Below are positions 1 to 64,000 of a stretch of DNA of 64,000 bases, piece after piece; positions within the stretch are counted from its first letter, which is position 1; each line of letters begins with the position of its first letter. Position numbers and translations under genes: made by a program. The notes under the pieces are model-generated. The model ran no database searches and was not told the DNA's origin. It saw nothing but the letters and a program-made list of their open reading frames with translations. The stretch is from Candidatus Poseidoniia archaeon (lineage in GTDB: Archaea; Thermoplasmatota; Poseidoniia; MGIII; CG-Epi1): assembly GCA_029936395.1 (NCBI GenBank), contig JAPYSW010000002.1, positions 3,950 through 67,949 of the forward strand. The letters run 5' to 3'.

Positions 1-282
1 AACAAGGGCATTTCTTCTCGTCAATTTTTAGAAATGACTTCTATTCTTCAGCCTTTAGCTGAGAAAGGCGATTATCCTGTATTGATTACAGCACAAGTAT
101 ACGAAAAAGATGGGGAAATTGGGCCTTATTTTGGAAAATCCCTGATGCATCTGTCTAAGACTATTATTCATTTAGAAAAAACAAAAACACCAAGTTTACG
201 CCATATTAGACTTAAGAAACATCGTTCACTTCCAGAAGAGTCCGTTGAAGACTTTGCATTAACTGGAAATGGTATAGAGTAA
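1..282 (+). CDS. C-terminal fragment of a RecA-superfamily (KaiC/RadA-like) ATPase. The ORF is open to the 5' window edge, so it is partial.
   Basis: Reading frame continues from nt 1 (NKGISSRQFLEMTSILQ...). The C-terminal sequence only weakly resembles KaiC-like ATPases. No Walker motifs fall in the visible part. Confidence 0.25.
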   Translation, partial: NKGISSRQFLEMTSILQPLAEKGDYPVLITAQVYEKDGEIGPYFGKSLMHLSKTIIHLEKTKTPSLRHIRLKKHRSLPEESVEDFALTGNGIE

Positions 283-317
283 AGTTAACTCTTTAATTCT
301 CCTACTATTGCCAGCCT

Positions 318-1811
318 ATGACAGATTATGATAATTTCATAGGCCGAGTTAAAGAATTGAGTCTAATTGGTAGCCTTTCAGGCTTAATGGGATGGGATCA
401 AGAGACAATGATGCCTCCTAAAGGTGGTAAATTACGTTCAGACATGATGGCCTTTCTTTCAAGTCAGGCCCATAAGAGAATGACAGACCCTGAAATGGGA
501 GGGTTATTAGATTCTTTAGAGTCTCAAGATTTGACAGGTGAACAAGCGGCCAATGTCAGAGAGGTTCGCCAATCTTATGATAAAGCAACTAAACTTCCAG
601 CAGAATTAGTCGAAGAGAAAGCACGTCATAAATCTAAATCATTGCAAGTATGGCAAGAAGCTCGTTCAGAAAATGATTTTGAAAAGTTTAAACCATATTT
701 AGAAAAAACAGTAGAATTAACTTGTAAAACTGCAGAATATTATGGATATGAAGATAACATTTATGATGCACTTTTAGATATTTTCGAACCAGGAATGACT
801 GTTTCTCAGTTAGATCCGTTATTTTCAGGACTTCGGGAAGCGATTGTTCCTTTAGTTCAAGCAGTCGGTGAAAGTCCAAATCAACCAGATACAAGTTTCT
901 TAGATATTGGTAAATTTTCAGAAGAAAAGCAAAGAGAGTTTTCAATGAAGGTAGCCGAAAGTATTGGCTTTGATTTTGATGCAGGACGTATGGACACCTC
1001 GACACATCCTTTCTGTTCAGGAGCTGGCCCTAATGATGTAAGATTTACGACACGGTATGATGACGAATTTCCATTTGGTTGTCTTTACGGAGTAATGCAT
1101 GAAACAGGCCATGGGACGTATGAACAAGGACTTTTGGAAGAGCACGAAGGCACTCCAATGGGCCAAGCAGTTTCGTTAGGAATACATGAATCCCAGTCAA
1201 GGATGTGGGAGAATATGGTTGGGCGTAGTAAAGAATTTTGGAGTTTTTATATTGATGAATTCAAGAATTGTTTCGATCACCTTCCTTCAGATCTTGATGT
1301 TGATACTTTGCATCGAGCCGTTAATACAGTCCAACCTTCATTAATTCGTGTAGAATCTGATGAAGCTACATACAATTTACACATAATGGTTCGTTATGAG
1401 ATTGAAAAACAATTAGTTAGCGGAAATATATCTGTAGGAGATTTACCAGACTTCTGGAATAGTAAAATGGAAGAGTATTTGGGTGTAACACCTCCTAATA
1501 ATACTAAAGGTGTTCTCCAGGATATCCATTGGTCTATGGGGGCTATTGGTTATTTCCCAACATATACACTTGGTAATCTATACGCAGCTCAATTGTATGC
1601 AGCAGCTCTAGCAGATGATCCAAACATTCCTAACAAAATTGCTAAAGGAGAGTTTACGGCTTTATTAGATTGGATGCGCAGCCATATTCATGTTCATGGA
1701 TCTAAATTACTTCCAGCTGATTTACTCCGACAAGCGACCGGTAAGGACCCAAGTAGCGACGATTTCGTTAAATATCTAAAGTCAAAGTACACAAAAATTT
1801 ACAATCTTTAG
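318..1811 (+). CDS. Carboxypeptidase Taq family (M32) zinc metallopeptidase
   Basis: HEXXH zinc site 'HETGHGTYEQG', plus 'HESQS' and 'IRVESDEATYNLH' motifs typical of M32. Length 497 aa. Confidence 0.88.
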   Translation: MTDYDNFIGRVKELSLIGSLSGLMGWDQETMMPPKGGKLRSDMMAFLSSQAHKRMTDPEMGGLLDSLESQDLTGEQAANVREVRQSYDKATKLPAELVEEKARHKSKSLQVWQEARSENDFEKFKPYLEKTVELTCKTAEYYGYEDNIYDALLDIFEPGMTVSQLDPLFSGLREAIVPLVQAVGESPNQPDTSFLDIGKFSEEKQREFSMKVAESIGFDFDAGRMDTSTHPFCSGAGPNDVRFTTRYDDEFPFGCLYGVMHETGHGTYEQGLLEEHEGTPMGQAVSLGIHESQSRMWENMVGRSKEFWSFYIDEFKNCFDHLPSDLDVDTLHRAVNTVQPSLIRVESDEATYNLHIMVRYEIEKQLVSGNISVGDLPDFWNSKMEEYLGVTPPNNTKGVLQDIHWSMGAIGYFPTYTLGNLYAAQLYAAALADDPNIPNKIAKGEFTALLDWMRSHIHVHGSKLLPADLLRQATGKDPSSDDFVKYLKSKYTKIYNL

Positions 1812-1813
1812 AG

Positions 1814-1889
1814 TGGTAGCCCCGCTCGGATTCGAACCGAGGTCTCAGGCTCCAAAGGCCTGAATGATGGACCGCTACACTACGGGGCT
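1814..1889 (-). tRNA. tRNA-Gln (anticodon UUG) with genomically encoded CCA
   Basis: Reverse complement AGCCCCG...CGGGGCUACCA gives a 7-bp acceptor stem. Anticodon stem CAGGC/GCCUG with loop CUUUGGA gives anticodon UUG. T-arm is GGUUCGAAUCC. Length 76 nt. Confidence 0.75.
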
Positions 1890-1961
1890 TCGACCGTCTA
1901 AAGCATGGTGTCTTTAGAAATATTCCTCTGTAAGCATTAATTAATAACGGTCCCTTACTGC

Positions 1962-2228
1962 ATGAAAAGTATGACTGCCGGAGATAGGTTCATGAAAAAG
2001 ATTAGTGACTTCTATGATGGTCTAGGCTATCCTGTAGTATGGCAAGGTGAAGGTTCTAAACGTAAGTTAGAAATACAGTTTAAATCTGAATCAGGGTATT
2101 TTGTAACAGCTACTCTTTCATCTCGAGGAGAGGATGTAGTGGTAAAGGACGAGTGGGGCCGTGAAAATATTTTTAAAGCTACAAAGAGTAATTTAGAACA
2201 AATTAAAGGTTGGTCCGAAGAACGTTAG
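1962..2228 (+). CDS. Small hypothetical protein (88 aa)
   Basis: Intact ORF between the tRNA and a convergent gene. No recognisable motif. Confidence 0.3.
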   Translation: MKSMTAGDRFMKKISDFYDGLGYPVVWQGEGSKRKLEIQFKSESGYFVTATLSSRGEDVVVKDEWGRENIFKATKSNLEQIKGWSEER

Positions 2229-2872
2229 TTCGGTAATCGGCTCATACTTTTGATATTAGGTCTTGCAATTATTTCAAGATTTATTAATTTTTCATCTTCA
2301 AAATCAAATACCCAAGGTTCACACCATCCAATCTCAGTTTTCAAAATTTGTTCTGGAGTATAATTCTTTAATGACATTACGATAGCTCGTATACTATTTC
2401 CATGCGCACTAACTAAAACATTTTTCCCATCAAATACATGAGGCAATATCTTTTTTTGTAAATAGGGAATTACTCTTTCTGCAGTATCTTTTAAGGATTC
2501 TCCACCAGGAGGCGGAATATTGTAGCTTCTTCTCCAAATATGAACTTGTTCAGATCCGAATTTCTCAGCAGCTTCTGTTTTATTTTGACCAATTAAATCT
2601 CCATAATCTCTTTCATTTAGAGCCATATTTTTTTCAATCGGTAAATCTAATTTCTCAATTTCTTTTAATATAATATTTAAAGTGCTTTGTGCTCTTATTA
2701 AGTTTGAAGTGAAGGCTAAATCAAAGTCAACGTTTTTGAGAATTAGGCCAGCTTGTTCAGCTTCTTCATTTCCTTGCTGATTTAGTTCTATATCTTTCCA
2801 TCCTGTAAATCTATTTTGATCATTATAGACTGAAAGACCATGCCTCACCAAAACAAGTTTTCCTTTATTCAT
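2225..2872 (-). CDS. Histidine phosphatase superfamily protein (phosphoglycerate mutase-like)
   Basis: N-terminal 'LVRHGLS...RFTGW' (RHG catalytic motif) and 'SAHGNSIRA' second-His motif. Confidence 0.8.
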   Translation of the reverse strand: MNKGKLVLVRHGLSVYNDQNRFTGWKDIELNQQGNEEAEQAGLILKNVDFDLAFTSNLIRAQSTLNIILKEIEKLDLPIEKNMALNERDYGDLIGQNKTEAAEKFGSEQVHIWRRSYNIPPPGGESLKDTAERVIPYLQKKILPHVFDGKNVLVSAHGNSIRAIVMSLKNYTPEQILKTEIGWCEPWVFDFEDEKLINLEIIARPNIKSMSRLPN

Positions 2873-2874
2873 AT

Positions 2875-3861
2875 TTAGTTAAATGTTTCTAGTGCAACTT
2901 CTCCATATTTAGGTAACGGTTGGGCGTTTATTCCAAGTTGTTTTTCTACTTCATTTGCTAATTCTTTGGTAGATCCATGCACCGTATAGACTTGTTTTGG
3001 ATTACATTCCTCAATAAATTTCATTGTTGAACTAAAATCTGCGTGATCACTTATTGGAAATCCTGCGTCAACACCTTTCAAAGCCCATTTTGCAAAGGCA
3101 CACCATCCGGAAACTCTAGCAACTTTTGCCCCTTTTTCTCTCAACTCTTTAACCACCGGATCTGGTTTTTTACCACTTACAGAGGTTGTAGATGTAACCA
3201 ATAATCCTGGATTCTTCTTTTCAGAATCATTCAATTCATTATATCTTGTATATTCTAAAGGTATCTCATATTTTTTGTAAATATCACTTACTGAAGCAAC
3301 TTCTTCAGAAACTACAGGAGTGACTCCAGCTTGATTTGCAGTTGCAATTACTTCTTGGGACTTTCCAAGTGAATAAGCTCCAATTATTGCATTACTTTTT
3401 GAAGAAATTGCACTAATCCATGCTTGTAGATCACTCAATACTTCAGTACGGTCTGGTAAGGTTTGATCGGGCTTTCCATACGTCGATTCAACAATCAAAG
3501 TATCACAATCTCTTGGTTTTGCTATGCCTGCAGTTATAGTACCATACGGGTTGTAATCTCCAGTATAGAGAACACCTTGGCATTCAATCATGGCTGAACC
3601 TACCACATGGCCTGCAGATATGAATTCAAGCTCAAAATCATTTATCTTAAATGGGTCATGAAAATCATGAACTGTTGCTTTTGTAGCTCCCGTTCTTACT
3701 TTCATTACATCTGCAGTAGGTCTAGTCATATGGGTGTTCGGCCTTAAATGATCCGAATGCGCATGTGTTACAACACCATCCGGCCTGCCTTGTGATGGGT
3801 CTAGGTAGACTGCTCTTTTATCTTCCCTTAGACAGATTCCCTTGTAGTTGAAAATATCCAA
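2875..3861 (-). CDS. Metallo-beta-lactamase fold nuclease-like protein (short beta-CASP type)
   Basis: 'THAHSDHL' HxHxDH motif and C-terminal 'DHADF...VHGS' motifs typical of beta-CASP RNases/DNases. 328 aa. Confidence 0.6.
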   Translation of the reverse strand: MDIFNYKGICLREDKRAVYLDPSQGRPDGVVTHAHSDHLRPNTHMTRPTADVMKVRTGATKATVHDFHDPFKINDFELEFISAGHVVGSAMIECQGVLYTGDYNPYGTITAGIAKPRDCDTLIVESTYGKPDQTLPDRTEVLSDLQAWISAISSKSNAIIGAYSLGKSQEVIATANQAGVTPVVSEEVASVSDIYKKYEIPLEYTRYNELNDSEKKNPGLLVTSTTSVSGKKPDPVVKELREKGAKVARVSGWCAFAKWALKGVDAGFPISDHADFSSTMKFIEECNPKQVYTVHGSTKELANEVEKQLGINAQPLPKYGEVALETFN

Positions 3862-4386
3862 TTATTTTCCACCTTTTAATTTAAATGAATATCTAGATGG
3901 TTCTCTCCATCGATGTCCTGTTAGATAGGTACATATGCCACATCGAAAACCAATTGCTACAATACCTCCGTAGAGAGTGGCATTGTGCACTTTTTTTAGT
4001 GGAGAAGTACAAACTGGACATGGTTGTCCTGGAGATGCAAATTCACCACGGTGATGATGATGTCCACTTAGGTCATCACCAGGCTTTATTCTTCTCCATC
4101 TTTTTACTACAGGGTCATATCCAAGTCCCTGTTTTTTAAAATCATTTTCATCAGCTTCCGGTGCAGCCCCCACAGATCTCGTTCTAACGGTAACTTTAAT
4201 TTTTTTAGAAAGAATTGAAATAACTCTCATTCTTTCTGCAGATAATCTATATGTTTTGTCTACTTTCTTTAATTTTTGTAAAACTTTCTTATGAAGTTTT
4301 GTCTGTGTATCAACCGAACCTCTTTCTTTAAGAACATCCGATACAACCTTAATAATTACTTTTTTCGTAGGTTTTCGGTAGTTCAT
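3862..4386 (-). CDS. Basic zinc-ribbon protein of unknown function
   Basis: Lys/Arg-rich N-terminus, 'GHHHHRGE' His run, and CPVC...CGIC Cys pairs (zinc ribbon). Abuts the MBL nuclease gene with no spacer. Confidence 0.45.
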   Translation of the reverse strand: MNYRKPTKKVIIKVVSDVLKERGSVDTQTKLHKKVLQKLKKVDKTYRLSAERMRVISILSKKIKVTVRTRSVGAAPEADENDFKKQGLGYDPVVKRWRRIKPGDDLSGHHHHRGEFASPGQPCPVCTSPLKKVHNATLYGGIVAIGFRCGICTYLTGHRWREPSRYSFKLKGGK

Positions 4387-4481
4387 AATAGCCTAATAAA
4401 CACATCAGATAAAGGTTGTTGGGACGAGATAGCAATTCTTATTATCCCATTACAACAGTAGGTATACAACCGGAGGTTGAT

Positions 4482-5153
4482 ATGCCGTTAGAAGAAATCG
4501 ATGAATTATTTTATTTGCTGGAGAATCCAACCCGACGTAGAATTTTTCAGTTATTATCTGTTGAGCGATTATATCCTCTTAAAATGCATAAGCAGTTGTC
4601 TCGCGATATAGATGTTACTCAGCAGGCTATTGTTAAACATCTTAAGATATTGGAAGATCATGGATATGTAGAATCCCAAGATGAGCCTAGTAATCGAGGC
4701 CCCAATCGTAGAGTTTATACTGTATCAAGAGAAGCGTCTTTACACATAGATATAGGGCCATCAACGTACAAACAAAAGGCTGAAACCAATTTTGATATTA
4801 ATACGATTTCCTCTCAACATCAGAGAGTTTTAGATGCAATAGAAGAATCTCGCCAAATGGATTCCAAAGTTCGAATGGATCTCCTTTCTCGAGTTTCTGA
4901 AGATTTGCGAAAGTCAGTAGATGATGTTGAAAATGAGAGAAGAAGTTTAATGGCATTAATCGGTGAATTGAATAAGGAAATTACAGTTACAGCTCATGCG
5001 GCTGAATGTAATTATCAAGAAAGACGGTTACTGCATCATATACTACACAATAAAGATTACACTATTGAAAGTGCAGCCGTATCATTAGGACTTCGTGAAG
5101 CTGAATTACGCTTAATTCTCGAAAGTTTACAAAATAGAGGATTAACTAGGTAG
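4482..5153 (+). CDS. Winged-helix (ArsR-like) HTH transcriptional regulator with a C-terminal coiled-coil region
   Basis: 'ENPTRRRIFQLLSVERLYPLKMHKQLSRDIDVTQQAIVKHLKILEDHGYV' is a typical ArsR/wHTH motif. The start was moved to the ATG preceded by a GGAGGT Shine-Dalgarno sequence (the ORF-track start at 4416 is a TTG). Confidence 0.55.
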   Translation: MPLEEIDELFYLLENPTRRRIFQLLSVERLYPLKMHKQLSRDIDVTQQAIVKHLKILEDHGYVESQDEPSNRGPNRRVYTVSREASLHIDIGPSTYKQKAETNFDINTISSQHQRVLDAIEESRQMDSKVRMDLLSRVSEDLRKSVDDVENERRSLMALIGELNKEITVTAHAAECNYQERRLLHHILHNKDYTIESAAVSLGLREAELRLILESLQNRGLTR

Positions 5154-5200
5154 TGGCACGTATTCTTAAATAGAATAACAAAATCACTTAGTAACTTCAT

Positions 5201-5728
5201 ATGTATCGAATACGAGATTACCTAATTTTGATGTTTGCCATATGTCTATTTTCACCTTTAGTTCAAGCTGAAGATAATTTATACCGAATAGACGGTATTC
5301 CGGATAATTTACATTATGATGTTGGTGAATCTTATCTGATAAATATTACAGTAAGTGATCCAGCTTCAGTTTCATATATTATTATTACAATAACCAATGG
5401 GACATTGAGTGCAACAGACGAATTCACTGAATCTAATTTAGAACTCAATTTAACAGACGGTAGTGAAGGCTGGTTTTTCAATTGGCAAGCGCCTGCTGAA
5501 TCTTTTGATTTGGGTGAAGGTAATGCTGTATTAACAATAGATTTCAAGTATCAGAATGGAACTACGTGGGCTTCATTCGATTCAATTTTGAGATCTCCTG
5601 AAGTTGTAGAAGAGAGTGGAGCTGGAGTTCCACAATGGGCGCTTTCTTTAGCTTGGACTGGAGCGAGTGTAACTGTTATTCTAACCGTTCTTGGTGCTTT
5701 AGTTCTCAGACGCGATAGATTAACGTAA
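5201..5728 (+). CDS. Secreted protein with a signal peptide and a C-terminal TM anchor. It is a paralog of the 13452-14147 protein.
   Basis: N-terminal hydrophobic signal ending ...VQAED, four N-x-S/T sequons, and a C-terminal TM followed by RRDR. Shares the motif 'NWQAPAE...G.AV.T..F...NG' with the ORF at 13452-14147. Confidence 0.5.
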   Translation: MYRIRDYLILMFAICLFSPLVQAEDNLYRIDGIPDNLHYDVGESYLINITVSDPASVSYIIITITNGTLSATDEFTESNLELNLTDGSEGWFFNWQAPAESFDLGEGNAVLTIDFKYQNGTTWASFDSILRSPEVVEESGAGVPQWALSLAWTGASVTVILTVLGALVLRRDRLT

Positions 5729-5739
5729 GGTATATATGC
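5723..5739 (+). promoter_or_regulatory. Putative BRE/TATA promoter element of the first pilin gene
   Basis: 'ACGTAAGGTATATATGC' about 45 bp upstream of the ATG. The same 17-mer recurs upstream of the paralog at 6361. Confidence 0.4.
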
Positions 5740-5781
5740 TATACCAGCCGTCTAGAGTTAGACTTAGGTCAGAGAATAAAT

Positions 5782-6288
5782 ATGAATCGCAGAATTATTA
5801 ACAATGATGAGGAAGCTGTATCTCCGGTAATTGCCGTTATTTTAATGGTCGCTATTACTGTAGTAATGGCAGCAGTGTTGTACGCATGGTTAGGCGGAAT
5901 CATTGGTGGTTCTCCCAAAAGCCCACCAACAGGTAGTATGATGGTCTCAAGTGATGGTGCCAGCGATTGGACAGTTACTATTATTAAAATGAATCCTACA
6001 GTTTCCGTTAATTCAGTACATTGGTTTTTACTAGATATGAGTGATATGACAAAAATAGATGGTATGGTTTCAGATATTTATGGTTTTAAGGGTGGCGAGG
6101 GTGAAGCTGTGATTTTCGTTGATAATGATTTTGATGCTAAAGTAAGCCCAGGTGATCACTTCCAAATTTTTGCAGGTGAAGATGGAACTTCATTGGAACA
6201 GTACCCTGATCTTTCAGAGTATTCTTTTCGTATGAAATTCGATCCAACAGGTGACACTATTGGATATGATACAGAATTTGTATCCTAG
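5782..6288 (+). CDS. Archaeal type IV pilin (DUF1628 / class III signal peptide)
   Basis: N-terminus 'MNRRIINNDEEAVSPVIAVILMVAITVVMAAVLY' is the canonical archaeal pilin N-terminal domain. Confidence 0.8.
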   Translation: MNRRIINNDEEAVSPVIAVILMVAITVVMAAVLYAWLGGIIGGSPKSPPTGSMMVSSDGASDWTVTIIKMNPTVSVNSVHWFLLDMSDMTKIDGMVSDIYGFKGGEGEAVIFVDNDFDAKVSPGDHFQIFAGEDGTSLEQYPDLSEYSFRMKFDPTGDTIGYDTEFVS

Positions 6289-6360
6289 ATTACTAAAAAG
6301 ATTTAGCGAAGTAACCGATTGTTTTAGCTTATGCTGTGTTTTTCTTTTATGCCGATTTTG

Positions 6361-6377
6361 ACGTAAGGTATATATGC
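6361..6377 (+). promoter_or_regulatory. Duplicated BRE/TATA promoter element of the second pilin gene
   Basis: Identical 17-mer 'ACGTAAGGTATATATGC', followed by a conserved 'GGTCAGAG' just upstream of the ATG. Confidence 0.4.
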
Positions 6378-6423
6378 AGTCGTAGGATTGCTATATTTCT
6401 GACTTCGGTCAGAGGACATAACA

Positions 6424-6927
6424 ATGAAACGAAGAATAGTAAACGATGAGCAGGCAGTTTCACCTGTAATTGCGGTCATTTTAATGGTAGCTATTACAGT
6501 CGTTCTGGCTGCAGTATTGTACGTTTGGGCTAGCAGTTTTCTTGGTGGTACAACCAAGAACGCACCAACCGGCAGTATGATAGCAAACGAAGATGGAAGG
6601 GGAACTTGGACAATATCTATTGTCAAGCTTAACCCACAAGTCTCCGTAAACTCTGTACACTGGTACTTACTAGATACAGAAGGAAACACAAAGACTGATG
6701 GCTTAGTCTCTGATGTATATGGTTATTACTCTGGACAGGGTAAAGCTGTAGTATTCATAGACAACGACTTCAATGGAAAGTTGAGCCCAGGTGACAAGTT
6801 CGAAGTTCACCCGGCTGAACCAGACTCGGATTTATCAGCAGTTAGTGATGTCACTGACTACTCATTCCGTATGAAGTTCGAGCCTAACGGTGATGTAATC
6901 GGTTACGATATAAGTCTAAAATCATAG
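6424..6927 (+). CDS. Archaeal type IV pilin (DUF1628), a tandem paralog of 5782-6288
   Basis: 'MKRRIVNDEQAVSPVIAVILMVAITVVLAAVLY'. Colinear similarity to the upstream paralog along the whole length. Confidence 0.8.
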   Translation: MKRRIVNDEQAVSPVIAVILMVAITVVLAAVLYVWASSFLGGTTKNAPTGSMIANEDGRGTWTISIVKLNPQVSVNSVHWYLLDTEGNTKTDGLVSDVYGYYSGQGKAVVFIDNDFNGKLSPGDKFEVHPAEPDSDLSAVSDVTDYSFRMKFEPNGDVIGYDISLKS

Positions 6928-6945
6928 ATTTAGTCACCAAACAGA

Positions 6946-6993
6946 GTGAGGATTATGTCCTCACTCGAAGGTAACTTGGGGATTTCGATCCCC
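6946..6993. terminator. Two tandem hairpins followed by a T-run, between convergent genes
   Basis: GAGTGAGGA-ttatg-TCCTCACTC (9-bp stem) and GGGGAT-TTCG-ATCCCC, followed by TTTTACCAAACTTTTTTATTTTTTT. Confidence 0.4.
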
Positions 6994-7017
6994 ATTTTAC
7001 CAAACTTTTTTATTTTT

Positions 7018-8202
7018 TTAATCTAACCAGGGAACTCGTTGTATTGGTTGAGCACCTTTAGCTAATCCTTTTTTTATTTCAGCTTTTGGTAGCAATTCTA
7101 ACACTACTTGTGAAATTGTTGCATTACGAGGGGCCTTTCCAGTTTCCAATCGATCTTCATTTAATGATGCTTCAGGATATTTTTTCAGAAAATCCATGGC
7201 GCCATCATCCCATGGTGCTGGGCCTTTATGCGGAATAATTTCAGGTAATTCAATTGATGCAGTTTCAAATATAAGATATCCTTTTTCTTCTAAATTTGCA
7301 TTCCAAGCAATAGGTTCAAAATCGGAAATAGCATTATAGATTTTACGCCCCTGTCTTTGAAGCCATGGCAACGCAGTTTCTTCATTACCTCCAGGATGAG
7401 GGAGTATTACAGTAGTAACAAATCCTTGAAATGGTCTTTTCTTATTCTTTGGGAAAAAGAAGTCTAAAGAGGGTTTAGCAAGAAATGCCTTGGATGCTAA
7501 TACTGCAGATCCGAGCCCTTTAAGTGTTACACCTGCAGCTACATTTCGATTAGAATCAACAGGATCAGCAAGCATAATTGGGGAATTTGGTGCATTAATA
7601 ATTTTGTCTATAATAAGAGGCGGCTTCCAATTAGCAATCTCGTTAACTAATTTTTCGAATCCTCCATATTTGATACATAATATTTCAACTAAATAACCTG
7701 AAAAACCACCGACTGCAGAACTAGCACCATAGGCTCCACATCCCTTCAGAAATTGCTTAGTAAGTCGAATGTCATCTTCCATCCCAGATATGTTTTTCTT
7801 TACCCATTCAGTGTGAAATGGTGTTCTATCTACAGCTGAAAGTGGTTTAGTTGAGTTCTTTATAGAATAGCAAGGAACAACATCTATTCCGATTCCCTTA
7901 ATTTCACCTCGCAGGTATGGATGCTGGGCATAGAGTTCTCTCCCATTTGGTAGAATTTTTTTTGCAATATCTAAACCTTCTTTTTTCAAATCAGCATCTG
8001 TATTAAATTTTAAAAATAGATCAATGTCTGCACCCTTAAGAAAAGTATTTTTCGCAACAGATCCGACTATTAATGAATCAAATTTTTTATCACTCAGATC
8101 ATTAGCTTTATTCATTAATTCAATTGCCAAATCTTCTATTTTCTTAGTTTCTTCTTCACTAGGTTTGATTTGGTCAATAACGGTTTTGAGTAATTGATTC
8201 AC
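7018..8202 (-). CDS. cca: CCA-adding tRNA nucleotidyltransferase (archaeal class I)
   Basis: N-terminal 'GSVAKNTFLKGADIDLFLKF' nucleotidyltransferase motif (GS...DxD). 394 aa. Confidence 0.78.
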   Translation of the reverse strand: MNQLLKTVIDQIKPSEEETKKIEDLAIELMNKANDLSDKKFDSLIVGSVAKNTFLKGADIDLFLKFNTDADLKKEGLDIAKKILPNGRELYAQHPYLRGEIKGIGIDVVPCYSIKNSTKPLSAVDRTPFHTEWVKKNISGMEDDIRLTKQFLKGCGAYGASSAVGGFSGYLVEILCIKYGGFEKLVNEIANWKPPLIIDKIINAPNSPIMLADPVDSNRNVAAGVTLKGLGSAVLASKAFLAKPSLDFFFPKNKKRPFQGFVTTVILPHPGGNEETALPWLQRQGRKIYNAISDFEPIAWNANLEEKGYLIFETASIELPEIIPHKGPAPWDDGAMDFLKKYPEASLNEDRLETGKAPRNATISQVVLELLPKAEIKKGLAKGAQPIQRVPWLD

Positions 8203-8702
8203 TCTTCTTCATTAGGGGGGCTGGATTTACCTTTACTCCAAGCTTTTATTCTTTCTTTTTTAGCTCTCTTTCTTAAGGTCGTAATATCGTCTTTGACAGG
8301 AAGTAATATAGGAATAGTAAATACAATCATTCCTAAAACAAGAGAAAAAAGACCCAATAAAATGTATTTTCTTATTATGATTGTTTCTAAAAAGAGACTG
8401 ATTGAAAGTAAAGCAAATATATTTGAAAACCATATAATTCTTCTATATGATTTTTCACTGAAAAAATATTTTCCAGCTTCATATTCTATATCTACTGAAA
8501 ATTCAGCTTCAGGTATTTCAATTTTATCTAAATTAACTTGAGGTCGTTCTCTATTTCGTTTTCTCAGATAAAGTGTTGCAAATACACCACCTGCAAGAAA
8601 TGCAGCTTGACCAAATCCAGGATCGCCAGCAGTAGTGGCAGCCCAAATAGCATACACAACTGCCAACCAAATAGCTACAAGAATTGAATAGTATAGGTTC
8701 AT
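8199..8702 (-). CDS. Integral membrane protein, about 4 TM helices
   Basis: Hydrophobic segments. Last gene of the minus-strand respiratory operon. Overlaps cca by 4 nt. Confidence 0.4.
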   Translation of the reverse strand: MNLYYSILVAIWLAVVYAIWAATTAGDPGFGQAAFLAGGVFATLYLRKRNRERPQVNLDKIEIPEAEFSVDIEYEAGKYFFSEKSYRRIIWFSNIFALLSISLFLETIIIRKYILLGLFSLVLGMIVFTIPILLPVKDDITTLRKRAKKERIKAWSKGKSSPPNEEE

Positions 8703-8715
8703 TCAATTACTAAGA

Positions 8716-9555
8716 CTAGACTCTAGCTTCCATAGTAATCGCTTCAACAGGACAGGCAAAGGCACAGAGTGTACAGCCCGTACAGGTATCGTCAAGAATG
8801 AGTGCCTTTTTCGATTCAAATTGGGAAGTTCTAGCCTTTAAGTCCCATGAAATCATATCGATTGACGCAAAATTGCAGAAATAAACGCATTGAGTACAAC
8901 CTATACATTTTTCATTATCTACTAAGGCTATGTAATTTTTCCCTCTTGGCAATGCATCTAAAGTCATCTTCCTTAGATTTTTAAACATACTTTTTGCTTT
9001 TTCGATACCAGTTGTTGGTAATTCTTCTTTAGCTAATACATTTTTAGCAGTAGTTAGCCATTTATTTGGTTTCTTGAAAAATAAAGAGGTAGCTTCTGAA
9101 ACAACTTTTGTTTGATTTTCCACAACTGCCTCGGCAGGTTTTTCTTCTTTTTCAATAACTGTATCTGTAGTTCCAGATCCAATATCAGCAGGATCGGTAA
9201 TCAGGATCGCATCTACAGGGCATACTTCTTCGCAAGCTCTACAAACAATACAATCTGGTTCTCGAGCCCCGATTGCTTTCTTGTCAGAAGCAGGATGATT
9301 TGGAGTATCAATCCAATCAAAAACATCGACTGGACAAGCATCAACGCAAGCTCCATCGGCGACACATATATCGAAATCAACGCCAACAACACTGCCCCAA
9401 ATTCCTAGCTTATCAGTTCCTACACCACCATAGGAGTCAGCATCTTTGGCCCAAATTTGAATTGGTTCATCATCTCCATCGTGGGTTGCAACTTTTGCAT
9501 ACGTAGTCATGAAATTCTTGTCGATTTCAGCCACTAATTTTCTTCCTCCAAACAA
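8716..9555 (-). CDS. Polyferredoxin-like iron-sulfur protein (4x [4Fe-4S] motifs)
   Basis: CIVCRACEEVCP, CIGCTQCVYFC, CTGCTLCAFACP and a further C-x-C-x3-CP motif. Confidence 0.7.
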   Translation of the reverse strand: MFGGRKLVAEIDKNFMTTYAKVATHDGDDEPIQIWAKDADSYGGVGTDKLGIWGSVVGVDFDICVADGACVDACPVDVFDWIDTPNHPASDKKAIGAREPDCIVCRACEEVCPVDAILITDPADIGSGTTDTVIEKEEKPAEAVVENQTKVVSEATSLFFKKPNKWLTTAKNVLAKEELPTTGIEKAKSMFKNLRKMTLDALPRGKNYIALVDNEKCIGCTQCVYFCNFASIDMISWDLKARTSQFESKKALILDDTCTGCTLCAFACPVEAITMEARV

Positions 9556-10421
9556 GCGACCAAGAATTGCATTAAATCCATCATTTCATAATCGTGATGA
9601 TGGCCTTCATCTGGATTCATTCTTTCTTCATTTAACATACATTGCATATGCATGTAACATTTAGGACAACCTCCTAACATCAAATCAATACCAGCATCAG
9701 TTCCCTGGTCCAATCTCTTTCGACGGACAGCTTTTGTGGCATCATTACAATACATCATTGAGGAAACACCACAACACAAAGCTCGTTCTTTATTATTCTC
9801 TAATTCTACCATTGTAGCTCCGTCAACAAGTTGAATTAAATCTCTCGGGGCTTCATATTCGCCCATCATTCTTCCCAGACGGCAAGGGTCATGATATGCT
9901 ACAGTTACACCTTCAGGCGCCTTAAATTTCAATCCTCGACCCTGTAGAGTTTGTGTTATATGTTCAACTTTAATTCCTAAAGTACCTGGAAGATCATAAT
10001 CTACTGCGAAAGTACGATAACATTCTGCACATGAACAAGTTATAATTTTAATCCCAGATTCCTTTAATCGCCTCATATTATGTTCTTTAAGTGCATCAAA
10101 TACTTCCAACTGACCTTGCCATAATTGGTCATGTCCTGAACATTTGAATATATTCATGTCTAGTATTAGTGGGTCAATATCAGCATAGTTCAATAATTTA
10201 ATCGACGCTGCTGCAATCGAAGCATGATCTGCATCTCCCTTATTTAGATGAGTAAATTTAACTTCGACATCCATAAAATCTACACATCCTGGAAAATATC
10301 CATATTCATGTGGCCTTTCAGGCTTCCAAGATTCTTTTTCTTCGTTCATAGCGTCTTCTACGATAAGTCTCTCAAAAAGAGGATGCGGTATTGTTCTTGA
10401 ATATGGCTTTGTTCGATTCAT
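9534..10421 (-). CDS. HdrB/GlpC/SdhE-like protein with two CCG cysteine-rich domains
   Basis: 'ITCSCAECY' and 'LCCGVS...GGCPKCYMHMQC' are CCG-domain signatures. There is no N-terminal ferredoxin domain, so it is HdrB-type rather than HdrD-type. Confidence 0.7.
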   Translation of the reverse strand: MNRTKPYSRTIPHPLFERLIVEDAMNEEKESWKPERPHEYGYFPGCVDFMDVEVKFTHLNKGDADHASIAAASIKLLNYADIDPLILDMNIFKCSGHDQLWQGQLEVFDALKEHNMRRLKESGIKIITCSCAECYRTFAVDYDLPGTLGIKVEHITQTLQGRGLKFKAPEGVTVAYHDPCRLGRMMGEYEAPRDLIQLVDGATMVELENNKERALCCGVSSMMYCNDATKAVRRKRLDQGTDAGIDLMLGGCPKCYMHMQCMLNEERMNPDEGHHHDYEMMDLMQFLVACLEEEN

Positions 10422-11473
10422 AAGCTTACTCCCATTGTGGTTAATGCTCTCTGCTCTAATACATAATCAATATATTCGATATTTTGTGGACAAACTGCAG
10501 TACACATACCACAGGTAATACATGACCACATAGCGACACCATCGTGTTCATTTTGGAATGTATTAAATATAATATTTAGTTCATTTTCTCCTTCCATATC
10601 TCTAACTGGACAGATATCATCACAGAGCCCACATTGATAACAACGATTTAGTTTAAATTCATAAATGCGTTGCATTCTTCGGTCCGTTATTCCATCAGTA
10701 TAAAGATCGAATCTTTCTTCATCAGTTAATGGTTTTGCACCTTCCGACCTTCTTCGATCCAAGAATATATATGTAATCAATGCACAACCGATAGGCCCCC
10801 AAAGAGTTAGTTGTGATAAAACATCAGTATTGACTTGTGGATAATACATTGCAATATTGGCGTTAACTGAGAAAACAGACAGCATTATGACTAATGCAAT
10901 TCCATAAACTCCGATTGCAGCTCTTACAGGATCTTCGATAGGTCGTCTTTCGTGACCTCTATTGATAACATCTCCGTATTGAGGGTCAATTAATGCACCA
11001 ATAGCTCTGTCAAGGAAAGGAACTGCAACTACAAGTCCAATAATCATACCTTGTACCAAGGTACCCCATACTTTTGCAGTCATTAGGAAAAGATGAATAT
11101 CGTTTAATCCTAAGAATGGTATACTGGATAATGGAATTAATATTTGGATATCCCAAGCCACTTTCAAACATCCGAAAGCCCATAGTAAATACCAATCAGG
11201 TAATGGAGGTGGAAAAGCAGTACCTGCCGTTGGATCTGCAGCTTCATGTAATGGAGGTGGGATAAATGCAGACAAATAGAAGAATAAAGCAATGATATAC
11301 AAACTTAAAACAGAATCTCTAGTTACTTCATGTGGATAAAGTGGTTCTCCTTTAACCATATCAGCTTCAAGAACGGAATGCTCTTCTCTATGCTCCAATT
11401 TATTTATTGTATCAAGAGACTGTTGCTCTTCTTGATGTTCATAAATCATTTCTACAGCATCATCTTCATTCAT
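10418..11473 (-). CDS. Fusion protein: cytochrome b C-terminal domain (subunit IV / PetD-like) plus a 2x[4Fe-4S] ferredoxin domain
   Basis: 'PPPLPDWYLLWAFG' corresponds to the cytochrome b PEWY motif within about 3 TM helices. The C-terminus carries 'CYQCGLCDDICPV' and 'CITCGMCTAVCPQ'. Confidence 0.62.
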   Translation of the reverse strand: MNEDDAVEMIYEHQEEQQSLDTINKLEHREEHSVLEADMVKGEPLYPHEVTRDSVLSLYIIALFFYLSAFIPPPLHEAADPTAGTAFPPPLPDWYLLWAFGCLKVAWDIQILIPLSSIPFLGLNDIHLFLMTAKVWGTLVQGMIIGLVVAVPFLDRAIGALIDPQYGDVINRGHERRPIEDPVRAAIGVYGIALVIMLSVFSVNANIAMYYPQVNTDVLSQLTLWGPIGCALITYIFLDRRRSEGAKPLTDEERFDLYTDGITDRRMQRIYEFKLNRCYQCGLCDDICPVRDMEGENELNIIFNTFQNEHDGVAMWSCITCGMCTAVCPQNIEYIDYVLEQRALTTMGVSL

Positions 11474-12438
11474 TAATGCGGTTCAGCCTCCCCTTGTATC
11501 CAAACAAGTGCCATATGGATAATAATCAAAATAGTGCCTATTAGGGGAAGAACAAAAATATGCAACCAATACATCCTAGTTACAGTATCTCCAGTTAATT
11601 GAGTCCCTCCAAATACAATTTGAGCCATTAATGGCCCCATTGCAGGTATCGACGTTGCCATTTCTAAACCAATAGACCCAGCTGCATAACCAAGAGAATC
11701 CCATGGCAGTAGATAGCCCGTATATCCAAAGAAAATAGTAACCATCAATAGGAGAGATCCCAACATCCAATTTACTTCACGTGGATTTCGATAAGCACCA
11801 ACAAAGTAAACTCTCATCATATGAAGAAATACTGAAGCAACCATGAAGTGAGCTGACCAATGGTGGACTGCCCGAATAATGTAGCCAAATGTTACCTGCG
11901 TCATAATTAATTCCATAGATTGGTATGCACCAGAAGTAGAATGGCCATTTTCATCCAATATGAATTCTCCATCAGGGACATAATAAAATCCTAGATAAAT
12001 GCCAGTAATTGTAAGAATAATATATGCGAAAAAAGACAATCCACCTAATGAGTAAAAAGGATACCAATACCATACTGATTTTATATTGTATCTTTCAGTA
12101 TGAGATTGAGGAATAGTTCGACCCGTAGCAGGTAAAAGAGTGTAAACTACTGAATAGTATTCTCTTTTTGCTAGAGAAACGTAGCGATGTAGTGCAAATC
12201 TTTCATCAATCCATGCCCATGTATCAAATATTATTCTAGGAAGTAAGCCCGTGAAGTAAAGATAACCAACACCAAACACAGCTCCAGCCATTGATAAGAA
12301 TATTAGTGGGAATGTATATTTTCTCATTAATTCTTCTAAAATTGGAGTTTCAGCATTAACAGGTAATGCAAAAAGGGCTAAACATCCAATAACTATGGTA
12401 ATAATTTTATTAATTTTCATGTTTATCCTTGTCCACAA
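11473..12438 (-). CDS. Cytochrome b (b6-like N-terminal domain, heme-ligating His pairs)
   Basis: 'HHWSAHFMVASVFLHMMRVYF' and 'WLHIFVLPLIGTILIIIHMALV' give bis-His ligation for two hemes. Confidence 0.8.
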   Translation of the reverse strand: MWTRINMKINKIITIVIGCLALFALPVNAETPILEELMRKYTFPLIFLSMAGAVFGVGYLYFTGLLPRIIFDTWAWIDERFALHRYVSLAKREYYSVVYTLLPATGRTIPQSHTERYNIKSVWYWYPFYSLGGLSFFAYIILTITGIYLGFYYVPDGEFILDENGHSTSGAYQSMELIMTQVTFGYIIRAVHHWSAHFMVASVFLHMMRVYFVGAYRNPREVNWMLGSLLLMVTIFFGYTGYLLPWDSLGYAAGSIGLEMATSIPAMGPLMAQIVFGGTQLTGDTVTRMYWLHIFVLPLIGTILIIIHMALVWIQGEAEPH

Positions 12439-13097
12439 TACTTTAGCCAGTCTAAATGATTAGTTAGGCCGATTAATCCTCCATCTTTTTCAGCAATAGG
12501 AACTACTGGAAGCCCATAAGGTGCAGGTCCCTCTAACAATTTAGCTGCTTTAACTTCACGCCCTTGTTCATCTATGTTTGTAATAACATCTAATGGATCA
12601 AACAAAGATAAGTGACAAGGGCATAAAAACATATTTTCATAGTCCTTTCCCGATATTGTACTCTTTCCTTGAGGTGTGAAAACAGGTTTACAGCATAAAT
12701 GTGGACATTTATATGTATGATAGGCCATCATCATTGCATTACCTTCATCTACACTTATTCCTAATTCTTCCATGCCACTTTCAGCAGGTACTTTTATAAG
12801 TGCTAATTGAATTTCACAACTTCCTAATTCTTCTTCTAATTCTTTTGGAGCCCAATTAACAATAGCTACATCCCAAAGATCAAAATCTTCTTTTATTGCT
12901 ATTTTCCCACCTTTATCCTCATACCATTTTCCTTCTTCTTTTTTGTAAGTAAGTGTTTCATGGGCATCATCAGAATTACATCTAGTAATTGGCGGCGGAA
13001 GTAATGTTTTCAAAGCAGGAACCGTTAATGCACCAGTCATTCCTGCGCCAGCTAAACCAATAGCACCTTGTAAAAATCCTCTACGTGTAATCTTCAT
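12423..13097 (-). CDS. Rieske [2Fe-2S] protein with a Tat signal
   Basis: 'MKITRRGFLQGAIGLAGAG' is a twin-Arg signal. 'CPHLCC' and 'CPCHLSLF' are the Rieske boxes. Confidence 0.8.
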   Translation of the reverse strand: MKITRRGFLQGAIGLAGAGMTGALTVPALKTLLPPPITRCNSDDAHETLTYKKEEGKWYEDKGGKIAIKEDFDLWDVAIVNWAPKELEEELGSCEIQLALIKVPAESGMEELGISVDEGNAMMMAYHTYKCPHLCCKPVFTPQGKSTISGKDYENMFLCPCHLSLFDPLDVITNIDEQGREVKAAKLLEGPAPYGLPVVPIAEKDGGLIGLTNHLDWLKYCGQG

Positions 13098-13099
13098 AT

Positions 13100-13471
13100 T
13101 TAACGTTCAAGTTTTGTAATAACTTTCCTCCTTCGTTTTTTAGCTTCGAGTACATCTGGCATGAATGATCTTCTATAGAAATCAATCATAAGTCCTAGAA
13201 TTAGAAATGCCATGGCTATTGTAAATGATAAAAATTGTTGATCCCAATTTTCTAGAATTCCATAAATAAATAATGAATCATACATAAGTTCAAGTAACAA
13301 TAGTATCAAAACTATTGCAAAAATTTCAAGTTGTTCTTTACCTGGAATATTTCGCAATTCTTTTCCAAGATCCTCATCCTTATAAGTGCCTAATATTTTT
13401 TGTGCATCTTCAGTGGTAAGTTCACCTTTGGCGACTTTTTCTAAAATTTCATTAACCTCGGTAATGCGCAC
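13100..13471 (-). CDS. Small membrane protein (2 TM)
   Basis: Hydrophobic core. Overlaps the upstream gene. Confidence 0.35.
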   Translation of the reverse strand: MRITEVNEILEKVAKGELTTEDAQKILGTYKDEDLGKELRNIPGKEQLEIFAIVLILLLLELMYDSLFIYGILENWDQQFLSFTIAMAFLILGLMIDFYRRSFMPDVLEAKKRRRKVITKLER

Positions 13472-14147
13472 TCCCTCCTCTAATTACGATGTAAGCAACA
13501 AATATTGATAAGAAAACAACAGCTAGTCCAATAAGTCCAATCCAATACTGCATTAGTTCTACACCAAGTTCATGAATGGAAATTTCTTCTGATGTTAATT
13601 GAGGTGTTCCCAAAGATATTGCTGTAAAGTAGGACCATTGATCACCAGTAGTTCCTACTCCATTTACCACATTAAAATACATGGTGAAAACAGCATCACC
13701 GGTGCCTTCTGCAGGGGCAGTCCATTGGAATGTCCAATTACGAGCATTATTACTATTTGTATTATGGGAAATATACGAACCATCATCCCCAATCCAATAA
13801 TTTTCATTACTCTGGTATGCACCCTCACTAACTTCACTTAGAAATCCACCATAGCGAACGGCTCCTTCTTCAGAAATTACGTTAGTATCATTTATTTGGA
13901 GAGAAATATTGTATGTTTGTTCAGGGACGTATTTTTGAGGTATACCTTCTAGATTGTACATCCCTTCATTTAGTTGGACATCAGCGTGACAAGAACAACC
14001 ATGTGCAATAGCATCAGCAGCCCATTCTTCACCTGCTCCTTCTTGGGCACCACCTGCAGGATATCCATCAACACTTTTACCAGCTATCAGTGCTGTTAGA
14101 ATCAGCAATGCAAACAGACCGTGATTCATGGTGTTACGTATGTCCAT
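13452..14147 (-). CDS. Exported protein with a C-terminal TM anchor. First gene of the Rieske/cytochrome b operon.
   Basis: Signal peptide, 'HGCSCHAD' Cys/His cluster, 'NWTFQWTAPAEGTGDAVFTMYFNVVNG' motif shared with the 5201 ORF, and a C-terminal TM. Confidence 0.45.
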   Translation of the reverse strand: MDIRNTMNHGLFALLILTALIAGKSVDGYPAGGAQEGAGEEWAADAIAHGCSCHADVQLNEGMYNLEGIPQKYVPEQTYNISLQINDTNVISEEGAVRYGGFLSEVSEGAYQSNENYWIGDDGSYISHNTNSNNARNWTFQWTAPAEGTGDAVFTMYFNVVNGVGTTGDQWSYFTAISLGTPQLTSEEISIHELGVELMQYWIGLIGLAVVFLSIFVAYIVIRGGSAHYRG

Positions 14148-14266
14148 ACTACGCCCTCAGAATAGATGGTCTGCGAGGGAAGTCTCTGCTATATAAAAAT
14201 ATGCGGTAAGAAAGCCTTTTTTTTGTCAAGCATATCTGCTTAATACGTTACTCCATTTGATAGAAT

Positions 14267-15862
14267 ATGAAAAATCCTACATTGAGTAGTAAAAGCAGTT
14301 TGTTTTTACTTGGATTTCTCACGATTTTACTTAGGTATCCTATAACTCAGGCACCTACAGGCACTGATAGTTTTTATTATATCACAATGGCCAAATCGAT
14401 ATTATTGAATGGACAAATAGGGTGGGCTGAAAACATAACTTCACTTTATGGCCTATTTCCTGGAACGACCCCTTTAGGTTCAACACTATTGGCATCCACG
14501 ATTACTTCAGTTACTGGTATTTCTATTTATGAGTACATTTTGATTCATACTATTTCATTATCATTGATATCTACTTTTGGTTTTTTCATGTTAACTGGTG
14601 AATTGACCGAAAATTTCCGTAGTAGATGGTTTGCAACTTTATGCTTTTCATTCGCTCCAAGGTTTTTGACATTCTCAATGTGGCGTATTTCTCTTAGATT
14701 TAGTTTTATTGCTCTATTGCCATTTTTTATATGGTTACTTCTTAGGCTTTCCCATTCAAGATACGGTAGGCATCCACTTCGCATATTTTCATTATTATTA
14801 TTTTTGGTTCTCATTCTACCGTCATTACATAGAATGGCTCTATTATTTCCAGGAATATTAATTGCATTTGTCATGTCTGTTTTATGTTACCATTGGCAGG
14901 AAAGCGCTACAAATCGGGAGAGGGCCGGTAGACAAGTTTTAGGTTTTCTGTTATTTTTATCAGGGTATTTTTTCTATTTACAGTATTTAGATTTTTCACC
15001 TTATAGTCCCGATGATGAGATTATCGGTGTCTATTTTTTTAGTGGAAGTGGGATTTTTTCGGCAATATTCAATTTGATAACGTATTATATGATAAATGTA
15101 GGTCCTTTTCTTTTTATATCTATTCTCGGAATAGTATTCTGGGTTCAAGAGGGTCGTGTTTCACAGGGATATTTCTTTTCAATGGCTTATTTAGGACTAT
15201 CTTTTTTTGTTATATCTGATCTAATTTATATTCCTTATTTAGTAACATTTGGTATTTTGCTATTGATTGTACCGGGAATGGATTTCTTTATAGATAATCT
15301 TGAAGATAATCCAAATAGATTCACAGTTTTATTTTCAGTGTTTACGATTTTACTTACTTCTTTCTCTTATTACGACCTTGATTATAGAGTCAATGCTCAC
15401 GAGCGTGAAAAAGTATACTATAGTTATTATGTACGTGAAAGCAGTATTTCAGCTTCCCAATGGATGGGTGCTAATTTAGAAGATTCCATATTTGAATCCA
15501 ACGATCAAAAGAGGGAAAGAAGATTGGCAGTTTATTCTAATATGGTTGCTATCGGAGACTCTAGCCAATTATCCTCAGGGCTTATCTCTTTGGAAGATAT
15601 GGAAATTGAGCGTATTTCCGTCAAAGAAATGTATTGGAAAACTAGGGATCATTTGTGGACTTGGAATAATAGTTCAATAATGGCTTCTGATATTCAAAGT
15701 AATATTTCGTTGTCTGTTGTTAATTTAGGAATGCCTGATTCCAGTGGTCAGTCTTCTACACTTTCGATAACATCTAGTCCTTACTATGAATTTATGCCTA
15801 ATTTTACTTATAGATTATATTCTAATGATGAATTAGCATTGTATTGGAGTTACGGGTATTGA
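14267..15862 (+). CDS. Polytopic membrane protein, possibly a GT-C-fold glycosyltransferase
   Basis: At least 12 TM helices, a soluble C-terminal domain of about 150 aa, and an N-terminal loop 'TGTDSFYY'. No STT3 WWDYG motif. Confidence 0.3.
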   Translation: MKNPTLSSKSSLFLLGFLTILLRYPITQAPTGTDSFYYITMAKSILLNGQIGWAENITSLYGLFPGTTPLGSTLLASTITSVTGISIYEYILIHTISLSLISTFGFFMLTGELTENFRSRWFATLCFSFAPRFLTFSMWRISLRFSFIALLPFFIWLLLRLSHSRYGRHPLRIFSLLLFLVLILPSLHRMALLFPGILIAFVMSVLCYHWQESATNRERAGRQVLGFLLFLSGYFFYLQYLDFSPYSPDDEIIGVYFFSGSGIFSAIFNLITYYMINVGPFLFISILGIVFWVQEGRVSQGYFFSMAYLGLSFFVISDLIYIPYLVTFGILLLIVPGMDFFIDNLEDNPNRFTVLFSVFTILLTSFSYYDLDYRVNAHEREKVYYSYYVRESSISASQWMGANLEDSIFESNDQKRERRLAVYSNMVAIGDSSQLSSGLISLEDMEIERISVKEMYWKTRDHLWTWNNSSIMASDIQSNISLSVVNLGMPDSSGQSSTLSITSSPYYEFMPNFTYRLYSNDELALYWSYGY

Positions 15863-15927
15863 CAAATGCGCTAATGTTTTTATACCGGGCTGACTGGCGC
15901 CATAACCTCCATAGGAGATAAATAATA

Positions 15928-16380
15928 ATGGCGAGAATTCATACACGAGGTAAAGGACGCTCAGGTTCTAGTCCACAGACTAGACAAGAGAATCCTAAAT
16001 GGTCACCTAAAGCTAAGGATGTCGAAAAAAAGATAGTAGAATTAGCATCTGAAGGACATTCGACTTCACAAATTGGTATTGCTTTAAGGGATACTCATGC
16101 AGTACCTAGCGTAAAGTTAGCCATGGGTAAATCAATTTCTAAAGTTTTAGCAGAGAAGGAATTGTCTCCATCATTACCTGAAGATTTAACTAACCTTATG
16201 CGAAAAGCTGTTCGTTTAGGTGAGCATTTAAAAGTTAATAAAAAGGATAATCACAATACACGTTCATTACATTTAACAGAAGCTAAGATTCTTCGTTTAG
16301 CAAAATATTATCGTTCAAATAAGGTTATTCCTGCAGAATGGAAATATTCATTAAGTAATGCTAAGCTTTTGGTAGGCTAA
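15928..16380 (+). CDS. rps15: 30S ribosomal protein uS15 (archaeal S15P/S13e)
   Basis: 'MARIHTRGKGRSGS...' and 'LRLAKYYR' are characteristic. Confidence 0.9.
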   Translation: MARIHTRGKGRSGSSPQTRQENPKWSPKAKDVEKKIVELASEGHSTSQIGIALRDTHAVPSVKLAMGKSISKVLAEKELSPSLPEDLTNLMRKAVRLGEHLKVNKKDNHNTRSLHLTEAKILRLAKYYRSNKVIPAEWKYSLSNAKLLVG

Positions 16381-16397
16381 TCTCGTAGCTTGCTCAT

Positions 16398-17138
16398 ATG
16401 AGCAATTTTAATCTTCTAATAATTGATGGTTCAGCCCATCTAGTTAATTTGGATTTAGAGATTTTAGAGATAAAAGGTTTTGGACGTTTTCCAAGTCAAC
16501 CTCTACTGTCTTATGAGTCTGGCAAAGAGTTCGAACTTTTAGGTAAAAAATGTATGCTTATTGATTATGTATTGTCTGATCTTCAATCAAATCTCAAACG
16601 AGGCCCTCAAATAATCTCTCCTAAAGATATTGCTTGGATTGTATATAGGTCAGGACTTTCGACGGGTAAGACCGTAGTTGAAGCAGGAAGTGGTTCTGCA
16701 GCTTTGACACTTGCCCTTGCCCAAACGGTGGCTCCAAATGGCAAGGTAATTACGTTTGAAAATAATAATAAACATCTAAAAGTAGCTCAAAGAAACATAA
16801 AAATGAGTCCTTGGAAAAACTTAGTTGAACTTCGTAATGAAGAATTAAATGACACCACATCTTCAATATCTGCTTCTTCAATTATATTAGATCTCCCTAA
16901 TCCGTGGGAATTGGTGAACTGGGCGAAAAAATCATTACATATTGGGGGATTTCTGATATGCTATATTCCAACAGTAAATCAAATTAAAGCATTAATAGAT
17001 TCTTTGGAAGGTTGGAAAGAAATAGAAATAATAGAGATAATTCAAAGAGGCTGGCAATCACGTTCTAGTGCTTTAAGACCAGATAATAATGGAATTGGAC
17101 ATACAGGTTTCATTATCTCATCTAGATGGAATGGTTAA
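16398..17138 (+). CDS. tRNA (adenine-N1)-methyltransferase TrmI/Gcd14 family
   Basis: 'TGKTVVEAGSGSAALTLALAQTVAPNGKVITFE' SAM-binding motif with an N-terminal beta-domain. Confidence 0.7.
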   Translation: MSNFNLLIIDGSAHLVNLDLEILEIKGFGRFPSQPLLSYESGKEFELLGKKCMLIDYVLSDLQSNLKRGPQIISPKDIAWIVYRSGLSTGKTVVEAGSGSAALTLALAQTVAPNGKVITFENNNKHLKVAQRNIKMSPWKNLVELRNEELNDTTSSISASSIILDLPNPWELVNWAKKSLHIGGFLICYIPTVNQIKALIDSLEGWKEIEIIEIIQRGWQSRSSALRPDNNGIGHTGFIISSRWNG

Positions 17139-17178
17139 TCTAGACACAATAATTTAGAAGCCCATCTAATAGAGGGTA

Positions 17179-18108
17179 ATGACTGAAGTTAAAGATTTAA
17201 TTATAATCGGTTCAGGCCCAGCAGGATATACTGCGGGTTTGTATGCAGGGCGGGCGATGCTTAATCCTACTTTATTTGCAGGTTTTGCAAGCGGAGGTCA
17301 ATTAATGTTAACAAGTGATATTGAGAACTTCCCAGGATATCCTGAAGGCATTGCAGGCCCTGAGATGATGCTTGAGTTAAGAGCCCAAGCTACTCGTTTT
17401 GGTTGTGATATAATAGATAAAAATGTAGATTCAGTTGATATATCAGAGAGACCATTCAAAATAAATGTTGGAAAGGAAGTGCATTTGGCAAAATCTTTAA
17501 TCATTACAACAGGGGCTGAGGCAATCTGGTTAGATGCTATAAATGAGAATATTCATAAAGGCCGGGGAATTTCAACTTGCGCAACATGCGATGGTGCATT
17601 TTTTAGAGATAAAGAAGTAATTGTTATTGGTGGCGGCGATTCAGCTATGGAAGAAGCAACATTTTTGACACGTTTTTGTAGTAAAGTAACTATAGTACAC
17701 CGAAGAGAAGGATTGCGTTCATCTCAAATAATGACAAATAGGGCCAGAGAAAATCCCAAAATTGCTTGGAAGCTCAATTTTAGTATAAAAGAATGGTTAG
17801 GTTCCGAGGGAAATTTTGAAGGTGCACTTTTAGTAAATACCGGAACTGGTGTTGAAGAGAAGTTAGCATGTGATGGTGCCTTTATCGCAATTGGACATAA
17901 ACCAATGACTTCTTTTTTAGGTAGCCAACTTGAAACTGATGAAAGTGGTTATCTTCTTTGGAAAGAAAATACAATGACTAGTGTGCCTGGTGTATTTGCA
18001 GGTGGGGATGTGGTGGATACTCGTTATAGGCAAGCTATAACTGCAGCAAGTATGGGCTGTATGGCTGCTATAGATGTCGAGAAATGGTTAGAAGATAACC
18101 GTCATTAA
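17179..18108 (+). CDS. trxB: Thioredoxin-disulfide reductase
   Basis: 'IIIGSGPAGYTAG' FAD motif, 'CATCDG' redox-active CxxC, 'VIGGGDSAMEEA' NADPH motif. Confidence 0.9.
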   Translation: MTEVKDLIIIGSGPAGYTAGLYAGRAMLNPTLFAGFASGGQLMLTSDIENFPGYPEGIAGPEMMLELRAQATRFGCDIIDKNVDSVDISERPFKINVGKEVHLAKSLIITTGAEAIWLDAINENIHKGRGISTCATCDGAFFRDKEVIVIGGGDSAMEEATFLTRFCSKVTIVHRREGLRSSQIMTNRARENPKIAWKLNFSIKEWLGSEGNFEGALLVNTGTGVEEKLACDGAFIAIGHKPMTSFLGSQLETDESGYLLWKENTMTSVPGVFAGGDVVDTRYRQAITAASMGCMAAIDVEKWLEDNRH

Positions 18109-18149
18109 TATGACATAATACTTTTTGAACCCCTACTAGATAAGCTCAT

Positions 18150-19214
18150 GTGCAGCGTCAGCTATTCTTAACTAATTCCGATGAAGCCGTGAGTCCTGTA
18201 ATCGGTACAATTTTAATTTTAGCAATTATGCTTACAGTTACAGGAACTATGTTGGCTTGGGGCATTCCTCAAATTCAACAAAATGAAGCTTATGCCATAT
18301 ATACGTCAGCACAAAACAATCTTTTAAATTTTGATGCAGATTTGGATCATGTAATTTCTCAAGGAGAAGGAGCGTCTCGTACTTCAACAATTTCTTTTAG
18401 CTCAGGTACCTTTGTTCAACGTGAAAATTTAGATGAAATTAGATATTATTATACTGCCGTTTCTTGGTCAGATTCTAAAATAATAGGTGTTAAAAAAGGT
18501 ACTGAATCTTTTGCAATAATGGATAACTTAGAAACAGTAGATGACTATAGAATTACTTTAGTTTATCCAAACGGAACTCAATGGATTGGAGATTCCATAG
18601 ATTCTTATGTTTCAGGTTTCCCCGCACTTGATTATGGCGTTAAGGCCACATATACAAGCACTATCAATTCAACACAAGTTGGTGGATTCTTCATATATGG
18701 TACGGATTCGTTATCTTACAAATATGCCTCAGTTTCAGGAGTTTTCAAAATGCGAATGCTTAATGGCGGAGTTGTTTCTAAAGAGCCGGGCGGTCAATTT
18801 TATGTCAGTTCTCAACCACTAACTCGCTCAGTTATAAATGAAGTAATTGATCAACAAGATTCTTATGATTCATTAACACTTTATCAAACAGATTATAATA
18901 TGTCATCTTCTATAAAATCGTTAATGGCTGGTAACTTTGTTTTCGATATACGTAATCAAGGTGGTAATGATACTGCTTTGAATATTTACAGTTTACGAAT
19001 AGCTTTTGATGGAGAAAGTTCAGATGCTTTTGAAAGATATTATGTTAAGAATAATAATTTTGAATATACACAATATTACTTTTCAAAAGAGGATTCGGTG
19101 ACAGTATATAATGAATTATCAACATCAGAAATCGATGTCGAATATTCACAATCAACACCATTTGACTTTAGATTATTAGAGAGGACAATACATGTCAAAT
19201 TTAGCTTACGATGA
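18150..19214 (+). CDS. Type IV pilin-like protein (DUF1628 N-terminus) with a large globular domain
   Basis: GTG start. 'MQRQLFLTNSDEAVSPVIGTILILAIMLTV'. Many NxS/T sequons. Confidence 0.65.
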   Translation: MQRQLFLTNSDEAVSPVIGTILILAIMLTVTGTMLAWGIPQIQQNEAYAIYTSAQNNLLNFDADLDHVISQGEGASRTSTISFSSGTFVQRENLDEIRYYYTAVSWSDSKIIGVKKGTESFAIMDNLETVDDYRITLVYPNGTQWIGDSIDSYVSGFPALDYGVKATYTSTINSTQVGGFFIYGTDSLSYKYASVSGVFKMRMLNGGVVSKEPGGQFYVSSQPLTRSVINEVIDQQDSYDSLTLYQTDYNMSSSIKSLMAGNFVFDIRNQGGNDTALNIYSLRIAFDGESSDAFERYYVKNNNFEYTQYYFSKEDSVTVYNELSTSEIDVEYSQSTPFDFRLLERTIHVKFSLR

Positions 19215-19668
19215 TTCTGCAGTTTCAGAATTAATTGGTTATGTTTACACTATAGCCGTTTCCATTTTAATTTTATCTTCCATAATGTTAACTTCTACAA
19301 CAATGCTTAATGGAAATATAGCTAACACAGCCCAAGAAGAAGCCGAACAATTAGCACTTTATTTCCAACTATCGATTGAAGATTTGCTGACTACAGTACG
19401 AGAGTATCCTGATTCTTCTCCAGTTATTAAATTGGATTCCGGTATCGAATCTATAAATCATGGAATTAAGTATAAGATAAATGGGACTGCAGGTGGACTT
19501 AAAGTTACTACAATGCAGCCTAGAGGTGGTGAGTTTGAGGTAACTTTCCCTATGTCTCCTGCTATAGCTATAGAGACTACAAGTGGTTTACCATTAATAT
19601 CGACGTCTTCTTATATAGTCATATACTATGATAATAATCTAATGGTTGTCAAGTTAACCACTGGATGA
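19192..19668 (+). CDS. Pilin-like / FlaF-FlaG-like protein with a class III signal-like N-terminus
   Basis: 'DSAVSELIGYVYTIAVSILILSSIM'. Confidence 0.5.
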   Translation: MSNLAYDDSAVSELIGYVYTIAVSILILSSIMLTSTTMLNGNIANTAQEEAEQLALYFQLSIEDLLTTVREYPDSSPVIKLDSGIESINHGIKYKINGTAGGLKVTTMQPRGGEFEVTFPMSPAIAIETTSGLPLISTSSYIVIYYDNNLMVVKLTTG

Positions 19669-21926
19669 ATAAAATGAGCGCAGCCAAAGAAACAATGGAA
19701 AACGCTTCGAGTTTGCTCGGTGAACAAGATGAGCAGATTGATGAGTCCAAACTTTCTTGGCTTCAGCGTCGTAAACTCAATAAACAACGTAAAGCAGAAG
19801 CTAAGAAGCGTAAAGCTGCTGAAAACGAAGGTGTGATTCATGATTTAGTTATGGATGATATTGAGATTGGTGAAGATTTTGAAGAATTAGATACTTATCC
19901 TGTTTATCCTCCTTTTTCTTATGTTAGAGTTTTGTTTGATAAGAGAGATTACTCTCGTTTTTATTATGTAGTTGAACCTAAGGCTTCAAAGCAGGAAAAA
20001 GAAGATTTAGATACAATTAAGCTGGTTCTCCAGAGGGCTCTTAACATTAATCGTGAAACGCTCGATGAAACTCAAGAAGATTTCTTGAAGCAAGCAGTGG
20101 ATGATATTTTAGATAGTTATCGATTAAAATCACGTAAGAGCAATCGAGAGAAAATCCATTATTATATTGAAAGAGATTTGCTTGGTTATGGTAAAATAGA
20201 CACCATGATGAAAGATCCAAATATTGAGGATGTTTCTTGTGATGGTCCTGGTGTTGAGATATTTGTTTACCATAGGCGATTTGAATCTTTACGAACAAAT
20301 GTAATGTGGGAAGATGAATTAGAATTAGAACAATATATTATTCGTATGGCTCAACGTTGTGGAAAACATATTTCCATTGCTGCACCATTATTAGATGCAA
20401 CTTTGATGGATGGTTCACGTATTGTTATGACACTTGGACGTGAGGTTTCGACAAAAGGTTCTACTTTTACGATACGGCGTTTTAGAGATGAGCCCTTTAC
20501 TCCTGTAGATTTACTTGAATTCAAAACATTTTCATCAATGCAAATTGCATTCTTTTGGTTAGCAATGCAGTATGGTATGTCTATGCTTTTCGTTGGTGGA
20601 ACTGCATCTGGGAAGACAACTTCTTTGAATGCTTGTTCACTTTTCCTTCCATGGCAACATAAAATTGTAAGTATTGAAGAGACAAGAGAATTGAATTTAC
20701 CCCATCCAAACTGGATTCCAGGTTGTACTCGGCAAGGTTTTGGAGGAGAATCTTCAGGATCTGGTGAAAAAGCAGCTGGAGAAGTTGATATGTATGATTT
20801 GTTAAGGGCAGCACTCCGTGAACGTCCAGAATACATAATTGTTGGAGAAATTCGAGGTGCAGAAGCTTATGTTCTTTTCCAGGCTATGGCGACAGGACAT
20901 ACAACGTATTCAACTTTCCACGCAGATTCTATTCAGAGTTTAGTACATCGTCTTGAGAACAAACCAATTGAAATTCCTAGAGTATTGATTCCAGCATTAG
21001 ATGGGATCTCGATTCAGATTCAGACTCGTGTCGGAGGCAAGCGTGTTCGAAGAAATAAAGCAATTGTTGAGATTATAGGAATAGATCCTCATTCACATGA
21101 ATTGTTAACCAATGAAGCATTCCGAAGGGATAATAAGACTGACGAATATGTTTTCACAGGTAAGTCATATATTTTCGAAAAAATTATGGTGAAAGCGAAT
21201 CTTAATCGTGTAGAGATAATGGATGAAACCAAGAGGAGACAATTGGTTATGGAATGGTGTTTAAAGAAAGGAATTAGAGATTACAAGGATTTTGCAAAAG
21301 TTGTTGCAGAGTATTATGTTCATCCTGAAGATGTAATGCGTAAAGTTTACGAAGATATGCAAGTCGGTGGCAAGAAACGTCGTCGCAAAGTCGAAGATAG
21401 AGACATGGACTTATCTCGGGATGATGAGGAAGTTGATGTTGGTGATTTCCCACCTAAGGCAAGGCAGAAGTATCAGACACGTGAAGCCAAAGAACAAGCC
21501 ACTCGTGCAAGGAATGATGCTAAAATTTCACAGACTGATGATCCAACTAAGAGAGCTAAATTAATTAAAAACGAGGAATCTAGGCGTGAAAAGATAGAAT
21601 TAAGATTACAAAATGATTTACTCAAAGATCAGGCATATTATGCACCATTGAAACAATTAGTTCCATTGACTAAAGAAGTAGATATTGGAGATGTTTCATC
21701 TCTGAATGAGGTTGAAGGTCGTAGAATTTTGAAAAGAGTATTATCTGAAATTAATGCTCGAACTAAAGCAGCAATGAATATTGAAAAAAGTGATGAAGGT
21801 CAAAGATCGGCAGCCGTTGAAGCTGAAGAAACTCGTCAGTCTAAAGCATTGGTAGCTTTGAAAACCAATTTAGCCAATAGAGTACAACGTTCTGCTAATC
21901 CACGTTGGTGGCACAAATGGCTCTGA
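19665..21926 (+). CDS. Type II/IV secretion-system ATPase (FlaI/VirB11/TadA family) with long charged N- and C-terminal extensions
   Basis: Walker A 'GGTASGKTT' and 'GEIRGAEAYVLFQAMATGHTTYSTFHA'. Roughly the last 190 aa are K/R/E/D-rich with low complexity. Confidence 0.85.
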   Translation: MNKMSAAKETMENASSLLGEQDEQIDESKLSWLQRRKLNKQRKAEAKKRKAAENEGVIHDLVMDDIEIGEDFEELDTYPVYPPFSYVRVLFDKRDYSRFYYVVEPKASKQEKEDLDTIKLVLQRALNINRETLDETQEDFLKQAVDDILDSYRLKSRKSNREKIHYYIERDLLGYGKIDTMMKDPNIEDVSCDGPGVEIFVYHRRFESLRTNVMWEDELELEQYIIRMAQRCGKHISIAAPLLDATLMDGSRIVMTLGREVSTKGSTFTIRRFRDEPFTPVDLLEFKTFSSMQIAFFWLAMQYGMSMLFVGGTASGKTTSLNACSLFLPWQHKIVSIEETRELNLPHPNWIPGCTRQGFGGESSGSGEKAAGEVDMYDLLRAALRERPEYIIVGEIRGAEAYVLFQAMATGHTTYSTFHADSIQSLVHRLENKPIEIPRVLIPALDGISIQIQTRVGGKRVRRNKAIVEIIGIDPHSHELLTNEAFRRDNKTDEYVFTGKSYIFEKIMVKANLNRVEIMDETKRRQLVMEWCLKKGIRDYKDFAKVVAEYYVHPEDVMRKVYEDMQVGGKKRRRKVEDRDMDLSRDDEEVDVGDFPPKARQKYQTREAKEQATRARNDAKISQTDDPTKRAKLIKNEESRREKIELRLQNDLLKDQAYYAPLKQLVPLTKEVDIGDVSSLNEVEGRRILKRVLSEINARTKAAMNIEKSDEGQRSAAVEAEETRQSKALVALKTNLANRVQRSANPRWWHKWL

Positions 21927-22876
21927 CGGGTTTTGAAACATTTAGTAGAGTTTTATTCGGCTGGTTAGGTCGTATGCTGACCAAAGATTCTCTCGGTCTT
22001 AAAAATCAGTTAGTTAAAGCCCGTATTCCCCTTTTACCAGAAGATTATGTAGCAACTTCAGCAATGCAAGTTGTTTTAACTTTTTTAGTTGGTTTGGGTG
22101 TCACATTACTCCTTCTTGGAGTTGTGATTCCTCAGATTGAGTCTATAGAAAATCCTAATGGAAATACAGATCCTTTTACTGGTGTCAGAGAGAATTATTC
22201 CATTTCTATTTTTACTGAAATGATTATAGCTGTAGTATTATTATTAGTATTACCTGGATTGGTAGCCCTAGTTCAATGGTTAACACCGGCATTATTGCAA
22301 AGTAGCCGAGGTAAAAATATGGATAAGCAAATACCTTTTGCAGCTAGTTATGTTTCAGCAATGGCTGCAGCTAATGCAACACCTTCCGTGACTTTCAAAT
22401 CACTTGCCCGAAATTATGACATATATGGAGAAATAGCGCATGAGGCTGCTTGGATTTATCATAGTATGGAGTTTATTGGCCGAGATTTAGTAACTACATT
22501 AAAAGAAGCTGTTGACAGAACACCTTCTGAGAGATTTGCAGAGTTTGTTCAGGGCATTATCGGAACTGTAACTGCTGGAGGAAATCTCAAACTTTATTTC
22601 TTGAACAGAGCTGAATATTATGGTCAACAAAATAGAAGTCATGTTAAAGATATTTTACAACAGATGGCTTTATTCTCTGAAGCTTACGTTGTTGTAGCTG
22701 TAGCATTACCTATTTTTGCAATGATTATTGCAGTTATTACTTTTTGGGTTTCTGGTGCTGGGATGCAAATTGAACAGATACACATGTATCTTTTAGTTTT
22801 CGGAGGATTTCCAGTTATCCAAATAATTTTTTCAGGTTTATTTTATTCACTAAGTCAGGAGGTTTCAACTGATTAA
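21917..22876 (+). CDS. Pilus platform membrane protein (FlaJ/TadB-like, T2SS-F domain)
   Basis: Polytopic with a cytoplasmic domain. ATG at 21917 overlaps the ATPase stop (the ORF-track start at 21905 is a TTG). Confidence 0.55.
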   Translation: MALTGFETFSRVLFGWLGRMLTKDSLGLKNQLVKARIPLLPEDYVATSAMQVVLTFLVGLGVTLLLLGVVIPQIESIENPNGNTDPFTGVRENYSISIFTEMIIAVVLLLVLPGLVALVQWLTPALLQSSRGKNMDKQIPFAASYVSAMAAANATPSVTFKSLARNYDIYGEIAHEAAWIYHSMEFIGRDLVTTLKEAVDRTPSERFAEFVQGIIGTVTAGGNLKLYFLNRAEYYGQQNRSHVKDILQQMALFSEAYVVVAVALPIFAMIIAVITFWVSGAGMQIEQIHMYLLVFGGFPVIQIIFSGLFYSLSQEVSTD

Positions 22877-24111
22877 TGTCAATAAAAGGGAACCTTCAGA
22901 ATAAAGTCTACACTGACCGCCGTACTGGCGTCAAAAGGCGTTGGATGGAATATTGGAAAGTCGATCGCTGGTTAAGTGTCAGAAATAAAGATGCCGATTG
23001 GGGTCCTACACTTGTTGCATTTTTTTCAATAACATTGGCCATCTTCTTTTTTGCAATTGCTAATGAAGATATTAAGAGTGATAAAAGAACTGAAATGGTG
23101 GATAGAGATCATGATAAACAATTTGATAATCCTTGGAATCTAAATGATGGCCGATTTACTTTTACTTTAGGAAATACATATGCCGAACCACAGAATGGTG
23201 AAAAATATGAATTGATTACTGGTTTGGGTTCTTCTCTTGCAATTAAAAATAATGAGTCTAAAGATAAAGATCCTTTCATAAATGGTATAGATGAAGAAAT
23301 GGATGCCGATCAATGGTATCGAAGTTATCCTGAAATTTCAGCTATAGATTATATTGTATTTGGTTTAATTGGATTGATGTATCCTTACGGATGGTATGGA
23401 AAAAGACGAGATGCGATTAGAGCTCGTGTTGAAGAAAAGTTCCCAGATTTCTTGAGAGATTTAGCTGAATATTGGAAAGGAGGGCTCAGTATGACTGTAG
23501 CTATTCAGACTTTAGCTAAAGGAGAGTATGGCAATCTCAATGATGAAGTAAATAAAATGGCTTCACAAATTTCATGGGGTGTTTCTTTTGGCGAAGTTTT
23601 AGAGATGTTTACTGAAAGAGTAACTTCACCAATTGTGACAAGAGCCGTTAGGATGGTCGATGAAGCAAACAGAGCTGGAGGTAGAATTTCAGATATTCTT
23701 TTGGCAGCATCATTTGATGCTAGAGAAATAAAGGCTTTAGAAAATGAAAGAAGACAGGAAGTAGGTAGTTATGTAACGGTCATTTATACTTCATTCTTTG
23801 TTTACTTAGGTATAATTTTAGTTCTTGCTAGTACTTTTATTCCTGCAATTGTAGATTCATCTGCAGCCACTGGCGGCGGCAGTATGTCTATAGGTAATTT
23901 AACAATTAGAGAGATGAATGAAGTTTGGATTTCAAGTATGTTCCTTTACAGCCTCATGGTTCAAGGAATAGGTAACGGACTTGCAGCAGGTTTCATGTCA
24001 ACAGGTAAACTATATTCTGCATTTAGTAAAGCATCATTCCTTCTCTTTTTAGGTTGGTTTATTTTCGAAATAATGGGTATTGCAACTTCTGTAAACACTC
24101 CACAGATTTAA
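22876..24111 (+). CDS. Pilus platform membrane protein (FlaJ/TadC-like, T2SS-F domain)
   Basis: 'FLRDLAEYWKGGLSMTVAIQTLA...' and 'RAVRMVDEANRAGGRISDIL'. TAATG overlap with the upstream gene. Confidence 0.7.
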   Translation: MSIKGNLQNKVYTDRRTGVKRRWMEYWKVDRWLSVRNKDADWGPTLVAFFSITLAIFFFAIANEDIKSDKRTEMVDRDHDKQFDNPWNLNDGRFTFTLGNTYAEPQNGEKYELITGLGSSLAIKNNESKDKDPFINGIDEEMDADQWYRSYPEISAIDYIVFGLIGLMYPYGWYGKRRDAIRARVEEKFPDFLRDLAEYWKGGLSMTVAIQTLAKGEYGNLNDEVNKMASQISWGVSFGEVLEMFTERVTSPIVTRAVRMVDEANRAGGRISDILLAASFDAREIKALENERRQEVGSYVTVIYTSFFVYLGIILVLASTFIPAIVDSSAATGGGSMSIGNLTIREMNEVWISSMFLYSLMVQGIGNGLAAGFMSTGKLYSAFSKASFLLFLGWFIFEIMGIATSVNTPQI

Positions 24112-24127
24112 TTGGAGTTTTATTATT

Positions 24128-24580
24128 ATGAAAAATACCAAAGGTCAAATGCATGTATTGGAAGTTTTGTTAGTAGCAACCTTATTCACTTCTACAATCA
24201 ATGTTGCCGTTAGTGTTCTTCCTACAAGTGATGCTAATAATTTTGAGGAAAATGACCTTTATTTTACAGGTTTAGAAATTCTTGAGATATTTGATGAATG
24301 GGTTCCTGTAGACTCAACTATTGCTGCAGCCCATCACGATTCAACATTGTCTTGGTGGTTAGCTACAGAGAATTATACTGCAATAAAGCAATATTTGGAT
24401 GCCGGTCTTTCCTCTTCATTATCATATAGATTGGAAGGGACACATGGGGGTCAGACTGATGTTATTGTAGATCGGACAGTTGACTCAGGACCTGTTACTC
24501 AGACTTTCAGACTAGTTTGGGCTGATGAAGAACTTTGGGAATTAAATTTACAGCTGTGGTATGGATATAGGGAGGATTAA
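24128..24580 (+). CDS. Putative minor pilin (short positively charged N-terminus plus hydrophobic helix)
   Basis: 'MKNTKGQMHVLEVLLVATLFTSTINVAV'. Confidence 0.4.
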   Translation: MKNTKGQMHVLEVLLVATLFTSTINVAVSVLPTSDANNFEENDLYFTGLEILEIFDEWVPVDSTIAAAHHDSTLSWWLATENYTAIKQYLDAGLSSSLSYRLEGTHGGQTDVIVDRTVDSGPVTQTFRLVWADEELWELNLQLWYGYRED

Positions 24581-24969
24581 TGAAAGATCAAGCACAACTT
24601 CTTTTAGTTTCCGGACTTTTAATGTCTATTACATTAATTGCAGTTACTAGTACTATTACTCATTCAGTAAATTTAGGCAATCATCAAGGTGAGAGGCATG
24701 ACATAACTCCAGTAATTACTTCTTTAGAGAATAGTTTTTCATTAGCTTTAGAATATGAAGTATTGAATGCAGCAGATGGTATTCAATTGTCTACTTCTTT
24801 TGAGATAGTTACCGAAGAGTTTGAATCAATTCTTGCTTCACGCGGCTATTCTTTACATTACGCATTAACTTCAGCAATAGAAAGTAGTGGTACTCATACT
24901 TTCGTTTATAGTTATGAGCTTAATGACAATACAATATCGGTCAATTTTAATAAGTCTTTAACTTTTTAA
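24580..24969 (+). CDS. Putative minor pilin
   Basis: 'MKDQAQLLLVSGLLMSITLIAV'. Start overlaps the upstream stop. Confidence 0.4.
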   Translation: MKDQAQLLLVSGLLMSITLIAVTSTITHSVNLGNHQGERHDITPVITSLENSFSLALEYEVLNAADGIQLSTSFEIVTEEFESILASRGYSLHYALTSAIESSGTHTFVYSYELNDNTISVNFNKSLTF

Positions 24970-25280
24970 TCGTTTGAACCAATAAAAGAGAATATAGTTC
25001 TTTTGAACATCCCACCAAATCCTAAGAAACTAGTTATCAACATTCCTACAAACATGATAATATAACTTAGATATAATTGTTCAAGATGATTGTCGTAATC
25101 TGAAGGTATTTCTCCACCTTTTAGTCCTAAAAGTCTAATTAAACCGAATATAAATCCTACAAAAATAAGCAGCATTCCAAATCCTGTAATTATTTCATTA
25201 GTTGTGAAGCCATCCTCGGAAGGATCGTCTCTACCTTTAAAATCTGTGAATTCATCATTATTATCATTGTCGTCTGACAT
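24966..25280 (-). CDS. Small 2-TM membrane protein with an acidic N-terminus
   Basis: Hydrophobicity only. Confidence 0.3.
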   Translation of the reverse strand: MSDDNDNNDEFTDFKGRDDPSEDGFTTNEIITGFGMLLIFVGFIFGLIRLLGLKGGEIPSDYDNHLEQLYLSYIIMFVGMLITSFLGFGGMFKRTIFSFIGSND

Positions 25281-25323
25281 AATGCTGCCAGAAATTACAG
25301 CTTAATAAGGTTGCCCTTGTTTT

Positions 25324-26943
25324 TTATCCTTTCTTATGAGCTAAAGCAGCTTTTACTAAACCAAAGTGTAAAGGAGATGGTTCATCAGGTCGGGATTTAA
25401 ATTCTGGATGAAATTGAGATGCTACAAAATAGGGATGTCCTTCAAGTTCCAATATCTCCATTCTTCGTCCACTAATATCTCTTCCAGTATATTTTAGGCC
25501 TTTAGCTTCAATTTGATCGATATATTCAGGGTTTATTTCATAACGATGTCTATGCCTTTCAGATATTTTGTTTATACCATAAAGATCTCTGGCTATTCCC
25601 TTACTAACATTAACCACATGGTCCCCTAATCTCATAGTCGCTCCCATATCATTGACACCTTCTTGTTCCGGAAGTATATTTACAACGGGATGTGGACTTT
25701 CTGGATCGAGTTCAGCAGAGTTTGCTCCTTTTAGCCCTAAAACATTTCGTGCAAATTCAATTGTTGCCAATTGGAAACCAAAGCAAACGCCAAGATAGGG
25801 GGTATTTTGTTCACGAGCCCATTTAGTACTCATAATTTTACCTTCAGCTCCTCGTTTTCCAAATCCGCCAGGGACAAGAACACCATTAACTCCTTCAAGA
25901 TCTTCAATAGTTCCACTATCTTCCAAGTCAGGTGCTTCAATCCATCTAATTTTGACCCTACATCCTAGAACTGCACCAGCATATCTAAGAGATTCTTTAT
26001 GAGAAATATACGAATCCTTTAGGGCAGTATATTTTCCAATCAAGGCGATTTCGACTTCTTCACCTCCATTTGAAACCCGTTTTGCAAAATCTTTCCATTT
26101 TGTAACATCAGGTTTTCTTGTCTTAAGTCCAAGTCTTTTTTCAATTAATTCATGTAAGCCTTGATCTAAAAACATTAAAGGAACATCATAGATAGACTTT
26201 GCATCTGGCGCAGAGATAACGGCTTCTCTAGGTATATCAGCAAAGAAAGCAATTTTTGCAGCAATATCTTTGTTTAACATATCGTTACTTCTCCCAACAA
26301 TAATGTCAGGTTTTATTCCCAATCCTTGTAATTCTTTAATCGAATGTTGTGTTGGTTTGGTCTTTTGTTCGCCAACAGATCCTACGACAGGAACAAGGGT
26401 AGTATGAATATACATTACATTTTCTTTTCCTTCTTCTCTACTTAAAAGACGCCCAGCTTCCATGAATGGCATGGATTCAATATCCCCCACAGTCCCTCCA
26501 AATTCAACCATACAAATATCAGCTTTTGAATTCTCAGCAGCTTTTCTCATTCCATCAACGATTTCCCGAACTACGTGAGGAATTATTTGAACAGTTTGAC
26601 CCAGATAGTCTCCACGTCTTTCCTTTTCTATAACTCTCTTGTAAACTTTCCCCGTAGTTATATTATGTTCACGAGTCAAATTACAGTTTAAAAATCGCTC
26701 ATAGTTTCCAAGATCTAAATCTACTTCAGCTCCATCAGTCATAACAAAAACTTCACCATGTTCATATGGATTCATTGTGCCTGCATCTACATTCAAGTAG
26801 GGATCCATTTTTACGGCTGTAACTTTGTAGCCAGCACATTGTAGCAATAGTCCTGCAGAAGATGAAGTTATTCCTTTACCTAATCCGGAAAGGACACCGC
26901 CGGTTACAATTATATATTTCATTAACTCAACGGACATATACAT
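25324..26943 (-). CDS. pyrG: CTP synthase
   Basis: 'MKYIIVTGGVLSGLGKGITSSS' and the glutamine amidotransferase domain 'GVCFGFQ'. The true start may be the internal ATG at 26922 (MKYIIV). Confidence 0.95.
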   Translation of the reverse strand: MYMSVELMKYIIVTGGVLSGLGKGITSSSAGLLLQCAGYKVTAVKMDPYLNVDAGTMNPYEHGEVFVMTDGAEVDLDLGNYERFLNCNLTREHNITTGKVYKRVIEKERRGDYLGQTVQIIPHVVREIVDGMRKAAENSKADICMVEFGGTVGDIESMPFMEAGRLLSREEGKENVMYIHTTLVPVVGSVGEQKTKPTQHSIKELQGLGIKPDIIVGRSNDMLNKDIAAKIAFFADIPREAVISAPDAKSIYDVPLMFLDQGLHELIEKRLGLKTRKPDVTKWKDFAKRVSNGGEEVEIALIGKYTALKDSYISHKESLRYAGAVLGCRVKIRWIEAPDLEDSGTIEDLEGVNGVLVPGGFGKRGAEGKIMSTKWAREQNTPYLGVCFGFQLATIEFARNVLGLKGANSAELDPESPHPVVNILPEQEGVNDMGATMRLGDHVVNVSKGIARDLYGINKISERHRHRYEINPEYIDQIEAKGLKYTGRDISGRRMEILELEGHPYFVASQFHPEFKSRPDEPSPLHFGLVKAALAHKKG

Positions 26944-27000
26944 GTCAACAACCCACTATAAGGCCGACGGTTCACTTAAACCCCTATCTTATGTTATAAT

Positions 27001-27903
27001 GTGACTCTAATAATTAACAAGCATAGTAACAATATATTTTGGTTTGATTTATGTCCTAATAATGAATCAAATTTCATATCTGTGTATGTAATTATAGATA
27101 AAAAAATTTCATTAATTGAAACCGGTCCTGCAAGTTCACATAATACTCTTTTAGCAGGCATAAAGCAGATAGGTTTGAGTCCTGAAGATATAGATTATAT
27201 TATTCCAACTCACATACATTTAGATCATTTTGGAGGTGGTGGGCACATGATGGAAGTTTGTAAGAACGCTAAATCAATAGTCCATCCTAATGCATACAAG
27301 CATGTTTCTAGTATTGATCGTTGGTGGTCAGGTAGCCATGATTTTCTAGGTAGTATTGCAGATCTTTATGGTAAACCTAAACCAATACCTGAAAAACGGT
27401 TAATCTCGGCCGAGGATGGCTTTGAATTGTCACTAGGTAGTCAAAATCTCAAAGGACTTCACACTCCAGGGCATGCCCCTCATCACATAACTTGGGTTTA
27501 CGGAGAGGAAGCTTTTGTTGGAGATTCAGCAGGTCTTTGGTATCCGAATATAGGTAGTTCTTTTCCGGTTACGCCAGGATATTATAGACATGATTTAGCT
27601 TTAGAAAGTATTAAAAAAATGGATAAATTAGATTTAGCATATATTCATTATACTCATTTTGGCCCTCGTATTGCCAAGGGAGTTTTTAGAGAAACTCGGA
27701 AAGAATTTGAACTGTGGATGGAAGTTGTTGAAAAAGGCTATCAAGAAGATAAATCATCTAATATTATTTTAAAGGAATTATTTGAGATAAGGCCTGGTCT
27801 TGAAGCAACACATTTATCACATGGCCTTCATCAGATGGAAACCCATTTAGGCACTGTCAAAGGTATGTTGCATTGGGTTAGGAGGATAAATGCGCAAGAC
27901 TGA
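27001..27903 (+). CDS. MBL-fold metallohydrolase
   Basis: 'THIHLDHFGGGG' HxHxDH motif, then 'HTPGHAPHH'. Start uncertain (GTG). Confidence 0.65.
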   Translation: MTLIINKHSNNIFWFDLCPNNESNFISVYVIIDKKISLIETGPASSHNTLLAGIKQIGLSPEDIDYIIPTHIHLDHFGGGGHMMEVCKNAKSIVHPNAYKHVSSIDRWWSGSHDFLGSIADLYGKPKPIPEKRLISAEDGFELSLGSQNLKGLHTPGHAPHHITWVYGEEAFVGDSAGLWYPNIGSSFPVTPGYYRHDLALESIKKMDKLDLAYIHYTHFGPRIAKGVFRETRKEFELWMEVVEKGYQEDKSSNIILKELFEIRPGLEATHLSHGLHQMETHLGTVKGMLHWVRRINAQD

Positions 27904-28465
27904 AAAAGTATTATTAGTAAAAGCGTTCCCATATCCTCATGTAATAGTAAAAGATTTTCTTGATGAGAGCACATTAGACCTAGTAATTGATGCTCTAGCA
28001 GGTTTAGAATATGACTTTAAGGAATCGGATTTATTCAGCTATTGGGCTAGTGTTGAATTAACAGACATAGATCATCCTGCAATAAATATTCTTCGAGATG
28101 ATTTGGGAGATGAACTATGGCGGAAGAAGGTTGCTGAGGCCTTTAGTTCTAAACCACTTTCTAGTATAGATATGGCAGCATATGTTTATGGTTTAGGTGA
28201 TTTTTTGCTGCCTCATGATGATCAAGTTGAAGAGAGGATTATTGCATACAGTCTACATTTGACTCCTGAAATAACTGAAGACATGGGTGGTTCTTTACAA
28301 ATTTTTAATGTTGATGAGAATAATAATTCAAAGATAGCCGATAGCATTATTCCAGAATATAATTCTTTGATTATGTTTGAAGTTTCTAAACATTCTTGGC
28401 ATCAGGTTGGGGAGATACTACAAGATATTCAGAGATTAACTGTTACGGGGTGGTATCATGGTTGA
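27890..28465 (+). CDS. 2OG-Fe(II) oxygenase-like protein
   Basis: 'LPHDD' (HxD) ... 'SWHQV' ... 'RLT' fits the facial triad plus the 2OG-binding Arg. Confidence 0.5.
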   Translation: MRKTEKVLLVKAFPYPHVIVKDFLDESTLDLVIDALAGLEYDFKESDLFSYWASVELTDIDHPAINILRDDLGDELWRKKVAEAFSSKPLSSIDMAAYVYGLGDFLLPHDDQVEERIIAYSLHLTPEITEDMGGSLQIFNVDENNNSKIADSIIPEYNSLIMFEVSKHSWHQVGEILQDIQRLTVTGWYHG

Positions 28466-29012
28466 TATAAATTTTTATTATTTAGAAGATGCTACTCTTT
28501 CTAATTTAAATAGAATTTTTAATTCTGCAGATATTCCCTTTATTCGATTGTCTAAATTTCTTGATGAGGCTCCAAATAAGATTGAGCCTGAATTAATTTC
28601 CGAAGAAAAAATAGGCTATTATAATCGTAAAATCGGAAATGCCTTATTAGAAGATTTTTGGAAATCTTCTGATTTCAATGATTTTTTGTGTAAAGCAACA
28701 GGCCTTAAACCAAAGTTTCGTAATTCGAATCATGTGTCCTATTCTCCTGGAGATTATTCATTATTACATATGGATGAGTCGGAAGCTAGTAGATTGTTAG
28801 TAGTATATGATCTTACGAAAGAATGGAGGCACGAATGGGGTGGCTACGATATTTATACGTCACCAGATAAAGATCCTTTAGTTTGCAATAGAGACTTCGG
28901 TTCCCTTATGATTGTTAAACTTGATTCTAATGATTTATCTTGTACTAGATATGTTAGTATAAAATCTCATTTTAGTGCACATATTGACCGCATAATATAT
29001 GATTTAGACTAG
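28458..29012 (+). CDS. 2OG-Fe(II) oxygenase-like paralog
   Basis: 'LLHMDESE' (HxD/E) ... 'SHFSAHIDR'. Overlaps the upstream paralog by 8 nt. Confidence 0.4.
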   Translation: MVDINFYYLEDATLSNLNRIFNSADIPFIRLSKFLDEAPNKIEPELISEEKIGYYNRKIGNALLEDFWKSSDFNDFLCKATGLKPKFRNSNHVSYSPGDYSLLHMDESEASRLLVVYDLTKEWRHEWGGYDIYTSPDKDPLVCNRDFGSLMIVKLDSNDLSCTRYVSIKSHFSAHIDRIIYDLD

Positions 29013-29087
29013 TTACTCATTTATGGGTAGATACGCAATTGTTTAATGGTGCCGTTAAAATAAAACAAAATAAGGAATAAAAAAATA

Positions 29088-29795
29088 ATGGTAGATGGCA
29101 TGATAAACGTAAAAAATCTAGTGAAGATTTTGAGAGAAGGAAAACCGATTTTAGTTTTTGATGAGGACAATAGAGAAGGCGAAACAGATATATTTTTTTC
29201 AGCTAAATATGTTACACCTTCAAGTATTAGTTTTCTTAGAAAAAATGGAGGGGGTATGATATTTTTAGCAGCAGAGAATAGAGCTTCTACTGAATTAGGA
29301 TTGCCATTTGCCCAAGAGATATACGAAGAAGCAAGTAAGAATAAAAATAAATTTGAGATATTGAAAACTATGCTTAGCCATACTCTTCCATATGATAAAC
29401 GTTCATCCTTTTCGGTTTTTTTAAATCATAAAGATACATTTACTGGAATTAGTGATAATGATAGAGCATTAACGGCCAAAAAGTTTGCACAAATATTTGA
29501 AGATACTATAACTTCCAAAATATCAGATGGTCAAAATATCCTTGCTCATAATTTCCGTATTCCTGGACATGTTCCAGTTTGTATAGCTGATTCAAATCTT
29601 CTTAAATCTCGCCAAGGTCATACAGAATTAATTGTCGCTTTATTTAATTTAATACAAATGAATCCAATAGCATTAGGATGTGAAATGGTTGCTGATGATG
29701 GATTTTCTTTATCACCAAAGGATGCTAAAAAATGGGCTCAAAAAGAGGGGTATCTGTTTTTAGAGGGTCAACAAATAGTGGATGCGTGTCAATGA
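29088..29795 (+). CDS. ribB: 3,4-dihydroxy-2-butanone-4-phosphate synthase
   Basis: 'FDEDNREGETDIFFSA' and 'GGGMIFLA' are characteristic. Confidence 0.85.
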   Translation: MVDGMINVKNLVKILREGKPILVFDEDNREGETDIFFSAKYVTPSSISFLRKNGGGMIFLAAENRASTELGLPFAQEIYEEASKNKNKFEILKTMLSHTLPYDKRSSFSVFLNHKDTFTGISDNDRALTAKKFAQIFEDTITSKISDGQNILAHNFRIPGHVPVCIADSNLLKSRQGHTELIVALFNLIQMNPIALGCEMVADDGFSLSPKDAKKWAQKEGYLFLEGQQIVDACQ

Positions 29796-30232
29796 AAGTA
29801 GTAGCAACGGGTGTTTTTGATATAATTCATTCAGGGCATGCCCATTTTTTAAATGCAGCCAAAGAGCATGGAGATGAATTAATAGTAATAATTGCAAATG
29901 ATGACACAGTTCGTAAGATGAAGGGTGAACCCATATTATCAGATGATATGCGTGCTGAAGTGGTTTCTCATATTAAGCCAGTTGATGGTGTCGTAATTGG
30001 ACGAACTGGAGATATGTTGGACATAATTGTGGATGAAATCAAACCAGATGTTATTGCACTTGGTTATGATCAGCGATTATTCACTCGATCTGAATTAGAA
30101 GAAAAGTTACTTGAACGTGGTATCAAAGTTAAAGTAGTTAGATTGCCTGAAATGGAACAAGATTTAGCAGGTTCTCGTAAAATAATATCAAAGATACTAA
30201 AAATTTATAGGAATAAATATGTTTCTGAATGA
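29792..30232 (+). CDS. ribL: FAD synthase (archaeal RibL, cytidylyltransferase-like)
   Basis: 'MKVVATGVFDIIHSGHAHFL'. Start taken at the ATG overlapping the ribB stop (ATGA). Confidence 0.75.
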   Translation: MKVVATGVFDIIHSGHAHFLNAAKEHGDELIVIIANDDTVRKMKGEPILSDDMRAEVVSHIKPVDGVVIGRTGDMLDIIVDEIKPDVIALGYDQRLFTRSELEEKLLERGIKVKVVRLPEMEQDLAGSRKIISKILKIYRNKYVSE

Positions 30233-30238
30233 GGTAAT

Positions 30239-30862
30239 ATGGTTTTTACAGGAATAATAGAAGGTACAGGAATTATTTCTAAGATAGCCAAAAAAGAGAA
30301 TTTATCTACAATAACAGTTCAGACTCCTTTCAATTTTAATGAAGGAATTCAGGTAGGTGCTAGTGTTTGTGTTGATGGTGTTTGTTTGACGGTAACTCAG
30401 ATAAATCAAGATAGTTTAGAATTTGATTTGATAATTGAAACTTTGAAAGTTACTACTTTTGGTGGAATTGAAGAAAAATATATAGTAAATCTCGAAAGAT
30501 CAATGAAATTAGGAGATGAATTTGGAGGTCATATAATTTCAGGCCATGTTTTTGATACTGCCACTATAACTAAGATAAGCGAACCAGAGAATAACTATAT
30601 TTTAACATTAAATATTGATTCTAATTTACAAAAATATATTTTTCCTAAAGGTTATATTTCACTTAATGGAATAAGTCTTACAATAGGTGAAGTAAATAAA
30701 AATATAAATACGTTTACAGTTTATTTAATTCCTGAAACTTTAAGATTGACAAACTTAATACACAAATTAGTAGGAGATTCAATTAATATTGAAATTGAAA
30801 CACAGACTAGAAATACAGTAGATACAATTCTTGAAATGAATAAGGAGTCCATACATGGTTAA
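30239..30862 (+). CDS. ribE: Riboflavin synthase, bacterial/eukaryotic lumazine-binding type
   Basis: 'MVFTGIIEGTGIISKI' and the internal repeat 'GHIISGHV'. Confidence 0.8.
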   Translation: MVFTGIIEGTGIISKIAKKENLSTITVQTPFNFNEGIQVGASVCVDGVCLTVTQINQDSLEFDLIIETLKVTTFGGIEEKYIVNLERSMKLGDEFGGHIISGHVFDTATITKISEPENNYILTLNIDSNLQKYIFPKGYISLNGISLTIGEVNKNINTFTVYLIPETLRLTNLIHKLVGDSINIEIETQTRNTVDTILEMNKESIHG

Positions 30863-31259
30863 GTCTATAGTAATTGTTGCTGGCAGTTATCATAAAAAAG
30901 ATATTGAAAAAATGGTTGATGAAGCTCGTATTATCGCTTCAGATAATGGTTTAATTGTTGAAGAGGTTAAATGGGTTCCAGGTTCCATGGAGATGCCATT
31001 ACAGATCAAACGTTTGTTTCTTCGAGAATCAATAGATGGAGCCATTGTTTTAGGCATAATAGAAAGCGGGGAAACTGAGCACGGGCTTGTTATGGGTCAA
31101 GCCGTAATTAAGTCCTTGATGGATTTACAACTTGCTTCAATGAAGCCAATCGGTTTTGGAATAATAGGACCTGGTGCCAAGCCTAAGCATATTGAAGAGA
31201 GATTGTTACCATACGCCAGAAATTCAATTTTGGCAGTAAATGAAATGTTATCTAATTAA
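30855..31259 (+). CDS. ribH: 6,7-dimethyl-8-ribityllumazine synthase
   Basis: 134 aa, 'IVIVAGSYHKKDIEKMV', AAGGAG Shine-Dalgarno sequence. Confidence 0.78.
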   Translation: MVKSIVIVAGSYHKKDIEKMVDEARIIASDNGLIVEEVKWVPGSMEMPLQIKRLFLRESIDGAIVLGIIESGETEHGLVMGQAVIKSLMDLQLASMKPIGFGIIGPGAKPKHIEERLLPYARNSILAVNEMLSN

Positions 31260-33876
31260 ATTTAGTTTTAATTCTCCAATTTCGTTTAGCATATTTATTT
31301 TGGATATAATGTAAAGCATGATAGAAACTAGGTAATGCAAAAACAGCCATTAATAAAGAAAATAGAACTAATGTAATAATCAATGCAAAGAAGTTTCTTA
31401 AGCCAATAAATTGCGTTCTATAAAATGAAATTATAACTCCTGAGAAAACCCCCCCCATCGTAGTAAACGTAGCTTCTACAACTGACTGACCTGTATGTTC
31501 AACCGCTTTTTCGATACCTTCCGGAGTATCACCTTCTTCCCTAATTCTTTCGGTTATTTGAATAGAGTTATCAATCCCTATTCCTATGATAATGGTGCCT
31601 ACCATTGCTGTGAAAATATTTAGATTCGTGCCTCCTGCGTCTACAGTTGCAGGATACCATAATATTACAAGTAAAATAGGTAAAAAGGTTATAAAACCAT
31701 ATTTTGGAGACCAGAAAATTATTATCATACATATCAGAACTAAAACTAAACTTAACTTGATAGTATCAAATTGAGTTTCTTGAATACCTTTATTGATTGC
31801 AATTGTTACAGGAGGACCTCCAGTAAGTGTAGACATTTGAGCATCATAGAATGACATTTGTCTATTTCTTATTTTAGAAATGCTATCAATTTCTTCCACT
31901 AAAATAGTTGTATCATCTATGTTGATATATGGCATACTAACATAGATTAGAGCCTTATCATATTCATCAGTTAGAAGCATAGCTCTCATTTCATCAGTAA
32001 ATGATTCATAGAATACATCAATCATATCAGATCTCAAGTTCTCTCTACTATACAGTGGATTGAACGTATCTACAAGGACATAATCATCCCCAAAAAAATC
32101 GCTGTGAAGGAAATCCCAGAAGCTACCATCAAATTCAAACAGAGCATCTCCATCCAAATCTTCGATTATTATTGTAAAATGAGCTGATTTGAAAAAATCA
32201 ACAATCGAAAAAGCAGATACATTTATGATTTTGTTAGTGTTTCTATTTTCAACAGATAAGTTATTGATTTCACCCTGTGTCCAGTTCATTACATCAAGAA
32301 CATCTAAATCTTTAGCTGCTGGCTTCTCTCTTTCAGTTAGATTATTAATAAGCAAAATTCCAGTTTGACCGGCTTCGAATTCTTCAGAATATTCTTTTAA
32401 TTTCTGAATAGAATCAACATCATCCGGAGCAGATTCATTACCTTTCATATCTTGATCCATGACTGATATTCTTGCAATAGAGTATGTAGTCGCCAGTAGG
32501 ACTATAACCAAAATTGCTTTCCATTGTTTTGTTGAAAAAACAGCAATTTTTTTCCAACCTCCACTTTTATGTCTTGAATAATTTGTCAGTTTCATTATTG
32601 CAGGCGTCATACTCACTGTCAAGAAGAATGAGCAAATTACGCCTATAATCATAGTAAAACCGACAGTTCTCATCGGTACAATTGGTGAAATAAAAAGTGC
32701 TGAAAATCCAATTGAATCCGTTAAAGCACAGAGAAGAGTTGCTTTTCCTGTGCTTAATAATGCCAAATATGTCGCCTTTGGCATTTCCTTTCCTTCCTCT
32801 TTAAATTCTACAATCCGATTTGCAATATGTAATCCATAATCAACTCCAATACCAACTAAGATAGGGCCTGCAGCTACAATCATAGGAGTTAGAACAACTC
32901 CTGAAAGATTTACAATTCCTAGAGTCCAAATTAAAGCACAAAAAATAGGAACTAGTACAACCGGTATAGCTAACCAATTTCTGTGAAAAACAATCATTAA
33001 TGATAGTACTATTCCTAAGGACATAGGCAGCATAGTGAGTAAATCTTCATACAATCGTTCTGTAACTTCATGTAATACAACGACTAGTCCAGTTTGCGTC
33101 ATTTCGGTTTTTGGATTAACACGTAAATCAATAAATTCTTGTATTTGGTCAATCTTTGCCTTTTGAATATCATCATTATTTTCATCTGAAGCTTTCAAAG
33201 CAAAAAGTATTACTGCCGTATCAATAATTTCATCATTATTTGTATCTATAGCAAAATTTTGCAATGATGATGACGTACTAGAAAATATTTGGTCTACTCT
33301 TTCTTGATCATTTGGAATTGCGTAAGTCCCAGTTTGATTAACCGTATCATCATCATTTTCTTCTATACTGAGTCCGCCGAATATTTTCCCTTCACTGGCC
33401 TCTATAAATCTTGCATTAGTAGAGTTGAATTCTTTAATTAATGTAGAAATACTGAGTGTGAAAATTATATCATCATTTTCTCCTCTATCTGCTTGATATT
33501 TTTCTAAATCAGTAGTTTGACCGTAAGGGTCAATGGTTTGTTCTAAAAGTGATATCTCTTTTAATGTGGGGACATATGTTATATTATCAAGAACCTTATC
33601 TTTATAGAATCCGGGTTCTTTAGCATTTGGCGTCTGTACATAAATTATAATTAAATCTGTAGCCCAATCTTCTCTAACTTCGATTAATATTTTGGTCGAC
33701 TCTTCCCCTTCAGGAAGATAAACCTCAATATCTCTAGTCATATTTTGTTCAAACGTCATTGCCGATTGCAATAGTAATATTGTAATCAAACTTAGAACAC
33801 TAATTGTGAGTACAGCATGCTTCATAATTATGTCCGTATATCCTCGAACAATGTACTCTAAAGGCCTTTGTAACAC
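31252..33876 (-). CDS. RND-superfamily (MMPL/SecDF-like) exporter
   Basis: Two 6-TM bundles separated by large extracytoplasmic domains. 874 aa. Confidence 0.65.
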   Translation of the reverse strand: MLQRPLEYIVRGYTDIIMKHAVLTISVLSLITILLLQSAMTFEQNMTRDIEVYLPEGEESTKILIEVREDWATDLIIIYVQTPNAKEPGFYKDKVLDNITYVPTLKEISLLEQTIDPYGQTTDLEKYQADRGENDDIIFTLSISTLIKEFNSTNARFIEASEGKIFGGLSIEENDDDTVNQTGTYAIPNDQERVDQIFSSTSSSLQNFAIDTNNDEIIDTAVILFALKASDENNDDIQKAKIDQIQEFIDLRVNPKTEMTQTGLVVVLHEVTERLYEDLLTMLPMSLGIVLSLMIVFHRNWLAIPVVLVPIFCALIWTLGIVNLSGVVLTPMIVAAGPILVGIGVDYGLHIANRIVEFKEEGKEMPKATYLALLSTGKATLLCALTDSIGFSALFISPIVPMRTVGFTMIIGVICSFFLTVSMTPAIMKLTNYSRHKSGGWKKIAVFSTKQWKAILVIVLLATTYSIARISVMDQDMKGNESAPDDVDSIQKLKEYSEEFEAGQTGILLINNLTEREKPAAKDLDVLDVMNWTQGEINNLSVENRNTNKIINVSAFSIVDFFKSAHFTIIIEDLDGDALFEFDGSFWDFLHSDFFGDDYVLVDTFNPLYSRENLRSDMIDVFYESFTDEMRAMLLTDEYDKALIYVSMPYINIDDTTILVEEIDSISKIRNRQMSFYDAQMSTLTGGPPVTIAINKGIQETQFDTIKLSLVLVLICMIIIFWSPKYGFITFLPILLVILWYPATVDAGGTNLNIFTAMVGTIIIGIGIDNSIQITERIREEGDTPEGIEKAVEHTGQSVVEATFTTMGGVFSGVIISFYRTQFIGLRNFFALIITLVLFSLLMAVFALPSFYHALHYIQNKYAKRNWRIKTKFN

Positions 33877-33911
33877 GAATGCCTATCGAGACCCAGAGAT
33901 AAATTTAATCA

Positions 33912-35672
33912 TCAATTTGAATAATAAAATTCTTTTTTACTTTTTTGTTCTCTATCAAGTCTTGAACCTGGCTTATTGATTCTTGGTCTGTATGTATTTT
34001 TATCTCTTCTAAAAGTGATACCTACCCTACCCAAAAAGACGTTCATTCCTTGACGCATAGTGTATGGTCCTTCGGCTTTGCCTTCTTTACTAGGTATCCC
34101 CTCAAAACACAATAATCCATCTGCAATATAATCAATAAAATAAACATCATGATCAACAACTAGGGCTGATTTTCCTCTTTTTTCCATTGAGCGTCTAATG
34201 GTTTTTGCAGTAATCATTCTTTGATTAGCGTCAAGATAGGCTGAAGGTTCATCTAGAAGATAAAGATCAGCTTCTTTGAGCAAACATTCAGCAACAGCTA
34301 CACGTTGCAGTTCCCCACCAGATAGGGTCTGTAACTCTCGTTCCATCAAAGGTTCTAAATTTAAAGGACCGTTAAATTCTGTAGCGAGCATATGCTCGTC
34401 AAAACCTTTTACAGATTGTAATAAGTCTCCCACAATAATACCTTCTGGAGCGTTAATGTATTGAGGCTTATAGGATACTGTAATCTCACTTTCAATTTCG
34501 CCAGTATCAGGTTTTAATTCATTAGCTAGCATTTTTACAAATGTTGTTTTTCCAGTAGCATTTCCACCAACGACGCCCAATACTTGCCCACCTAATATCT
34601 CTCCTGCTGAAGCTTCTAATTTAAAATCACCTAATTGTTTTGAAAGATCGGGCCATTTCACTAATACTTGACCATCCCACCCCGTTCTTGGTGGATGTTT
34701 TAGAAATTTGATTGTAGTATCTCTAATTCTTACATTTGATTCTTGAACATATCCATCCAAATAAGAGTTAATTGCATTTCTTACGGCTAGTTTTTGTGAA
34801 ACAATTCCATATGCATTTGGACTTCCGTACATGATATGTATATTGTCAGTTACATAATCCAAAATAGCTAAGTCATGTTCAATTACTATAACACTTTTTG
34901 TTTTTCCTAATTCAGAGATCATTCTAGCAATAAAAATCCGTTGTTCAATATCAAGATACGATGAAGGCTCATCAAAGAAATAAAGATCCGCATCTTTGAG
35001 AATCGTAGCTGCAATTGCACCTTTTTGTAATTCTCCACCCGAAACTTTACTTAAGTTTTTATCCAAACTAGTTAAATTAATTTTAGTGGCGAATTCATCA
35101 ACTTTCTTTGGTGATGCTACTTTTTCTAAAAGTTCTCTTAGAGTGCCATCAAACATTTGAGGTATTTTATCAACATACTGTGGTTTCAAGGCAATACTAA
35201 TATCTCCATCAGACAATTTATTAAAATGTTTCTGAATTTCAGTTCCTGAATAAAAATCTTTTACATCATCCCATGAACCTTCAGCTTCCCAATCTCCAAG
35301 ATTAGGAATTATTTCTCCAGCTAAAAGTGAAATCGCAGTAGTTTTCCCAGTTCCATTTGCACCTAGTATTCCGATAACCTTTCCTTTTTCAGGACTTGGG
35401 AGCCCAAACAATCTAAATTCATTCATACCATATCTATGAACTGTATCTTTTTCTTGTTCATCAGGTAGATTGACAATAGTCAAAGCATCGTGTGGGCATT
35501 TGTGTACACATATACCGCAACCAATACACAAAGGTTCCGAAACAATGGGTTTGTTATCTTTTCTCCAAGTGATAACTTCAATCCCATTTCTAACTGGTGG
35601 ACAGAAATTATAGCATTCATTCTGACACTTTTTTGGTTGGCATCTGTCTTCATGGAGGACAGCAACACGCAT
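33912..35672 (-). CDS. ABCE1 / RNase L inhibitor ribosome-recycling ATPase
   Basis: N-terminal 2x[4Fe-4S] domain (CIGCGICVHKCP) plus twin ABC domains (GANGTGKTT and GGNATGKTT, with LSGGELQ signatures). Confidence 0.95.
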   Translation of the reverse strand: MRVAVLHEDRCQPKKCQNECYNFCPPVRNGIEVITWRKDNKPIVSEPLCIGCGICVHKCPHDALTIVNLPDEQEKDTVHRYGMNEFRLFGLPSPEKGKVIGILGANGTGKTTAISLLAGEIIPNLGDWEAEGSWDDVKDFYSGTEIQKHFNKLSDGDISIALKPQYVDKIPQMFDGTLRELLEKVASPKKVDEFATKINLTSLDKNLSKVSGGELQKGAIAATILKDADLYFFDEPSSYLDIEQRIFIARMISELGKTKSVIVIEHDLAILDYVTDNIHIMYGSPNAYGIVSQKLAVRNAINSYLDGYVQESNVRIRDTTIKFLKHPPRTGWDGQVLVKWPDLSKQLGDFKLEASAGEILGGQVLGVVGGNATGKTTFVKMLANELKPDTGEIESEITVSYKPQYINAPEGIIVGDLLQSVKGFDEHMLATEFNGPLNLEPLMERELQTLSGGELQRVAVAECLLKEADLYLLDEPSAYLDANQRMITAKTIRRSMEKRGKSALVVDHDVYFIDYIADGLLCFEGIPSKEGKAEGPYTMRQGMNVFLGRVGITFRRDKNTYRPRINKPGSRLDREQKSKKEFYYSN

Positions 35673-35749
35673 AATATCCTGCTTGTAAGCACCTAATTAA
35701 AATAATATGTTGGACAAACACGTTTTTTGTCCCCCCCGTATAGGTTATT

Positions 35750-36187
35750 GTGCGTATTAAATTTACTTTACCTGGAAAGCCCGTTGCTCAAGGCCGTCCT
35801 AGATTTTACCGGAAGGGTAATTTTGTTGTTGCTACAGATCCAAAACCTAGTAAAGTTTACAAAGCAGATATCGCCTATATTGGTCAGAAAGCACGAACTG
35901 AAGCAGGTCTTGAGGGCTTATTCGAGGGACCTTTAGGAATGCAAATATTTGCATATTTCCCTTGCCCCAAGAGTAAATGGCGGGTTAAAGAACCAAGAAA
36001 AGAAGAGCACCATTCGAAAAGACCAGATGCAGATAATGTTGCTAAGTCTATCAAAGATGGCCTTAGTGGAGTTTTGTATCATGATGATGGGCAAATTGCT
36101 GAGTTAATAGTTCGAAAAAGAATTGCAGCGCAAGGCGATGGCCCTCGTATCGAAGTAGAACTGTATCAATTGGAGGAGTTAGATTGA
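35750..36187 (+). CDS. RusA-like Holliday junction resolvase
   Basis: 'LPGKPVAQGRPRF' and the acidic 'DADNVAKSIKDGL...YHDDGQI' catalytic motifs. GTG start. 145 aa. Confidence 0.6.
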   Translation: MRIKFTLPGKPVAQGRPRFYRKGNFVVATDPKPSKVYKADIAYIGQKARTEAGLEGLFEGPLGMQIFAYFPCPKSKWRVKEPRKEEHHSKRPDADNVAKSIKDGLSGVLYHDDGQIAELIVRKRIAAQGDGPRIEVELYQLEELD

Positions 36188-37008
36188 CAGCTAAGTTAAT
36201 TGATGGTAAAAAAATTGCAAAAGAAATAGAGACTGAATTACAAGCTAAGGTATCTCAAATGCAAACACCGCCTAAATTATCGGTTGTTCAAGTTGGAGAC
36301 GATCCAGCTTCAACTTCTTACATTCGTGCTAAATCAAATGCAGCTGAACGTATTGGAATTGATTTAACTCATCACCATCTTTCATCAGACATATCTAAGA
36401 AGGAATTAGAGAATTTAATCATTAAATTAAATAAAACTCAAAATGGCATAATTGTTCAGCTTCCCTTACCTGATGGTTTTGAAAGTGTATTAGATTTAAT
36501 TAAACCTGAGAAGGATGTAGATGGTTTTCATCCTATTAATTTGGGTAAAATTGTTCAAGAAACTTCAGGTATGAAACCCTGTACTCCTGCCGGAATTATT
36601 GAATTATTATCTCGTACAGGAAATAATCCTAGTGGGAAAAATGTAGTGGTTGTTGGACGTAGTACTATTGTTGGAAAACCAATATCTCTGTTATTGCTTC
36701 AGAAGGGTATTGATGCAACTGTTACAGTTTGCCATAGCCGAACGCCAGATATTCAGAAATTCTGTAAGGAGGCTGATATTCTAATTGTAGCGGTAGGTTA
36801 TCCAGATACAGTTACGAAAGACATGGTTAAGCCCGGAGCAGTAGTAATCGATGTGGGAGTTAATCGCACCGATGAGGGATTAGTAGGAGACACCTCTTTT
36901 GATGTTAGAGAAGTTGCTGGCGCATTGACGCCCGTTCCTGGCGGTGTAGGACCTATGACGGTAGTTATGTTAATGTCCAATGTGGTTGAAGCCGCTTCAA
37001 AAAAGTAA
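36184..37008 (+). CDS. folD: Methylenetetrahydrofolate dehydrogenase/cyclohydrolase
   Basis: 'MTAKLIDGKKIAKEI'. TTG start with a GGAGG Shine-Dalgarno sequence. Overlaps the RusA stop. Confidence 0.9.
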   Translation: MTAKLIDGKKIAKEIETELQAKVSQMQTPPKLSVVQVGDDPASTSYIRAKSNAAERIGIDLTHHHLSSDISKKELENLIIKLNKTQNGIIVQLPLPDGFESVLDLIKPEKDVDGFHPINLGKIVQETSGMKPCTPAGIIELLSRTGNNPSGKNVVVVGRSTIVGKPISLLLLQKGIDATVTVCHSRTPDIQKFCKEADILIVAVGYPDTVTKDMVKPGAVVIDVGVNRTDEGLVGDTSFDVREVAGALTPVPGGVGPMTVVMLMSNVVEAASKK

Positions 37009-37094
37009 AGGTTATTTTGACAATAGAACTTTAAGACCTATTCTATTTGCAGTTGAATGAAATTGTGCAATATCACAGAAGTCGAGTAAAATCA

Positions 37095-38186
37095 ATGAAA
37101 AATAAGCGTAAAATAATAGGTGGCGGTCTTTCAGGATTAGCTGCAGCCATTAATTTTGCAAAAAATGATGAAGAAGTAGAGATACATGAAGCTCGAGATG
37201 AGATAGGGATGCAATTTCATCCAAATTATCAGGTTTTATTGAAAGAAAGTCCAAAAACACCTTCTTCAGAAGCAGATGCAACTTCATATTTGAAAAAATG
37301 GGGGCTAAATCCCAAATTTACGTTTAAGGATGCTAAGAAGTTTGTTTGTTGTACTCAAAAAAGAGATTTTACGATATCTCTCAAGGAACCTTTACCACTA
37401 ATACTTAGAGGTGGTGAAAATTCATTGGAAAGAGGTTTGGCAGATGAAGCTAAAGATTTAGGAGTTGAATTTAATTTCAAATCTCGCCCTAAACCAAGTT
37501 CAGGAGATATAATGTCTTCAGGTTCATATAGAACTGATATGGCTGCATTTGGAGCCTATTATGAGAATTCAGATTTTCCTAGAGATCAATTTTTGTATAT
37601 GCATGATGAAAAATATTCCCCTCGTGGGTGGTATCTTTACATAATTCCGATGGATAACGATACGATAAAAGTTATGAATTGTTGTTCGAAACCTTACGCT
37701 AAACAAGTAAAAAAATTGATGTATAAAGCAGTGGAGGAAAGACCTGTTTTAAAGAACATTATAGATGGAGCTAAACCAACTGGAACAGTAGGAGGTCAGG
37801 GTGGCGTTCATTTCCCTAAAACTGCGATAAAAAACGGAGTATACTATACCGGTGAAGCTGCAGGATTTCAAGATCCTTGGAGAGGTTTTGGAATGAATTA
37901 CGCAGTAGAATCAGGAGTATTGGCTCAAAGAGCACTTTCTAATTCTTTAGATTATGATAAATTGTGGAAAGAACAATTTAGAGAAAGGAAAAAAGCAGAC
38001 ATAGCCCGTAGAGGGATATTTGCCTTGTTAGGTAACAAGGCTTTTGAGTATGGAATGAGGAAAGTTAAGGAAGGTGATGAGGTAGATTGGGAAGAAATCA
38101 ATCCAAGTGGTTGGAAGAAATCACTTATCTACAATACATTTTATTCAATGGAAATGGCAAAAAAAACGGTTTGGGATTCCTGGTAA
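37095..38186 (+). CDS. FAD-dependent oxidoreductase (geranylgeranyl-reductase-like fold)
   Basis: 'KIIGGGLSGLAAAINFAK...VEIHEARDE' Rossmann motif. Start moved to the internal ATG. Confidence 0.5.
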   Translation: MKNKRKIIGGGLSGLAAAINFAKNDEEVEIHEARDEIGMQFHPNYQVLLKESPKTPSSEADATSYLKKWGLNPKFTFKDAKKFVCCTQKRDFTISLKEPLPLILRGGENSLERGLADEAKDLGVEFNFKSRPKPSSGDIMSSGSYRTDMAAFGAYYENSDFPRDQFLYMHDEKYSPRGWYLYIIPMDNDTIKVMNCCSKPYAKQVKKLMYKAVEERPVLKNIIDGAKPTGTVGGQGGVHFPKTAIKNGVYYTGEAAGFQDPWRGFGMNYAVESGVLAQRALSNSLDYDKLWKEQFRERKKADIARRGIFALLGNKAFEYGMRKVKEGDEVDWEEINPSGWKKSLIYNTFYSMEMAKKTVWDSW

Positions 38187-38389
38187 TGGATTTTAGTGAA
38201 GTATTATCTTATTTTTTAGCATTGATTTGTGTAGTAGCAGGTGGGTTAATTCTATGGGGTAATGAAGCTTATATTGTTCCAGCTTCAGGTCGTTCATTAC
38301 GTCTTCCATGTTCCTTTCTTTTTTGGGTTTTAGCCGTCGTTTTTTGGGCTATGGCAGTAGTAATTGAAGATGATGAAGAAAACCTATAA
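38186..38389 (+). CDS. Small 2-TM membrane protein
   Basis: TAATG overlap with the upstream gene. Hydrophobic helices. Confidence 0.3.
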   Translation: MDFSEVLSYFLALICVVAGGLILWGNEAYIVPASGRSLRLPCSFLFWVLAVVFWAMAVVIEDDEENL

Positions 38390-38414
38390 TTAATCAGTTC
38401 AAGGTGAGAAAATA

Positions 38415-40661
38415 ATGTTAGATTTAACCCAAATAGAAAAGTTATATGCCAAAATGTCCAAGAAGCAGGATATAGCTAGACAAAATTTGGGTAGATTTTT
38501 AACTTTGTCTGAGAAAATTCTTTTCGGTCATTTAATAAATTTAGATAAAGTACCAAAACGCGGTAAATCGTATGTGGAACTTCAGCCAGATCGGGTGGCA
38601 ATGCAAGATGCTACAGCACAGATGGCACTTCTTCAGTTTGTATTAACTGGCCGTTCAGAAGTGGCAGTTCCTTCTACAGTCCATTGTGATCATCTTATTC
38701 AGGCTAGAGTTGGTAGGGATAGTGATTTGGCAGATGCAAATAAGGAAAGTTCAGAAGTTTTTTCTTTTCTGAAGTCAGCTTCTTCAAAATACGGTGCTGG
38801 GTTTTGGGAACCCGGAGCTGGAATTATTCATCAGGTCGTTCTTGAAAATTATGCATTTCCAGGAGGTATGATGATTGGTACAGACTCGCATACTCCAAAT
38901 GCAGGCGGTTTAGGAATGGTCGCAATTGGTGTTGGCGGTGCTGATGCTATGGAAGTTATGGCTGGTTTGCCATTTACTATACGTTGGCCAGGAGTAATTG
39001 GTGTTCATCTTATTGGAGAATTATCGGGTTGGACTTCACCTAAAGACGTAATTCTCAAAGTTTGCGAAGAGTTAACAGTTAAAGGAGGAACAAGTCATAT
39101 TGTTGAATACTTTGGACCAGGGGCATCTTCAATTTCATGTACTGGCAAAGGTACAATTTGTAACATGGGAGCTGAAGTTGGCGCTACAACATCCTTATTC
39201 CCTTTTGATGCTAGTATGTCCCGTTATCTGGATGCCACAGGGCGTTCTGGTGTTTCAGAATTAGCTAATAAGAATTCATCATTGCTAATGTCAGACCCCG
39301 AGGTTTCAGAGAATCCAGAAAAATACTATGATAGAATAATAGAGATTAATCTTTCAGATTTAGAGCCAATGATAGTTGGCCCTCATACTCCTGATTTAGC
39401 CCGTTCAGTTTCAGATTTGGGATTGGAAGCTAAAGCCAAAGGTTGGCCGACAGAAATTAAAGCAGCACTAATTGGTTCTTGTACAAATTCCTCATATGAA
39501 GATATGGAAAGAGCAGCTTCTATAGCAAGACAAGCCAAAGAAGCAGGAATAAAATCGAAAGTACAATTCATGGTTACACCAGGTTCGGATACTATAGATC
39601 AAACAATCCGTAGAGATGGTCAAATGCAACTTCTTGACGATATTGGAGGAACTGTATTAGCAAATGCTTGCGGCCCTTGTATAGGACAATGGAAACGTGA
39701 AGATGTATCCAAAGGTGAAGTAAACTCCATTGTATCTTCTTACAATAGAAATTTCAGTGGAAGGAATGATGGCAACCATCAAACATTATCGTTTTTGACA
39801 AGTCCCGAGGTAGTTACAGCAATGGCTCTTGCCGGCACTCTTGATTTCAACCCGCAGAAGGATAAGTTGATAGCAGCAGATGGAACTAAGTTTTCTCTCA
39901 AACCTCCTACTGGTTCCGAATTGCCGGCCAAAGGTTTTGAATCTAGTTTGGTAGGGTTCGTTCCACCATCCGAATCTTCGGTTGATCTGGAAGTATCTCC
40001 ATCAAGCCGAAGATTGCAATTTTTAGAACCTTTCAAAGCAATTACTAAGGATGAGTTGACTGACCTTCCTATTCTCATTAAGGTTAAAGGAAAATGTACT
40101 ACCGATCACATCTCTCCTGCAGGGATTTGGTTACAATTTAGAGGTCATTTAGATAATATTTCAGATAATTGTTACATTGGAGCTCATAATTCTTTTACAG
40201 AAGAACAAGGTACAGCAATCAATCAACTTGATGGAAGTAAAGAGAAATTGCCTAAGGTTGCACGCAAATATCATGAGAATGGACAAGGTTGGGCAGTAGT
40301 TGCAGATGTTAATTATGGTGAGGGAAGTAGTAGGGAGCATGCTGCTATGTCTCCAAGATTTTTGGGATGTAAAGTAGTAATTGCAAGAAGTATGGCTCGT
40401 ATTGCCGAAACCAATTTGAAGAAACAAGGCGTATTGCCTCTTATTTTTGCTGATGAATCCTCATGGGATTTATTAAGAATAGATGATCGATTAACAATCA
40501 AAGGAACTGATGAACTTGGCCCTAATTCCAAGGTCAGTGTGGAAGCAAAACACAGTGATGGAACTATGGACAATTTTGTTTGTAATCACAGTATGGATGG
40601 TTTGCAGGTAGAATGGTTCAAGGCAGGTTCAGCTTTGAATTATTTACGAGCCAATAGTTAA
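38415..40661 (+). CDS. acn: Aconitate hydratase
   Basis: Aconitase family cluster-ligand Cys (SCTNSS, CGPCIGQW) and 'NRNFSGR' substrate motif. 748 aa. Confidence 0.85.
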   Translation: MLDLTQIEKLYAKMSKKQDIARQNLGRFLTLSEKILFGHLINLDKVPKRGKSYVELQPDRVAMQDATAQMALLQFVLTGRSEVAVPSTVHCDHLIQARVGRDSDLADANKESSEVFSFLKSASSKYGAGFWEPGAGIIHQVVLENYAFPGGMMIGTDSHTPNAGGLGMVAIGVGGADAMEVMAGLPFTIRWPGVIGVHLIGELSGWTSPKDVILKVCEELTVKGGTSHIVEYFGPGASSISCTGKGTICNMGAEVGATTSLFPFDASMSRYLDATGRSGVSELANKNSSLLMSDPEVSENPEKYYDRIIEINLSDLEPMIVGPHTPDLARSVSDLGLEAKAKGWPTEIKAALIGSCTNSSYEDMERAASIARQAKEAGIKSKVQFMVTPGSDTIDQTIRRDGQMQLLDDIGGTVLANACGPCIGQWKREDVSKGEVNSIVSSYNRNFSGRNDGNHQTLSFLTSPEVVTAMALAGTLDFNPQKDKLIAADGTKFSLKPPTGSELPAKGFESSLVGFVPPSESSVDLEVSPSSRRLQFLEPFKAITKDELTDLPILIKVKGKCTTDHISPAGIWLQFRGHLDNISDNCYIGAHNSFTEEQGTAINQLDGSKEKLPKVARKYHENGQGWAVVADVNYGEGSSREHAAMSPRFLGCKVVIARSMARIAETNLKKQGVLPLIFADESSWDLLRIDDRLTIKGTDELGPNSKVSVEAKHSDGTMDNFVCNHSMDGLQVEWFKAGSALNYLRANS

Positions 40662-40670
40662 TTTTCTAGA

Positions 40671-41636
40671 TTATAGTAGAGCGCTATGTTCTACATCTTT
40701 TCCTTTTTGAACATAACCAATTACTTGTGAATCATCACCAAGAATTGATATTGATTTATCGGCATCACTCTTATTAATAATAATTATCATTCCCATACCC
40801 ATATTGAATGTTCGATACATTTCGTTGTCCTTAATATTTCCTTTTTTTTGTAACCAATTAAACACAGGAAGAACTGGCAGCGGATTATCAATTACATATT
40901 GAAAATTATCATTTATTCGATTAATATTATCTAATCCACCTCCAGTAATGTGTGCTATTCCGTGGACTTCTACTTGCTTAACCAAATCCATTACTTCTTT
41001 GACATAAATTCGGGTAGGTTTAACAAGCTGTTTTCCAATTTCCTTGTCTCCATCAAACAATTTTCGAATCAAAGTATATCCATTTGAATGAGGCCCACTT
41101 GCTTTTAATCCAATTAAGACATCGCCTTCAGAAATCTTGGTCCCATCAATAATATCTTTTTGTTTAACATATCCAACAGATGTTCCAGCAATATCAAAAC
41201 CGTGAACTAATTCAGGTAAAATAGCTGTTTCTCCTCCAGATAAAGTACAATTTGCTTGTTTACATCCTTCAGCCAATCCCATTCCAATTTTAGCCATTAA
41301 TTTTTCATCTGGTTTTTCAAGTGCTATATAATCTACAAAACTAAGAGGTTCAGATCCAACACATATTAGATCATTAACATTCATAGCTACACAATCAATT
41401 CCAACAGTGTGTATCGAGTCAAGTTCTTCAGCTAATAGAATTTTACTTCCGACTCCATCAGTACAAACAGCTAGAGCACCATCTCCAAGTTTTACTAATC
41501 CTGCAAATCCATTTTCTAATTTTATTGCTTCACCATCACCTTTTCGGTTGACGTCTTTAATTTGTGCAATTAGAGCTTCAGTTGCTTTTTCACTGGCATT
41601 AATATCTACTCCAGCTTCAGAATAAGTGCTTACCAT
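40671..41636 (-). CDS. purM: Phosphoribosylformylglycinamidine cyclo-ligase (AIR synthase)
   Basis: 'YSEAGVDINAS' and 'DGVGSKILLAEE'. Confidence 0.8.
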   Translation of the reverse strand: MVSTYSEAGVDINASEKATEALIAQIKDVNRKGDGEAIKLENGFAGLVKLGDGALAVCTDGVGSKILLAEELDSIHTVGIDCVAMNVNDLICVGSEPLSFVDYIALEKPDEKLMAKIGMGLAEGCKQANCTLSGGETAILPELVHGFDIAGTSVGYVKQKDIIDGTKISEGDVLIGLKASGPHSNGYTLIRKLFDGDKEIGKQLVKPTRIYVKEVMDLVKQVEVHGIAHITGGGLDNINRINDNFQYVIDNPLPVLPVFNWLQKKGNIKDNEMYRTFNMGMGMIIIINKSDADKSISILGDDSQVIGYVQKGKDVEHSALL

Positions 41637-41641
41637 ATGAT

Positions 41642-42874
41642 TTACATCTTGGCGTAGTAGTTTTGAATAACTGTACTGACCTGATTAATGTCAGTTATTC
41701 CTCTTTGTACCATAGATTCTAGAATTTTCTGTCTGTTCTGTGCCATTTCATCAAATTGCCTTGGTGAAACTCCAGCAGCCTTTGAGATTTTTTCTCTTAA
41801 TTTGCTTGGAACTCCTGTTTCTTCTAATTTGTTTGTTTGTCCATTCCACTTGAATAATGTATTTAATCGTGGTTTGTCTCCTTCTAAACCAGCTAATTCA
41901 GAGACTTCTGTAATTGTTCTTATTTGTTTTCCGCCAACTGCCATACGACTTTGCATTACAATTAGATGCAAAGCATTCATCATGATTGGAGGTACTTCCA
42001 TTGGAGGATTTATTAATCTTGAAACAGTTTCCTGTGCGGTATTTGCGTGAACAGTACCAAAACATCCGTCATGTCCGGTATTCATAGCGGTGAATAGGGT
42101 TTTTGCCTCAGGGCCTCTTACTTCACCTACAATTATTCTATCAGGTCTCATACGTAGAGTATTTTTCAGAAGAGCGTCCATATCCACTTCTGGTTCTTCA
42201 GGTTTTGTTGAATTAAATGTTTCAAGTTGAACATGATGTTCGTGTATAAGTTGAACTTCAGTTACATCTTCTATAGTAATAAGTCGATCTTTTGAAGGAA
42301 TAAATGCGCTAATAACGTTCAAAGTTGTTGTTTTTCCTGATCCAGTCCCTCCAGCAACTATGATATTACATGGAGCAGCCCCCATTCCATCACCAAACAT
42401 CCAGAACATTGATGCCAATCTAGGAGATACAGTTCCAAATTTCATTAAATCTATAATAGTCAATGGATCACTCATCTGTTTTCTAATAGTCATAGTAGGC
42501 CCATTCGGTGAAACAGGAGGAATAGTTGCGTTAACACGACTGCCATCAGGTAAGCGTCCATCTAGCAATAAATTACCCGGGCCAACTTGCCTTCCAACAT
42601 ATTTAGCCACTCTTTGAATAATTGCCATAGCCTCTTCACTACTCATCTTTACATTCGTAACGCACATACCATGTTTTCGATGAGCCACTATGATTGGCTT
42701 TTCAGGATGGTTGTACATTATTTCTTCTAAGTTATCATCATCCAACAGTGGTTTTAGGGAACCATACTGTGGTGATTTTGTTGCCTTTGTCACCTGATAA
42801 AGGTGTCGCTCAGCACCGGGTCTTTCCACGATGTTGGCAGTTGCATACTGTTCAATAATTCGCCCTTTTTCCAT
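41642..42874 (-). CDS. Type II/IV secretion ATPase (TadA/CpaF/VirB11-like)
   Basis: 'AGGTGSGKTTTLN' and 'GEVRGPEAKTLFTAMNTGHDGCFGTVHA'. Confidence 0.8.
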   Translation of the reverse strand: MEKGRIIEQYATANIVERPGAERHLYQVTKATKSPQYGSLKPLLDDDNLEEIMYNHPEKPIIVAHRKHGMCVTNVKMSSEEAMAIIQRVAKYVGRQVGPGNLLLDGRLPDGSRVNATIPPVSPNGPTMTIRKQMSDPLTIIDLMKFGTVSPRLASMFWMFGDGMGAAPCNIIVAGGTGSGKTTTLNVISAFIPSKDRLITIEDVTEVQLIHEHHVQLETFNSTKPEEPEVDMDALLKNTLRMRPDRIIVGEVRGPEAKTLFTAMNTGHDGCFGTVHANTAQETVSRLINPPMEVPPIMMNALHLIVMQSRMAVGGKQIRTITEVSELAGLEGDKPRLNTLFKWNGQTNKLEETGVPSKLREKISKAAGVSPRQFDEMAQNRQKILESMVQRGITDINQVSTVIQNYYAKM

Positions 42875-42876
42875 AT

Positions 42877-43659
42877 TTATCCTCCTAAACTAATTTGTAG
42901 TGATAATATAAGTGCTGTTAATGAATAAAATACAAATATTGGAGTTCTCCAGATTGCCGTTTTGGTTTTTTGTAGTATAACTGATTCCATCCACACGCTA
43001 CTAGCTCCCATAACGACCATGTAGAAGAACAAAGCACTATTCAATCCACTCATATCAAAGCTGAGCGTGGTTGAACCGGCACTAATGTCACCTCCAAAAA
43101 TAGCTACTATTGCTCCAAGCATTACTGGACAAGCGACCGAACCAAACCAAAGTATGAAATTTGCATTACTTTGTGTTTTCAGGATCCTTTCTTTTTTGAG
43201 CATATAAATTTCCCAGAATTCATCAGAAATCTTTTCAAGCGTTGTAGCTATACTACCTGATGATGCCAGAGCTACATTCAGGATGCTTACTATTCTTGAA
43301 ATCATTGATGATTCGCTCTTTTCCGCGAAAGTTTTCATTGCATTTCCAAAGCCACTATCTCTCATATCACTTACAGCACCTCTAAGCATCATTCCCATTC
43401 TATCCTCTCTACTATTTGCTATAGCGTCTAAGGCAGATTCAACACCCATCCCAGCTCTTAATTCTTCAGCTAAATCAGCTAGAACATCAGGCCAAGAATT
43501 TTCTAATTCTGTGATTCGTTCTTGCTTTCTCTTTTGGGGAATATAAATCAATCCACCTATAATTCCTAGAACTCCACAAGCTAGCCACAAGAGTAAAGCA
43601 ATTTTCCCTATCCCATCAACGCCCAGACTGTCTTCTAATGTATCTATCATTCTAAACAC
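42877..43659 (-). CDS. TadB/TadC-like platform protein (T2SS-F domain)
   Basis: Cytoplasmic helical domain flanked by TM helices. Confidence 0.55.
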   Translation of the reverse strand: MFRMIDTLEDSLGVDGIGKIALLLWLACGVLGIIGGLIYIPQKRKQERITELENSWPDVLADLAEELRAGMGVESALDAIANSREDRMGMMLRGAVSDMRDSGFGNAMKTFAEKSESSMISRIVSILNVALASSGSIATTLEKISDEFWEIYMLKKERILKTQSNANFILWFGSVACPVMLGAIVAIFGGDISAGSTTLSFDMSGLNSALFFYMVVMGASSVWMESVILQKTKTAIWRTPIFVFYSLTALILSLQISLGG

Positions 43660-44233
43660 CAGGCTCCTTTGATTTAGTACTCGTAATTAATCCAGCTAAC
43701 AAAATTCCAGTTACAACAAATGCAACTGGGGCACACCATTCAGGCATAGTCATTCCTCCTCCGAAAGCTGCAGCTTCTTCACTACCCATAATTCCACTAA
43801 TTACTGCACCAATTACAACGATAATAGGTAGCAGCATGGAAATAATCATGAATTGTTCAGATGCTCCAGATAAGCTTTCTATGAATCCATCTAATTCAAC
43901 TCTTCTATCTTTAGCTTCTTTTTCAGCAATAGATCTTAATCGATCAATTACGTTTGTATCTTCTTCAACTGACATTACTAAAGTAGAAAGTACTCTTCTT
44001 AATCCTGCAGACTCAGTCTTTCTGGATTGAGTGCGAATAGCATCGCCAAATGCTTTTCCACCATCCGTATCCCTGAAAATTTGTTTGAATACTCCGCTCA
44101 AATCTCCATATTCTTCATCAGCAATATGCTTCATTGCTTCAGCAACGCCAACGCCAGATTCTAGTAAAACTTCTATAGCACGAATAGCGTATAATAATTC
44201 TTGGTCGACTGATGACAAGTGTATAGTCAACAC
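43652..44233 (-). CDS. TadB/TadC-like platform protein (T2SS-F domain)
   Basis: Same architecture as the previous gene. Overlapping reading frames. Confidence 0.55.
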   Translation of the reverse strand: MLTIHLSSVDQELLYAIRAIEVLLESGVGVAEAMKHIADEEYGDLSGVFKQIFRDTDGGKAFGDAIRTQSRKTESAGLRRVLSTLVMSVEEDTNVIDRLRSIAEKEAKDRRVELDGFIESLSGASEQFMIISMLLPIIVVIGAVISGIMGSEEAAAFGGGMTMPEWCAPVAFVVTGILLAGLITSTKSKEPGV

Positions 44234-44261
44234 GGGGCCAATATTAAACTTTTAACTTTTT

Positions 44262-44972
44262 CTAGATTTGAATCCCTTCTAAATCTCTTCGATATGTAAT
44301 TGCACCAGTATAGAATGAGAAAACCATACACCATTCACAAAGAGCTGTTAGATTCAGATAGACGCTTCTTTCATCATCCACGGTAGGTGGATTATCCATT
44401 CTATAGAAGAACTCTTTATCTTCTGAAACCAATTGTTGACCATCTAATCCATTAAAGATTACCATACCTATATAGAAAAACCAACCCGCATAAACTGCAT
44501 ATTTTCGTATTTTATTTTTTTGCCCAGATAATTCAAAGATGTTATTTGCAAAAGTACCCCAGATTAGGAAAGACGTGAAAAGAACAAATGCAGTAATTCC
44601 ATGCAATACTGGAAAGTTATTCCAGTTGAAATTTACAGTTATGATTCCGCAGATAGCTCCAATACTTGCTATAATTCTAATAATATCATTTCTTCTTTCC
44701 CATATTTCTTTATTTTCTAAATTAGTTATTATATCATTAAAGATACGGTGGAACACTTGAGCTAATATAAGAAAGCTGAATATACTTACTCCAAGCCCAG
44801 CTCCAAAAATACTAGATTCAGGTTCATTAAATGGCATCTCCGATATAATTGGAATAAAAGGTGTAACTCTTCCACTAGTTGTTGAAACAAGATATGTAAG
44901 AATGATTGTTCCCAATCCTAAAAATACGCTAATTTCGAGTAATCTCAGAGCGCTTTTTGTATTATTTTTCAT
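44262..44972 (-). CDS. 6-TM membrane protein, unknown function
   Basis: Hydrophobicity. Overlaps the ppdK stop. Confidence 0.35.
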   Translation of the reverse strand: MKNNTKSALRLLEISVFLGLGTIILTYLVSTTSGRVTPFIPIISEMPFNEPESSIFGAGLGVSIFSFLILAQVFHRIFNDIITNLENKEIWERRNDIIRIIASIGAICGIITVNFNWNNFPVLHGITAFVLFTSFLIWGTFANNIFELSGQKNKIRKYAVYAGWFFYIGMVIFNGLDGQQLVSEDKEFFYRMDNPPTVDDERSVYLNLTALCEWCMVFSFYTGAITYRRDLEGIQI

Positions 44973-47664
44973 TGTTTAATACAGCTTGAGCTGCAGAAAG
45001 CCTAGCGATAGGGACTCTAAAAGGAGAGCATGAGACATAATCCATTCCAACGTCATGACAGAAATGAATTGATTTTGGCTCACCACCATGTTCACCGCAT
45101 ATTCCGATTTTAAGATCAGGTTTTGTCTTTCTTCCCTTTTCGATGCCCATTTTAACTAATTCACATACAGCTTCATCAAGACTTGCAAACGGATCTTCTG
45201 GTAATAATCCTTGTTCTAAATAAGCAGGCATAAATCCGCCAGTATCATCTCGACTAAATCCAAAAGCCATTTGAGTCAAATCATTAGTTCCGAATGAGAA
45301 AAATTCTGCAGTTTCTGCAATTCTATCAGCAATAACTGTAGCTCTTGGAATTTCAATCATAGTTCCTACCATGTAATTATCCAAATTGTCGATATTGGAA
45401 GCAATTTCCCTTATTATCTTTTCTTGATGATTATATTCAGTTTCCATTCCTGTTAATGGAACCATTATTTCAGGGAAAGTTTTGACGCCTTCAACATTTA
45501 ACTCCGCTGCAGCTTCGAGTATTGCTTGAGCTTGCATTTCCGTAATCTCCGGATGAGTTATTCCTAATCGAACTCCTCTATGTCCCATCATTGGATTGGA
45601 TTCTTTTAGCGCATCCGATCTTCTGGCCAATTCAGTTGAATCAATTCCAAGTGATTCAGAGAGTTCTTTTTGCCTATTCTTATCATGTGGTATAAATTCA
45701 TGCAATGGTGGGTCCATTAATCTGATTGTAACTGGAAGTCCTTCCATTGTTTTTAGAGTATTTTTGATATCCTTTTTCATATATGGGAATAATAAATCTA
45801 AGGCAGTTTTACGTTCATCAGAGTTATTAGCCATTATCATTTCTTGAAGATGGAATAAAGGTTTTTCAGCACCTTCACCATAGAACATATGTTCGATTCT
45901 AAAGAGTCCAATACCTTCAGCTCCGAAGTTTAGAGCTCTTTTAGCATCTGCTGACGTTTCGGCATTTGTTCTAACTTTCAATTTTTTGATTCCATCACAC
46001 ATGCCTAAAAAATGAGTTAGATAATCACTACTAATGTCAGTTTCAATTAATGGCAGTTCGCCTTCGTATACTTTTCCGGCAGTCCCATTCAAAGTAATTA
46101 AGTCTCCTTCTTTTATGGTATTTCCGTTAATTACAAATTCTTTCTTAAAGGAATTAACTTTCATTTCTCCAGCTCCGACAATACAGCACATCCCCCAACC
46201 TCTTGCAACTAAAGCAGCATGTGAAGTCATTCCACCTCTAGAAGTTAAGATTGCAACAGCAGCTCTCATCCCTTCAACATCTTCCGGATTCGTTTCTTCA
46301 CGAACTAATACAACAGTTTCGCCTTTTGCAGCCCAGTCAACAGCATCTTGTGCTGTGAAAACAGCTTTTCCAGTTGCACCTCCAGGTCCTGCAGGCAATC
46401 CTTTTGCGAGTAATGGGGTAATTTTTTCCACATCGGGATCAACGATTGGATGTAATAATTCATCTAATTGAGATGGTGTAACTCTAGTTACTGCAGTCTT
46501 TTCATCAATCATCTTTTCATGTGCCATCTCAGAAGCCATACGGATTGCAGCAGGTCCATTTCTCTTACCTATTCGACATTGCAGCATCCATAGTTTTCCA
46601 GATTGAATAGTAAACTCAATATCTAACATGTCATTGTAGTGTTTTTCAAGATTTAGTCTAATAGAATTTAATTCGTTGTATAATTTTGGGTATTCTTGTT
46701 CCAAACTAGATAAATTCCCACTATGTTCCGTTCTACAAACCTCATTAAGTGGATTAGGCGTTCTTATTCCAGCTACAACATCTTCTCCCTGAGCTTTTGC
46801 TAACCATTCACCATAAAAGTTATTTTCACCGGTCGCAGGATTTCTAGTAAATGCTACACCAGTAGCACTATCTTCTCCTAGATTTCCAAATACCATTGCT
46901 TGTACATTAACTGCAGTTCCCCATTCTTCAGGTATATTCTCAATCTTCCTGTAAGCTTTTGCTCTTTTTCCATCCCATGAATGGAAAACTGCAGAAATGG
47001 CTCCCCACAATTGTTGCCATGGATCTTCAGGGAATGGTTTTTTGAGAACTTCTATAACCTTTCCTTTATAAATTTCAACTAAATCTTTCAAATTAATAGC
47101 TGATAATTCAGTATCTTCAGTTACACCAGCTTGTTCTTTCATCTTTTCTAATTCATGCTCTAATTGATTCCTAATTCCCATACCTTCTTCAGGTTCAATT
47201 CCTGAAGCTTTTTCCATAACTACATCAGAATACATCTGAATTAATCTTCTTTGAGCATCATATACAAATCTTGGATCTCCACTTTTAGCAATTAATCCCT
47301 CTCTTGTAAAATCGTTTAAGCCTACATTTAGAACAGTTTCCATCATTCCTGGCATTGAGGCTCTAGCTCCTGAACGTACAGAGAGTAATAGTGGATTATC
47401 GGGATCTCCAAATATAGTTCCTACATTATTTTCAATATCCTTAATGGCTCCTTTCAATTGTTCTTCTAATTCATCAGGATAGTTCTTATTATTTTCATTA
47501 TAGAATGTACAAATTTCAGTAGTTATTGTGCATCCAGGAGGCACTGGAATCTCTAAAATAGCCATTTCAGCAAGATTTGCACCTTTTCCACCCAATAGGT
47601 TTTTCATCTCTGCATCACCATCAGTCATGCCAGGTCCAAATCGATAAATATGTGCTTTACTCAT
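44962..47664 (-). CDS. ppdK: Pyruvate, phosphate dikinase
   Basis: 'GGKGANLAEM', 'TSHAALVARGWG' (catalytic His) and a PEP-utilising C-terminus. Confidence 0.95.
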   Translation of the reverse strand: MSKAHIYRFGPGMTDGDAEMKNLLGGKGANLAEMAILEIPVPPGCTITTEICTFYNENNKNYPDELEEQLKGAIKDIENNVGTIFGDPDNPLLLSVRSGARASMPGMMETVLNVGLNDFTREGLIAKSGDPRFVYDAQRRLIQMYSDVVMEKASGIEPEEGMGIRNQLEHELEKMKEQAGVTEDTELSAINLKDLVEIYKGKVIEVLKKPFPEDPWQQLWGAISAVFHSWDGKRAKAYRKIENIPEEWGTAVNVQAMVFGNLGEDSATGVAFTRNPATGENNFYGEWLAKAQGEDVVAGIRTPNPLNEVCRTEHSGNLSSLEQEYPKLYNELNSIRLNLEKHYNDMLDIEFTIQSGKLWMLQCRIGKRNGPAAIRMASEMAHEKMIDEKTAVTRVTPSQLDELLHPIVDPDVEKITPLLAKGLPAGPGGATGKAVFTAQDAVDWAAKGETVVLVREETNPEDVEGMRAAVAILTSRGGMTSHAALVARGWGMCCIVGAGEMKVNSFKKEFVINGNTIKEGDLITLNGTAGKVYEGELPLIETDISSDYLTHFLGMCDGIKKLKVRTNAETSADAKRALNFGAEGIGLFRIEHMFYGEGAEKPLFHLQEMIMANNSDERKTALDLLFPYMKKDIKNTLKTMEGLPVTIRLMDPPLHEFIPHDKNRQKELSESLGIDSTELARRSDALKESNPMMGHRGVRLGITHPEITEMQAQAILEAAAELNVEGVKTFPEIMVPLTGMETEYNHQEKIIREIASNIDNLDNYMVGTMIEIPRATVIADRIAETAEFFSFGTNDLTQMAFGFSRDDTGGFMPAYLEQGLLPEDPFASLDEAVCELVKMGIEKGRKTKPDLKIGICGEHGGEPKSIHFCHDVGMDYVSCSPFRVPIARLSAAQAVLNNEK

Positions 47665-47712
47665 TATATCCTCAGGATTGTCTATTGAATGTGGTATTAA
47701 TCTTCTTCCTCT

Positions 47713-48138
47713 TTATTCTATAGGGTCATGTAATTTCCCAATAAGGGGCCAACCAGGCCACATAAGTCGATTATCCAATTCAATCATAATATGATAAACA
47801 TCCTCATATCCTTGAATAATATGTTCTACTAAACAAGGCCTACAATCATCACTTAACCACTTTCTAATATTTTCAGGTTTTCCAATTTCTAAACTATCTG
47901 CAACATCACATAATTCGGTTAATCTATCTTCTAATTGGGAAATAAAATCATCAGATTCCTTTAGAGCCATTGTTAAATGTGTAAATCGCAATTCAGAATC
48001 ATTCACTAGTAATTCAATATGATCATGTTTAGGCGCTCCTTGTTCATTTAACATTTCAATTAATTTCTTTTCACCATATATTTGGCTTGCTGCAGCTAAA
48101 AGAAATCTCAAACTTTCTATTTTTTTATCATGATTCAT
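47713..48138 (-). CDS. Hypothetical protein (141 aa)
   Basis: No motif recognised. Confidence 0.3.
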   Translation of the reverse strand: MNHDKKIESLRFLLAAASQIYGEKKLIEMLNEQGAPKHDHIELLVNDSELRFTHLTMALKESDDFISQLEDRLTELCDVADSLEIGKPENIRKWLSDDCRPCLVEHIIQGYEDVYHIMIELDNRLMWPGWPLIGKLHDPIE

Positions 48139-48607
48139 TGTATTCCTCTAGATAATTTACAATGGTCAAGATATCATTTTCCGATGCAATTGCAGTTTCT
48201 TCATCAATAGTTTTGCCAATATCAACACACATTATATTTTCAGCAGAGTAAGCTTTCCATTTCTTAGTAATTTTTTTAGTACGATTTAATATGATAATTT
48301 TTTTTATATCAGGAGTATTTTGAACTAAATAGTTCCATAATTCAATAAAGTTCTCATCGGGTTTTTCTATGCCATTTCCAACAATAAGTTGTATGTCTGC
48401 AGCTTTAAGCCAATTAATCCAAGCTTTTCCAGTAGCAGTAGGTGCATCAATTTCATAGAACATCATTCCTTTTAATTCACATGAATGATCGAGCATCATA
48501 TCAGGCACATTATCAGGAATTACAAAATTACCTTGTGGTTTAGGTAAACTTCTCATAAATGTTGATTTTCCAGCACCCATTGGGCCAGTTACCATAATAT
48601 GTCTCAT
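48128..48607 (-). CDS. Small P-loop NTPase (kinase- or GTPase-like)
   Basis: 'VTGPMGAGKST' Walker A. 159 aa. Confidence 0.5.
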   Translation of the reverse strand: MRHIMVTGPMGAGKSTFMRSLPKPQGNFVIPDNVPDMMLDHSCELKGMMFYEIDAPTATGKAWINWLKAADIQLIVGNGIEKPDENFIELWNYLVQNTPDIKKIIILNRTKKITKKWKAYSAENIMCVDIGKTIDEETAIASENDILTIVNYLEEYNES

Positions 48608-49293
48608 CGTTTCCCTTCTCTGATTGCTTTGAATATTCCCATTAAATTTTCATATTCACCCTCATCAGGATTTCCTCGAGAGATTAGTCTTCTAAGTGTC
48701 GTTCTTGATCTATCTAATCGTCTTTCAGGGTAACTACTACCTTCTAACATATTCATTATGCGGTCTACCAATCTTTCAAATTCTTCTTGGGAAACTGCTT
48801 TACGTTTTTTTGGGCTTTTTACTTTTTCTTTACGTTTTATTTCATAAAGTATAATACCAACTGCGTGTGATAAATTCAGAATAGGATAATCTGGGTTTGT
48901 AGGGATAGTTATCGTTACTTCACATAATGCTAATTCTTCTCTATACAATCCATAATTTTCTCTTCCAAAGACTAATGCCGGATTTAACCTTTCATTCATT
49001 AATTCATTAATCTTTTTTACATCTTTAGGCGCTCTAAACCACCTTTTATCACCTTCAGGTTTAATTCCACTAGTTCCAATAGCGATATCGCAGTCTGCTA
49101 ATGCTTTTTCCATGGTATTGAATCGTTTTAAATTTTCTAAAATTGGTCTACCTGATTTAGATCGGGCATATCCATCATCATTTATTTCACACCCATTTAC
49201 TAATGCTAAATCAGTTATTCCAAAATTTGCCATAGCTCGCGCCACTGCGCCTACATTTCCGGGATGCTGTGGTTCAACTAGGATAATTCTCAA
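48604..49293 (-). CDS. SpoU/TrmH-family RNA 2'-O-methyltransferase (TrmJ-like)
   Basis: 'MRIILVEPQHPGNVGAVARAMANFG'. Confidence 0.7.
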   Translation of the reverse strand: MRIILVEPQHPGNVGAVARAMANFGITDLALVNGCEINDDGYARSKSGRPILENLKRFNTMEKALADCDIAIGTSGIKPEGDKRWFRAPKDVKKINELMNERLNPALVFGRENYGLYREELALCEVTITIPTNPDYPILNLSHAVGIILYEIKRKEKVKSPKKRKAVSQEEFERLVDRIMNMLEGSSYPERRLDRSRTTLRRLISRGNPDEGEYENLMGIFKAIREGKR

Positions 49294-49374
49294 TAACAGT
49301 TAAAGGGGTAGTTTTAGATAACTTTCTGTAATAAAATAATAATAAGCCCATTAGGCTAAGTATTACAGATTCCT

Positions 49375-50505
49375 ATGGAAATGTTAGTAATTTACATCAT
49401 AATTAGTTTGCTTATCGGGTTTACTTTAGGTTATTTCATTGCTAATAATAATTCACAGAAATTACTAGATTTACATGAAAAAACCTCAACTCGAGATAAA
49501 GAGTTTGAAAATGCTTTCAAAGCAATAGCATCAGATATAACTAAATCAAATACGGATGAATTTATTAAGCAAGCAAATGATAAATTTCAAACATTGAGTA
49601 AGGAATCAGATACAAATCTTGAAAATAAGAAAAAGCTAATAGATCAAAACTTAGAAGAGATGTCTAAGAAATTAGCCTCTATTGAAAAAGAGTCGACTAA
49701 ATTAAATGCTAATTTAGAGGATTCAAAAATGGAGACTCAAAATTTAAGAGACACTACTACAAAATTAAGAGAAATTCTGTCCTCATCACAGAAAAGAGGT
49801 CAATGGGGTGAAAGAATGGTTGAAGATATTCTTAATTTCATTGGATTAATAGAGGGTGTTAATTATACAAAACAAGATACAGTAGAGTCAGGTGAAAGAC
49901 CAGATTTTACTTTCAAACTTCCTAAAGAAAAGGTTATCAATATGGATGTAAAATTTCCACTCTCACATTATGAAAATTATATTGAAACCGATGATGAATT
50001 CGTTATGAAAAATGAAAAAAAAGAATTCTTAAAATCTGTTCGTAATCATATCAAGGCTATTTCTAATAGAAATTATATTGATACCTCATCCGGTACTCTA
50101 GATTATGTATTGATGTTTATTCCGAATGAATCTATTTATTCATTTATTAATCAAGAAGATAGTTCAATTATAGATTATGCACTAACTAATAAAGTTCTAA
50201 TTTGCTCACCATTGACGCTTTATGCAATTTTATCTCTTATCAATCAAGCAACTAGGAATTTTGCGGTGGAAGAGAAAGCTTTAGATGTAATGAAGCTATT
50301 AAGTAAGTTCAAAGAACAATGGGAGAAATATTCGGGAACTATTGATAAAATGGGTCGCAGTATTGAAACGGTGCAGAAGGATTATTTGCAATTAGTCACC
50401 ACACGTAAAAATCAACTTGAAAAGCCTTTAAATGAAATTGAAAGTTTAACGGGACAATTAGAAAATACGTCTATTGATAAGTTAGATGGCCAACAAAAGT
50501 TTTAA
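49375..50505 (+). CDS. RmuC-family DNA recombination protein
   Basis: N-terminal TM, coiled coil, C-terminal 'DYVLMFIPNESIY' nuclease-like core. Confidence 0.5.
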   Translation: MEMLVIYIIISLLIGFTLGYFIANNNSQKLLDLHEKTSTRDKEFENAFKAIASDITKSNTDEFIKQANDKFQTLSKESDTNLENKKKLIDQNLEEMSKKLASIEKESTKLNANLEDSKMETQNLRDTTTKLREILSSSQKRGQWGERMVEDILNFIGLIEGVNYTKQDTVESGERPDFTFKLPKEKVINMDVKFPLSHYENYIETDDEFVMKNEKKEFLKSVRNHIKAISNRNYIDTSSGTLDYVLMFIPNESIYSFINQEDSSIIDYALTNKVLICSPLTLYAILSLINQATRNFAVEEKALDVMKLLSKFKEQWEKYSGTIDKMGRSIETVQKDYLQLVTTRKNQLEKPLNEIESLTGQLENTSIDKLDGQQKF

Positions 50506-51914
50506 AGTTCTTTCATTGAAGAAATTAACTCAGTCATCATCTTTTTTCCATCGCCAAAGAGCATCATAGTGTTATCTTCATAGAATAAATCATTATCAAC
50601 GCCAGCATAACCAACAGACAATGATCTCTTTACCATTACAACAACCCTAGCTTTATCGACATTTATGATGGGCATTCCGGCTAAAGGTCCTTTATCACTT
50701 CTAGCTGCGGGATTTACGGTATCATTTGCTCCAACAACTAAGGCCACATCACATTCCCCGATTTCCGAATTAATATCATCCATTTCAATTAGTTTTTCAT
50801 ATGGTACATTTGCTTCAGCCAATAATACATTCATATGCCCTGGCATTCTTCCAGCTACTGGATGAATTCCATATTTGACTTCACATCCATTTGCTTCTAA
50901 AATATCTGCAAATTCACGGACTTGGTGTTGACATTGAGATACGGCCATTCCATATCCTGGAACAATTACACATTTCGAGATTCCATCACAAATCATGGCT
51001 ACTTCATCCGGATCAGATCCTATTTTTGTTCTTGTTACTTGTTGCTTATCGGAACCACCAAAGGATTTGAATAATACATCAATGAGTTGTCGATTCATTG
51101 CTTTACACATAATATTTGTTAGAATAAGCCCTGCAGCTCCAACCATAGAACCCGCGATTATCAAAACGTTGTTTCCAATAATAAATCCAGTAAATGCAGC
51201 TGCAATTCCTGATAAGGAGTTCAATAAGCTAACTACAACAGGCATGTCTGCCCCTCCAATTGGAAGCACAAAGAGAATTCCAAGAATACAGGACAGTACG
51301 ATAATCCCTATCACGTAATCTTGATTTCCAGGCTCTTCTATACTCATGTAGATTAACCCAACAATTCCAATCAAAAATAGTCCTTTGACATAGTTCAGCC
51401 ATACAGGTCCCCAAGTAGGCGTTCGGTACCATTTTCCAAAGATTTCAACTCCACCTTTCAATTTCATCATTGCAAGTAAACTTCCAGTTAGAGTCATCCA
51501 ACCAACTAATGTAGAAAGGCCGATTGCAATCCAAGCAACATATAAATCTAAATTTTCAGGGAGATCATTTTGGTTTATTCTTCTAAAAACTTCAGAGGCA
51601 GCAACAAGTGCACTTGCAGCCCCTCCGAATCCATTAAACAATGCAACCATTTCTGGTATTCCGGTCATTTGCACACGGGCCGCCATAACATAACCAATTA
51701 GTCCACCTATGGCTAGTCCAGCTCCAATCAGTATAAAATTATCAATTACTTTAAATTCCATTTGGGCAATAGTGACGATTATAGCGACTAACATCCCCAT
51801 TGCACCATATAAATTACCAGTTGGTGCAGTACGAGGATGACCTAATTTTTTCAATCCTAATATGAATAGGATTGAGGCAATTAAATATCCAATATCCCAG
51901 ATTGCTTTATCCAT
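50502..51914 (-). CDS. pntB: NAD(P) transhydrogenase subunit beta
   Basis: Membrane domain plus NADP(H)-binding dIII. Confidence 0.9.
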   Translation of the reverse strand: MDKAIWDIGYLIASILFILGLKKLGHPRTAPTGNLYGAMGMLVAIIVTIAQMEFKVIDNFILIGAGLAIGGLIGYVMAARVQMTGIPEMVALFNGFGGAASALVAASEVFRRINQNDLPENLDLYVAWIAIGLSTLVGWMTLTGSLLAMMKLKGGVEIFGKWYRTPTWGPVWLNYVKGLFLIGIVGLIYMSIEEPGNQDYVIGIIVLSCILGILFVLPIGGADMPVVVSLLNSLSGIAAAFTGFIIGNNVLIIAGSMVGAAGLILTNIMCKAMNRQLIDVLFKSFGGSDKQQVTRTKIGSDPDEVAMICDGISKCVIVPGYGMAVSQCQHQVREFADILEANGCEVKYGIHPVAGRMPGHMNVLLAEANVPYEKLIEMDDINSEIGECDVALVVGANDTVNPAARSDKGPLAGMPIINVDKARVVVMVKRSLSVGYAGVDNDLFYEDNTMMLFGDGKKMMTELISSMKEL

Positions 51915-52231
51915 TACTTTCTACCCCTTTTACCAGCAATCATATTCAGCATTCTGTTAGTTACAGCAAAGCCCCCAACAACATTGATAGTTGCCAAAAC
52001 TAATGCCGCAAAAGCCAACCAAGCAGCAAATCCAGGATTTGTATATGGCGTATCTTGTAATAAAATCAAAGCACCCACAACAGTAATTCCTGAAATTGCA
52101 TTAGCTCCAGACATTAATGGCGTGTGTAGCGTCGGTGGAACTTTTGTAATAAGTTCAAATCCTAAAAAAATAGCTAGCACAAATACCGTAATTAATACAA
52201 TAAGTATGCTACCTCCCGTGATGGGCTCCAT
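51914..52231 (-). CDS. pntAB: NAD(P) transhydrogenase alpha subunit, part 2 (membrane)
   Basis: 105 aa, 3 TM, 'AISGITVVGA'. Confidence 0.75.
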   Translation of the reverse strand: MEPITGGSILIVLITVFVLAIFLGFELITKVPPTLHTPLMSGANAISGITVVGALILLQDTPYTNPGFAAWLAFAALVLATINVVGGFAVTNRMLNMIAGKRGRK

Positions 52232-53415
52232 TACTTCATTGCCTCCATTAGTTTGGTATGATTTTTATGAATGTTCCCACCTTCAGCAATTAGAATTCCA
52301 CCATATCCTGCTGAAATACCGCCATCATCTCCTGTCAAAACTTGTTCTTCTTGGTTTATGACTAGATTTCCTTCTTTAACTAATACAGTTACAAAGCTAG
52401 TGACATTATTTGAGTAGAGCATTGAAGCAGTATTTGGAATCGTTCTACAAAGTATAGGTATTCCTATGATTTTAACACCATCTTTCTCCACAATCTCACC
52501 TTCTTTGCTGCCAATAATATTCCCGCCAGTATCAGAGTTCATATCTACGATTACAGATCCTTCTTTCATTTCTTTAGTCATTTTTTCGTTCATCTTGTTA
52601 CCAAAAAATAATTTGGGAGCATCTGCGCCAAATAATCTTGCAGTGGTTATTACGACATCTGCATCTTTTACGGCATTCATCAAAGCATTATCAAAAGCTT
52701 CCTGAAGTCCTTTATCTGTAAACAAGGACGCATGTCCACTTGAACTTTCAGCGTCTTTCCATCCAGGTACATCAATGAATTTTGCACCTAAACTTTCAGT
52801 ATCTTGTTTGGCTGCTAATCTAACATCAATAGCTTGAACTATTGCACCTAATCTTTTAGCTGTAGCAATTGCTTGTAGTCCAGCTACAGCAGCTCCCTGA
52901 ATTATAAATTTTGCAGGTCTAACAGTTCCTGCAGAAGTCATCATCATTGGGACCATCTTTGCAATATGCTGTGAACCCATCAAGGCTGCTCTGTATCCAG
53001 ATAGATTATCTTGACTTGAATTAACATCCATAGACTGCCCCTTGGATAGTCTTCTAGGAATTACTTCTAAGGAAAGTAAAGTTATTTCGGATTCTATAAT
53101 CTCCTTTATCTGTTTTAAATTTCGGAAAGGGTCGGCCATGCATGCTAACATTTGCCCTTTTTTCATCATTTCTAAATTAGGTATATTAATAGATGCAATT
53201 AATTCAGCAGACATTACTTCGTTTAAATTTCCAATTTGTGCACCCTTATCAGTATATTCTGAATCAGAATATTTTGATAATTCCCCCGCACCTTCTTGAA
53301 TAATAACCTCAAATCCTATTTTTTGTAATTTAGGAATAGAAACAGGTACAATTGCTACACGTGTTTCATTCTCAACAGTTTCTTTTGGGACTCCTATACG
53401 CATTGTTTTCTCCAA
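52231..53415 (-). CDS. pntAA: NAD(P) transhydrogenase alpha subunit, part 1 (dI, AlaDH-like)
   Basis: AlaDH/PNT N- and C-terminal domains. Confidence 0.9.
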   Translation of the reverse strand: MEKTMRIGVPKETVENETRVAIVPVSIPKLQKIGFEVIIQEGAGELSKYSDSEYTDKGAQIGNLNEVMSAELIASINIPNLEMMKKGQMLACMADPFRNLKQIKEIIESEITLLSLEVIPRRLSKGQSMDVNSSQDNLSGYRAALMGSQHIAKMVPMMMTSAGTVRPAKFIIQGAAVAGLQAIATAKRLGAIVQAIDVRLAAKQDTESLGAKFIDVPGWKDAESSSGHASLFTDKGLQEAFDNALMNAVKDADVVITTARLFGADAPKLFFGNKMNEKMTKEMKEGSVIVDMNSDTGGNIIGSKEGEIVEKDGVKIIGIPILCRTIPNTASMLYSNNVTSFVTVLVKEGNLVINQEEQVLTGDDGGISAGYGGILIAEGGNIHKNHTKLMEAMK

Positions 53416-53481
53416 CAGTTTTTTTTATGGTCAAAATGACCTACAATGTAGTTTACAAAGTGTTTGATAAAAGTTTTCCTC

Positions 53482-54660
53482 CTACTTTCCGATTTCACGA
53501 GCTATAACTAATCGCTGTACTTCTTGAGTTCCTTCGTAAATCTGAGTTATTTTTGCATCTCTGAAAAATCGTTCAACAGGGAATTCAGTAGTATATCCAT
53601 ATCCGCCAAGAACTTGAACCGCTTTTTCGGAGACCCACATTGCAGTATCACCCGCATTCAGTTTAGCAAATGACGCTTCTAGTGTGTGCCTTGCTGCACC
53701 ATTTTCATAATGCTGTTGCTTTGCCCATGCAGCTTTGTAAACCTGTAGTCTTGCAGCATCTATTCGCAGAGCCATGTCAGCTAAGTAGTTGCTAATCGTT
53801 TGATGGGCTGCGATTGGTTTTCCAAAAGTTTCACGTTCTTTTGAATATTTGAGTGCAGCTTCGTATGCTCCTTGAGCTATCCCTAAAGCTTGGGCAGCAA
53901 TACCTATTCTTGAATTGTCTAAAGCATTCATTGCAATAGCAAATCCTTTTCCAACTTCTCCTAAAATATTTTCTTTTGGTACTTTACAATTCTCTAGAAT
54001 TAAAGTACAAGTATCACTGGATCGTATCCCTAACTTATCTTCTTTTTTACCTATTTTAAAGCCCTCAAAGTTCTTTTCAATAATAAAACATGTCACTCCA
54101 CCATGTTTTTTAACGCCATAATCGGGATGATTAGTTACTTTAGCAAAGAGAACAAAAATATCTGCCGCAGTTCCATTAGTAACCCACATTTTTTCACCAT
54201 TTAGTACAAAGCAGTCATCTTCTTCCGTAGCTCGGGCAACCATTGCGGCAGCATCTGTGCCAGATCCAGCTTCACTCAATGAATAAGCACCTAAGTGTTC
54301 ACCAGATGCCAATTTAGGTAAATATTTTTGTTTTTGTTCTTCATTTCCATTAAGTGTAATAGTCATTGAACAAAGTCCAACATGAACGGCAACCATTACT
54401 CCTAATGAAGGATCTACTCTAGATAATTCTTCAATAACAATGGCTTCTGAAATATCATCTAATTTCTGACCTCCATATTTTTCAGGAATAGTCATACCAG
54501 CTACACCTAATTCTGCAAACTGTTTAAATTCATCAATAGGAGGGATTTGTTCTTTATCTCTTTTATGGCACGAGGGACCGGCTACGGTTTCAGCAAAATT
54601 TCTAACCATGTCTCTTATCAAGGTCTGGTCATCAGTTTCAGAAAAATCCACTTTAACCAC
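53482..54660 (-). CDS. Acyl-CoA dehydrogenase
   Basis: 'YSLSEAGSGTDAAAM' and 'QVLGGYGYTTEFPVERFFRDAKI' ACAD signatures. Confidence 0.9.
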   Translation of the reverse strand: MVKVDFSETDDQTLIRDMVRNFAETVAGPSCHKRDKEQIPPIDEFKQFAELGVAGMTIPEKYGGQKLDDISEAIVIEELSRVDPSLGVMVAVHVGLCSMTITLNGNEEQKQKYLPKLASGEHLGAYSLSEAGSGTDAAAMVARATEEDDCFVLNGEKMWVTNGTAADIFVLFAKVTNHPDYGVKKHGGVTCFIIEKNFEGFKIGKKEDKLGIRSSDTCTLILENCKVPKENILGEVGKGFAIAMNALDNSRIGIAAQALGIAQGAYEAALKYSKERETFGKPIAAHQTISNYLADMALRIDAARLQVYKAAWAKQQHYENGAARHTLEASFAKLNAGDTAMWVSEKAVQVLGGYGYTTEFPVERFFRDAKITQIYEGTQEVQRLVIAREIGK

Positions 54661-55012
54661 CCATTAATTTGATTATAGCTTCGGCAGGTTCCCCATTGCA
54701 TTCTTCTAAAGCTTCTCTTGCTTTATCCGTTGAAACACCAGCTTGCGCTGCCACTAATTCAATATCTTCATTAGGTATGCTAGGTGTATTTTCTTCTCCA
54801 CTCAATCCTCTTTCTTGTGGTTCCCCAACAATCTGATATGATTGCTGCCCCATCATATTCATAGCACTTACTGAAGGATTATTAAAATATATTTCTTTAT
54901 CTTTAGTTCTTATTATTACTTCAGTAGCATCTATCTCTTCAGTTGAGTTTTGTAATTGCTTTTGTAGTTTCTTCATCATTCGTGGGTTCATGCGCCCCAT
55001 GCCTGGCATCAT
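54653..55012 (-). CDS. nac: Nascent polypeptide-associated complex protein (NAC alpha, archaeal)
   Basis: NAC domain plus a C-terminal UBA-like domain. Confidence 0.8.
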   Translation of the reverse strand: MMPGMGRMNPRMMKKLQKQLQNSTEEIDATEVIIRTKDKEIYFNNPSVSAMNMMGQQSYQIVGEPQERGLSGEENTPSIPNEDIELVAAQAGVSTDKAREALEECNGEPAEAIIKLMGG

Positions 55013-55043
55013 ATCTCTCTTACACCCTCCCCTCTAAAAGAAT

Positions 55044-56066
55044 TTATGTCAAACGGTATCTAAGAATAACTGCAAGATTACCCAATCCGTTTAGCATTTC
55101 TCCACCGTGATGGTGAGAAGATATCTCTACTATTTCAGTTCGATTGTCTTCAGCTAATTTAAGTAATAATCGGCCTTCTTCTGTTCTTGTTTTTTCAGAA
55201 AGGATTAACAATTTTTCAGCCGCCCCATTTTCAAGCGCATTCTTCACATGTACGTTTCCATAGGTTGCTAAATCATTTGCAATTGCATCTTTCAATAATT
55301 CAACAGCATTCATCTCTTCCTGTATTTTAATCTGAGCTACAGCCTTTGGCAGCGTACCTCTGCTGACAGCTTCATTAATTCCAGCCATCCCACCTTGTCC
55401 TGAATTTTCAACAACACATCCTGAAAAAATATCTGGTGCTTCTTTTTTAGCAACAATTACAAAATCATCTTTAAGGAATCCGGGACCTACAACGACCATG
55501 ATAGAATTTTTAATGTGAACATCCACAATTTGTTTTACAGTTCGAATATAGAATTCATTAAGATCTTCACCTCCAGTTACTTTACCACTTCCAGCGCGGT
55601 TGAGTGTTTTTAATTCTCGAAGACCATATGTTCTTAATTCAGCGATAACTATACTGTCACTTTCAATACAAATAGCAAGGGCAGTAACTATTGGTTGGGC
55701 AGCTTCTCGAAGTCTTTTTTTATGGTGAGTTAACCAATTATCTTTTCGGATGTCAAAATCATCACCAGGTTCAAGAATCAAGGTATGGTGAGATCCTTGA
55801 TCTCTTTCACCTACTGCAATAAGACCATGACACCTTAATCTCTGCCCAAATGATTGGTATTCGACTTTATTAACATGAATAGTCAATCTCATTTTTTGTT
55901 TTTTTCCTCGTTCAGAGCGTAACCTGTCAGTTTGACTTGATTCCCTTCTTTCAGTCAAGGCCCTAACAGTGTCATTTTCATCTAATAATAAATTCAAATG
56001 GTAGAGATCATCCTCATGTTCTAATCTTATGTGATAAATATTATTATCACGTTTTTTTACTTTCAA
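55044..56066 (-). CDS. pelA: Pelota (Dom34) mRNA surveillance factor
   Basis: N-terminal 'HEDDLYHLNLLL' and an eRF1-like domain 3. Confidence 0.8.
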   Translation of the reverse strand: MKVKKRDNNIYHIRLEHEDDLYHLNLLLDENDTVRALTERRESSQTDRLRSERGKKQKMRLTIHVNKVEYQSFGQRLRCHGLIAVGERDQGSHHTLILEPGDDFDIRKDNWLTHHKKRLREAAQPIVTALAICIESDSIVIAELRTYGLRELKTLNRAGSGKVTGGEDLNEFYIRTVKQIVDVHIKNSIMVVVGPGFLKDDFVIVAKKEAPDIFSGCVVENSGQGGMAGINEAVSRGTLPKAVAQIKIQEEMNAVELLKDAIANDLATYGNVHVKNALENGAAEKLLILSEKTRTEEGRLLLKLAEDNRTEIVEISSHHHGGEMLNGLGNLAVILRYRLT

Positions 56067-56072
56067 GTAACC

Positions 56073-57017
56073 TCACTTGTATACTACAATATCTAGATTT
56101 TTAGCCAATTCTTTGTAACGATTTCGAATGGTAACTTCTGTAACTCCTACTGTATCTGCAATAGTTTTTTGAGTTTTTCTTTTGTTATATACTACTGATG
56201 CAATATATATTGCGGCAGCAGCAACTCCCGTTGGACCTCTTCCTGAAGTTAATTCAGCTTCAATAGCTTGATTAAGTATATTTATTGCAGCACTTTCTAC
56301 GTTTCCCGGTAAGTCTAATTCTCTACAAAATCTAACAATATAAACAGATGGTGAAGCCGGTTGTAGATTTAATTTTAATTCTCTAGAAATATATCTATAG
56401 GTTCTTCCAACTTCTTTCTTAGATGCTCTTGAAGCTTCAGTGATTTCCGTTAAAGTCCTTGGAACTTCACATCTTCTACATGCTCCATATAGTGCCGCAG
56501 CAGCAACACCTTCGACAGAACGTCCTCTAACAAGGTTATCTTGCACGGCTCTTCTATAAAGCATAGCAGCTTCTTCTCTTACTTGCCTGTGTAATCCTAT
56601 TTTAGATGCTAATCGATTTAATTCATTTAATGCTTGAGCCAAGTTTCGATCTGCTGAAGTTGAGGCTCTCGTTCGGCTTTGCCACTTTCGCATTCGATAA
56701 ACTTGGGATCTATTTCTCGTTGGAACATTATTGCCATATATGTCACGCCCACCCCAACCAATGTCAGTTGAGAGTCCTTTATCATGTACCATGACTGTCA
56801 TTGGAGCTCCACCTCTTGCTCTTCTCTCACTTTGTTCAGAATCAAATGCTCTCCACTCAGGTCCTTGGTCTATGACTTGGCCTTCCACAACTAGTCCACA
56901 ATTACTACAGGTTATCTCTCCACGCTTATAATCTCGAACAATGTGTTCAGACTTACATTCATTACATTCAGTCAACTCTTCTATTTCTATTTCCTTTGAT
57001 TTTTCGGAGTTGTTCAT
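56073..57017 (-). CDS. tfb: Transcription initiation factor IIB
   Basis: N-terminal Zn ribbon CNEC...CSNCG plus two cyclin-fold repeats. Confidence 0.95.
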
Positions 57018-57149
57018 AGGGCTTTAAAACAATATAATTTAGCCATTATAAGCTTTGGGCCGCAGTCTTTAAATTAACTAAATAAAGAAGAGGTGGAACA
57101 CTAGTTGTTGAGTAAGTTATTTATCAGCCCTACACAGGTCATCTAACAG

Positions 57150-58298
57150 ATGGTTAGAGTAAGGGATCCAATACACGATTACATTGATTTAACATCGTTA
57201 GAAGTTAAATTAGTAGATACTCCGGTCTATCAAAGATTGCGTTGGGTAAAACAATTAGGCCCTACTAATTTGGTTTATCCTGGTGCAAACCATACAAGGC
57301 ATGAACATTCTATGGGTACCTGCCATGTCGTTGGAAAAATGGCCGATACAATCGGTCTAAATTCTTATGATAAACAATTAGTTTCCGTTGCTGGTCTTTT
57401 ACATGATTTAGGTCACACTGCATTTTCACATTTAGGTGATGAAATAGAAGGTGTTGAAGATCATGTCATTAGAACAACAAAAATAATTTTGGATACTGAA
57501 TTATCCGATATAATCTCAAATGAGGGATTCGATCCTGATGAAGTTAATCAAATAATATTGGGGAATCACAGGTTAGGTTCTTTGGTTTCAGGAGATTTAG
57601 ATGGAGATCGTTTAGATTACTTAGTTAGAGATGCTCATTACACTGGAGTGAGTACTGGCGTAGATATGAGTCGTTTAATAGCAACTATGAGTATGTCGGA
57701 TTCTAATTTAGTAATTAAAGAAAAAGGTTTGCCAGCTATAGAGGCACTTCTCACAGCTCGTTCGACAATGTATTCAACAGTATATTTTCATTCATTTGCA
57801 AGAGGTGCTGAATTAATGCTAGCTAGGGCTGCTAATTATGCAATATCATCAGGTAAATTTTCAATCGACGATTTTGTTACCTTTACTGACCATAAATTTC
57901 TTTCGGAATTAAATAACACTGGTGGTTTATCTAGTAAACTGTGTAGTGATTTCGAAAATAGGCGTATAGTAAAGAAAGCAGTTAGTATGACAAAAGAACA
58001 AGTCGAACTATCTGGTTTAGAAAAGTCTAAGAAAGCAGAATATGAGGGATATATCGCTTCGAAATTAGGAATAGATAGTTCAGAAATTTACGTAGATATA
58101 CCTCCATTTTCCGTAATGCCCGGATTGAAAACTAAAATATTAAAAAGTGATGGAGAGATATCATTTGCACACAGCCAATCAAGACTAATTTCAAGTCTCT
58201 ATGAAGCACAATTCGATCATTGGAGAGGTTCAGTTTATGGGCCTTATGAATTAAAAGATGAAATTTCGTCAATATCTAAGGGAGTCCTTGGATTATAA
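57150..58298 (+). CDS. HD-domain phosphohydrolase
   Basis: 'HTRHEHSMG' and 'LLHDLGHTAFSH'. Confidence 0.8.
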   Translation: MVRVRDPIHDYIDLTSLEVKLVDTPVYQRLRWVKQLGPTNLVYPGANHTRHEHSMGTCHVVGKMADTIGLNSYDKQLVSVAGLLHDLGHTAFSHLGDEIEGVEDHVIRTTKIILDTELSDIISNEGFDPDEVNQIILGNHRLGSLVSGDLDGDRLDYLVRDAHYTGVSTGVDMSRLIATMSMSDSNLVIKEKGLPAIEALLTARSTMYSTVYFHSFARGAELMLARAANYAISSGKFSIDDFVTFTDHKFLSELNNTGGLSSKLCSDFENRRIVKKAVSMTKEQVELSGLEKSKKAEYEGYIASKLGIDSSEIYVDIPPFSVMPGLKTKILKSDGEISFAHSQSRLISSLYEAQFDHWRGSVYGPYELKDEISSISKGVLGL

Positions 58299-59876
58299 AT
58301 GTCTAAAACAATAACTAAATTCTTAGAAAGATTCGGTTGGAATATCGAAAACTATCTATGGGATGGCAGTGCACATTTATTTTATGTTCAAGAACCGGAT
58401 AATTTAGAGGCTAAATTTGAAGAATTAAGATTAGCTTTTAAGAAAGTTAATGGTTTAGGGGCAGATAGGGCTTTTCCAATGTTACGAAGGGCCGGGGATG
58501 AGTTAATTCTTGTAGTTATTCCACAACCTTCTTTTGATTATGTTAAAAATAAAATGAATTTATACCTGCTAATAGCTACAATATTCACAACCACTTGGGC
58601 CGGTTCTATGTGGTGGGCTTCATATTCAGATTCAGAATTATTAGGTATGAGTTGGTTTTGGTTTCGACTTTTGATAACTCCGGATGTATTTTTTATGGGT
58701 TTTTTGACTTTTTCATTACCTTTAATGACAATATTGGGAGCTCATGAAATGGGTCATTATTATTATGCTAAGAAAAACAATCTTGATGCCTCTTTACCAT
58801 TTTTTCTCCCAATGCCGCCTATGTTATTTCCTTTTGGAACAATGGGGGCTTTTATCTCAATTAGGGAACCCATACCAAATCGAAAAGCTTTGTTAGAAGT
58901 TGGAGCGAGTGGTCCAATTGCAGGTTTATTGATTGCCATTCCAGTCACAATTCTTGGTTTTTGGTTGACTGAACAAAATGCAGTCTTAGCTCCAGTAGAT
59001 TCAGGAGATTCACTTTATCTCGGTACTTCATTATTTTTTGATTTTTTGTATTCTTTAACTGGTACATTTTATACACCTAGTGGAGATTATCTTTCACATC
59101 CGGTTGTTTTGGCTGGATGGACTGGTTTTTTTGTTACTGCTCTTAATTTAATGCCTGCCGGTCAATTAGATGGAGGTCACATTGCAAGGGCTTTATTAGG
59201 TCCTAAAGCCAATGGACTCTCTTTTGGGGTAATCATACTTTTAGTACTCATGGCTTTTTATGATATTCCTGGCTTTGGTCCTCGCTATTCGGGTTGGGCA
59301 GTATATGCTATTTTGATTTATTTTTTAGGTACTTCACATCCTCCACCTTCTGAAGAACTATCCAATCTTGGAAAATCAAGGTGGGCTATAGGGATTTTAA
59401 CTGCTTTAATTTTGGTAGTAACTTTCACTCCATCACCAATTTACACAGTTGAATCGGAATTTGATTTAAGCATAGAAGCCGATATAAACGAATTTAATCC
59501 TACTTTTGGAGAATCTAATATGACTAATATTACAATAACCAATACTGGCGAATCTGGAGGTTGGGATAATCTTACTATAAGTATTGATCAAATAATAAAT
59601 TATACTATTGTTTTTGAAGTAGAATATATATTCATTAATGATGATGAGATTATGTTAAATTCATCTTCGACAGATTTTGATAATTATGTATGGTGGGATT
59701 CAACAGGTCATAATTTAACCGTAAACCTTACATCCAATTCTTATGTGAATTTAACTTTATCTGTAACTCCAACTGAAGAACCAATTGATGCAGTTAGCTT
59801 CGATTTGATAGCTATAAGTAGGACCGAACAGGTTTATACGAGAACCTTTGATTTAGTTGTAGAGGAAGACTCATAA
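58299..59876 (+). CDS. Site-2 protease family (M50) membrane metalloprotease with a C-terminal extracellular domain
   Basis: 'AHEMGHYYYA' HExxH and 'LDGGHIA' motifs. Confidence 0.8.
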   Translation: MSKTITKFLERFGWNIENYLWDGSAHLFYVQEPDNLEAKFEELRLAFKKVNGLGADRAFPMLRRAGDELILVVIPQPSFDYVKNKMNLYLLIATIFTTTWAGSMWWASYSDSELLGMSWFWFRLLITPDVFFMGFLTFSLPLMTILGAHEMGHYYYAKKNNLDASLPFFLPMPPMLFPFGTMGAFISIREPIPNRKALLEVGASGPIAGLLIAIPVTILGFWLTEQNAVLAPVDSGDSLYLGTSLFFDFLYSLTGTFYTPSGDYLSHPVVLAGWTGFFVTALNLMPAGQLDGGHIARALLGPKANGLSFGVIILLVLMAFYDIPGFGPRYSGWAVYAILIYFLGTSHPPPSEELSNLGKSRWAIGILTALILVVTFTPSPIYTVESEFDLSIEADINEFNPTFGESNMTNITITNTGESGGWDNLTISIDQIINYTIVFEVEYIFINDDEIMLNSSSTDFDNYVWWDSTGHNLTVNLTSNSYVNLTLSVTPTEEPIDAVSFDLIAISRTEQVYTRTFDLVVEEDS

Positions 59877-61093
59877 TGGACGTTTTTGAAGGTAAAATTT
59901 GGATTTCGAATAAAGGTTTAACTGAGACCTGTGTTGGAGTTGAAAAGGGTATAATTAAGGCAGTTAAAAACAATCTCAAAGGAGATCAAAATATAAAATT
60001 TGAAGGGATTATGTTGCCAAGTGCATTAGATATGCACGTACATTTTAGAGACCCAGGCTATACACACAAAGAAGATTGGAAAAGTGGTTCTGAATCTGCA
60101 GCTTGCGGTGGAGTCACTGCCGTTGTAGATATGCCTAATACCGATCCTTTTACTTCAGATGTCTCTACTTTTAATCAAAAAGAGACAATAGCATCTTCTA
60201 AATCAATCGTTGATTTTGGAATTGGTGTAAATGTAGAAGAAGGTTTAACTAATAAAAAATGGTTTGATACAATACCTTCTGCATTTTGGAAATTATATCC
60301 ATATGGTATAAGCTCTGAACAATATTTTTCTAATGCTAGAGAGGTTTTGGAAAAAACGAATAAACCCCTGGTGATACATTGTGAGCATCCCGATCATATG
60401 CACAATGAGCCTCTTAATGAATTGGCAGATCATACTAAAAATAGGCATAATGCCGAATCTAAATGTTTATCCTCAATGCCATCTTCTTCAAACTTACACG
60501 TAGCCCATTTATCTACTACTGATGGATTGAATAATATGCCTAGTTTAGCTACTTCTGAAGTTTGCCCCCACCATTTACTTTTGAATCTGGATAATTGTCA
60601 TTCATTAGATTGCAAAGTGGACCCTCCTTTACGTACTCGTAATGACAACCATACTTTGTACAATGCATTTCGAGATGGTAGAATTCCAATTCTTGCTAGT
60701 GATCATGCACCTCATACTATTAGTGAAAAAAGATCTGATAATCCTCCTTCAGGTCTTCCTGGCGTTGAGACGATGATACCTTTGATGTTGAATGAAGTTT
60801 CTGAAGGTCGACTTGAAATGCAACGTTTAGTTAATGCAATGTCTGAATCTCCAGCTTCACGTCTTGGATTGGACAGAGGTCGTATTTCAGAAGGTTTAAC
60901 TGCAGATTTCATGGTAGTCGACATGAAAAATAGTAAACCAATAGACTTGGATATTCTACATTCGAAGGCAAATTGGACTCCGTTTGAAGGTTGGTCTGCA
61001 ATTTTTCCATCAAAAGTTTATCGAAGAGGAGAGTTAATTGCAGATGATGGTGAGATTACTAATACAAGTAATGGCCATAATCTTTTCAGTTAA
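59876..61093 (+). CDS. pyrC: Dihydroorotase-like cyclic amidohydrolase
   Basis: 'LDMHVHFRDPG' metal-binding HxH and 'DHAPH'. Confidence 0.7.
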   Translation: MDVFEGKIWISNKGLTETCVGVEKGIIKAVKNNLKGDQNIKFEGIMLPSALDMHVHFRDPGYTHKEDWKSGSESAACGGVTAVVDMPNTDPFTSDVSTFNQKETIASSKSIVDFGIGVNVEEGLTNKKWFDTIPSAFWKLYPYGISSEQYFSNAREVLEKTNKPLVIHCEHPDHMHNEPLNELADHTKNRHNAESKCLSSMPSSSNLHVAHLSTTDGLNNMPSLATSEVCPHHLLLNLDNCHSLDCKVDPPLRTRNDNHTLYNAFRDGRIPILASDHAPHTISEKRSDNPPSGLPGVETMIPLMLNEVSEGRLEMQRLVNAMSESPASRLGLDRGRISEGLTADFMVVDMKNSKPIDLDILHSKANWTPFEGWSAIFPSKVYRRGELIADDGEITNTSNGHNLFS

Positions 61094-61141
61094 TCCATAC
61101 ATTTTTTAACGAAACTTTAATAGCATGTGTAATAAGGTTAC

Positions 61142-63331
61142 ATGATAATGCAACGTTTCTTGCAATACTTAGCCCTTTGTGCATTTGCTTTTGTGATTAC
61201 AGCAGGTCATTCCCAGGCTGAGGCTAATGAATATGCCGATATTGAACTTTATTTTGATAAAGTTGGTTTTGGAGATAACTATGAACTTACTACAGAAGAA
61301 CCAACATCTGAAAAACCAAAGTATTGGAAAGCTTATGATGAACCAGGCCAAGAGAATACATTTTATCCCTTAGTTACATGGGAAATGAATCTTGGAGGGC
61401 CTATAAATTTAGGAGATTCTTTAAGCTATATAATATGGGTTGAATCGACAAATGTTCAAGAGATTAGGTTTAGGACGACTCTTTTTATTTCAACTACTGA
61501 AGGAATGTCAAATATATCTGTTGATGAAGTTACAAAAACATCGGGATTTGGTGGCTTTCTAAATAGAAATTATACGATAGAGTTAGAAGAATCATCAATA
61601 GATACTAGTGATTTCCCTGATGGTGTTCCAGCTTATACAACCCTAGGCTTTAAGCTTGAAACAAGCGTTACATGGGCTCCAGATACTGATAATCGTACGG
61701 CTTGGATTAAAGCAGCTTCAAGCAGAGGTTGTGGCAATGATTCAGGTACTGTGGCGTGTGATTCATCATTTATAATGAATGTTAGACATGTAGATATTGC
61801 GGATGATTATTTAGGTTATTTTAGCAATAATCGTGTCGAAGAGATGGGTGCAGATAGTTTATTTATGAAGGTAAATGTTTCCAATGCATTAGGTGCCGAT
61901 AACTTAGATTCAGAGAGTTCTAGTATTAAAATTCAAGGCATTTCTAATGGCGGTCAATTCAAAAATTCAATTTTAGTTAAAGATAAGCACACATATGCCA
62001 AATATATCCAAGGAACTTGGTATTATCAAGAAGATCAAAATATCGTAACTGGAATTTATGAAATTGAATTTTCTATTAAGGATCTTTATGGGAATATGTG
62101 GACTGCAACGTTGGAGTATGAGCTTGTGGTTGATGAATATGGTTTAGAAATTGAGTTTAATGAGAATTATAGTCCATCTGGACAACTGCCTAAAGGGGGC
62201 GAAGTAGATTTTGAGTTTTTAGTATATAATAGAGGCAATACGCGTGATACATTTACTATAGAATTAGATGATAATTCACTTCCTTCAAATTGGGATGCAA
62301 CTCTAACTTCACAGTCTAGTCTTGATATTGGCATGGGTTTGTACAATTATGTTCAAGTTAAGATTGAAGCTCCAGTCTCAGCACCCGGCGGAAGTAAAGA
62401 ACATGTAAACATAATTATAACGTCTACAAGTAATTCTGAGGTTTCTGAGAATGTGAAATTAGATGCTACAATTAGAACATATGGTGTTGTCTTTCTTTCA
62501 CCACCTGATAAAATAAATATTGATCCTGAGGCTTTAGATATTGATGGTTATTATTATTTTAGTATTAATTTGAGAAATACAGGAAATGACAAGGATACTT
62601 ACCGATTAGATGCTACAACTGCCCGTAGCGATTGGTCTATACGTATAGAGATTGATGGAACTGAAGTGTCTGCAGTAACAATAGATAAATCACAAACACA
62701 AAAAATAGATTTAGTTTTGAGGCCCTTAAATTATGAAAATAGTTTGGGCGACCCTATTGGCCTTCTTTTAACTGCAGATTCAATTTCCCCTGGTGACGGT
62801 TCAGCAACTTTAACTTCTGATATAATTATAGACATACCTTTAGATAGAATTTCAGATTTAGCAGTTGATATTGCGGATGTTTTGATTAATGGTAAACCGC
62901 TATCTTTGTTAACTGAAGATGATTTGAGTTCAACAGAACCAATACAGCTAAGATTAACAGTTTACAATAACGGAGGTAAAAGTACAGCACCTTTTAGTGT
63001 TCAGTTATTTGCAGGTCAGAGAGTCGTAGATGAATACAATCTTAAACAAGGTATCAGTGGTTTTGGTAATGAACCTATAATATTGACTTGGTCAAACCCA
63101 TCTGCGGGTTCTACAATTTTGAAAATCAAGGTAGATTTTGAGCAAGCAGTGTCGGAATCAATTTATTCATTGTCTGATAATTCGATTGACATTCGATTAA
63201 CAATAAGTGAACAAACTAAAAATGGAGGTGATAGTGATAATACAGACTCATCATTATTACCAGCTCCTAGCTACATATCAACATTATTTATTTTGACAAT
63301 AGTTACTATTTTGGACCGTAGAAAAAGGTAA
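61142..63331 (+). CDS. Large cell-surface protein (729 aa) with a signal peptide, beta-rich repeats and a C-terminal TM anchor
   Basis: N-terminal signal 'ALCAFAFVITAGHSQAEA', many NxS/T sequons, CARDB/Ig-like segments, C-terminal 'STLFILTIVTILDRRKR'. Confidence 0.5.
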   Translation: MIMQRFLQYLALCAFAFVITAGHSQAEANEYADIELYFDKVGFGDNYELTTEEPTSEKPKYWKAYDEPGQENTFYPLVTWEMNLGGPINLGDSLSYIIWVESTNVQEIRFRTTLFISTTEGMSNISVDEVTKTSGFGGFLNRNYTIELEESSIDTSDFPDGVPAYTTLGFKLETSVTWAPDTDNRTAWIKAASSRGCGNDSGTVACDSSFIMNVRHVDIADDYLGYFSNNRVEEMGADSLFMKVNVSNALGADNLDSESSSIKIQGISNGGQFKNSILVKDKHTYAKYIQGTWYYQEDQNIVTGIYEIEFSIKDLYGNMWTATLEYELVVDEYGLEIEFNENYSPSGQLPKGGEVDFEFLVYNRGNTRDTFTIELDDNSLPSNWDATLTSQSSLDIGMGLYNYVQVKIEAPVSAPGGSKEHVNIIITSTSNSEVSENVKLDATIRTYGVVFLSPPDKINIDPEALDIDGYYYFSINLRNTGNDKDTYRLDATTARSDWSIRIEIDGTEVSAVTIDKSQTQKIDLVLRPLNYENSLGDPIGLLLTADSISPGDGSATLTSDIIIDIPLDRISDLAVDIADVLINGKPLSLLTEDDLSSTEPIQLRLTVYNNGGKSTAPFSVQLFAGQRVVDEYNLKQGISGFGNEPIILTWSNPSAGSTILKIKVDFEQAVSESIYSLSDNSIDIRLTISEQTKNGGDSDNTDSSLLPAPSYISTLFILTIVTILDRRKR

Positions 63332-63334
63332 TCG

Positions 63335-63853
63335 TTAATCTTCATAGATTTCAAGAAATTCTCCACAGAAAGGGCATGCTTTCCATTCAGATTTTACAGG
63401 CTTGTTGCATGAGGCACAATACTCTTGATTTTCAGTTGCTGAATTGATATGTTCATTCATATTTCCAAAATTTTGGTTAGGTAGTGGCATTATTTCTTCT
63501 TGTTCTTTAAAGATAACTGCATCTTCTTCATTAAATCCATCCAATTTTTCAGGCACCTTATTTCCTAACAAGTCATTCAAGATGTCATGCTCATTTTGAA
63601 TGATTTCACCCTTTAGTTGTCTATTACTACCATCGAGATTTTCGGGTTCTTTAATTTCGGTTACATATTCTTCTTCTAATGGAATTAATTTAGGTAAAAT
63701 CCTAAATTTTTTTCTTACTTCTCTACCTCTCTGTGTTTTTGTTAGAACAAGATAAAGCAATATTACCGCAATTCCTATGATTAAAATAACTTGATTGCTC
63801 TCTAAATCTTCTATTTGTTTTCTAATTTCTTCGAGTGCTAATCGATTGTCCAC
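63335..63853 (-). CDS. Single-pass membrane protein with a C-terminal zinc ribbon
   Basis: 'CASCNKPVKSEWKACPFCGEF'. Confidence 0.35.
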   Translation of the reverse strand: MDNRLALEEIRKQIEDLESNQVILIIGIAVILLYLVLTKTQRGREVRKKFRILPKLIPLEEEYVTEIKEPENLDGSNRQLKGEIIQNEHDILNDLLGNKVPEKLDGFNEEDAVIFKEQEEIMPLPNQNFGNMNEHINSATENQEYCASCNKPVKSEWKACPFCGEFLEIYED

Positions 63854-63959
63854 ACAAGTTTATGATAGTAATATATTTATGATTTACCCCTAACAAGTTT
63901 TTATATTAAGCCCATTTAGAGTGGGATACTCCAGAGCCAGATTTATCCTAGTTTAGCAT

Positions 63960-64000
63960 AGCGGGGTGGGGTAGCTAGGAAATCCCGTCGGGCTCATAAC
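63960..64000 (+). tRNA. tRNA-Met (CAU), 5' portion only, probably the initiator type (A1); truncated by the window end
   Basis: AGCGGGG acceptor. Anticodon stem-loop UCGGG-CUCAUAA-CCC.. gives anticodon CAU. Confidence 0.6.

Follow-up and report, generated by a model that had tools for sequence, protein, structure and literature searches.

What does an iron-sulfur protein of the heterodisulfide reductase type do in an operon for a Rieske/cytochrome b complex? The question is raised by a 64,000-nucleotide stretch of the genome of a Marine Group III (MGIII) archaeon (Candidatus Poseidoniia, contig JAPYSW010000002.1), hereafter the window, in which eight tightly packed minus-strand genes (g1 to g8) occupy positions 8199-14147 (Table 1). 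All the open reading frames are present, and the profile searches that assigned their domains bear out the gene content given by an earlier sequence-only reading. The junctions are very short: g1 and g2 overlap by 20 nt; g2/g3, and g3/g4 if g4 begins at the ATG at 12420, are separated by 2 nt; g4/g5, g5/g6 and g6/g7 read TAATG, ATGA and TAGTG; and g7/g8 are 13 nt apart. The stop codon of g8 overlaps the start of the gene of the CCA-adding enzyme (cca) in the sequence GTGA. At the other end, a GAGGG motif lies 8 nt ahead of the g1 ATG. The best explanation is that this is the operon for the archaeon's complex III, with eight translationally coupled genes whose products would form one complex.

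Table 1. Features of the MGIII operon (positions in the window).
Feature	Positions	Strand	Description	Basis
TATA box	14190..14197	-	Candidate archaeal TATA box TTTATATA, 43-50 nt upstream of g1 ATG	Putative, read from sequence
g1	13452..14147	-	231 aa; signal peptide, Reeler/choice-of-anchor-V beta-sandwich, C-terminal TM anchor	
g2	13100..13471	-	123 aa; SHOCT-like N-terminus, DUF7318 two-TM hairpin	PF24002 3e-12; hydropathy
g3	12423..13097	-	224 aa; Tat-exported Rieske [2Fe-2S] protein, boxes CPHLCC and CPCHLS	TIGR01409, TIGR01416, PDB 7yr9_A
g4	11473..12438	-	321 aa; cytochrome b6-type four-helix dihaem core	Profile matches, His ligands, hydropathy
g5	10418..11473	-	351 aa; subunit IV/cytochrome b C-terminal half, cytoplasmic HdrC-like 2x[4Fe-4S] domain	
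g6	9534..10421	-	295 aa; double-CCG (HdrB/HdrD/EtfD-type) iron-sulfur protein	PF02754 5e-18 (CCG x2)
g7	8716..9555	-	279 aa; polyferredoxin	Four Fer4 stretches, 3e-20
g8	8199..8702	-	167 aa; membrane protein, ~4 TM segments	Hydropathy and sequence reading

The core of the predicted complex would be a b6-type menaquinol oxidase, made of a Tat-exported Rieske protein, a dihaem cytochrome b6 and a subunit IV whose Qo site has the PDWY motif. The Tat signal of g3 scores 21.3 bits (cut-off 16.7), and its Rieske domain matches TIGR01416 (7e-9) and the structure 7yr9_A (2.5e-4, in an alignment spanning both boxes). The g4 protein (315 aa if counted from the probable ATG at 12420) matches PF00033 (1e-35), PF13631 (1e-37) and the cytochrome b6 model NF002990 (7e-53), and its histidine ligands are read in 'RAVHHW..FLHMMR' and 'WLHIF..IIIHMAL'. 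It has YSLGG where CxGG is expected, so the haem ci cysteine is absent, and hydropathy shows, ahead of the core, an extension of about 110 aa that contains a signal-like segment and an additional TM segment. On the outer face, membrane-anchored g1 (choice-of-anchor V, 67.8 bits; Reeler, 22.3 bits) would fill the place of halocyanin, plastocyanin or cytochrome c1/f. It is probably the periplasmic acceptor of the Rieske electron, because the same slot is halocyanin-like in Halospeciosus flavus and plastocyanin-like in Angelarchaeales. The g2 gene directly precedes that of the Rieske protein in MGIII, in other Thermoplasmatota and in Halobacteria; as judged from this comparison of loci, it is a conserved small subunit of the archaeal Rieske/cytochrome b cluster. 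The haloarchaeal version of this cluster has a split b6-type cytochrome b of 4+4 helices (Baymann et al. 2012, PMC3509893). It shares with the MGIII operon the Tat-exported Rieske protein, the division of the cytochrome b into b6 and subunit IV, the eighth helix of the second half, the PDWY motif, the lack of a cytochrome c1/f gene and a DUF7318 gene immediately ahead of that of the Rieske protein, but it has halocyanin in the slot of g1, a subunit IV without a ferredoxin domain, and neither CCG protein nor polyferredoxin.

In the MGIII operon, g5 combines the PDWY motif and a fourth helix with two cluster-binding motifs, CYQCGLCDDICP and CITCGMCTAVCP. It matches QcrB (NF050120, residues 231-387, 8e-7), the Fer4_8 dicluster family (4e-10) and HdrC models (1e-7), and its relatives match PF00032. 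We place the iron-sulfur domain in the cytoplasm because g5 has four helices with a basic stretch ('DRRRSEGAK') past helix H, because signal peptides are absent from g6 and g7, and because an eighth helix was reported for the haloarchaeal homologs (PMC3509893). This extra helix would put the C-terminus of subunit IV inside, bearing two cubane [4Fe-4S] clusters. The single-chain AF2 model of g5 (pLDDT 40.9) was too low for use.

The same eight-gene order occurs in about 35 species-level MGIII genomes, i.e., at every MGIII locus that the GTDB species representatives yielded, and synteny extends to the CG-Bathy1 lineage (g5 identity 61%). By its sequence matches, such an arrangement, recurring in every recovered MGIII locus, is far beyond chance. 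In other Thermoplasmatota, one polypeptide carries Cytochrom_B_C, Fer4 and two CCG domains (P0121, P0128, P0135, P0138 and P0139; loci L043-L049 and L077), and a ferredoxin-type gene comes after the HdrD-like module in every lineage examined. Since the CCG protein is fused to subunit IV in these distant relatives, it is a subunit of the complex and no stray SdhE or GlpC. The chimeric architecture proposed by the earlier reading is thus real, as a b6-type Rieske/cytochrome b with an HdrC/HdrB-like module and a polyferredoxin, and its organisation is conserved in relatives. The earlier reading had named Thermoplasmatota and MGII for the comparison; the host itself belongs to MGIII, and its membership of MGII is not supported.

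CCG proteins are also subunits of SdhE-, GlpC-, LutA- and GlcF-type dehydrogenases, and g6 and g7 might belong to such an enzyme (type E SdhE included) and lie beside the Rieske/cytochrome b genes by chance. The NCBIfam matches include TfrB (the top one, 87 bits) and LdhH fragments. This is nevertheless hardly credible: it is contradicted by the fusions of subunit IV with Fer4 and CCG domains, and the ATGA and TAGTG overlaps, the invariant synteny across MGIII and the lack of a flavoprotein subunit nearby also speak against it.

The sequence of g6 bears on its chemistry. Motif 1 is degenerate (KCSGHD, with CAEC) and motif 2 complete (HDPC, LCCG, CPKC). Among the 35 MGIII loci, motif 1 is CSG in 28 (this window among them) and CTG in one, versus an intact CCG in six; it is also intact in most of the distant relatives. 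The protein is the most conserved of the eight (96%, 78% and 81% identity to its orthologs in L002, L030 and L037). Its best PDB match is EtfD of M. smegmatis (9ojn_A, 1.5e-14, versus 4e-5 for HdrB). The cryo-EM structure of EtfD traces electrons from ETF through a linear [3Fe-4S] cluster, a noncubane [4Fe-4S] cluster and two cubanes to haem b and menaquinone; Thr replaces the second Cys of motif 1, giving a linear, non-catalytic cluster, whereas HdrB needs this position for the fourth iron of its noncubane cluster (PMC13083937). Because the best solved relative is EtfD, with a comparable loss of the second Cys, g6 appears to be an electron wire rather than a disulfide catalyst, and disulfide chemistry is less likely.

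The operon could still encode a quinol:disulfide oxidoreductase, an analogue of HdrDE on a Rieske/cytochrome b anchor that would reduce a cytoplasmic disulfide at the CCG clusters. The complete motif 2 is consistent with this, as are the TfrB match, the retention of both motifs in one MGIII clade and most of the distant relatives, and the 42-49% identity of g6 to Methanosarcinales/ANME proteins annotated HdrD. A true disulfide-reductase ancestry is indeed likely, because the nearest g6 homologs outside Thermoplasmatota head HdrCBA-MvhD clusters in Methanoperedens/Methanosarcinales. We consider the function itself very unlikely given the loss of the second Cys in 29 of the 35 loci, this window included, the lack of CoM/CoB or Mcr context in the window and the NCBIfam search of the operon proteins, in which every score against curated Hdr models was far under the cut-off. 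HdrDE and HdrBC of methanogens share with the MGIII system an HdrC-like dicluster and HdrB-like CCG domains on a membrane b-type cytochrome, but have two complete, catalytic CCG motifs. Their cytochrome b, HdrE, is of the NarI type and is not accompanied by a Rieske protein. In QmoC, DsrMK, HmeCD and TmcBC (sulfate reducers, Archaeoglobus), an HdrC- or HdrD-like iron-sulfur module is linked to, or fused with, a membrane cytochrome b that exchanges electrons with the menaquinone pool; this cytochrome is also NarI-type, and these systems have neither a Rieske protein nor a Qo site nor a Q cycle.

The donor of the wire is suggested by g7 (272 aa if counted from the GTG at 9534), which consists of a Sulfolobus-type 7Fe ferredoxin core (CxxDxxCxxxCP and CxxCxxCxxxCP), a charged linker of about 85 aa and a C-terminal 2x[4Fe-4S] domain. 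Residues 42-121 match a zinc-containing ferredoxin (1xer_A, 9e-28), and residues 204-277 have Fer4 and NuoI/RnfB-type matches. The 7Fe match and the ferredoxin-type gene after the HdrD-like module in all lineages examined argue for a link to ferredoxin. Of the disulfide or ferredoxin chemistry suggested by the earlier reading, the disulfide half is weakened by the EtfD-type C[S/T]G motif. The g8 gene was found behind g7 in MGIII loci only, and its product has no family match in Pfam or NCBIfam.

Alternatively, the wire might be fed by ETF, reduced by acyl-CoA dehydrogenases, in which case complex III would carry an ETF:menaquinone oxidoreductase. Among solved structures EtfD is the closest, and it has the C[S/T]G signature in common with g6; the window encodes an acyl-CoA dehydrogenase (53482-54660), and MGII relatives are predicted to degrade fatty acids and protein (Tully 2019). 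This is quite unlikely, however: in every lineage examined a ferredoxin-type partner (here g7) is encoded in the operon itself, etfAB was found neither among the window ORFs scanned nor beside the operon, and His583, which ligates cluster D2 in EtfD, aligns with Glu in g6. Mycobacterial EtfD (Rv0338c/MSMEG homolog; 9ojn; Courbon et al. 2026, PMC13083937) resembles the MGIII system in its two cubane clusters and two CCG domains, in its motifs (CTG in place of CSG, motif 2 complete in both) and in serving, in an aerobe, as a cytoplasmic wire to a b haem and menaquinone, the MGIII wire being predicted from genes. Unlike it, EtfD has its own 5-TM single-haem anchor, ETF as donor and His583, and has no Rieske protein, Qo site or polyferredoxin partner.

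The reading we prefer, with a probability of about one half, is that cytoplasmic electrons from ferredoxin (or ETF) enter at complex III. The g5 cubanes and g6 would form an HdrD/EtfD-like wire ending beside haem bH, lengthened by g7, whose 7Fe domain would be tethered by the long flexible linker. Low-potential electrons, from ferredoxin reduced by 2-oxoacid:ferredoxin oxidoreductases and possibly from ETF, would travel along the wire as far as haem bH, from which quinone would be reduced at Qi; the resulting quinol would be oxidised at Qo as usual. A ferredoxin entry point at complex III was suggested for Angelarchaeales (Diamond et al. 2022, PMC9038741), and the sister group MGII is predicted to consist of obligately aerobic degraders of protein and fatty acids with an unexplained orphan RnfB (Tully 2019, PMC6336850).

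Some observations run counter to electron input. A complex-I-type ferredoxin:quinone oxidoreductase would save more energy than the feeding of ferredoxin electrons into Qi. Six MGIII loci and most of the distant relatives have an intact first CCG motif, and g6 has its likely disulfide-reductase ancestry and its Glu in place of His583. Among the ORFs examined, no etfAB, 2-oxoacid:ferredoxin oxidoreductase or other ferredoxin genes adjoin the operon.

Electrons might also flow outwards, by quinone-based bifurcation: Qo would send one electron to the Rieske protein and oxygen, and the low-potential one, aided by the membrane potential, through bL, bH and the wire to ferredoxin or another cytoplasmic acceptor. 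This was proposed for anammox Rieske/cytochrome b complexes with NAD(P) oxidoreductase subunits (Dibrova et al. 2017, PMC5600118; PMC12954380), and in bacteria Fer4/MvhD or flavin domains occur in fusion with cytochrome b (Kao & Hunte 2014, PMC4122944). The anammox complexes and the 'PDWF-FeS' fusions likewise have a bc-type cytochrome b bearing a cytoplasmic iron-sulfur oxidoreductase module (PMC5600118, PMC4122944), but they are bacterial, with multihaem c partners, their module is an NAD(P)-binding flavoprotein or Fer4+MvhD, and the PDWF-FeS clade is without Rieske protein. The MGIII architecture fits either direction, and HdrA- and MvhD-type bifurcation partners lie behind the fused protein in L077 and L048/L049. 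Yet electrons would have to climb roughly 200 mV to get from haem bH to a 7Fe ferredoxin, and MGII relatives, in the literature predicted aerobic heterotrophs, should already produce reduced ferredoxin catabolically; we therefore regard electron output as unlikely. The EtfD-like, non-catalytic motif 1 is neutral as to direction.

To call the system an undescribed respiratory module, as the sequence-only reading did, is too strong. Diamond et al. (2022, PMC9038741) reported an hdrD-like and an rnfB-like gene next to complex III in Ca. Angelarchaeales, Tully (2019, PMC6336850) noted an 'MGII specific complex III' and the orphan RnfB, and Kao & Hunte (2014, PMC4122944) described the bacterial fusions to Fer4/MvhD. 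By its published description, the locus of Angelarchaeales (Thermoplasmata), a predicted aerobic lineage, resembles that of MGIII in having cytochrome b/Rieske genes beside HdrD-like and ferredoxin-type genes, and differs in the plastocyanin-like protein upstream in place of g1; the 'hdrD-like' and 'rnfB-like' genes are given two sentences there, which leave motifs, fusions and topology aside (PMC9038741). The MGIII system is thus an uncharacterised variant among complex III arrangements already in the literature, and not wholly undescribed. If electron input is the correct reading, low-potential cytoplasmic electrons would join the respiratory chain of these archaea directly at complex III.

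Eight minus-strand ORFs, g1 to g8, are packed into positions 8199-14147 of the window, with almost no intergenic space. Domain searches gave the calls listed in the table, so the sequence-only reading had described the gene content correctly: a Rieske/cytochrome b module combined with an HdrB-like CCG protein and a polyferredoxin. Upstream of g1, at 43-50 nt, we read TTTATATA as a candidate box. At the other end, the gene of the CCA-adding enzyme (window 7018-8202) begins within the stop codon of g8, and this position is retained in the single relative whose gene calls were inspected (contig L002 of 343 kb, to which L003 is identical). Given the overlap and the retained position, this gene for tRNA maturation is apparently transcribed together with the respiratory genes.

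Genes of the operon, with their best domain assignments and the junction of each with the gene that follows it
Gene	Position in window	Strand	Assignment	Junction with next gene	Basis of junction
g1	13452-14147	-	choice-of-anchor V 67.8 bits, Reeler 22.3 bits; signal peptide; C-terminal TM helix	20-nt overlap	sequence read
g2	13100-13471	-	DUF7318 3e-12; N-terminus SHOCT-like	2-nt gap	sequence read
g3	12423-13097	-	twin-arginine signal above curated cut-off; Rieske boxes CPHLCC/CPCHLS	2-nt gap with the g4 start at ATG 12420	start as in relatives' gene calls
g4	11473-12438	-	cytochrome b/b6, 1e-35 to 7e-53	TAATG	sequence read
g5	10418-11473	-	QcrB C-terminal half 8e-7; PDWY Qo motif; two HdrC-type CX2CX2CX3CP motifs	ATGA	sequence read
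g6	9534-10421	-	two CCG domains, 5e-18	TAGTG	sequence read
g7	8716-9555	-	four Fer4 stretches	13-nt gap	sequence read
g8	8199-8702	-	without family match; four TM segments consistent with hydropathy and sequence reading	GTGA (CCA-adding enzyme gene)	sequence read

The organisation of the operon is strongly conserved. When the eight proteins were searched against the ORFs of 82 loci, the g1-g8 order was intact in every sufficiently long MGIII locus, including the deep-branching CG-Bathy1 lineage, and it was the same in a 343-kb JGI contig. The conserved neighbourhood on which the sequence-only reading depended is thus found across MGIII. The best-conserved protein is g6 (96, 78 and 81% identity to its orthologs in the MGIII loci L002, L030 and L037), the values for cytochrome b6 (g4) being 89, 74 and 72%. 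A scan of GTDB species representatives, run with the reduced alignment A2, found g5 orthologs at 98% identity in JAAZXG010000012, at 95% in MGIII-CG-Epi1-LRMED-002 and at 61-88% in a further ~35 Marine Group III/Poseidoniia genomes; the source of the window is an epipelagic Marine Group III archaeon. Two loci labelled Thalassarchaeaceae (L032 and L035; g5 identity 69% and 78%) fall inside the range of the MGIII-labelled loci and do not establish the operon for MGII proper. Matches to g5 also occur in MAGs labelled Nitrosomonadaceae (L010, CAXGWP010000033; 87%, with g1-g6) and Chloroflexota (L027, NZTZ01000011; 81%, where the ORFs recovered were g2, g3 and g8 only), which are probably mis-binned archaeal contigs. 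The core of the operon (g1, g2, Rieske, b6 and subunit IV), free of the Fe-S additions, is shared by further Thermoplasmatota and by Halobacteria, among them Halospeciosus flavus, which is in culture; it matches the haloarchaeal 'halocyanin-Rieske/cyt b' cluster (Baymann et al. 2012, PMC3509893).

This core has several features of a Rieske/cytochrome b complex. The signal of g3 (TRRGFL) scores 21.3 bits against TIGR01409 (cut-off 16.7), and both Rieske boxes (CxH..C, CxCH) are present and align to those of solved Rieske proteins (PDB 7yr9, 2.5e-4; TIGR01416, 7e-9); curated full-length cut-offs were missed. All four haem-ligand His of helices B and D can be read in the translation of g4, which matches PF00033 (1e-35) and the cytochrome b6 model NF002990 (7e-53; 179.7 bits, under the 325-bit cut-off). 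Where the b6f subtype would have the haem ci/cn Cys of CxGG (as defined in PMC5600118), g4 has YSLGG. Its N-terminus (window 12100-12438) forms an extension of ~110 residues ahead of the canonical four-helix core; it comprises a segment resembling a signal peptide (ALPVNA|ETP) and an additional hydrophobic helix. The Qo motif P[DE]WY stands at residues 92-95 of g5 and is invariant across the aligned relatives, in the form (PDWY) that has been linked to menaquinol (PMC4122944). An eighth helix in g5, followed by DRRRSEGAK, brings the C-terminus to the cytoplasmic side; the second half of the haloarchaeal split cytochrome b likewise has an eighth helix (PMC3509893). The AF2 model of g5 (pLDDT 40.9) was unusable. 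A c-type third subunit was sought among the window ORFs of at least 150 aa, none of which has a CXXCH motif; the WWD signature of cytochrome c maturation occurs in neither the window nor the compared loci. Both results are uninformative at the genome scale. A literature search for 'DUF7318', the family of g2, returned no matches.

Gene fusions link the CCG protein to this core. An exhaustive HMMER search with g5 delineated a narrow family (13 representatives at E <=1e-30), and Pfam places Cytochrom_B_C, a Fer4 dicluster and two CCG domains on one polypeptide in the g5-family proteins P0121, P0128, P0135, P0138 and P0139. In the Thermoplasmata MAGs L043-L049, and also in L077 (a distant archaeal MAG), such a fused gene comes straight after those for the Rieske protein and b6. 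Taken together, this fusion, the overlapping start and stop codons and the unvarying gene order show that g6 is a working partner of subunit IV. The same facts counter the explanation that the sequence-only reading had named as its undoing, i.e., that g6 is an ordinary SdhE/GlpC whose partners are encoded elsewhere. We rejected it because relatives fuse the CCG domains to subunit IV; moreover, no flavoprotein gene, as expected for type E SdhE, GlpC, LutA or GlcF, is present in the operon or its flanks.

Do these clusters cleave disulfides or conduct electrons? The C-terminal domain of g5 has the two cubane [4Fe-4S] motifs of HdrD/HdrBC (CYQCGLCDDICP and CITCGMCTAVCP, both CX2CX2CX3CP, with all eight Cys invariant). 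The other features of these enzymes are not found: the first of the two CCG motifs is incomplete in the window (KCSGHD), the partner is b6/subunit IV instead of a NarI-type HdrE or HdrA, and the MGIII operon and its flanks have no HdrA-like gene. The scores of the curated Hdr, TfrB, DsrK and LdhH models all lie far under the respective cut-offs. Among solved structures, g6 best matches EtfD of Mycobacterium smegmatis (9ojn_A, 1.5e-14, vs 4e-5 for HdrB). The cryo-EM study of EtfD traced electrons from ETF through four clusters and haem b to menaquinone; the clusters are a linear [3Fe-4S], a non-catalytic noncubane [4Fe-4S] and two cubane [4Fe-4S] (PMC13083937). The first is linear because the first CCG motif has Thr where its second Cys would stand, and the authors regard the linear cluster and the shielding of the clusters as an adaptation to aerobic life (PMC13083937). 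The KCSGHD of g6 aligns to TCTGD of EtfD, with Ser at the substituted position, and motif 2 is complete (HDPC, LCCG, CPKC); g6 thus shares with EtfD a first motif without its second Cys and an intact second one. The two proteins differ in that Glu125 (CAEC), conserved throughout the family, stands in g6 for the His583 that completes the D2 coordination in EtfD, and in that EtfD has its own 5-TM single-haem b anchor and an ETF donor, whereas the anchor here is the subunit IV of a Rieske/cytochrome b complex.

Across the MGIII loci, the first motif is CSG in 28 (including the window), CTG in 1 and CCG in 6; in distant relatives it is mostly CCG. The six KCCGHD loci form one clade (L030-L034 and L040), set against 29 other loci with CSG/CTG, and this polymorphism within MGIII offers a natural test of whether that cluster's fourth iron matters. 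From this evidence, the CCG module of this organism is much more likely to act as an electron wire than as a disulfide-cleaving site. The sequence-only reading had proposed a coupling of quinol oxidation to disulfide or ferredoxin chemistry; the EtfD-like motif 1 and best match to EtfD weaken the disulfide half, and the ferredoxin half is kept as a proposal.

The CCG family of g6 probably descends from true Hdr-type proteins. Beyond Thermoplasmatota, the nearest homologs (42-49% identity) are 'HdrD' genes of Methanoperedens and Methanosarcinales that head HdrC-HdrB-HdrA-MvhD clusters. In L077 (7080-13154), the fusion is followed by HdrC-like and HdrB-like genes and a 1010-aa tandem HdrA-like gene. 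Two further MAGs, L084 and L085 (the latter a Methanosarcinales archaeon), encode HdrD-like homologs of the Methanoperedens/Methanosarcinales type in the order HdrD-like/HdrC/HdrB/HdrA/MvhD without cytochrome b. These gene orders suggest that flavin-based bifurcation complexes are linked to a Rieske/cytochrome b anchor in anaerobes.

The predicted wire would be extended by g7. Over residues 42-121, this polyferredoxin resembles the Sulfolobus zinc-containing 7Fe ferredoxin (1xer_A, 9e-28), and the core of this half (CVADGACVDACP and CIVCRACEEVCP) fits the CxxDxxCxxxCP plus CxxCxxCxxxCP of a 7Fe ferredoxin; a charged linker of ~85 residues leads to a C-terminal 2x[4Fe-4S] domain. The N-terminal zinc extension is not matched: the His of 'GIHG' in 1xer, one of the His/Asp zinc ligands of the extension, is Trp in g7 ('GIWG'), and the score against NF041165 is 61 bits for a cut-off of 280. 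Zinc-type 7Fe ferredoxins are the physiological partners of 2-oxoacid:ferredoxin oxidoreductases in Sulfolobus and Thermoplasma. In ten loci (L007-L009, L017, L020, L023-L026 and L029), the g7 orthologs are longer (328-339 aa vs ~280) and match g7 far less well (1e-67 to 1e-71 vs ~1e-160), so the linker or one domain differs between MGIII clades.

A ferredoxin-type gene lies 3' of the HdrD-like module in all lineages examined, be it a polyferredoxin (L044), a 136-aa ferredoxin (L066) or a Fer4+MvhD protein (L048, L049). Downstream of the fused subunit IV-HdrD gene in the last two (L048:9431-11221 and 13966-16104; L049:5903-7462), the Fer4+MvhD protein is of the FlpD type. In L048, the one locus scanned for it, a LUD-domain+Fer4+CCG (LutB/LdhH-like) protein is encoded a few genes beyond; the corresponding place in L049 holds a g6-like ORF. 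The identification of g7 as RnfB was rejected on domain content: its matches are to generic Fer4 families only, TIGR01944 covers just the C-terminal dicluster (55 bits, cut-off 68.7), g7 has no TM segment and no rnf genes are nearby. It is probably what annotation pipelines label 'RnfB', from which we infer a tie to the orphan RnfB puzzle of MGII (Tully et al. 2019, PMC6336850).

On the outer side, g1 is the probable electron acceptor of the Rieske protein, by analogy of gene position, since halocyanin/plastocyanin-like proteins are encoded at a comparable place elsewhere. In Halospeciosus flavus, a halocyanin/plastocyanin-like gene (L072:4715-5758) occupies the g1 slot upstream of DUF7318-Rieske-b6-subunit IV, which suggests that non-homologous proteins have replaced one another as the presumed acceptor, and Angelarchaeales have a plastocyanin-like gene upstream of the Rieske gene (PMC9038741). 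Homologs of g1 in Thermoplasmatota and Halobacteria share invariant C53-H54, H128, R136, W142-T-x-P145 and D169-x-W171; of the 'GCSCH' seen in MGIII, the first Cys varies and only the C-H pair is invariant. An AF2 model built with database homologs (pLDDT 70.6; low confidence in the Cys-His region) has a beta-sandwich followed by a TM helix, and Foldseek ranked the Reeler domain first. We do not assign g1 to cytochrome f, for which the comparisons gave no clear support: the hhalign comparison was non-significant, the profile search of the PDB returned the Reeler domain alone (E 0.018) and the Foldseek list did not include cytochrome f. We describe g1 as a Reeler-type protein bearing a candidate haem or copper site. 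Haem-stained bc subunits without a CXXCH gene led Kletzin et al. (2015) to predict a non-standard linkage in haloarchaea. As a candidate for such a subunit g1 is worth testing, yet Halospeciosus flavus has a halocyanin instead.

Near the operon, tandem genes at 5782-6288 and 6424-6927 (region 5201-6927) encode proteins with archaeal class III, type IV pilin-like signal peptides, and a PilB-type ATPase gene is found in the syntenic flank of relatives (L002). The ORF just upstream of the pair (5201-5728) has a very weakly g1-like counterpart in relatives, a 175-aa ORF at the same relative position with E values of 1e-4 to 1e-7 against g1.

Given the parts, their motifs and co-inheritance, the fusion and the relationship to EtfD, all of them observed, the best-supported reading is that this complex III incorporates a wire for electron input. 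Electrons from reduced ferredoxin (or from ETF) would enter at g7 and pass through g6 and the clusters of g5, which would dock beside haem bH, to that haem and reduce quinone at Qi, while quinol would be oxidised at Qo via the Rieske protein. Among the larger window ORFs scanned, there are no genes for ETF, 2-oxoacid:ferredoxin oxidoreductase, terminal oxidase or copper proteins, and etfAB are missing from the operon flanks as well. The window does encode PntB (50502-51914) and a PntA-like AlaDh/PNT protein (52231-53415) of a transhydrogenase, adjoining an acyl-CoA dehydrogenase gene (53482-54660). The main rival to an input wire has the low-potential electron of Qo leave through the same clusters, a reverse flow that has been proposed for anammox Rieske/cytochrome b complexes (reviewed by Dibrova et al. 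2017, PMC5600118). A bolder and unlikely variant is a three-terminal, quinone-based bifurcating or confurcating machine that joins cytoplasmic ferredoxin to menaquinol and to a periplasmic acceptor of high potential, in which g1 would be an unrecognised redox protein (either a single Cys-His haem protein with the topology of cytochrome f or one with a new copper site). In such a machine, ferredoxin might be reduced at the expense of aerobic respiration, or its oxidation might be obligatorily tied to that of quinol. With a redox-active g1, archaeal b6-type complexes would have their 'missing' third subunit, a problem that Kletzin et al. (2015) termed the haloarchaea paradox.

Calling the operon an undescribed respiratory module, as the sequence-only reading did, was too strong, because a comparable locus, with hdrD-like and rnfB-like genes beside complex III and a suggested ferredoxin entry point, had already been mentioned briefly for a sister lineage, the Angelarchaeales (Diamond et al. 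2022, PMC9038741). Also known are bacterial cytochromes b that are fused to flavin or Fer4/MvhD domains and have no Rieske partner (Kao & Hunte 2014, PMC4122944). Our literature search found no analysis of this operon in MGIII, of the fusions between subunit IV and HdrD, of the EtfD-like motif or of the subunits g1 and DUF7318. The operon is real, conserved and uncharacterised, with a wire that may carry electrons into the complex.

These results are of good interest for bioenergetics and marine microbiology. Archaea of Marine Groups II and III are heterotrophs that abound in the ocean. Accounts of their respiratory chain have so far gone no further than a 'lineage-specific complex III' and an orphan 'RnfB' left unexplained. 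For MGIII, our analysis points to the RnfB-like polyferredoxin and the HdrD/EtfD-like protein as integral subunits of complex III. The natural gene fusions offer a clear structural target, and in the conserved Reeler-type g1 there is a candidate electron acceptor of archaeal b6-type complexes that can be put to the test. If the two Fe-S proteins do belong to complex III, low-potential carriers of the cytoplasm would be connected directly with the Q cycle. This would give archaeal respiration an equivalent of the much-debated pathway from ferredoxin to b6f in cyclic photosynthetic electron flow, and of the NAD(P)-linked Rieske/cytochrome b complexes proposed for anammox bacteria.

Follow-up and report, generated by a model that had tools for sequence, protein, structure and literature searches.

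The window analysed here is a 64,000-nt stretch of contig JAPYSW010000002.1 from a Candidatus Poseidoniia archaeon (MGIII). It carries eight genes on the reverse strand that occur in the same order in 39 MGIII loci, and one of them encodes a protein of 351 aa in which the C-terminal half of a cytochrome b is followed by an iron–sulfur domain. From upstream to downstream, the eight genes are:

13452..14147 (-), exported, C-terminally anchored, beta-rich protein of 231 aa (NCBIfam choice-of-anchor V, 67.8 bits; Pfam Reeler weak)
13100..13471 (-), DUF7318 protein with two TM segments, a conserved operon member (Pfam DUF7318, 3.4e-12)
12423..13097 (-), Rieske iron–sulfur protein with a Tat signal and the motifs CPHLCC ... 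CPCH (NCBIfam Rieske_proteo, 7.4e-9; 7yr9_A, 2.5e-4)
11473..12438 (-), N-terminal half of cytochrome b, b6-like, with four heme His (Pfam PF00033, 1.2e-35; cytochrome b6 1q90_B, 2.5e-38)
10418..11473 (-), fusion protein of 351 aa: cytochrome b C-terminal half (subunit IV plus helix H), linker, and HdrC/EtfD-type 2x[4Fe-4S] domain
9534..10421 (-), 295-aa protein with two CCG domains (Pfam CCG, 4.7e-18, two stretches)
8716..9555 (-), cytoplasmic Fe-S protein of 279 aa: Zn-ferredoxin-like N-terminal half and a second dicluster domain (Pfam Fer4, four times)
8199..8702 (-), 167-aa membrane protein with three hydrophobic segments, the last conserved gene

Overlapping stop and start codons couple three of these genes: the stop codon of the cytochrome b N-terminal half overlaps the start codon of the fusion gene (TAATG), and the stop codon of the latter overlaps the start of the CCG gene (ATGA). 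The DUF7318 gene occurs in the corresponding operons of MGII, MGIII and other Thermoplasmata; the 167-aa protein is conserved in the MGIII loci and has a weak homologue in MGII. Elsewhere, the window also includes a gene for an acyl-CoA dehydrogenase.

The fusion gene is one uninterrupted ORF, with no internal stop codon, in which the following features are recognised:

11261..11311 (-), TM helix E, aa 55-71 (hydropathy peak 2.39; AF2 helix 54-70)
11189..11200 (-), Qo motif PDWY, aa 92-95, in the p-side ef loop; invariant in both family alignments
11012..11062 (-), TM helix F, aa 138-154 (hydropathy; AF2)
10871..10921 (-), TM helix G, aa 185-201 (hydropathy; AF2)
10760..10810 (-), TM helix H, aa 222-238 (hydropathy 1.75; AF2 helix 216-245), aligning with helix H of actinobacterial QcrB
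10661..10759 (-), basic cytoplasmic linker, aa 239-271 (DRRRSEGAKPL...RRMQRIYEF), 88% conserved
10442..10660 (-), 2x[4Fe-4S] domain, aa 272-344, with cluster motifs at 10607-10642 and 10487-10522

The sequence around the Qo motif is PPPLPDWYLLWAFG. The two CxxCxxCxxxCP motifs are located at aa 278-289 (CYQCGLCDDICP) and aa 318-329 (CITCGMCTAVCP), in a region that Pfam assigns to a dicluster Fe-S domain (Fer4_8, 4e-10, aa 272-341), as the earlier note had taken it to be. The layout described in that note stands, with the lengths corrected: the membrane part spans about 240 aa, followed by a linker of 33 aa, and the Fe-S domain about 75–80 aa. All eight cluster cysteines as well as PDWY are invariant in an alignment of 30 sequences that reaches down to 30% identity. 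The Fer4 domain is the best-conserved region of the protein, where the residue of the window sequence is shared, on average, by 94% of 35 MGIII orthologues per position.

The gene was described earlier as a single fused gene, and a search for the same fusion in other genomes bears this out. Full-length orthologues (61–98% identity) are present in 38 other, independent assemblies of MGIII, and the orthologues of the fusion make up more than 120 protein clusters when grouped at 90% identity. The combination of cytochrome b C-terminal half and Fer4 domain, with or without CCG domains, recurs in about 15 clusters at 50% identity, and longer fusions in cis occur in a closed genome of 2.28 Mb. A sequencing frameshift or mis-assembly that joined two genes therefore has a negligible probability as an explanation. 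In MGII and in other Thermoplasmata, the fusion is found in extended form: the MGII protein (924 aa) consists of the cytochrome b C-terminal half, Fer4 and two CCG domains, and the triple fusions in other Thermoplasmata likewise combine PF00032, Fer4 and PF02754. CCG domains are fused to the homologue of the window protein in loci L040-43 and in proteins P0121-P0240. Stand-alone homologues also exist, and these terminate exactly at the junction motif YExKLN.

The membrane part was identified by comparing a profile of its family with the PDB, where all 48 of 48 matches were cytochromes b or subunits IV. The best match is QcrB (9wcx_i, 1.5e-16), extending over helices E to H, and subunit IV of the b6f complex (2e74_B) is matched at 8e-13. 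A single-sequence phmmer comparison of the fusion with QcrB gave 4.9e-5, and a phmmer search of the whole library retrieved both split and full-length cytochromes b, the match being located after the N-domain. The NCBIfam model bc1_QcrB_actin matches aa 38-211 of the fusion at 8e-7, below the cut-off of the model. Pfam PF00032 aligns from PDWY onward with 15.6 bits (E = 0.02), also below its cut-off of 20.7 bits; in a Pfam search with the whole ORF, only Fer4 families exceed the threshold, and the homology with cytochrome b is thus established by the family profile against the PDB and by phmmer. Three relatives (P0137, P0259 and P0249) exceed the PF00032 cut-off with 39.5, 31.7 and 23.2 bits. 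PDWY sits between helices E and F and is aligned with the PDxY/PEWY of QcrB and subunit IV. By sequence comparison, residues 1 to about 240 are thus the C-terminal half of a split, b6-type cytochrome b, in agreement with the homology proposed for the PDWY region in the earlier note; the b6-like N-terminal half is encoded in the gene upstream, as expected of the split cytochrome that was proposed with it.

In the N-terminal half, the His pairs are aligned to those of b6 with the 14-residue spacing typical for b6 in helix D. The cysteine for heme ci (CxGG in helix A) is absent: the window sequence reads YPFYSLGG, with Ser129 aligned to Cys35 of b6. MGII and 12 related loci have this cysteine, while Ser is found in the window clade. 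The Rieske motifs are conserved in 37–38 loci and, at the gene level, the fusion is accompanied by the two partners expected of a subunit IV, the cytochrome b N-terminal half and the Rieske protein. The 231-aa protein is presumed to be the p-side partner of the Rieske protein. We considered whether it could be a CxxCH cytochrome c and rejected this: the motif is C-x-C-H, the CxxCH pattern search being negative, and GCxCH is invariant in 36 of 36 orthologues. A true cytochrome c is encoded at this operon position in locus L047.

Compared with subunit IV (PetD) of the b6f complex, QcrB and the cytochrome b of bc1, the window system resembles them in its membrane part, the PDWY/PEWY motif, helices E to G (and H), the separate b6-like N-terminal half and the adjacent Rieske gene. 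It differs in that helix H, which long cytochromes b have, is present and is followed by a cytoplasmic 2x[4Fe-4S] domain, in that it falls below the PF00032 threshold, and in the Ser at the place of the heme ci cysteine in the partner subunit.

The Fe-S domain is matched in the PDB by HdrC (7bkb_C, 8.9e-6) over aa 272-344, including both clusters and the helix that follows them, and its two motifs are predicted to bind two cubane [4Fe-4S] clusters. Rather than being a generic soluble or free-standing ferredoxin, the domain is of the HdrC/EtfD type, makes up the first half of an HdrD-like module and is covalently tethered behind four TM helices. The other half is provided by the next gene; the 351-aa ORF itself contains no CCG domain and the 295-aa protein contains both. 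In the PDB, the latter is most similar to EtfD (9ojn_A, 1.5e-14) and then to HdrB (3.9e-5). No NCBIfam model, those for Hdr, Dsr and Tfr proteins included, reaches its cut-off with the fusion, with the CCG protein or with the N-terminal half of cytochrome b. Taken together, the fusion and its downstream neighbour are, by homology, a split HdrD/EtfD-like module in the order TM – Fer4 – CCG – CCG.

The two CCG domains are not equivalent. CCG2 is complete (C180, C216, C217, C252 and C255), while CCG1 is incomplete (KC94-S-G...C131-x-x-C134, with an extra C129) and is aligned with C538-T539-G of EtfD. Owing to CCG1, the protein does not have the two complete CXnCCGXmCXXC motifs of the catalytic Hdr type. 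In EtfD, the change to C-T-G yields a cluster that is shielded and has no catalytic role, within a wire that serves electron transfer only and leads from ETF via D1–D4 and heme b to menaquinone (PMC13083937). By analogy, the CCG1 of the window looks like part of a wire rather than a catalytic site. His583 of EtfD, which completes the second cluster, is replaced by Glu in the window protein, so that the clusters may differ from those of EtfD. The AF2 model of the natural triple fusion P0137 is good only in its CCG part (Fer4 pLDDT <50-55); a fold search with it returned EtfD at the top (1.6e-14), followed by LutA and HdrB, and its membrane part matches QcrB. MGII and the deeper MGIII clades have retained the heme ci cysteine together with the full set of ten CCG cysteines found in catalytic HdrD, which suggests that the ancestral role may have been disulfide chemistry. 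In the epipelagic clade, the heme ci cysteine has decayed, and so has the CCG1 motif.

The module shares with EtfD (Rv0338c; 9ojn; ETF:menaquinone oxidoreductase) the order membrane part – 2x[4Fe-4S] – CCG – CCG and a CCG1 devoid of its second cysteine (C-T-G in EtfD, C-S-G in the window), and EtfD is its best solved relative both by sequence and by fold. The wire of EtfD ends at an n-side heme b beside the menaquinone site (PMC13083937). EtfD has a heme-binding anchor of its own with five TM helices, whereas the anchor in the window is a heme-less subunit IV and the heme would be the partner's bH; the window module, moreover, is split over two genes, has Glu for His583 and does not have the long disordered C-terminal tail. 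HdrDE/HdrBC, DsrMK and TfrB are similar in that the Fer4 domain resembles HdrC and the CCG protein resembles HdrB, and in HdrDE and DsrMK the module also hangs on a membrane-bound b-type cytochrome. There, however, the partner is a NarI/HdrE-type cytochrome with neither Rieske protein nor Qo site, whereas the membrane part in the window is a cytochrome b C-terminal half or subunit IV, which binds no heme, and the window's CCG1 is incomplete.

Other proteins combine a cytochrome b with a redox domain in different ways. In QmoC of sulfate reducers, an HdrC-like Fe-S domain is fused to an HdrE-like cytochrome b, with HdrA/MvhD-like partners. The window protein shares with it the fusion of a dicluster HdrC-type domain and a cytochrome b, and the relatives L042 and L048 have HdrA/MvhD-like partners too; the domain order of QmoC is the opposite, its cytochrome b belongs to another family and there is no Rieske/Qo machinery. 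QcrC of Firmicutes is a fusion of subunit IV and a cytochrome c after three helices, its heme c domain facing the p-side. Here too, subunit IV carries an extra C-terminal redox domain, but the window protein is fused after four helices and its Fe-S clusters are predicted on the n-side; the 'cyt c' clades of cytochrome b (PMC4122944) serve as the comparison for this type of fusion. The 'PDWF-FeS' clade (Kao & Hunte 2014, PMC4122944), known from few bacteria, comprises full-length cytochromes b with PDWF and no Rieske gene in the cluster. Its members likewise join a cytochrome b with a Qo motif to 4Fe-4S (plus MvhD) or ferredoxin/flavin domains (PMC4122944). The window protein lies outside this clade: it is archaeal, has PDWY and a split cytochrome b, a Rieske gene is adjacent in the operon, its partner is of the HdrD/EtfD type, and there is no MvhD within the window.

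Hydropathy analysis gave four TM helices in the fusion (55-71, 138-154, 185-201 and 222-238), all of which are helical in the AF2 model. As this model, made with an alignment of 30 sequences, is weak (mean pLDDT 58; Fer4 domain <50), it was used for the helices only. The p-side loops contain 1 and 0 Lys plus Arg residues and the n-side segments 5 and 12, the 12 being found in aa 239-351 after helix H. Because the number of helices is even and helix H ends on the n-side, in accordance with the positive-inside rule, the Fe-S domain is placed on the cytoplasmic n-side, the face opposite PDWY and the Qo site. The clusters are probably close to the Qi site and heme bH. The earlier note had proposed that the clusters are wired to the Qo-site partner, which cannot be maintained with this topology. 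A role of the two clusters on the outer, quinol-oxidising side together with this partner draws on the occurrence of PDWY and the Fe-S motifs in one polypeptide; it is highly improbable, since the four helices put the C-terminal domain opposite the ef loop, no export signal was detected on the Fe-S domain, the CCG protein or the ferredoxin-like protein, and the homologous modules HdrD and EtfD are cytoplasmic.

Further electron carriers are encoded downstream. Residues 42-121 of the 279-aa protein match the Zn-ferredoxin of Sulfolobus (1xer, 9.2e-28). A gene for a dicluster ferredoxin-type protein always follows the fusion, free in MGII (110 aa) and joined to a Zn-ferredoxin-like part in the window; the C-terminal dicluster domain of the 279-aa protein is thus kept at this place, in L042 as part of a Fer4-FlpD protein. 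In other Thermoplasmata, the dicluster domain is joined to a weakly detected FAD-binding region and to MvhD/FlpD.

We consider it somewhat more probable than not (roughly 55%) that the cytochrome b C-terminal half and the EtfD/HdrD-like module form an electron wire on the n-side, with the flow probably directed inward, to menaquinone. The module would dock on the n-side of the Rieske/cytochrome b complex, and the wire would connect the ferredoxin-like protein of the operon and/or ETF with the CCG clusters, the two [4Fe-4S] clusters, heme bH and the quinone at the Qi site. Electrons would most likely flow inward, from the carriers of amino-acid and fatty-acid catabolism to menaquinone, as in mycobacterial EtfD, and the complex would act as a donor:quinone reductase and a quinol oxidase at the same time. 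These archaea are aerobic degraders of protein and fatty acids, and their sole complex III is this 'MGII-specific' Rieske/cytochrome b (PMC6336850), and PDWY accompanies menaquinone and low-potential chains (PMC4122944). Together with the acyl-CoA dehydrogenase gene in the window, this physiology and the menaquinone link of PDWY fit an inward wire. More tentatively, and as a possibility that we rather doubt, the single complex III of MGII and MGIII could be a hybrid altogether, in which an EtfD/HdrD-type wire is attached to subunit IV and gives electrons from cytoplasmic ferredoxin and/or ETF direct access to heme bH/ci and to the Qi site.

The same wire could be used in the opposite direction. 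Quinol would then be bifurcated at the Qo site, one electron passing to the Rieske protein and on to the p-side acceptor and the other via bL, bH and the [4Fe-4S]/CCG clusters to an acceptor in the cytoplasm. This acceptor could be the ferredoxin-like protein or, with chemistry of the Hdr/DsrK kind, a disulfide, and complex III would be a quinone-based bifurcating reductase. Homology links the module with HdrBC/HdrD, TfrB and DsrK, disulfide reducers fed by membrane hemes b, and the CCG motifs are complete or nearly so in MGII and some MGIII clades. Other Thermoplasmata add an HdrA/QmoB-like protein with Fer4 and MvhD/FlpD domains and a weakly detected FAD-binding region, as is typical of bifurcation. 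Furthermore, PDWY points to a low-potential menaquinone chain that can reach about -200 mV (PMC4122944). The bacterial cytochrome b fused to 4Fe-4S and MvhD domains provides a precedent. Another precedent for outward flow may be the Rieske/cytochrome b cluster of anammox bacteria with its NAD(P)-reductase subunits. On the other hand, the CCG1 of the window clade has lost the Hdr-type cysteine, as in the non-catalytic EtfD; these archaea, as aerobic heterotrophs, over-produce low-potential reductant and do not need more of it; and the transfer from menaquinol to ferredoxin against the membrane potential would be energetically marginal, as estimated from standard potentials. We thus hold outward flow to be unlikely.

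A reading that does without any wire, with the Fe-S domain as a redox sensor, an element of assembly or stability, or a safety valve against oxidative stress for the low-potential b hemes, is less probable still. It would account for variants such as the relative L047, which carry the Fer4 fusion with no CCG gene at all, and for the decay of CCG1 and the heme ci cysteine in the epipelagic clade; the homologues ending at YExKLN imply that some lineages can do without the domain. It does not sit well with the Fe-S domain being better conserved than the rest of the protein, its eight cysteines invariant even among distant homologues, nor with the constant presence of other Fe-S proteins encoded in the operon, as expected for a carrier chain. 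An inward-directed wire is the reading that we prefer.

In the open-access papers searched, we found no description of this architecture; the complex III of MGII and MGIII has so far been described only as 'MGII specific' (PMC6336850). EtfD/HdrD modules would here be re-anchored on a non-cognate membrane subunit. Should the hybrid complex be real, it would be the first natural, hard-wired entry for n-side electrons into a Rieske/cytochrome b complex, and it would offer a genetic model for cyclic electron flow from ferredoxin to heme ci in b6f. This route of cyclic electron flow has long been debated. As the heme ci cysteine has been retained in the older clades, they would provide a natural test case for the injection of electrons into n-side hemes of b6-type complexes.

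The cytoplasmic side of a Rieske/cytochrome b complex is normally closed, and electrons pass only through quinol/quinone and the outer Rieske centre. An Fe-S chain at the cytoplasmic end of cytochrome b, if true, would give complex III a third port. With inward flow, electrons from ferredoxin (reduced by 2-oxoacid oxidoreductases) and from ETF (beta-oxidation) would be delivered straight into the Q cycle; with outward flow, bifurcation at the Qo site would yield cytoplasmic reductant. Marine Group II and III are globally abundant planktonic Euryarchaeota and major remineralisers of organic matter in the ocean, and either direction of flow would change the models of their respiratory chain and its energy yield.

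The stretch 10418-11473 (-) of the window, which comes from a Marine Group III (MGIII) euryarchaeote (Poseidoniia, CG-Epi1-like), is one uninterrupted ORF of 351 aa that carries both the PDWY motif (aa 92-95, within 'PPPLPDWYLLWAFG') and the two CxxCxxCxxxCP motifs (aa 278-289 and 318-329), as the earlier note had described. Its Pfam matches are confined to dicluster Fer4 models, all on aa 272-341 (Fer4_8, 4e-10). It overlaps both neighbouring genes: the upstream stop at its start codon (TAATG) and the downstream start at its stop (ATGA). The same protein is encoded at 38 MGIII loci from independent MAGs and SAGs (61-98% identity), and more than 120 protein clusters contain the same fusion; a frameshift or a chimera as its origin is therefore excluded. 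The ORF is the fifth of eight genes, the order of which is conserved in MGIII loci:

The eight-gene operon, in order
Gene 1, 13452-14147 (-): exported, C-terminally anchored protein, 231 aa, choice-of-anchor V / Reeler-like, invariant G-C-x-C-H
Gene 2: DUF7318 protein
Gene 3: Tat-Rieske protein
Gene 4, 11473-12438 (-): cytochrome b6-like N half
Gene 5, 10418-11473 (-): the fusion
Gene 6, 9534-10421 (-): CCG protein
Gene 7, 8716-9555 (-): Fe-S protein, 279 aa
Gene 8: membrane protein, 167 aa

Against PF00032, the fusion scores 15.6 bits (E = 0.02; cut-off 20.7) in an alignment starting at PDWY, and relatives of the fusion exceed the Pfam threshold (P0137: 39.5 bits). The proposed homology to the cytochrome b C-terminus was borne out by a profile of 17 sequences of the N-terminal part alone, which, among 177,635 PDB sequences, matched cytochrome b and b6f subunit IV chains only: actinobacterial QcrB over helices E to H (9wcx_i, 1.5e-16) and subunit IV (2e74_B, 8e-13); the single fusion sequence matched QcrB at 4.9e-5. 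An exhaustive phmmer search with aa 1-265 against 1.84 billion representatives returned 121 relatives, including stand-alone subunit-IV-like proteins and full-length cytochromes b, where the match directly follows the N-terminal heme domain. Stand-alone proteins P0244, P0245, P0248, P0250 and P0255 end a few residues past a conserved Y-E-x-K-L-N (...YEEKLNAGYYKAR), which in fusions directly precedes the first cluster cysteine (YEFKLNRCYQCG); such proteins may have arisen from the fusion by truncation.

Four hydrophobic helices are predicted (55-71, 138-154, 185-201 and 222-238), all of them also helical in the AF2 model. Lys and Arg residues number 1 and 0 in the predicted outward loops and 5 and 12 in the inward ones, and helix H is followed by a basic linker of 33 residues (DRRRSEGAKPL...). 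In solved bc1 structures, the cytochrome b helix H, to which that of the fusion is aligned, terminates on the cytoplasmic face (n-side). By this predicted topology, the Fe-S domain is cytoplasmic, on the face opposite PDWY and Qo, and its clusters could exchange electrons with heme bH and Qi but not with the Qo site. The earlier note had wired them to the Qo-site partner: the fusion and the homology in that interpretation stand, but the membrane side is wrong, and so is the identity given to the Fe-S domain. The architecture and the cytoplasmic placement are well supported, and we hold them with high confidence.

The best solved relatives of the Fe-S domain include HdrC, with both clusters and the following helix aligned (7bkb_C, 8.9e-6). 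The next gene encodes 295 aa with two CCG domains (Pfam 4.7e-18), closest among solved proteins to 9ojn_A (1.5e-14), the EtfD of Mycobacterium smegmatis, and then to HdrB. EtfD is a membrane ETF:menaquinone oxidoreductase, in which electrons pass from ETF via CCG clusters D1/D2, two cubane [4Fe-4S] clusters and heme b to menaquinone (PMC13083937). In other Thermoplasmata, one example being from a closed 2.28-Mb genome, the homologues are single polypeptides of cytochrome b C half, Fer4 and two CCG domains (L040-L043, P0121-P0153; Pfam PF00032, Fer4 and PF02754). Marine Group II (MGII) has the same triple fusion (~923 aa), with two additional TM helices and, before the last helix, a ~270-aa insert that is probably extracellular. 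The AF2 model of a 598-aa triple fusion (pLDDT 70; about 90 in the CCG part) retrieves EtfD as top fold match (1.6e-14), then LutA and HdrB, and its membrane part matches mycobacterial QcrB. At 50% clustering, about 15 representative clusters combine cytochrome b C half and Fer4, eight of them with the CCG domains too. These cis fusions are Rosetta-stone evidence that the fusion and the CCG protein would form a physical unit.

The first CCG motif of the window clade reads C94-S-G and aligns to C538-T539-G of EtfD, and the second is complete. In EtfD, the result of this substitution is a linear [3Fe-4S] cluster that is shielded and non-catalytic, read as an Hdr-type site adapted to pure electron transfer under oxygen (PMC13083937). 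The window clade (aa 94-95 and 129-134) combines C-S-G with an additional Cys located two residues ahead of CxxC (TCSCAEC); a second MGIII clade (L027-L031 and L038) keeps CCG, with CxxG replacing CxxC (TCAEGY). The first motif is full in MGII and other Thermoplasmata, and the second never varies.

The upstream gene has cytochrome b6 as best PDB match (2.5e-38), with both His pairs aligned, a b6-type helix D spacing of 14 residues and Ser129 at the position of the heme-ci cysteine. At that position (FYCLGG; 11473-12438 (-), aa 126-132; loci listed: L027-L034, L038, L040-L043 and L045), the window and 29 related epipelagic MGIII loci have Ser; MGII has Cys, as do 12 deeper MGIII and Thermoplasmata loci. 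This distribution suggests that heme ci was lost within the family. The N-terminal extension (aa 1-65) adds two hydrophobic segments; its counterpart in other Thermoplasmata (L042 5228-7843; L048 5343-7973) is a ~600-aa extracellular region that is fused to cytochrome b and has four Big_5 Ig-like domains.

The 279-aa Fe-S protein combines an N half that matches Sulfolobus Zn-ferredoxin (1xer, 9.2e-28) with another dicluster domain in its C half. MGII has a syntenic operon, in which the ferredoxin gene encodes the dicluster domain only (110 aa, 35% identical; L045 12068-12400). In other Thermoplasmata, the protein with this domain is HdrA/QmoB-like (L042 9431-11221): it also has MvhD/FlpD and, weakly detected, a region for FAD binding. 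Directly downstream of the fusion, the dicluster domain is conserved, but the domain joined to it differs: Zn-ferredoxin-like in MGIII, none in MGII, MvhD/FlpD in other Thermoplasmata. A variant locus from another lineage (L047 595-5462), in whose protein cluster one member is labelled 'Halobacteria archaeon' (NCBI), encodes a true cytochrome c in first position, DUF7318, a 232-aa protein at the Rieske position (no Pfam match), cytochrome b N half and a subunit IV-Fer4 fusion (336 aa), followed by an ORF of 103 aa and a prenyltransferase of the UbiA family; the CCG gene is absent. Across MGII, Thermoplasmata and this variant, the invariant core is thus Rieske/cytochrome b plus an n-side Fe-S chain, and the distal cytoplasmic module varies.

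The 231-aa protein (13452-14147 (-)) has a signal peptide and a C-terminal TM anchor, and its choice-of-anchor V / Reeler-like domain is beta-rich. Its only two cysteines lie in G-C-x-C-H (aa 50-54), invariant in 36/36 orthologues (AGCTCH in MGII); the spacing differs from that of the canonical CxxCH heme c motif. Because a true cytochrome c occupies the same position in L047, this protein may be an unusual redox partner of the Rieske protein on the outer face.

EtfD, HdrED and the fusion with its CCG protein share the order TM-Fer4-CCG-CCG. Unlike in EtfD and HdrED, the membrane domain here is the heme-less subunit IV, so that the wire would end at heme bH (or ci) in the partner subunit, beside Qi. 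The fusion and its CCG protein probably act as an electron wire, whichever way electrons flow. Outward flow, in which Qo bifurcation would drive reduction of a cytoplasmic disulfide or ferredoxin, is a serious rival: in MGII and the deeper MGIII clades, the CCG motifs are complete or nearly so and the heme-ci cysteine is retained, and other Thermoplasmata add the HdrA/QmoB-like partner. An entry port, by which cytoplasmic electrons (from ferredoxin and/or ETF) would reach heme bH and menaquinone, is favoured by the EtfD-like first CCG motif, the ferredoxin-type gene always present in the operon, an acyl-CoA dehydrogenase encoded within the window, and host physiology: the hosts are aerobic degraders of protein and fatty acids, whose sole Rieske/cytochrome b complex is this one (PMC6336850). 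Inward, EtfD-like flow is our best guess; for architecture, wire and inward direction taken together, we put the probability at about 0.55.

The acyl-CoA dehydrogenase adjoins NAD(P) transhydrogenase genes (together 50502-54660 (-)):

53482-54660 (-): acyl-CoA dehydrogenase
52231-53415 (-): PntA-like AlaDh/PNT protein
50502-51914 (-): PntB

Two tandem paralogous proteins of ~167 aa have archaeal class III (pilin-like) signal sequences; a separate pilus/archaellum-type cluster encodes further pilin-like proteins, a T2SSF membrane protein and a 753-aa ORF that reads as a putative FlaI-type secretion ATPase (coordinates given for pair and cluster: 5782-6927 (+) and 18150-24111 (+)). A second T2SSE ATPase is encoded at 41642-42874.

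Databases name the fusion generically ('Fe-S oxidoreductase', 'heterodisulfide reductase subunit D', '4Fe-4S dicluster domain-containing protein', 'Cytochrome b(C-terminal)/b6'), and no NCBIfam model reaches its cut-off. The 'PDWF-FeS' clade of Kao & Hunte consists of a few bacterial cytochromes b to which 4Fe-4S and MvhD or ferredoxin/flavin domains are fused, with no Rieske protein in the cluster; the same authors also described fusions of subunit IV/cytochrome b with an outer-face cytochrome c (PMC4122944). Dibrova et al. speculated on ancestral cytochromes b with cytoplasmic oxidoreductase subunits (PMC5600118), and Tully reported cytochrome b and Rieske genes in MGII without a canonical bc1, and nothing further (PMC6336850). 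We found no description of an archaeal subunit IV-HdrD/EtfD fusion in the open-access literature. The fusion combines two known kinds of system, a Rieske/cytochrome b complex and an HdrD/EtfD wire.

Follow-up and report, generated by a model that had tools for sequence, protein, structure and literature searches.

Positions 18150-24969 of the analyzed stretch of DNA (64 kb in total, hereafter referred to as the window) contain a seven-gene operon on the plus strand, the host of which is a Marine Group III (MGIII; Poseidoniia) euryarchaeote. All seven open reading frames (ORFs) were found at the coordinates and with the lengths given previously in a reading of the sequence alone (hereafter the sequence-only reading):

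18150-19214, plus strand: P1, 354 aa, pilin-like protein with a DUF7289 match of 27.7 bits (cut-off 27)
19192-19668, plus strand: P2, 158 aa, pilin-like protein, DUF7266-like with a sub-threshold score of 15.9 bits
19665-21926, plus strand: ATPase, 753 aa, VirB11/FlaI family, matching T2SSE and FlaI models
21905-22876, plus strand: platform A, 323 aa (319 aa from the ATG at 21917), T2SSF match of 45.8 bits, N-terminal half of FlaJ/PilC
22876-24111, plus strand: platform B, 411 aa, T2SSF match of 47 bits, C-terminal half of FlaJ/PilC
24128-24580, plus strand: P6, 150 aa, small pilin-like protein with Gln at position +1, without Pfam or NCBIfam family
24580-24969, plus strand: P7, 129 aa, small pilin-like protein with Gln at position +1, without Pfam or NCBIfam family

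The junctions between these ORFs, from P1 to P7, measure -23, -4, -22, -1, +16, and -1 nt, an overlapping arrangement which suggests that the genes are co-transcribed. In all MGIII loci the operon is flanked by genes for thioredoxin reductase and CTP synthase, and synteny of the whole block at this very position was observed in 11 other related MGIII genomes. A shorter version is present throughout Marine Group II (MGII), where the loci keep a core of ATPase gene, both platform genes, P6, and P7 and lack P1 and P2. As judged from the E-values of the ATPase against T2SSE and FlaI, the T2SSF matches of the platform proteins and the synteny, the family assignments of the operon genes are far above chance. 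The window as a whole was covered by a scan of 65 ORFs with a minimum length of 90 aa, with Pfam cut-offs of 1e-6 to 0.1 outside the operon, and the pilin candidates of the operon (P1, P2, P6, and P7) were scanned against Pfam at E<=0.1.

Assembly ATPase and split platform

The ATPase encoded by the third gene matched the T2SSE model with 103 bits (E=1e-29). Among the NCBIfam models FlaI gave the best match (403.6 bits, E=1e-120), and the JGI label of the protein is "flagellar protein FlaI". Both observations speak for an archaellum-like rotary motility organelle, which is how the MGIII genes have been interpreted in publications ("flagellar genes", "motile heterotroph") and by automatic annotation. 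However, the score falls short of the FlaI equivalog cut-off of 550 bits (NCBIfam NF058587), and among solved structures in the PDB afGspE from Archaeoglobus fulgidus (2OAP) reached 421 bits, followed by FlaI with 277 and CpaF with 133 bits. The PilB3_C domain was recognized with 39.4 bits (cut-off 27), PilB3_N was weak, and the models for BasE and TadA yielded 206 bits (cut-off 1000) and 143 bits (cut-off 373), respectively.

The protein is divided into a basic/acidic N-terminal extension (aa 1-65), a core (aa 66-565) and a C-terminal extension (aa 566-753). The Walker A motif, as read from the translation, is GGTASGKT, and neither the Walker B motif (IIVGEIR) nor the His box is disrupted. 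The charged C-terminal extension of 188 aa (nt 21360-21923) terminates with NPRWWHKWL; extensions of this kind were found in MGIII only, with the tail P-x-WWH-x-W-[LF] being present in every one of them. Since no free-standing homolog of the extension was found in 80 related loci and the window, an origin by fusion with a neighboring gene is unsupported. Relatives of the ATPase occur in Thermoplasmatota, Methanosarcinales, and Methanocellales, most of them having a length of 600-1500 aa owing to variable extensions, and within this clade a large ATPase is not unusual.

The sequence-only reading had described the platform as split in the manner of bacterial TadB/TadC, which is borne out by the presence of exactly one T2SSF domain in each platform protein (E about 1e-12) and by the way in which both align to FlaJ. 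Platform A, which has several TM-like segments, covers positions 40-229 of 555 of the ArlJ/FlaJ model, and platform B, which carries an N-terminal region of ~160 aa with one TM segment, covers positions 306-546 of 555 and 216-458 of 465 of the FlaJ models; the start codon of platform B and the stop codon of platform A overlap by 1 nt. None of the platform protein scores comes near the ArlJ cut-offs of 400-570 bits. The same holds for UpsF (31 and 27 bits, cut-off 400) and BasF (27 bits, cut-off 1300).

With regard to the origin of the pair, BLASTP detected no pairwise similarity between platform A and platform B, which rules out a recent tandem duplication and makes the fission of a two-domain FlaJ the better reading. 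A frameshift artefact is likewise ruled out, as the split is found in all of the more than 60 related loci (a single one, L008, shows an extra break within platform A). All related loci with sequence downstream of the ATPase gene, be they from MGII, other Thermoplasmatota, Methanosarcinales or Methanocellales, have two platform genes after it. A split platform is thus not unusual within the ATPase clade, and many loci of the euryarchaeal clade 2 pili were described to contain two tadC-like genes (Makarova et al., 2016).

Pilin candidates inside and outside the operon

All four pilin candidates of the operon have class III-type N-termini, namely EA/VS in P1, DSA/VS in P2, KG/QM in P6, and QA/QL in P7 (the slash marking the predicted cleavage site), and these are kept in the orthologs. 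They match sites which have been used in archaeal experiments, i.e., DAVS, DSAV, RAVS, KGQV, and RAQI (PMC4371748 Table 1).

The N-terminus of P1 (...SDEA/VSPVIGTILILAIML) is DUF1628-like, with a score against Pilin_N of 19.8 bits and thus below the cut-off of 25.2, and contains a single TM-like segment (10-40). The AF2 model of P1 (pLDDT 84.9) shows a helix of 57 residues (15-71), followed by an all-beta head. Comparison of this model with the PDB by Foldseek yielded nothing at E<=0.001, with TM-scores <=0.15, and the head therefore has no assignable counterpart among solved pilins and adhesins. Homologs of P1 in MGIII are 35-98% identical and all annotated as hypothetical; DUF7289-like proteins are recurrent in related loci. 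P1 is the probable counterpart of the signature minor pilin arCOG02911 of euryarchaeal clade 2 pili, which is a large, FlaFind-positive all-beta protein of ~250-550 aa (Makarova et al., 2016).

The N-terminus of P2 (DDSA/VSELIGYVYTIAVSILIL) is akin to the "DSAV" site of PilA2 from Haloferax volcanii, and the protein is kept in MGIII loci. Its positional counterpart in the related locus L016 matches DUF7266 with 31.8 bits, which is above the cut-off of 27.6. No publications on DUF7289 or DUF7266 were retrieved in a literature search.

A large protein such as P1, with its beta-rich head lacking a solved homolog, might also be displayed by a pseudopilus or bindosome-like surface system that exposes large class III-signal proteins and forms no long fiber. 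This reading, to which the weak BasE and BasF matches mentioned above would also fit, appears very unlikely: both scores are far below their cut-offs, a gene for a class III-signal substrate-binding protein is missing from the locus, and the DUF7289/DUF7266 pilin set recurs together with PilA in pilus-type loci of other Thermoplasmatota.

P6 starts with MKNTKG/QMHVLEVLLVATLF and has a TM-like segment at 10-32. Of 58 Poseidoniia-type loci, 52 carry its motif [GA]-Q-[MVI]-H-x-[LI]-E just 3′ of platform B, as compared with none of 10 loci from other lineages. P6 homologs, all labeled "hypothetical", show a very high conservation (77-99% identity). The AF2 model, which is based on a shallow alignment, is weak (pLDDT 66.5, N-terminus unmodelled), and Foldseek returned only spurious matches to ribosomal protein S3, providing no support either way. 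P7 starts with MKDQA/QLLLVSGLLMSITLIAV, its TM-like segment spans 4-27, and its motif [GA]-Q-[LM]-L-[LM] is kept in MGIII loci, in L016 and in MGII loci. Both families appear to be restricted to Poseidoniia-type loci.

The proposal that the operon encodes DUF1628 pilins therefore holds only in part: it applies, below threshold, to the N-terminus of P1, whereas P2 gave a weak match to DUF7266 only and P6 and P7 matched no family. The true DUF1628 pilins of the window lie outside 18150-24969, as part of a gene group upstream of the operon; a second set of assembly genes is located downstream:

4416-5153, plus strand: ArsR/PadR-type HTH regulator with matches to HTH_20 and HTH_5
5201-5728, plus strand: secreted, C-terminally anchored protein, 175 aa, with a signal-like N-terminal segment and a TM segment at 146-170, without Pfam family
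5782-6288, plus strand: PilA-type (DUF1628) pilin a, 168 aa, Pilin_N 41.4 bits, TIGR02537 41.7 bits (cut-off 20)
6424-6927, plus strand: PilA-type (DUF1628) pilin b, 167 aa, Pilin_N 41.1 bits, TIGR02537 48.2 bits
41642-44233: second ATPase plus platform module, Tad/Epd-like, in the order platform, platform, ATPase

Pilin a, the N-terminus of which reads NNDEEA/VSPVIAVILMVAITVV, and pilin b are tandem paralogs and lie 12 kb upstream of the operon. The HTH regulator and the 175-aa protein just 5′ of them may represent a regulatory and accessory cassette. The same order of regulator, secreted protein and PilA was observed in L007 and L013, with the cassette at a distance of ~4 kb from the orthologous operon, and in L077, a related Thermoplasmatota genome, a PilA gene lies within the locus. 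The ATPase of the second module, 410 aa long, scored about equally against CpaF (234) and afGspE (243), and no pilin gene adjoins this module.

Pilins a and b are candidates for the major subunits of the filament, supplied to the operon in trans. The second module could equally be the assembler of the PilA pilins, and the operon would then form a self-contained pilus with P6, P7 or P1 as major subunit. We consider the latter reading possible but doubtful. The fact that MGII loci retain the ATPase, both platform genes, P6, and P7 without P1 and P2 points to P6 and P7 as constant pilin partners of the machine, and the high conservation of P6 would agree with a major role; both proteins, however, are missing a PilA-like H-domain. 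The presence in the window of another complete set of ATPase and platform genes, with no pilin gene adjoining it, also speaks for this reading; against it, Epd/Tad-type machines normally take short Flp/Epd pilins, not DUF1628 pilins. The proximity of the PilA cassette to the operon in diverged MGIII lineages, together with the PilA gene inside the locus of the related Thermoplasmatota genome, also argues against a self-contained pilus. Among clade 2 systems there are precedents for both arrangements: the PilB4-type variant brings its own pilins and is thought to be independent of PilA (Makarova et al., 2016), whereas the PilB3/C3 module of H. volcanii uses PilA pilins supplied in trans (PMC4371748; Makarova et al., 2016).

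Type of filament and its possible role

Taken together, 18150-24969 probably encodes the assembly machinery of an archaeal type IV pilus other than an archaellum, of the euryarchaeal clade 2 kind (PilB3/PilC3-PilA, afGspE lineage) in MGIII. In such a system, class III pilin precursors would enter the membrane and be cleaved after the Gly or Ala at position -1 by a PibD/FlaK-type peptidase encoded elsewhere; the 65 window ORFs of 90 aa or more contained no prepilin peptidase (A24). The ATPase hexamer would dock onto a heterodimeric platform composed of the two half-FlaJ proteins, and ATP hydrolysis would push pilins from the membrane into a helical filament. The two PilA-type pilins encoded 12 kb upstream would most likely make up the bulk of the fiber, with P1, P2, P6, and P7 acting as co-transcribed subunits of low abundance, e.g., in priming, at the tip or as adhesins. 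The filament would most likely serve attachment to particles or other cells, and not swimming, as judged from the analogy to Haloferax, Halobacterium, and Methanococcus.

The assumption that the filament is an archaellum finds some support in the literature, since Li et al. (2015) filed the orthologous MGIII genes as flagellar and called these archaea motile (PMC4660358). Yet the same dataset lists FlaB/F/G/H/I/J operons for MGII bins and only CpaF/FlaJ/TadC and "flagellin-like" genes for MGIII bins; FlaH, FlaB, FlaF, and FlaG are listed for no MGIII bin (PMC4660358 Suppl. Table 11). For the MGIII bin Cayman92, transcription of the orthologous ATPase, FlaJ, two TadC and "flagellin-like" genes was detected in deep-sea samples (PMC4660358 Suppl. 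Table 11). In the present window, neither archaellin (PF01917) nor FlaF/G was found in P1, P2, P6, P7 or any other of the 65 scanned ORFs (90 aa or longer), and the same set of ORFs across the 64 kb contained no FlaH/KaiC, FlaCDE or FlaX. This confirms the absence of FlaH and FlaCDE from the operon noted in the sequence-only reading, and genes for these proteins directly adjoining the operon are excluded as well, the flanking positions being taken by thioredoxin reductase and CTP synthase. A MinD/FleN-type ATPase (arCOG00589) was not found among the window ORFs scanned either; MinD-like genes are located upstream of the ATPase gene in L065 and L078. Considering also the FlaJ encoded by two genes and the ATPase being nearer to afGspE than to FlaI, an archaellum appears extremely unlikely, and this reading of the operon can be regarded as largely refuted already. 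The earlier suggestion of a non-archaellum filament, probably an adhesion pilus, is accordingly supported, being in agreement with all tests carried out.

MGII and MGIII are abundant and uncultured, and whether they live freely, attached to particles or as motile cells has been argued from gene content. The "flagellar" genes of MGIII in the literature correspond to the operon described here, the CpaF-type module and the PilA-like "flagellin-like" genes. As no archaellum-specific gene accompanies them in the window, our observations support attachment pili for MGIII, and not swimming, which bears on the placement of MGIII in models of particle degradation.

The pilus class, the presence of two tadC-like genes and extended ATPases have already been catalogued (Makarova et al., 2016), and in these respects the operon is a regular example. 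MGIII-specific or uncatalogued are the 188-aa extension of the ATPase and the P6 and P7 families, the latter being outside all domain libraries searched (Pfam, NCBIfam). The MGIII-specific extension with its P-x-WWH-x-W tail and the Poseidoniia-restricted P6/P7 pair might even indicate a filament type specific to Poseidoniia, in which the motor is held at the membrane or at a partner by the tail, which would replace the missing FlaH/FlaX/MinD-type scaffold, and in which P6 and P7 are processed by a separate EppA-like route. We regard this as improbable. If true, MGII and MGIII, both abundant in the plankton, would have in common an uncharacterised surface machine that serves a purpose other than simple adhesion, e.g., in DNA uptake, cell-cell contact or retraction-based movement. 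The lineage-specific ATPase tail would be testable in Haloferax.

Comparison with known filament systems

Little resemblance was found to the Ups pili of Sulfolobales and to the bindosome, as the scores for UpsF, BasE, and BasF are all far under the respective cut-offs. With the archaellum, the operon shares the ATPase family, a platform of the FlaJ type and class III signal peptides, and clade 2 and the ArlI clade are sister groups. The two differ in that no archaellin, ArlF/G, ArlH, ArlCDE or ArlX was found in the window ORFs, in the splitting of the platform and in the score of the ATPase, which is below the FlaI cut-off.

In comparison with the Epd system of Methanococcus maripaludis (EpdJ/EpdK/EpdL, EppA) and bacterial Tad systems (TadB/TadC/TadA-CpaF), the operon is alike in that its platform is made by two genes, each with a single T2SSF domain and each corresponding to one half of FlaJ, and in the overlap of its genes. 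Furthermore, substrates of EppA carry Gln at position +1 (KGQV, RAQI), as do P6 and P7. In contrast to the order platform, platform, ATPase of Epd/Tad loci, the ATPase gene precedes the two platform genes in the operon, its product is far nearer to afGspE (421 bits) and FlaI (277 bits) than to CpaF (133 bits), and the pilins are not of the short Flp/DUF361 type. The second module at 41642-44233 is the better fit for an Epd/Tad system.

The closest correspondence is seen with the clade 2 pili (Makarova et al., 2016), examples of which are PilB3/PilC3 with PilA1-6 of H. volcanii and the PilB4 variant. The ancestral plan of this clade comprises an ATPase, TadC, the minor pilin arCOG02911 and PilA (DUF1628, arCOG02416) as major pilin, which may be encoded in cis or in trans (Makarova et al., 2016). 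Differences concern the ATPase extension, which is C-terminal, unrelated in sequence to other extensions and equipped with a conserved Trp-rich tail, the addition of P6 and P7 (Gln at +1, no Pfam or NCBIfam model) and the lack of a MinD/FleN gene nearby; MGIII is also absent from the census of Makarova et al. (2016). In common with clade 2, the operon has the PilB3_C domain and an ATPase gene followed by tadC-like platform genes, two of which are common in this clade. The nearest solved relative of the ATPase is afGspE (2OAP), itself a putative member of clade 2. For PilB4 of Halobacteria, extra N- and C-terminal segments have likewise been reported, P1 with its DUF7289 match would correspond to the large all-beta FlaFind-type pilin, and the genes for PilA/DUF1628 pilins lie apart from the ATPase operon in clade 2 as they do in the window. 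Based on the ranking of HMM and PDB scores and on gene context, the operon thus probably belongs to clade 2.

Gene content and assembly core of the operon

A mechanical ORF listing returned exactly the seven genes that the sequence-only reading had placed in this locus. Together with their neighbours they are arranged as follows:

17179-18108, thioredoxin reductase, neighbour on the P1 side
18150-19214, +, P1, pilin-like protein of 354 aa, GTG start
19192-19668, +, P2, pilin-like protein of 158 aa
19665-21926, +, ATPase of 753 aa
21905-22876, +, platform A, T2SSF protein of 323 aa, TTG start (an in-frame ATG at 21917 is the start used in orthologues)
22876-24111, +, platform B, T2SSF protein of 411 aa
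24128-24580, +, P6, pilin-like protein of 150 aa
24580-24969, +, P7, pilin-like protein of 129 aa
24966-25280, -, 104-aa membrane protein, convergent with P7
25324-26943, CTP synthase, beyond the membrane protein on the P7 side

The gene junctions within the operon measure, in order, -23, -4, -22, -1, +16, and -1 nt, consistent with a single transcription unit. The N-terminus of the 104-aa protein is acidic, and the protein has two TM segments; it is kept at the same position in the loci of Marine Group III (MGIII) and matched no family.

In Pfam the ATPase matched T2SSE (E=1.3e-29), PilB3_C (39.4 bits, cut-off 27) and, weakly, PilB3_N, and its Walker A (GGTASGKT, read from the translation), Walker B and His box are intact. 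The top NCBIfam model was FlaI with 403.6 bits, under the equivalog cut-off of 550, with BasE at 206 and TadA at 143. The nearest solved structure was afGspE of Archaeoglobus fulgidus (2OAP; 421 bits, residues 63-563), compared to 277 bits for FlaI of S. acidocaldarius and 133 bits for CpaF. Platform A and platform B each contain one Pfam T2SSF domain (45.8 and 47 bits, respectively), and since they align to positions 40-229 and 306-546 of the 555 positions of the NCBIfam FlaJ model, platform A is the N half and platform B the C half of a FlaJ/PilC-type platform. The earlier claim that the platform is encoded by two genes rather than by one FlaJ is thereby supported. A BLASTP comparison of the two halves yielded no pairwise similarity, which rules out recent duplicates.

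The Pfam scan covered the 65 non-overlapping ORFs of the 64-kb window that are 90 aa or longer and identified no archaellin (PF01917), FlaF/G, KaiC-like FlaH, FlaC/D/E or FlaX, and neither an A24 prepilin peptidase nor MinD was found among the same ORFs. As the sequence-only reading had held, FlaH and FlaCDE are missing from this set. Neither flaH nor flaCDE flanks the operon, which excludes the refuting condition named in that reading. The operon very probably encodes a type IV pilus (T4P)-type assembly machine and not an archaellum, in support of the earlier interpretation.

Several other genes were noted in the same window. A RusA-family Holliday-junction resolvase (35750-36187, +, 98 bits) lies amid housekeeping genes; as RusA in bacteria is usually phage- or prophage-associated, its presence in this archaeal genome is noteworthy. 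Two adjoining, overlapping genes at 27890-29012 (+), encoding a 2OG-Fe(II) oxygenase domain and a protein similar to the Ofd1 C-terminal degradation domain, resemble a split Ofd1/Tpa1-type prolyl hydroxylase. A membrane redox cluster at 8199-14147 (-) may form an unusual respiratory complex: besides cytochrome b and two multi-4Fe-4S proteins, it encodes one protein each with a CCG domain, a Tat signal and DUF7318, as well as a Reeler-domain protein whose C-terminal part contains a TM segment. At 61142-63331 (+), a secreted protein of 729 aa that contains a CARDB domain is a candidate cell-surface or adhesion protein.

Pilin-like proteins and the source of the major pilin

That the operon carries DUF1628 pilins could be upheld only in part. 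P1 reached 27.7 bits for DUF7289 (cut-off 27) and stayed sub-threshold for Pilin_N/DUF1628 (19.8 versus 25.2), P2 gave a weak match to DUF7266, and P6 and P7 had no credible Pfam family. All four N-termini nevertheless show a short polar start, G or A at position -1 and a hydrophobic stretch of about 20 residues (predicted site marked by a slash):

P1, ...SDEA/VSPVIGTILILAIML
P2, ...DDSA/VSELIGYVYTIAVSILIL
P6, MKNTKG/QMHVLEVLLVATLF
P7, MKDQA/QLLLVSGLLMSITLIAV

These motifs are conserved among orthologues, and the sites match those of characterized archaeal pilins, which are tabulated as DAVS, DSAV, and RAVS for Haloferax PilA1-6 and as KGQV, KGQI, and RAQI for the Epd pilins of Methanococcus (PMC4371748 Table 1). 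Of 58 Poseidoniia-type loci, 52 have the P6 signature [GA]-Q-[MVI]-H-x-[LI]-E just 3′ of platform B; it was absent from all 10 loci of other lineages. Judged by sequence, P6 and P7 are two putative Poseidoniia-restricted families of pilin-like proteins with Gln at +1 for which the domain libraries hold no model.

The AlphaFold2 model of P1, which is confident (31-sequence alignment; pLDDT 84.9, pTM 0.79), predicts a helix (residues 15-71) and an all-beta head, i.e., the classic pilin layout, and Foldseek returned no solved relative of the head. The P6 model was weak (pLDDT 66.5) and uninformative. Compared with CG-Epi3, P1 is 61% and the ATPase 89% identical, so that P1 evolves much faster; such fast divergence is typical of surface-exposed subunits.

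Two further loci in the window, a PilA cassette and a second, compact type IV filament module, lie outside the range of the sequence-only reading and bear on the question of the major pilin:

4416-6927, +, PilA cassette: ArsR/PadR-type HTH regulator, 175-aa secreted and C-terminally anchored protein (no family found), two tandem canonical PilA/DUF1628 pilins
43652-44233, -, second module, T2SSF N half, 193 aa
42877-43659, -, second module, T2SSF C half, 260 aa
41642-42874, -, second module, ATPase, 410 aa

The PilA-type pilins begin with EEA/VSPVIAVILMVAITVV, score 41 bits for Pilin_N and lie above the TIGR02537 cut-off. In two other MGIII loci (L007 and L013) the cassette was found some 4 kb away from the orthologous operon, on its other side, and locus L077 of another Thermoplasmata lineage itself includes a PilA gene. 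In clade 2, the euryarchaeal T4P group of Makarova et al. (2016), PilA is often encoded in trans (PMC4858521). There is about an even chance that the four pilin-like proteins of the operon are minor or priming subunits and that the PilA genes supply the major pilin. The main rival reading makes P6 and P7 the fibre subunits and assigns PilA to the second module. The ATPase of that module is 35% identical to the operon ATPase; its scores for afGspE (243 bits) and CpaF (234 bits) are nearly the same, and that for FlaI is 153 bits. No pilin gene adjoins the module, and its order (T2SSF, T2SSF, ATPase) is the Epd/Tad order of Denise et al. (2019; PMC6668835).

Conservation of the locus and the ATPase extensions

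Near-identical ATPases carry the labels Marine Group III euryarchaeote or Candidatus Poseidoniia. A synteny survey with one genome per species, ORF calling and phmmer labelling detected the full operon in 11 MGIII genomes (loci L001-L011 and L013; ATPase identity 70-95%) of both epipelagic and bathypelagic clades; two further loci, L012 and L014, are short fragments, and individual ORFs were missed or cut in a few MGIII contigs. The MGIII order is thioredoxin reductase, P1, P2, ATPase (725-761 aa), platform A, platform B, P6, P7, small membrane protein and CTP synthase. Marine Group II (MGII) loci (~45, both families) encode an ATPase of standard size (~508 aa), platform A of 339 aa, a larger platform B of ~520 aa and P6-like and P7-like proteins; P1 and P2 are absent from them, the upstream genes being an ABC transporter and a kinase. 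One such typical locus (L043, NZEQ01000077.1; ATPase 515, platform A 339, platform B 524 aa) is labelled 'Verrucomicrobiales bacterium' and is probably a mis-binned contig. Another Thermoplasmatota locus (L016) is complete, with two copies of P1.

In other Thermoplasmata, Methanosarcinales, and Methanocellales, two platform genes follow 3′ of the ATPase wherever downstream sequence exists. Some of these loci carry tandem ATPases or a MinD-like gene upstream; tandem ATPase genes occur in several of the other Thermoplasmata loci (L068-L077). In L070 and L077, large pilin-like genes and a PilA gene stand downstream. Since the platform is encoded by two genes wherever a related locus continues past the ATPase, the split platform is a clade-wide character, and a peculiarity or artefact of this window is ruled out.

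The ATPase had been called giant. Its length of 753 aa was borne out, and its oversize is normal for the clade: when representatives at 50% identity were searched exhaustively with HMMER, relatives below ~60% identity matched only residues 65-565, and most of them span 600-1500 aa owing to variable, usually N-terminal extensions, which are charged and of low complexity, with zinc ribbons in some. Extra N- and C-terminal domains have already been reported for PilB4 of Halobacteria (PMC4858521). The C-terminal extension of the operon ATPase (aa 566-753; 40% charged residues, net charge +9) was found in MGIII only. It diverges faster than the core (39-91% versus 82-97% identity), and conserved islands and a terminal P-x-W-W-H-x-W-[LF] are present in 12 of 12 MGIII sequences. 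No free-standing homologue was found in 80 loci or the window. One might guess that the extension docks to the membrane interface or a partner.

Published 'flagellar' genes of MGIII and known filament systems

Deep-sea MG-II and MG-III have been called 'motile heterotrophs' from flagellar genes (Li et al., 2015; PMC4660358). For the MG-II bins FlaB, FlaF, FlaG, FlaH, FlaI, and FlaJ are listed; the MG-III listing is limited to 'Flp pilus assembly ATPase CpaF', 'flagella assembly protein J', 'TadC', and highly transcribed 'flagellin-like' proteins (PMC4660358 Supplementary Table 11). Our locus L008 derives from the Cayman_92_shallow bin, and in this MAG only, platform A is divided into two ORFs (215 and 130 aa, ~4800-5900), which could reflect a frameshift, a pseudogene or faulty assembly. 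Provided that, as we infer, the scaffold numbering matches, the entries Cayman92 shallow_1008222 5-8 fit the L008 ATPase, the broken platform A and platform B, and the break may explain the one 'FlaJ' and two 'TadC' of the published list. The table and this fit together suggest that the operon is transcribed in situ. Given the content of the MG-III table, the published evidence for MG-III flagella consists of T4P parts. The corrective is that the 'flagellar' genes of MGIII are pilus genes; also worth keeping are the MGIII-specific ATPase tail and the P6 and P7 families.

Among known systems, the operon falls outside Epd/Tad, from which it differs in ATPase similarity and gene order, and outside Ups and Bas by model scores. 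Clade 2 is the sister of the archaellum ATPase clade, and its ancestral plan joins an ATPase and a TadC-like protein to two kinds of pilin, a minor one of arCOG02911 (~250-550 aa, all-beta, FlaFind-positive) and a major one of the PilA family (Makarova et al., 2016; PMC4858521). All parts of the system in the window find a counterpart there, so that the operon probably belongs to clade 2. By analogy, adhesion is the probable role of the pilus. With a split platform and an oversized ATPase, both normal for the clade, the locus is known in kind.
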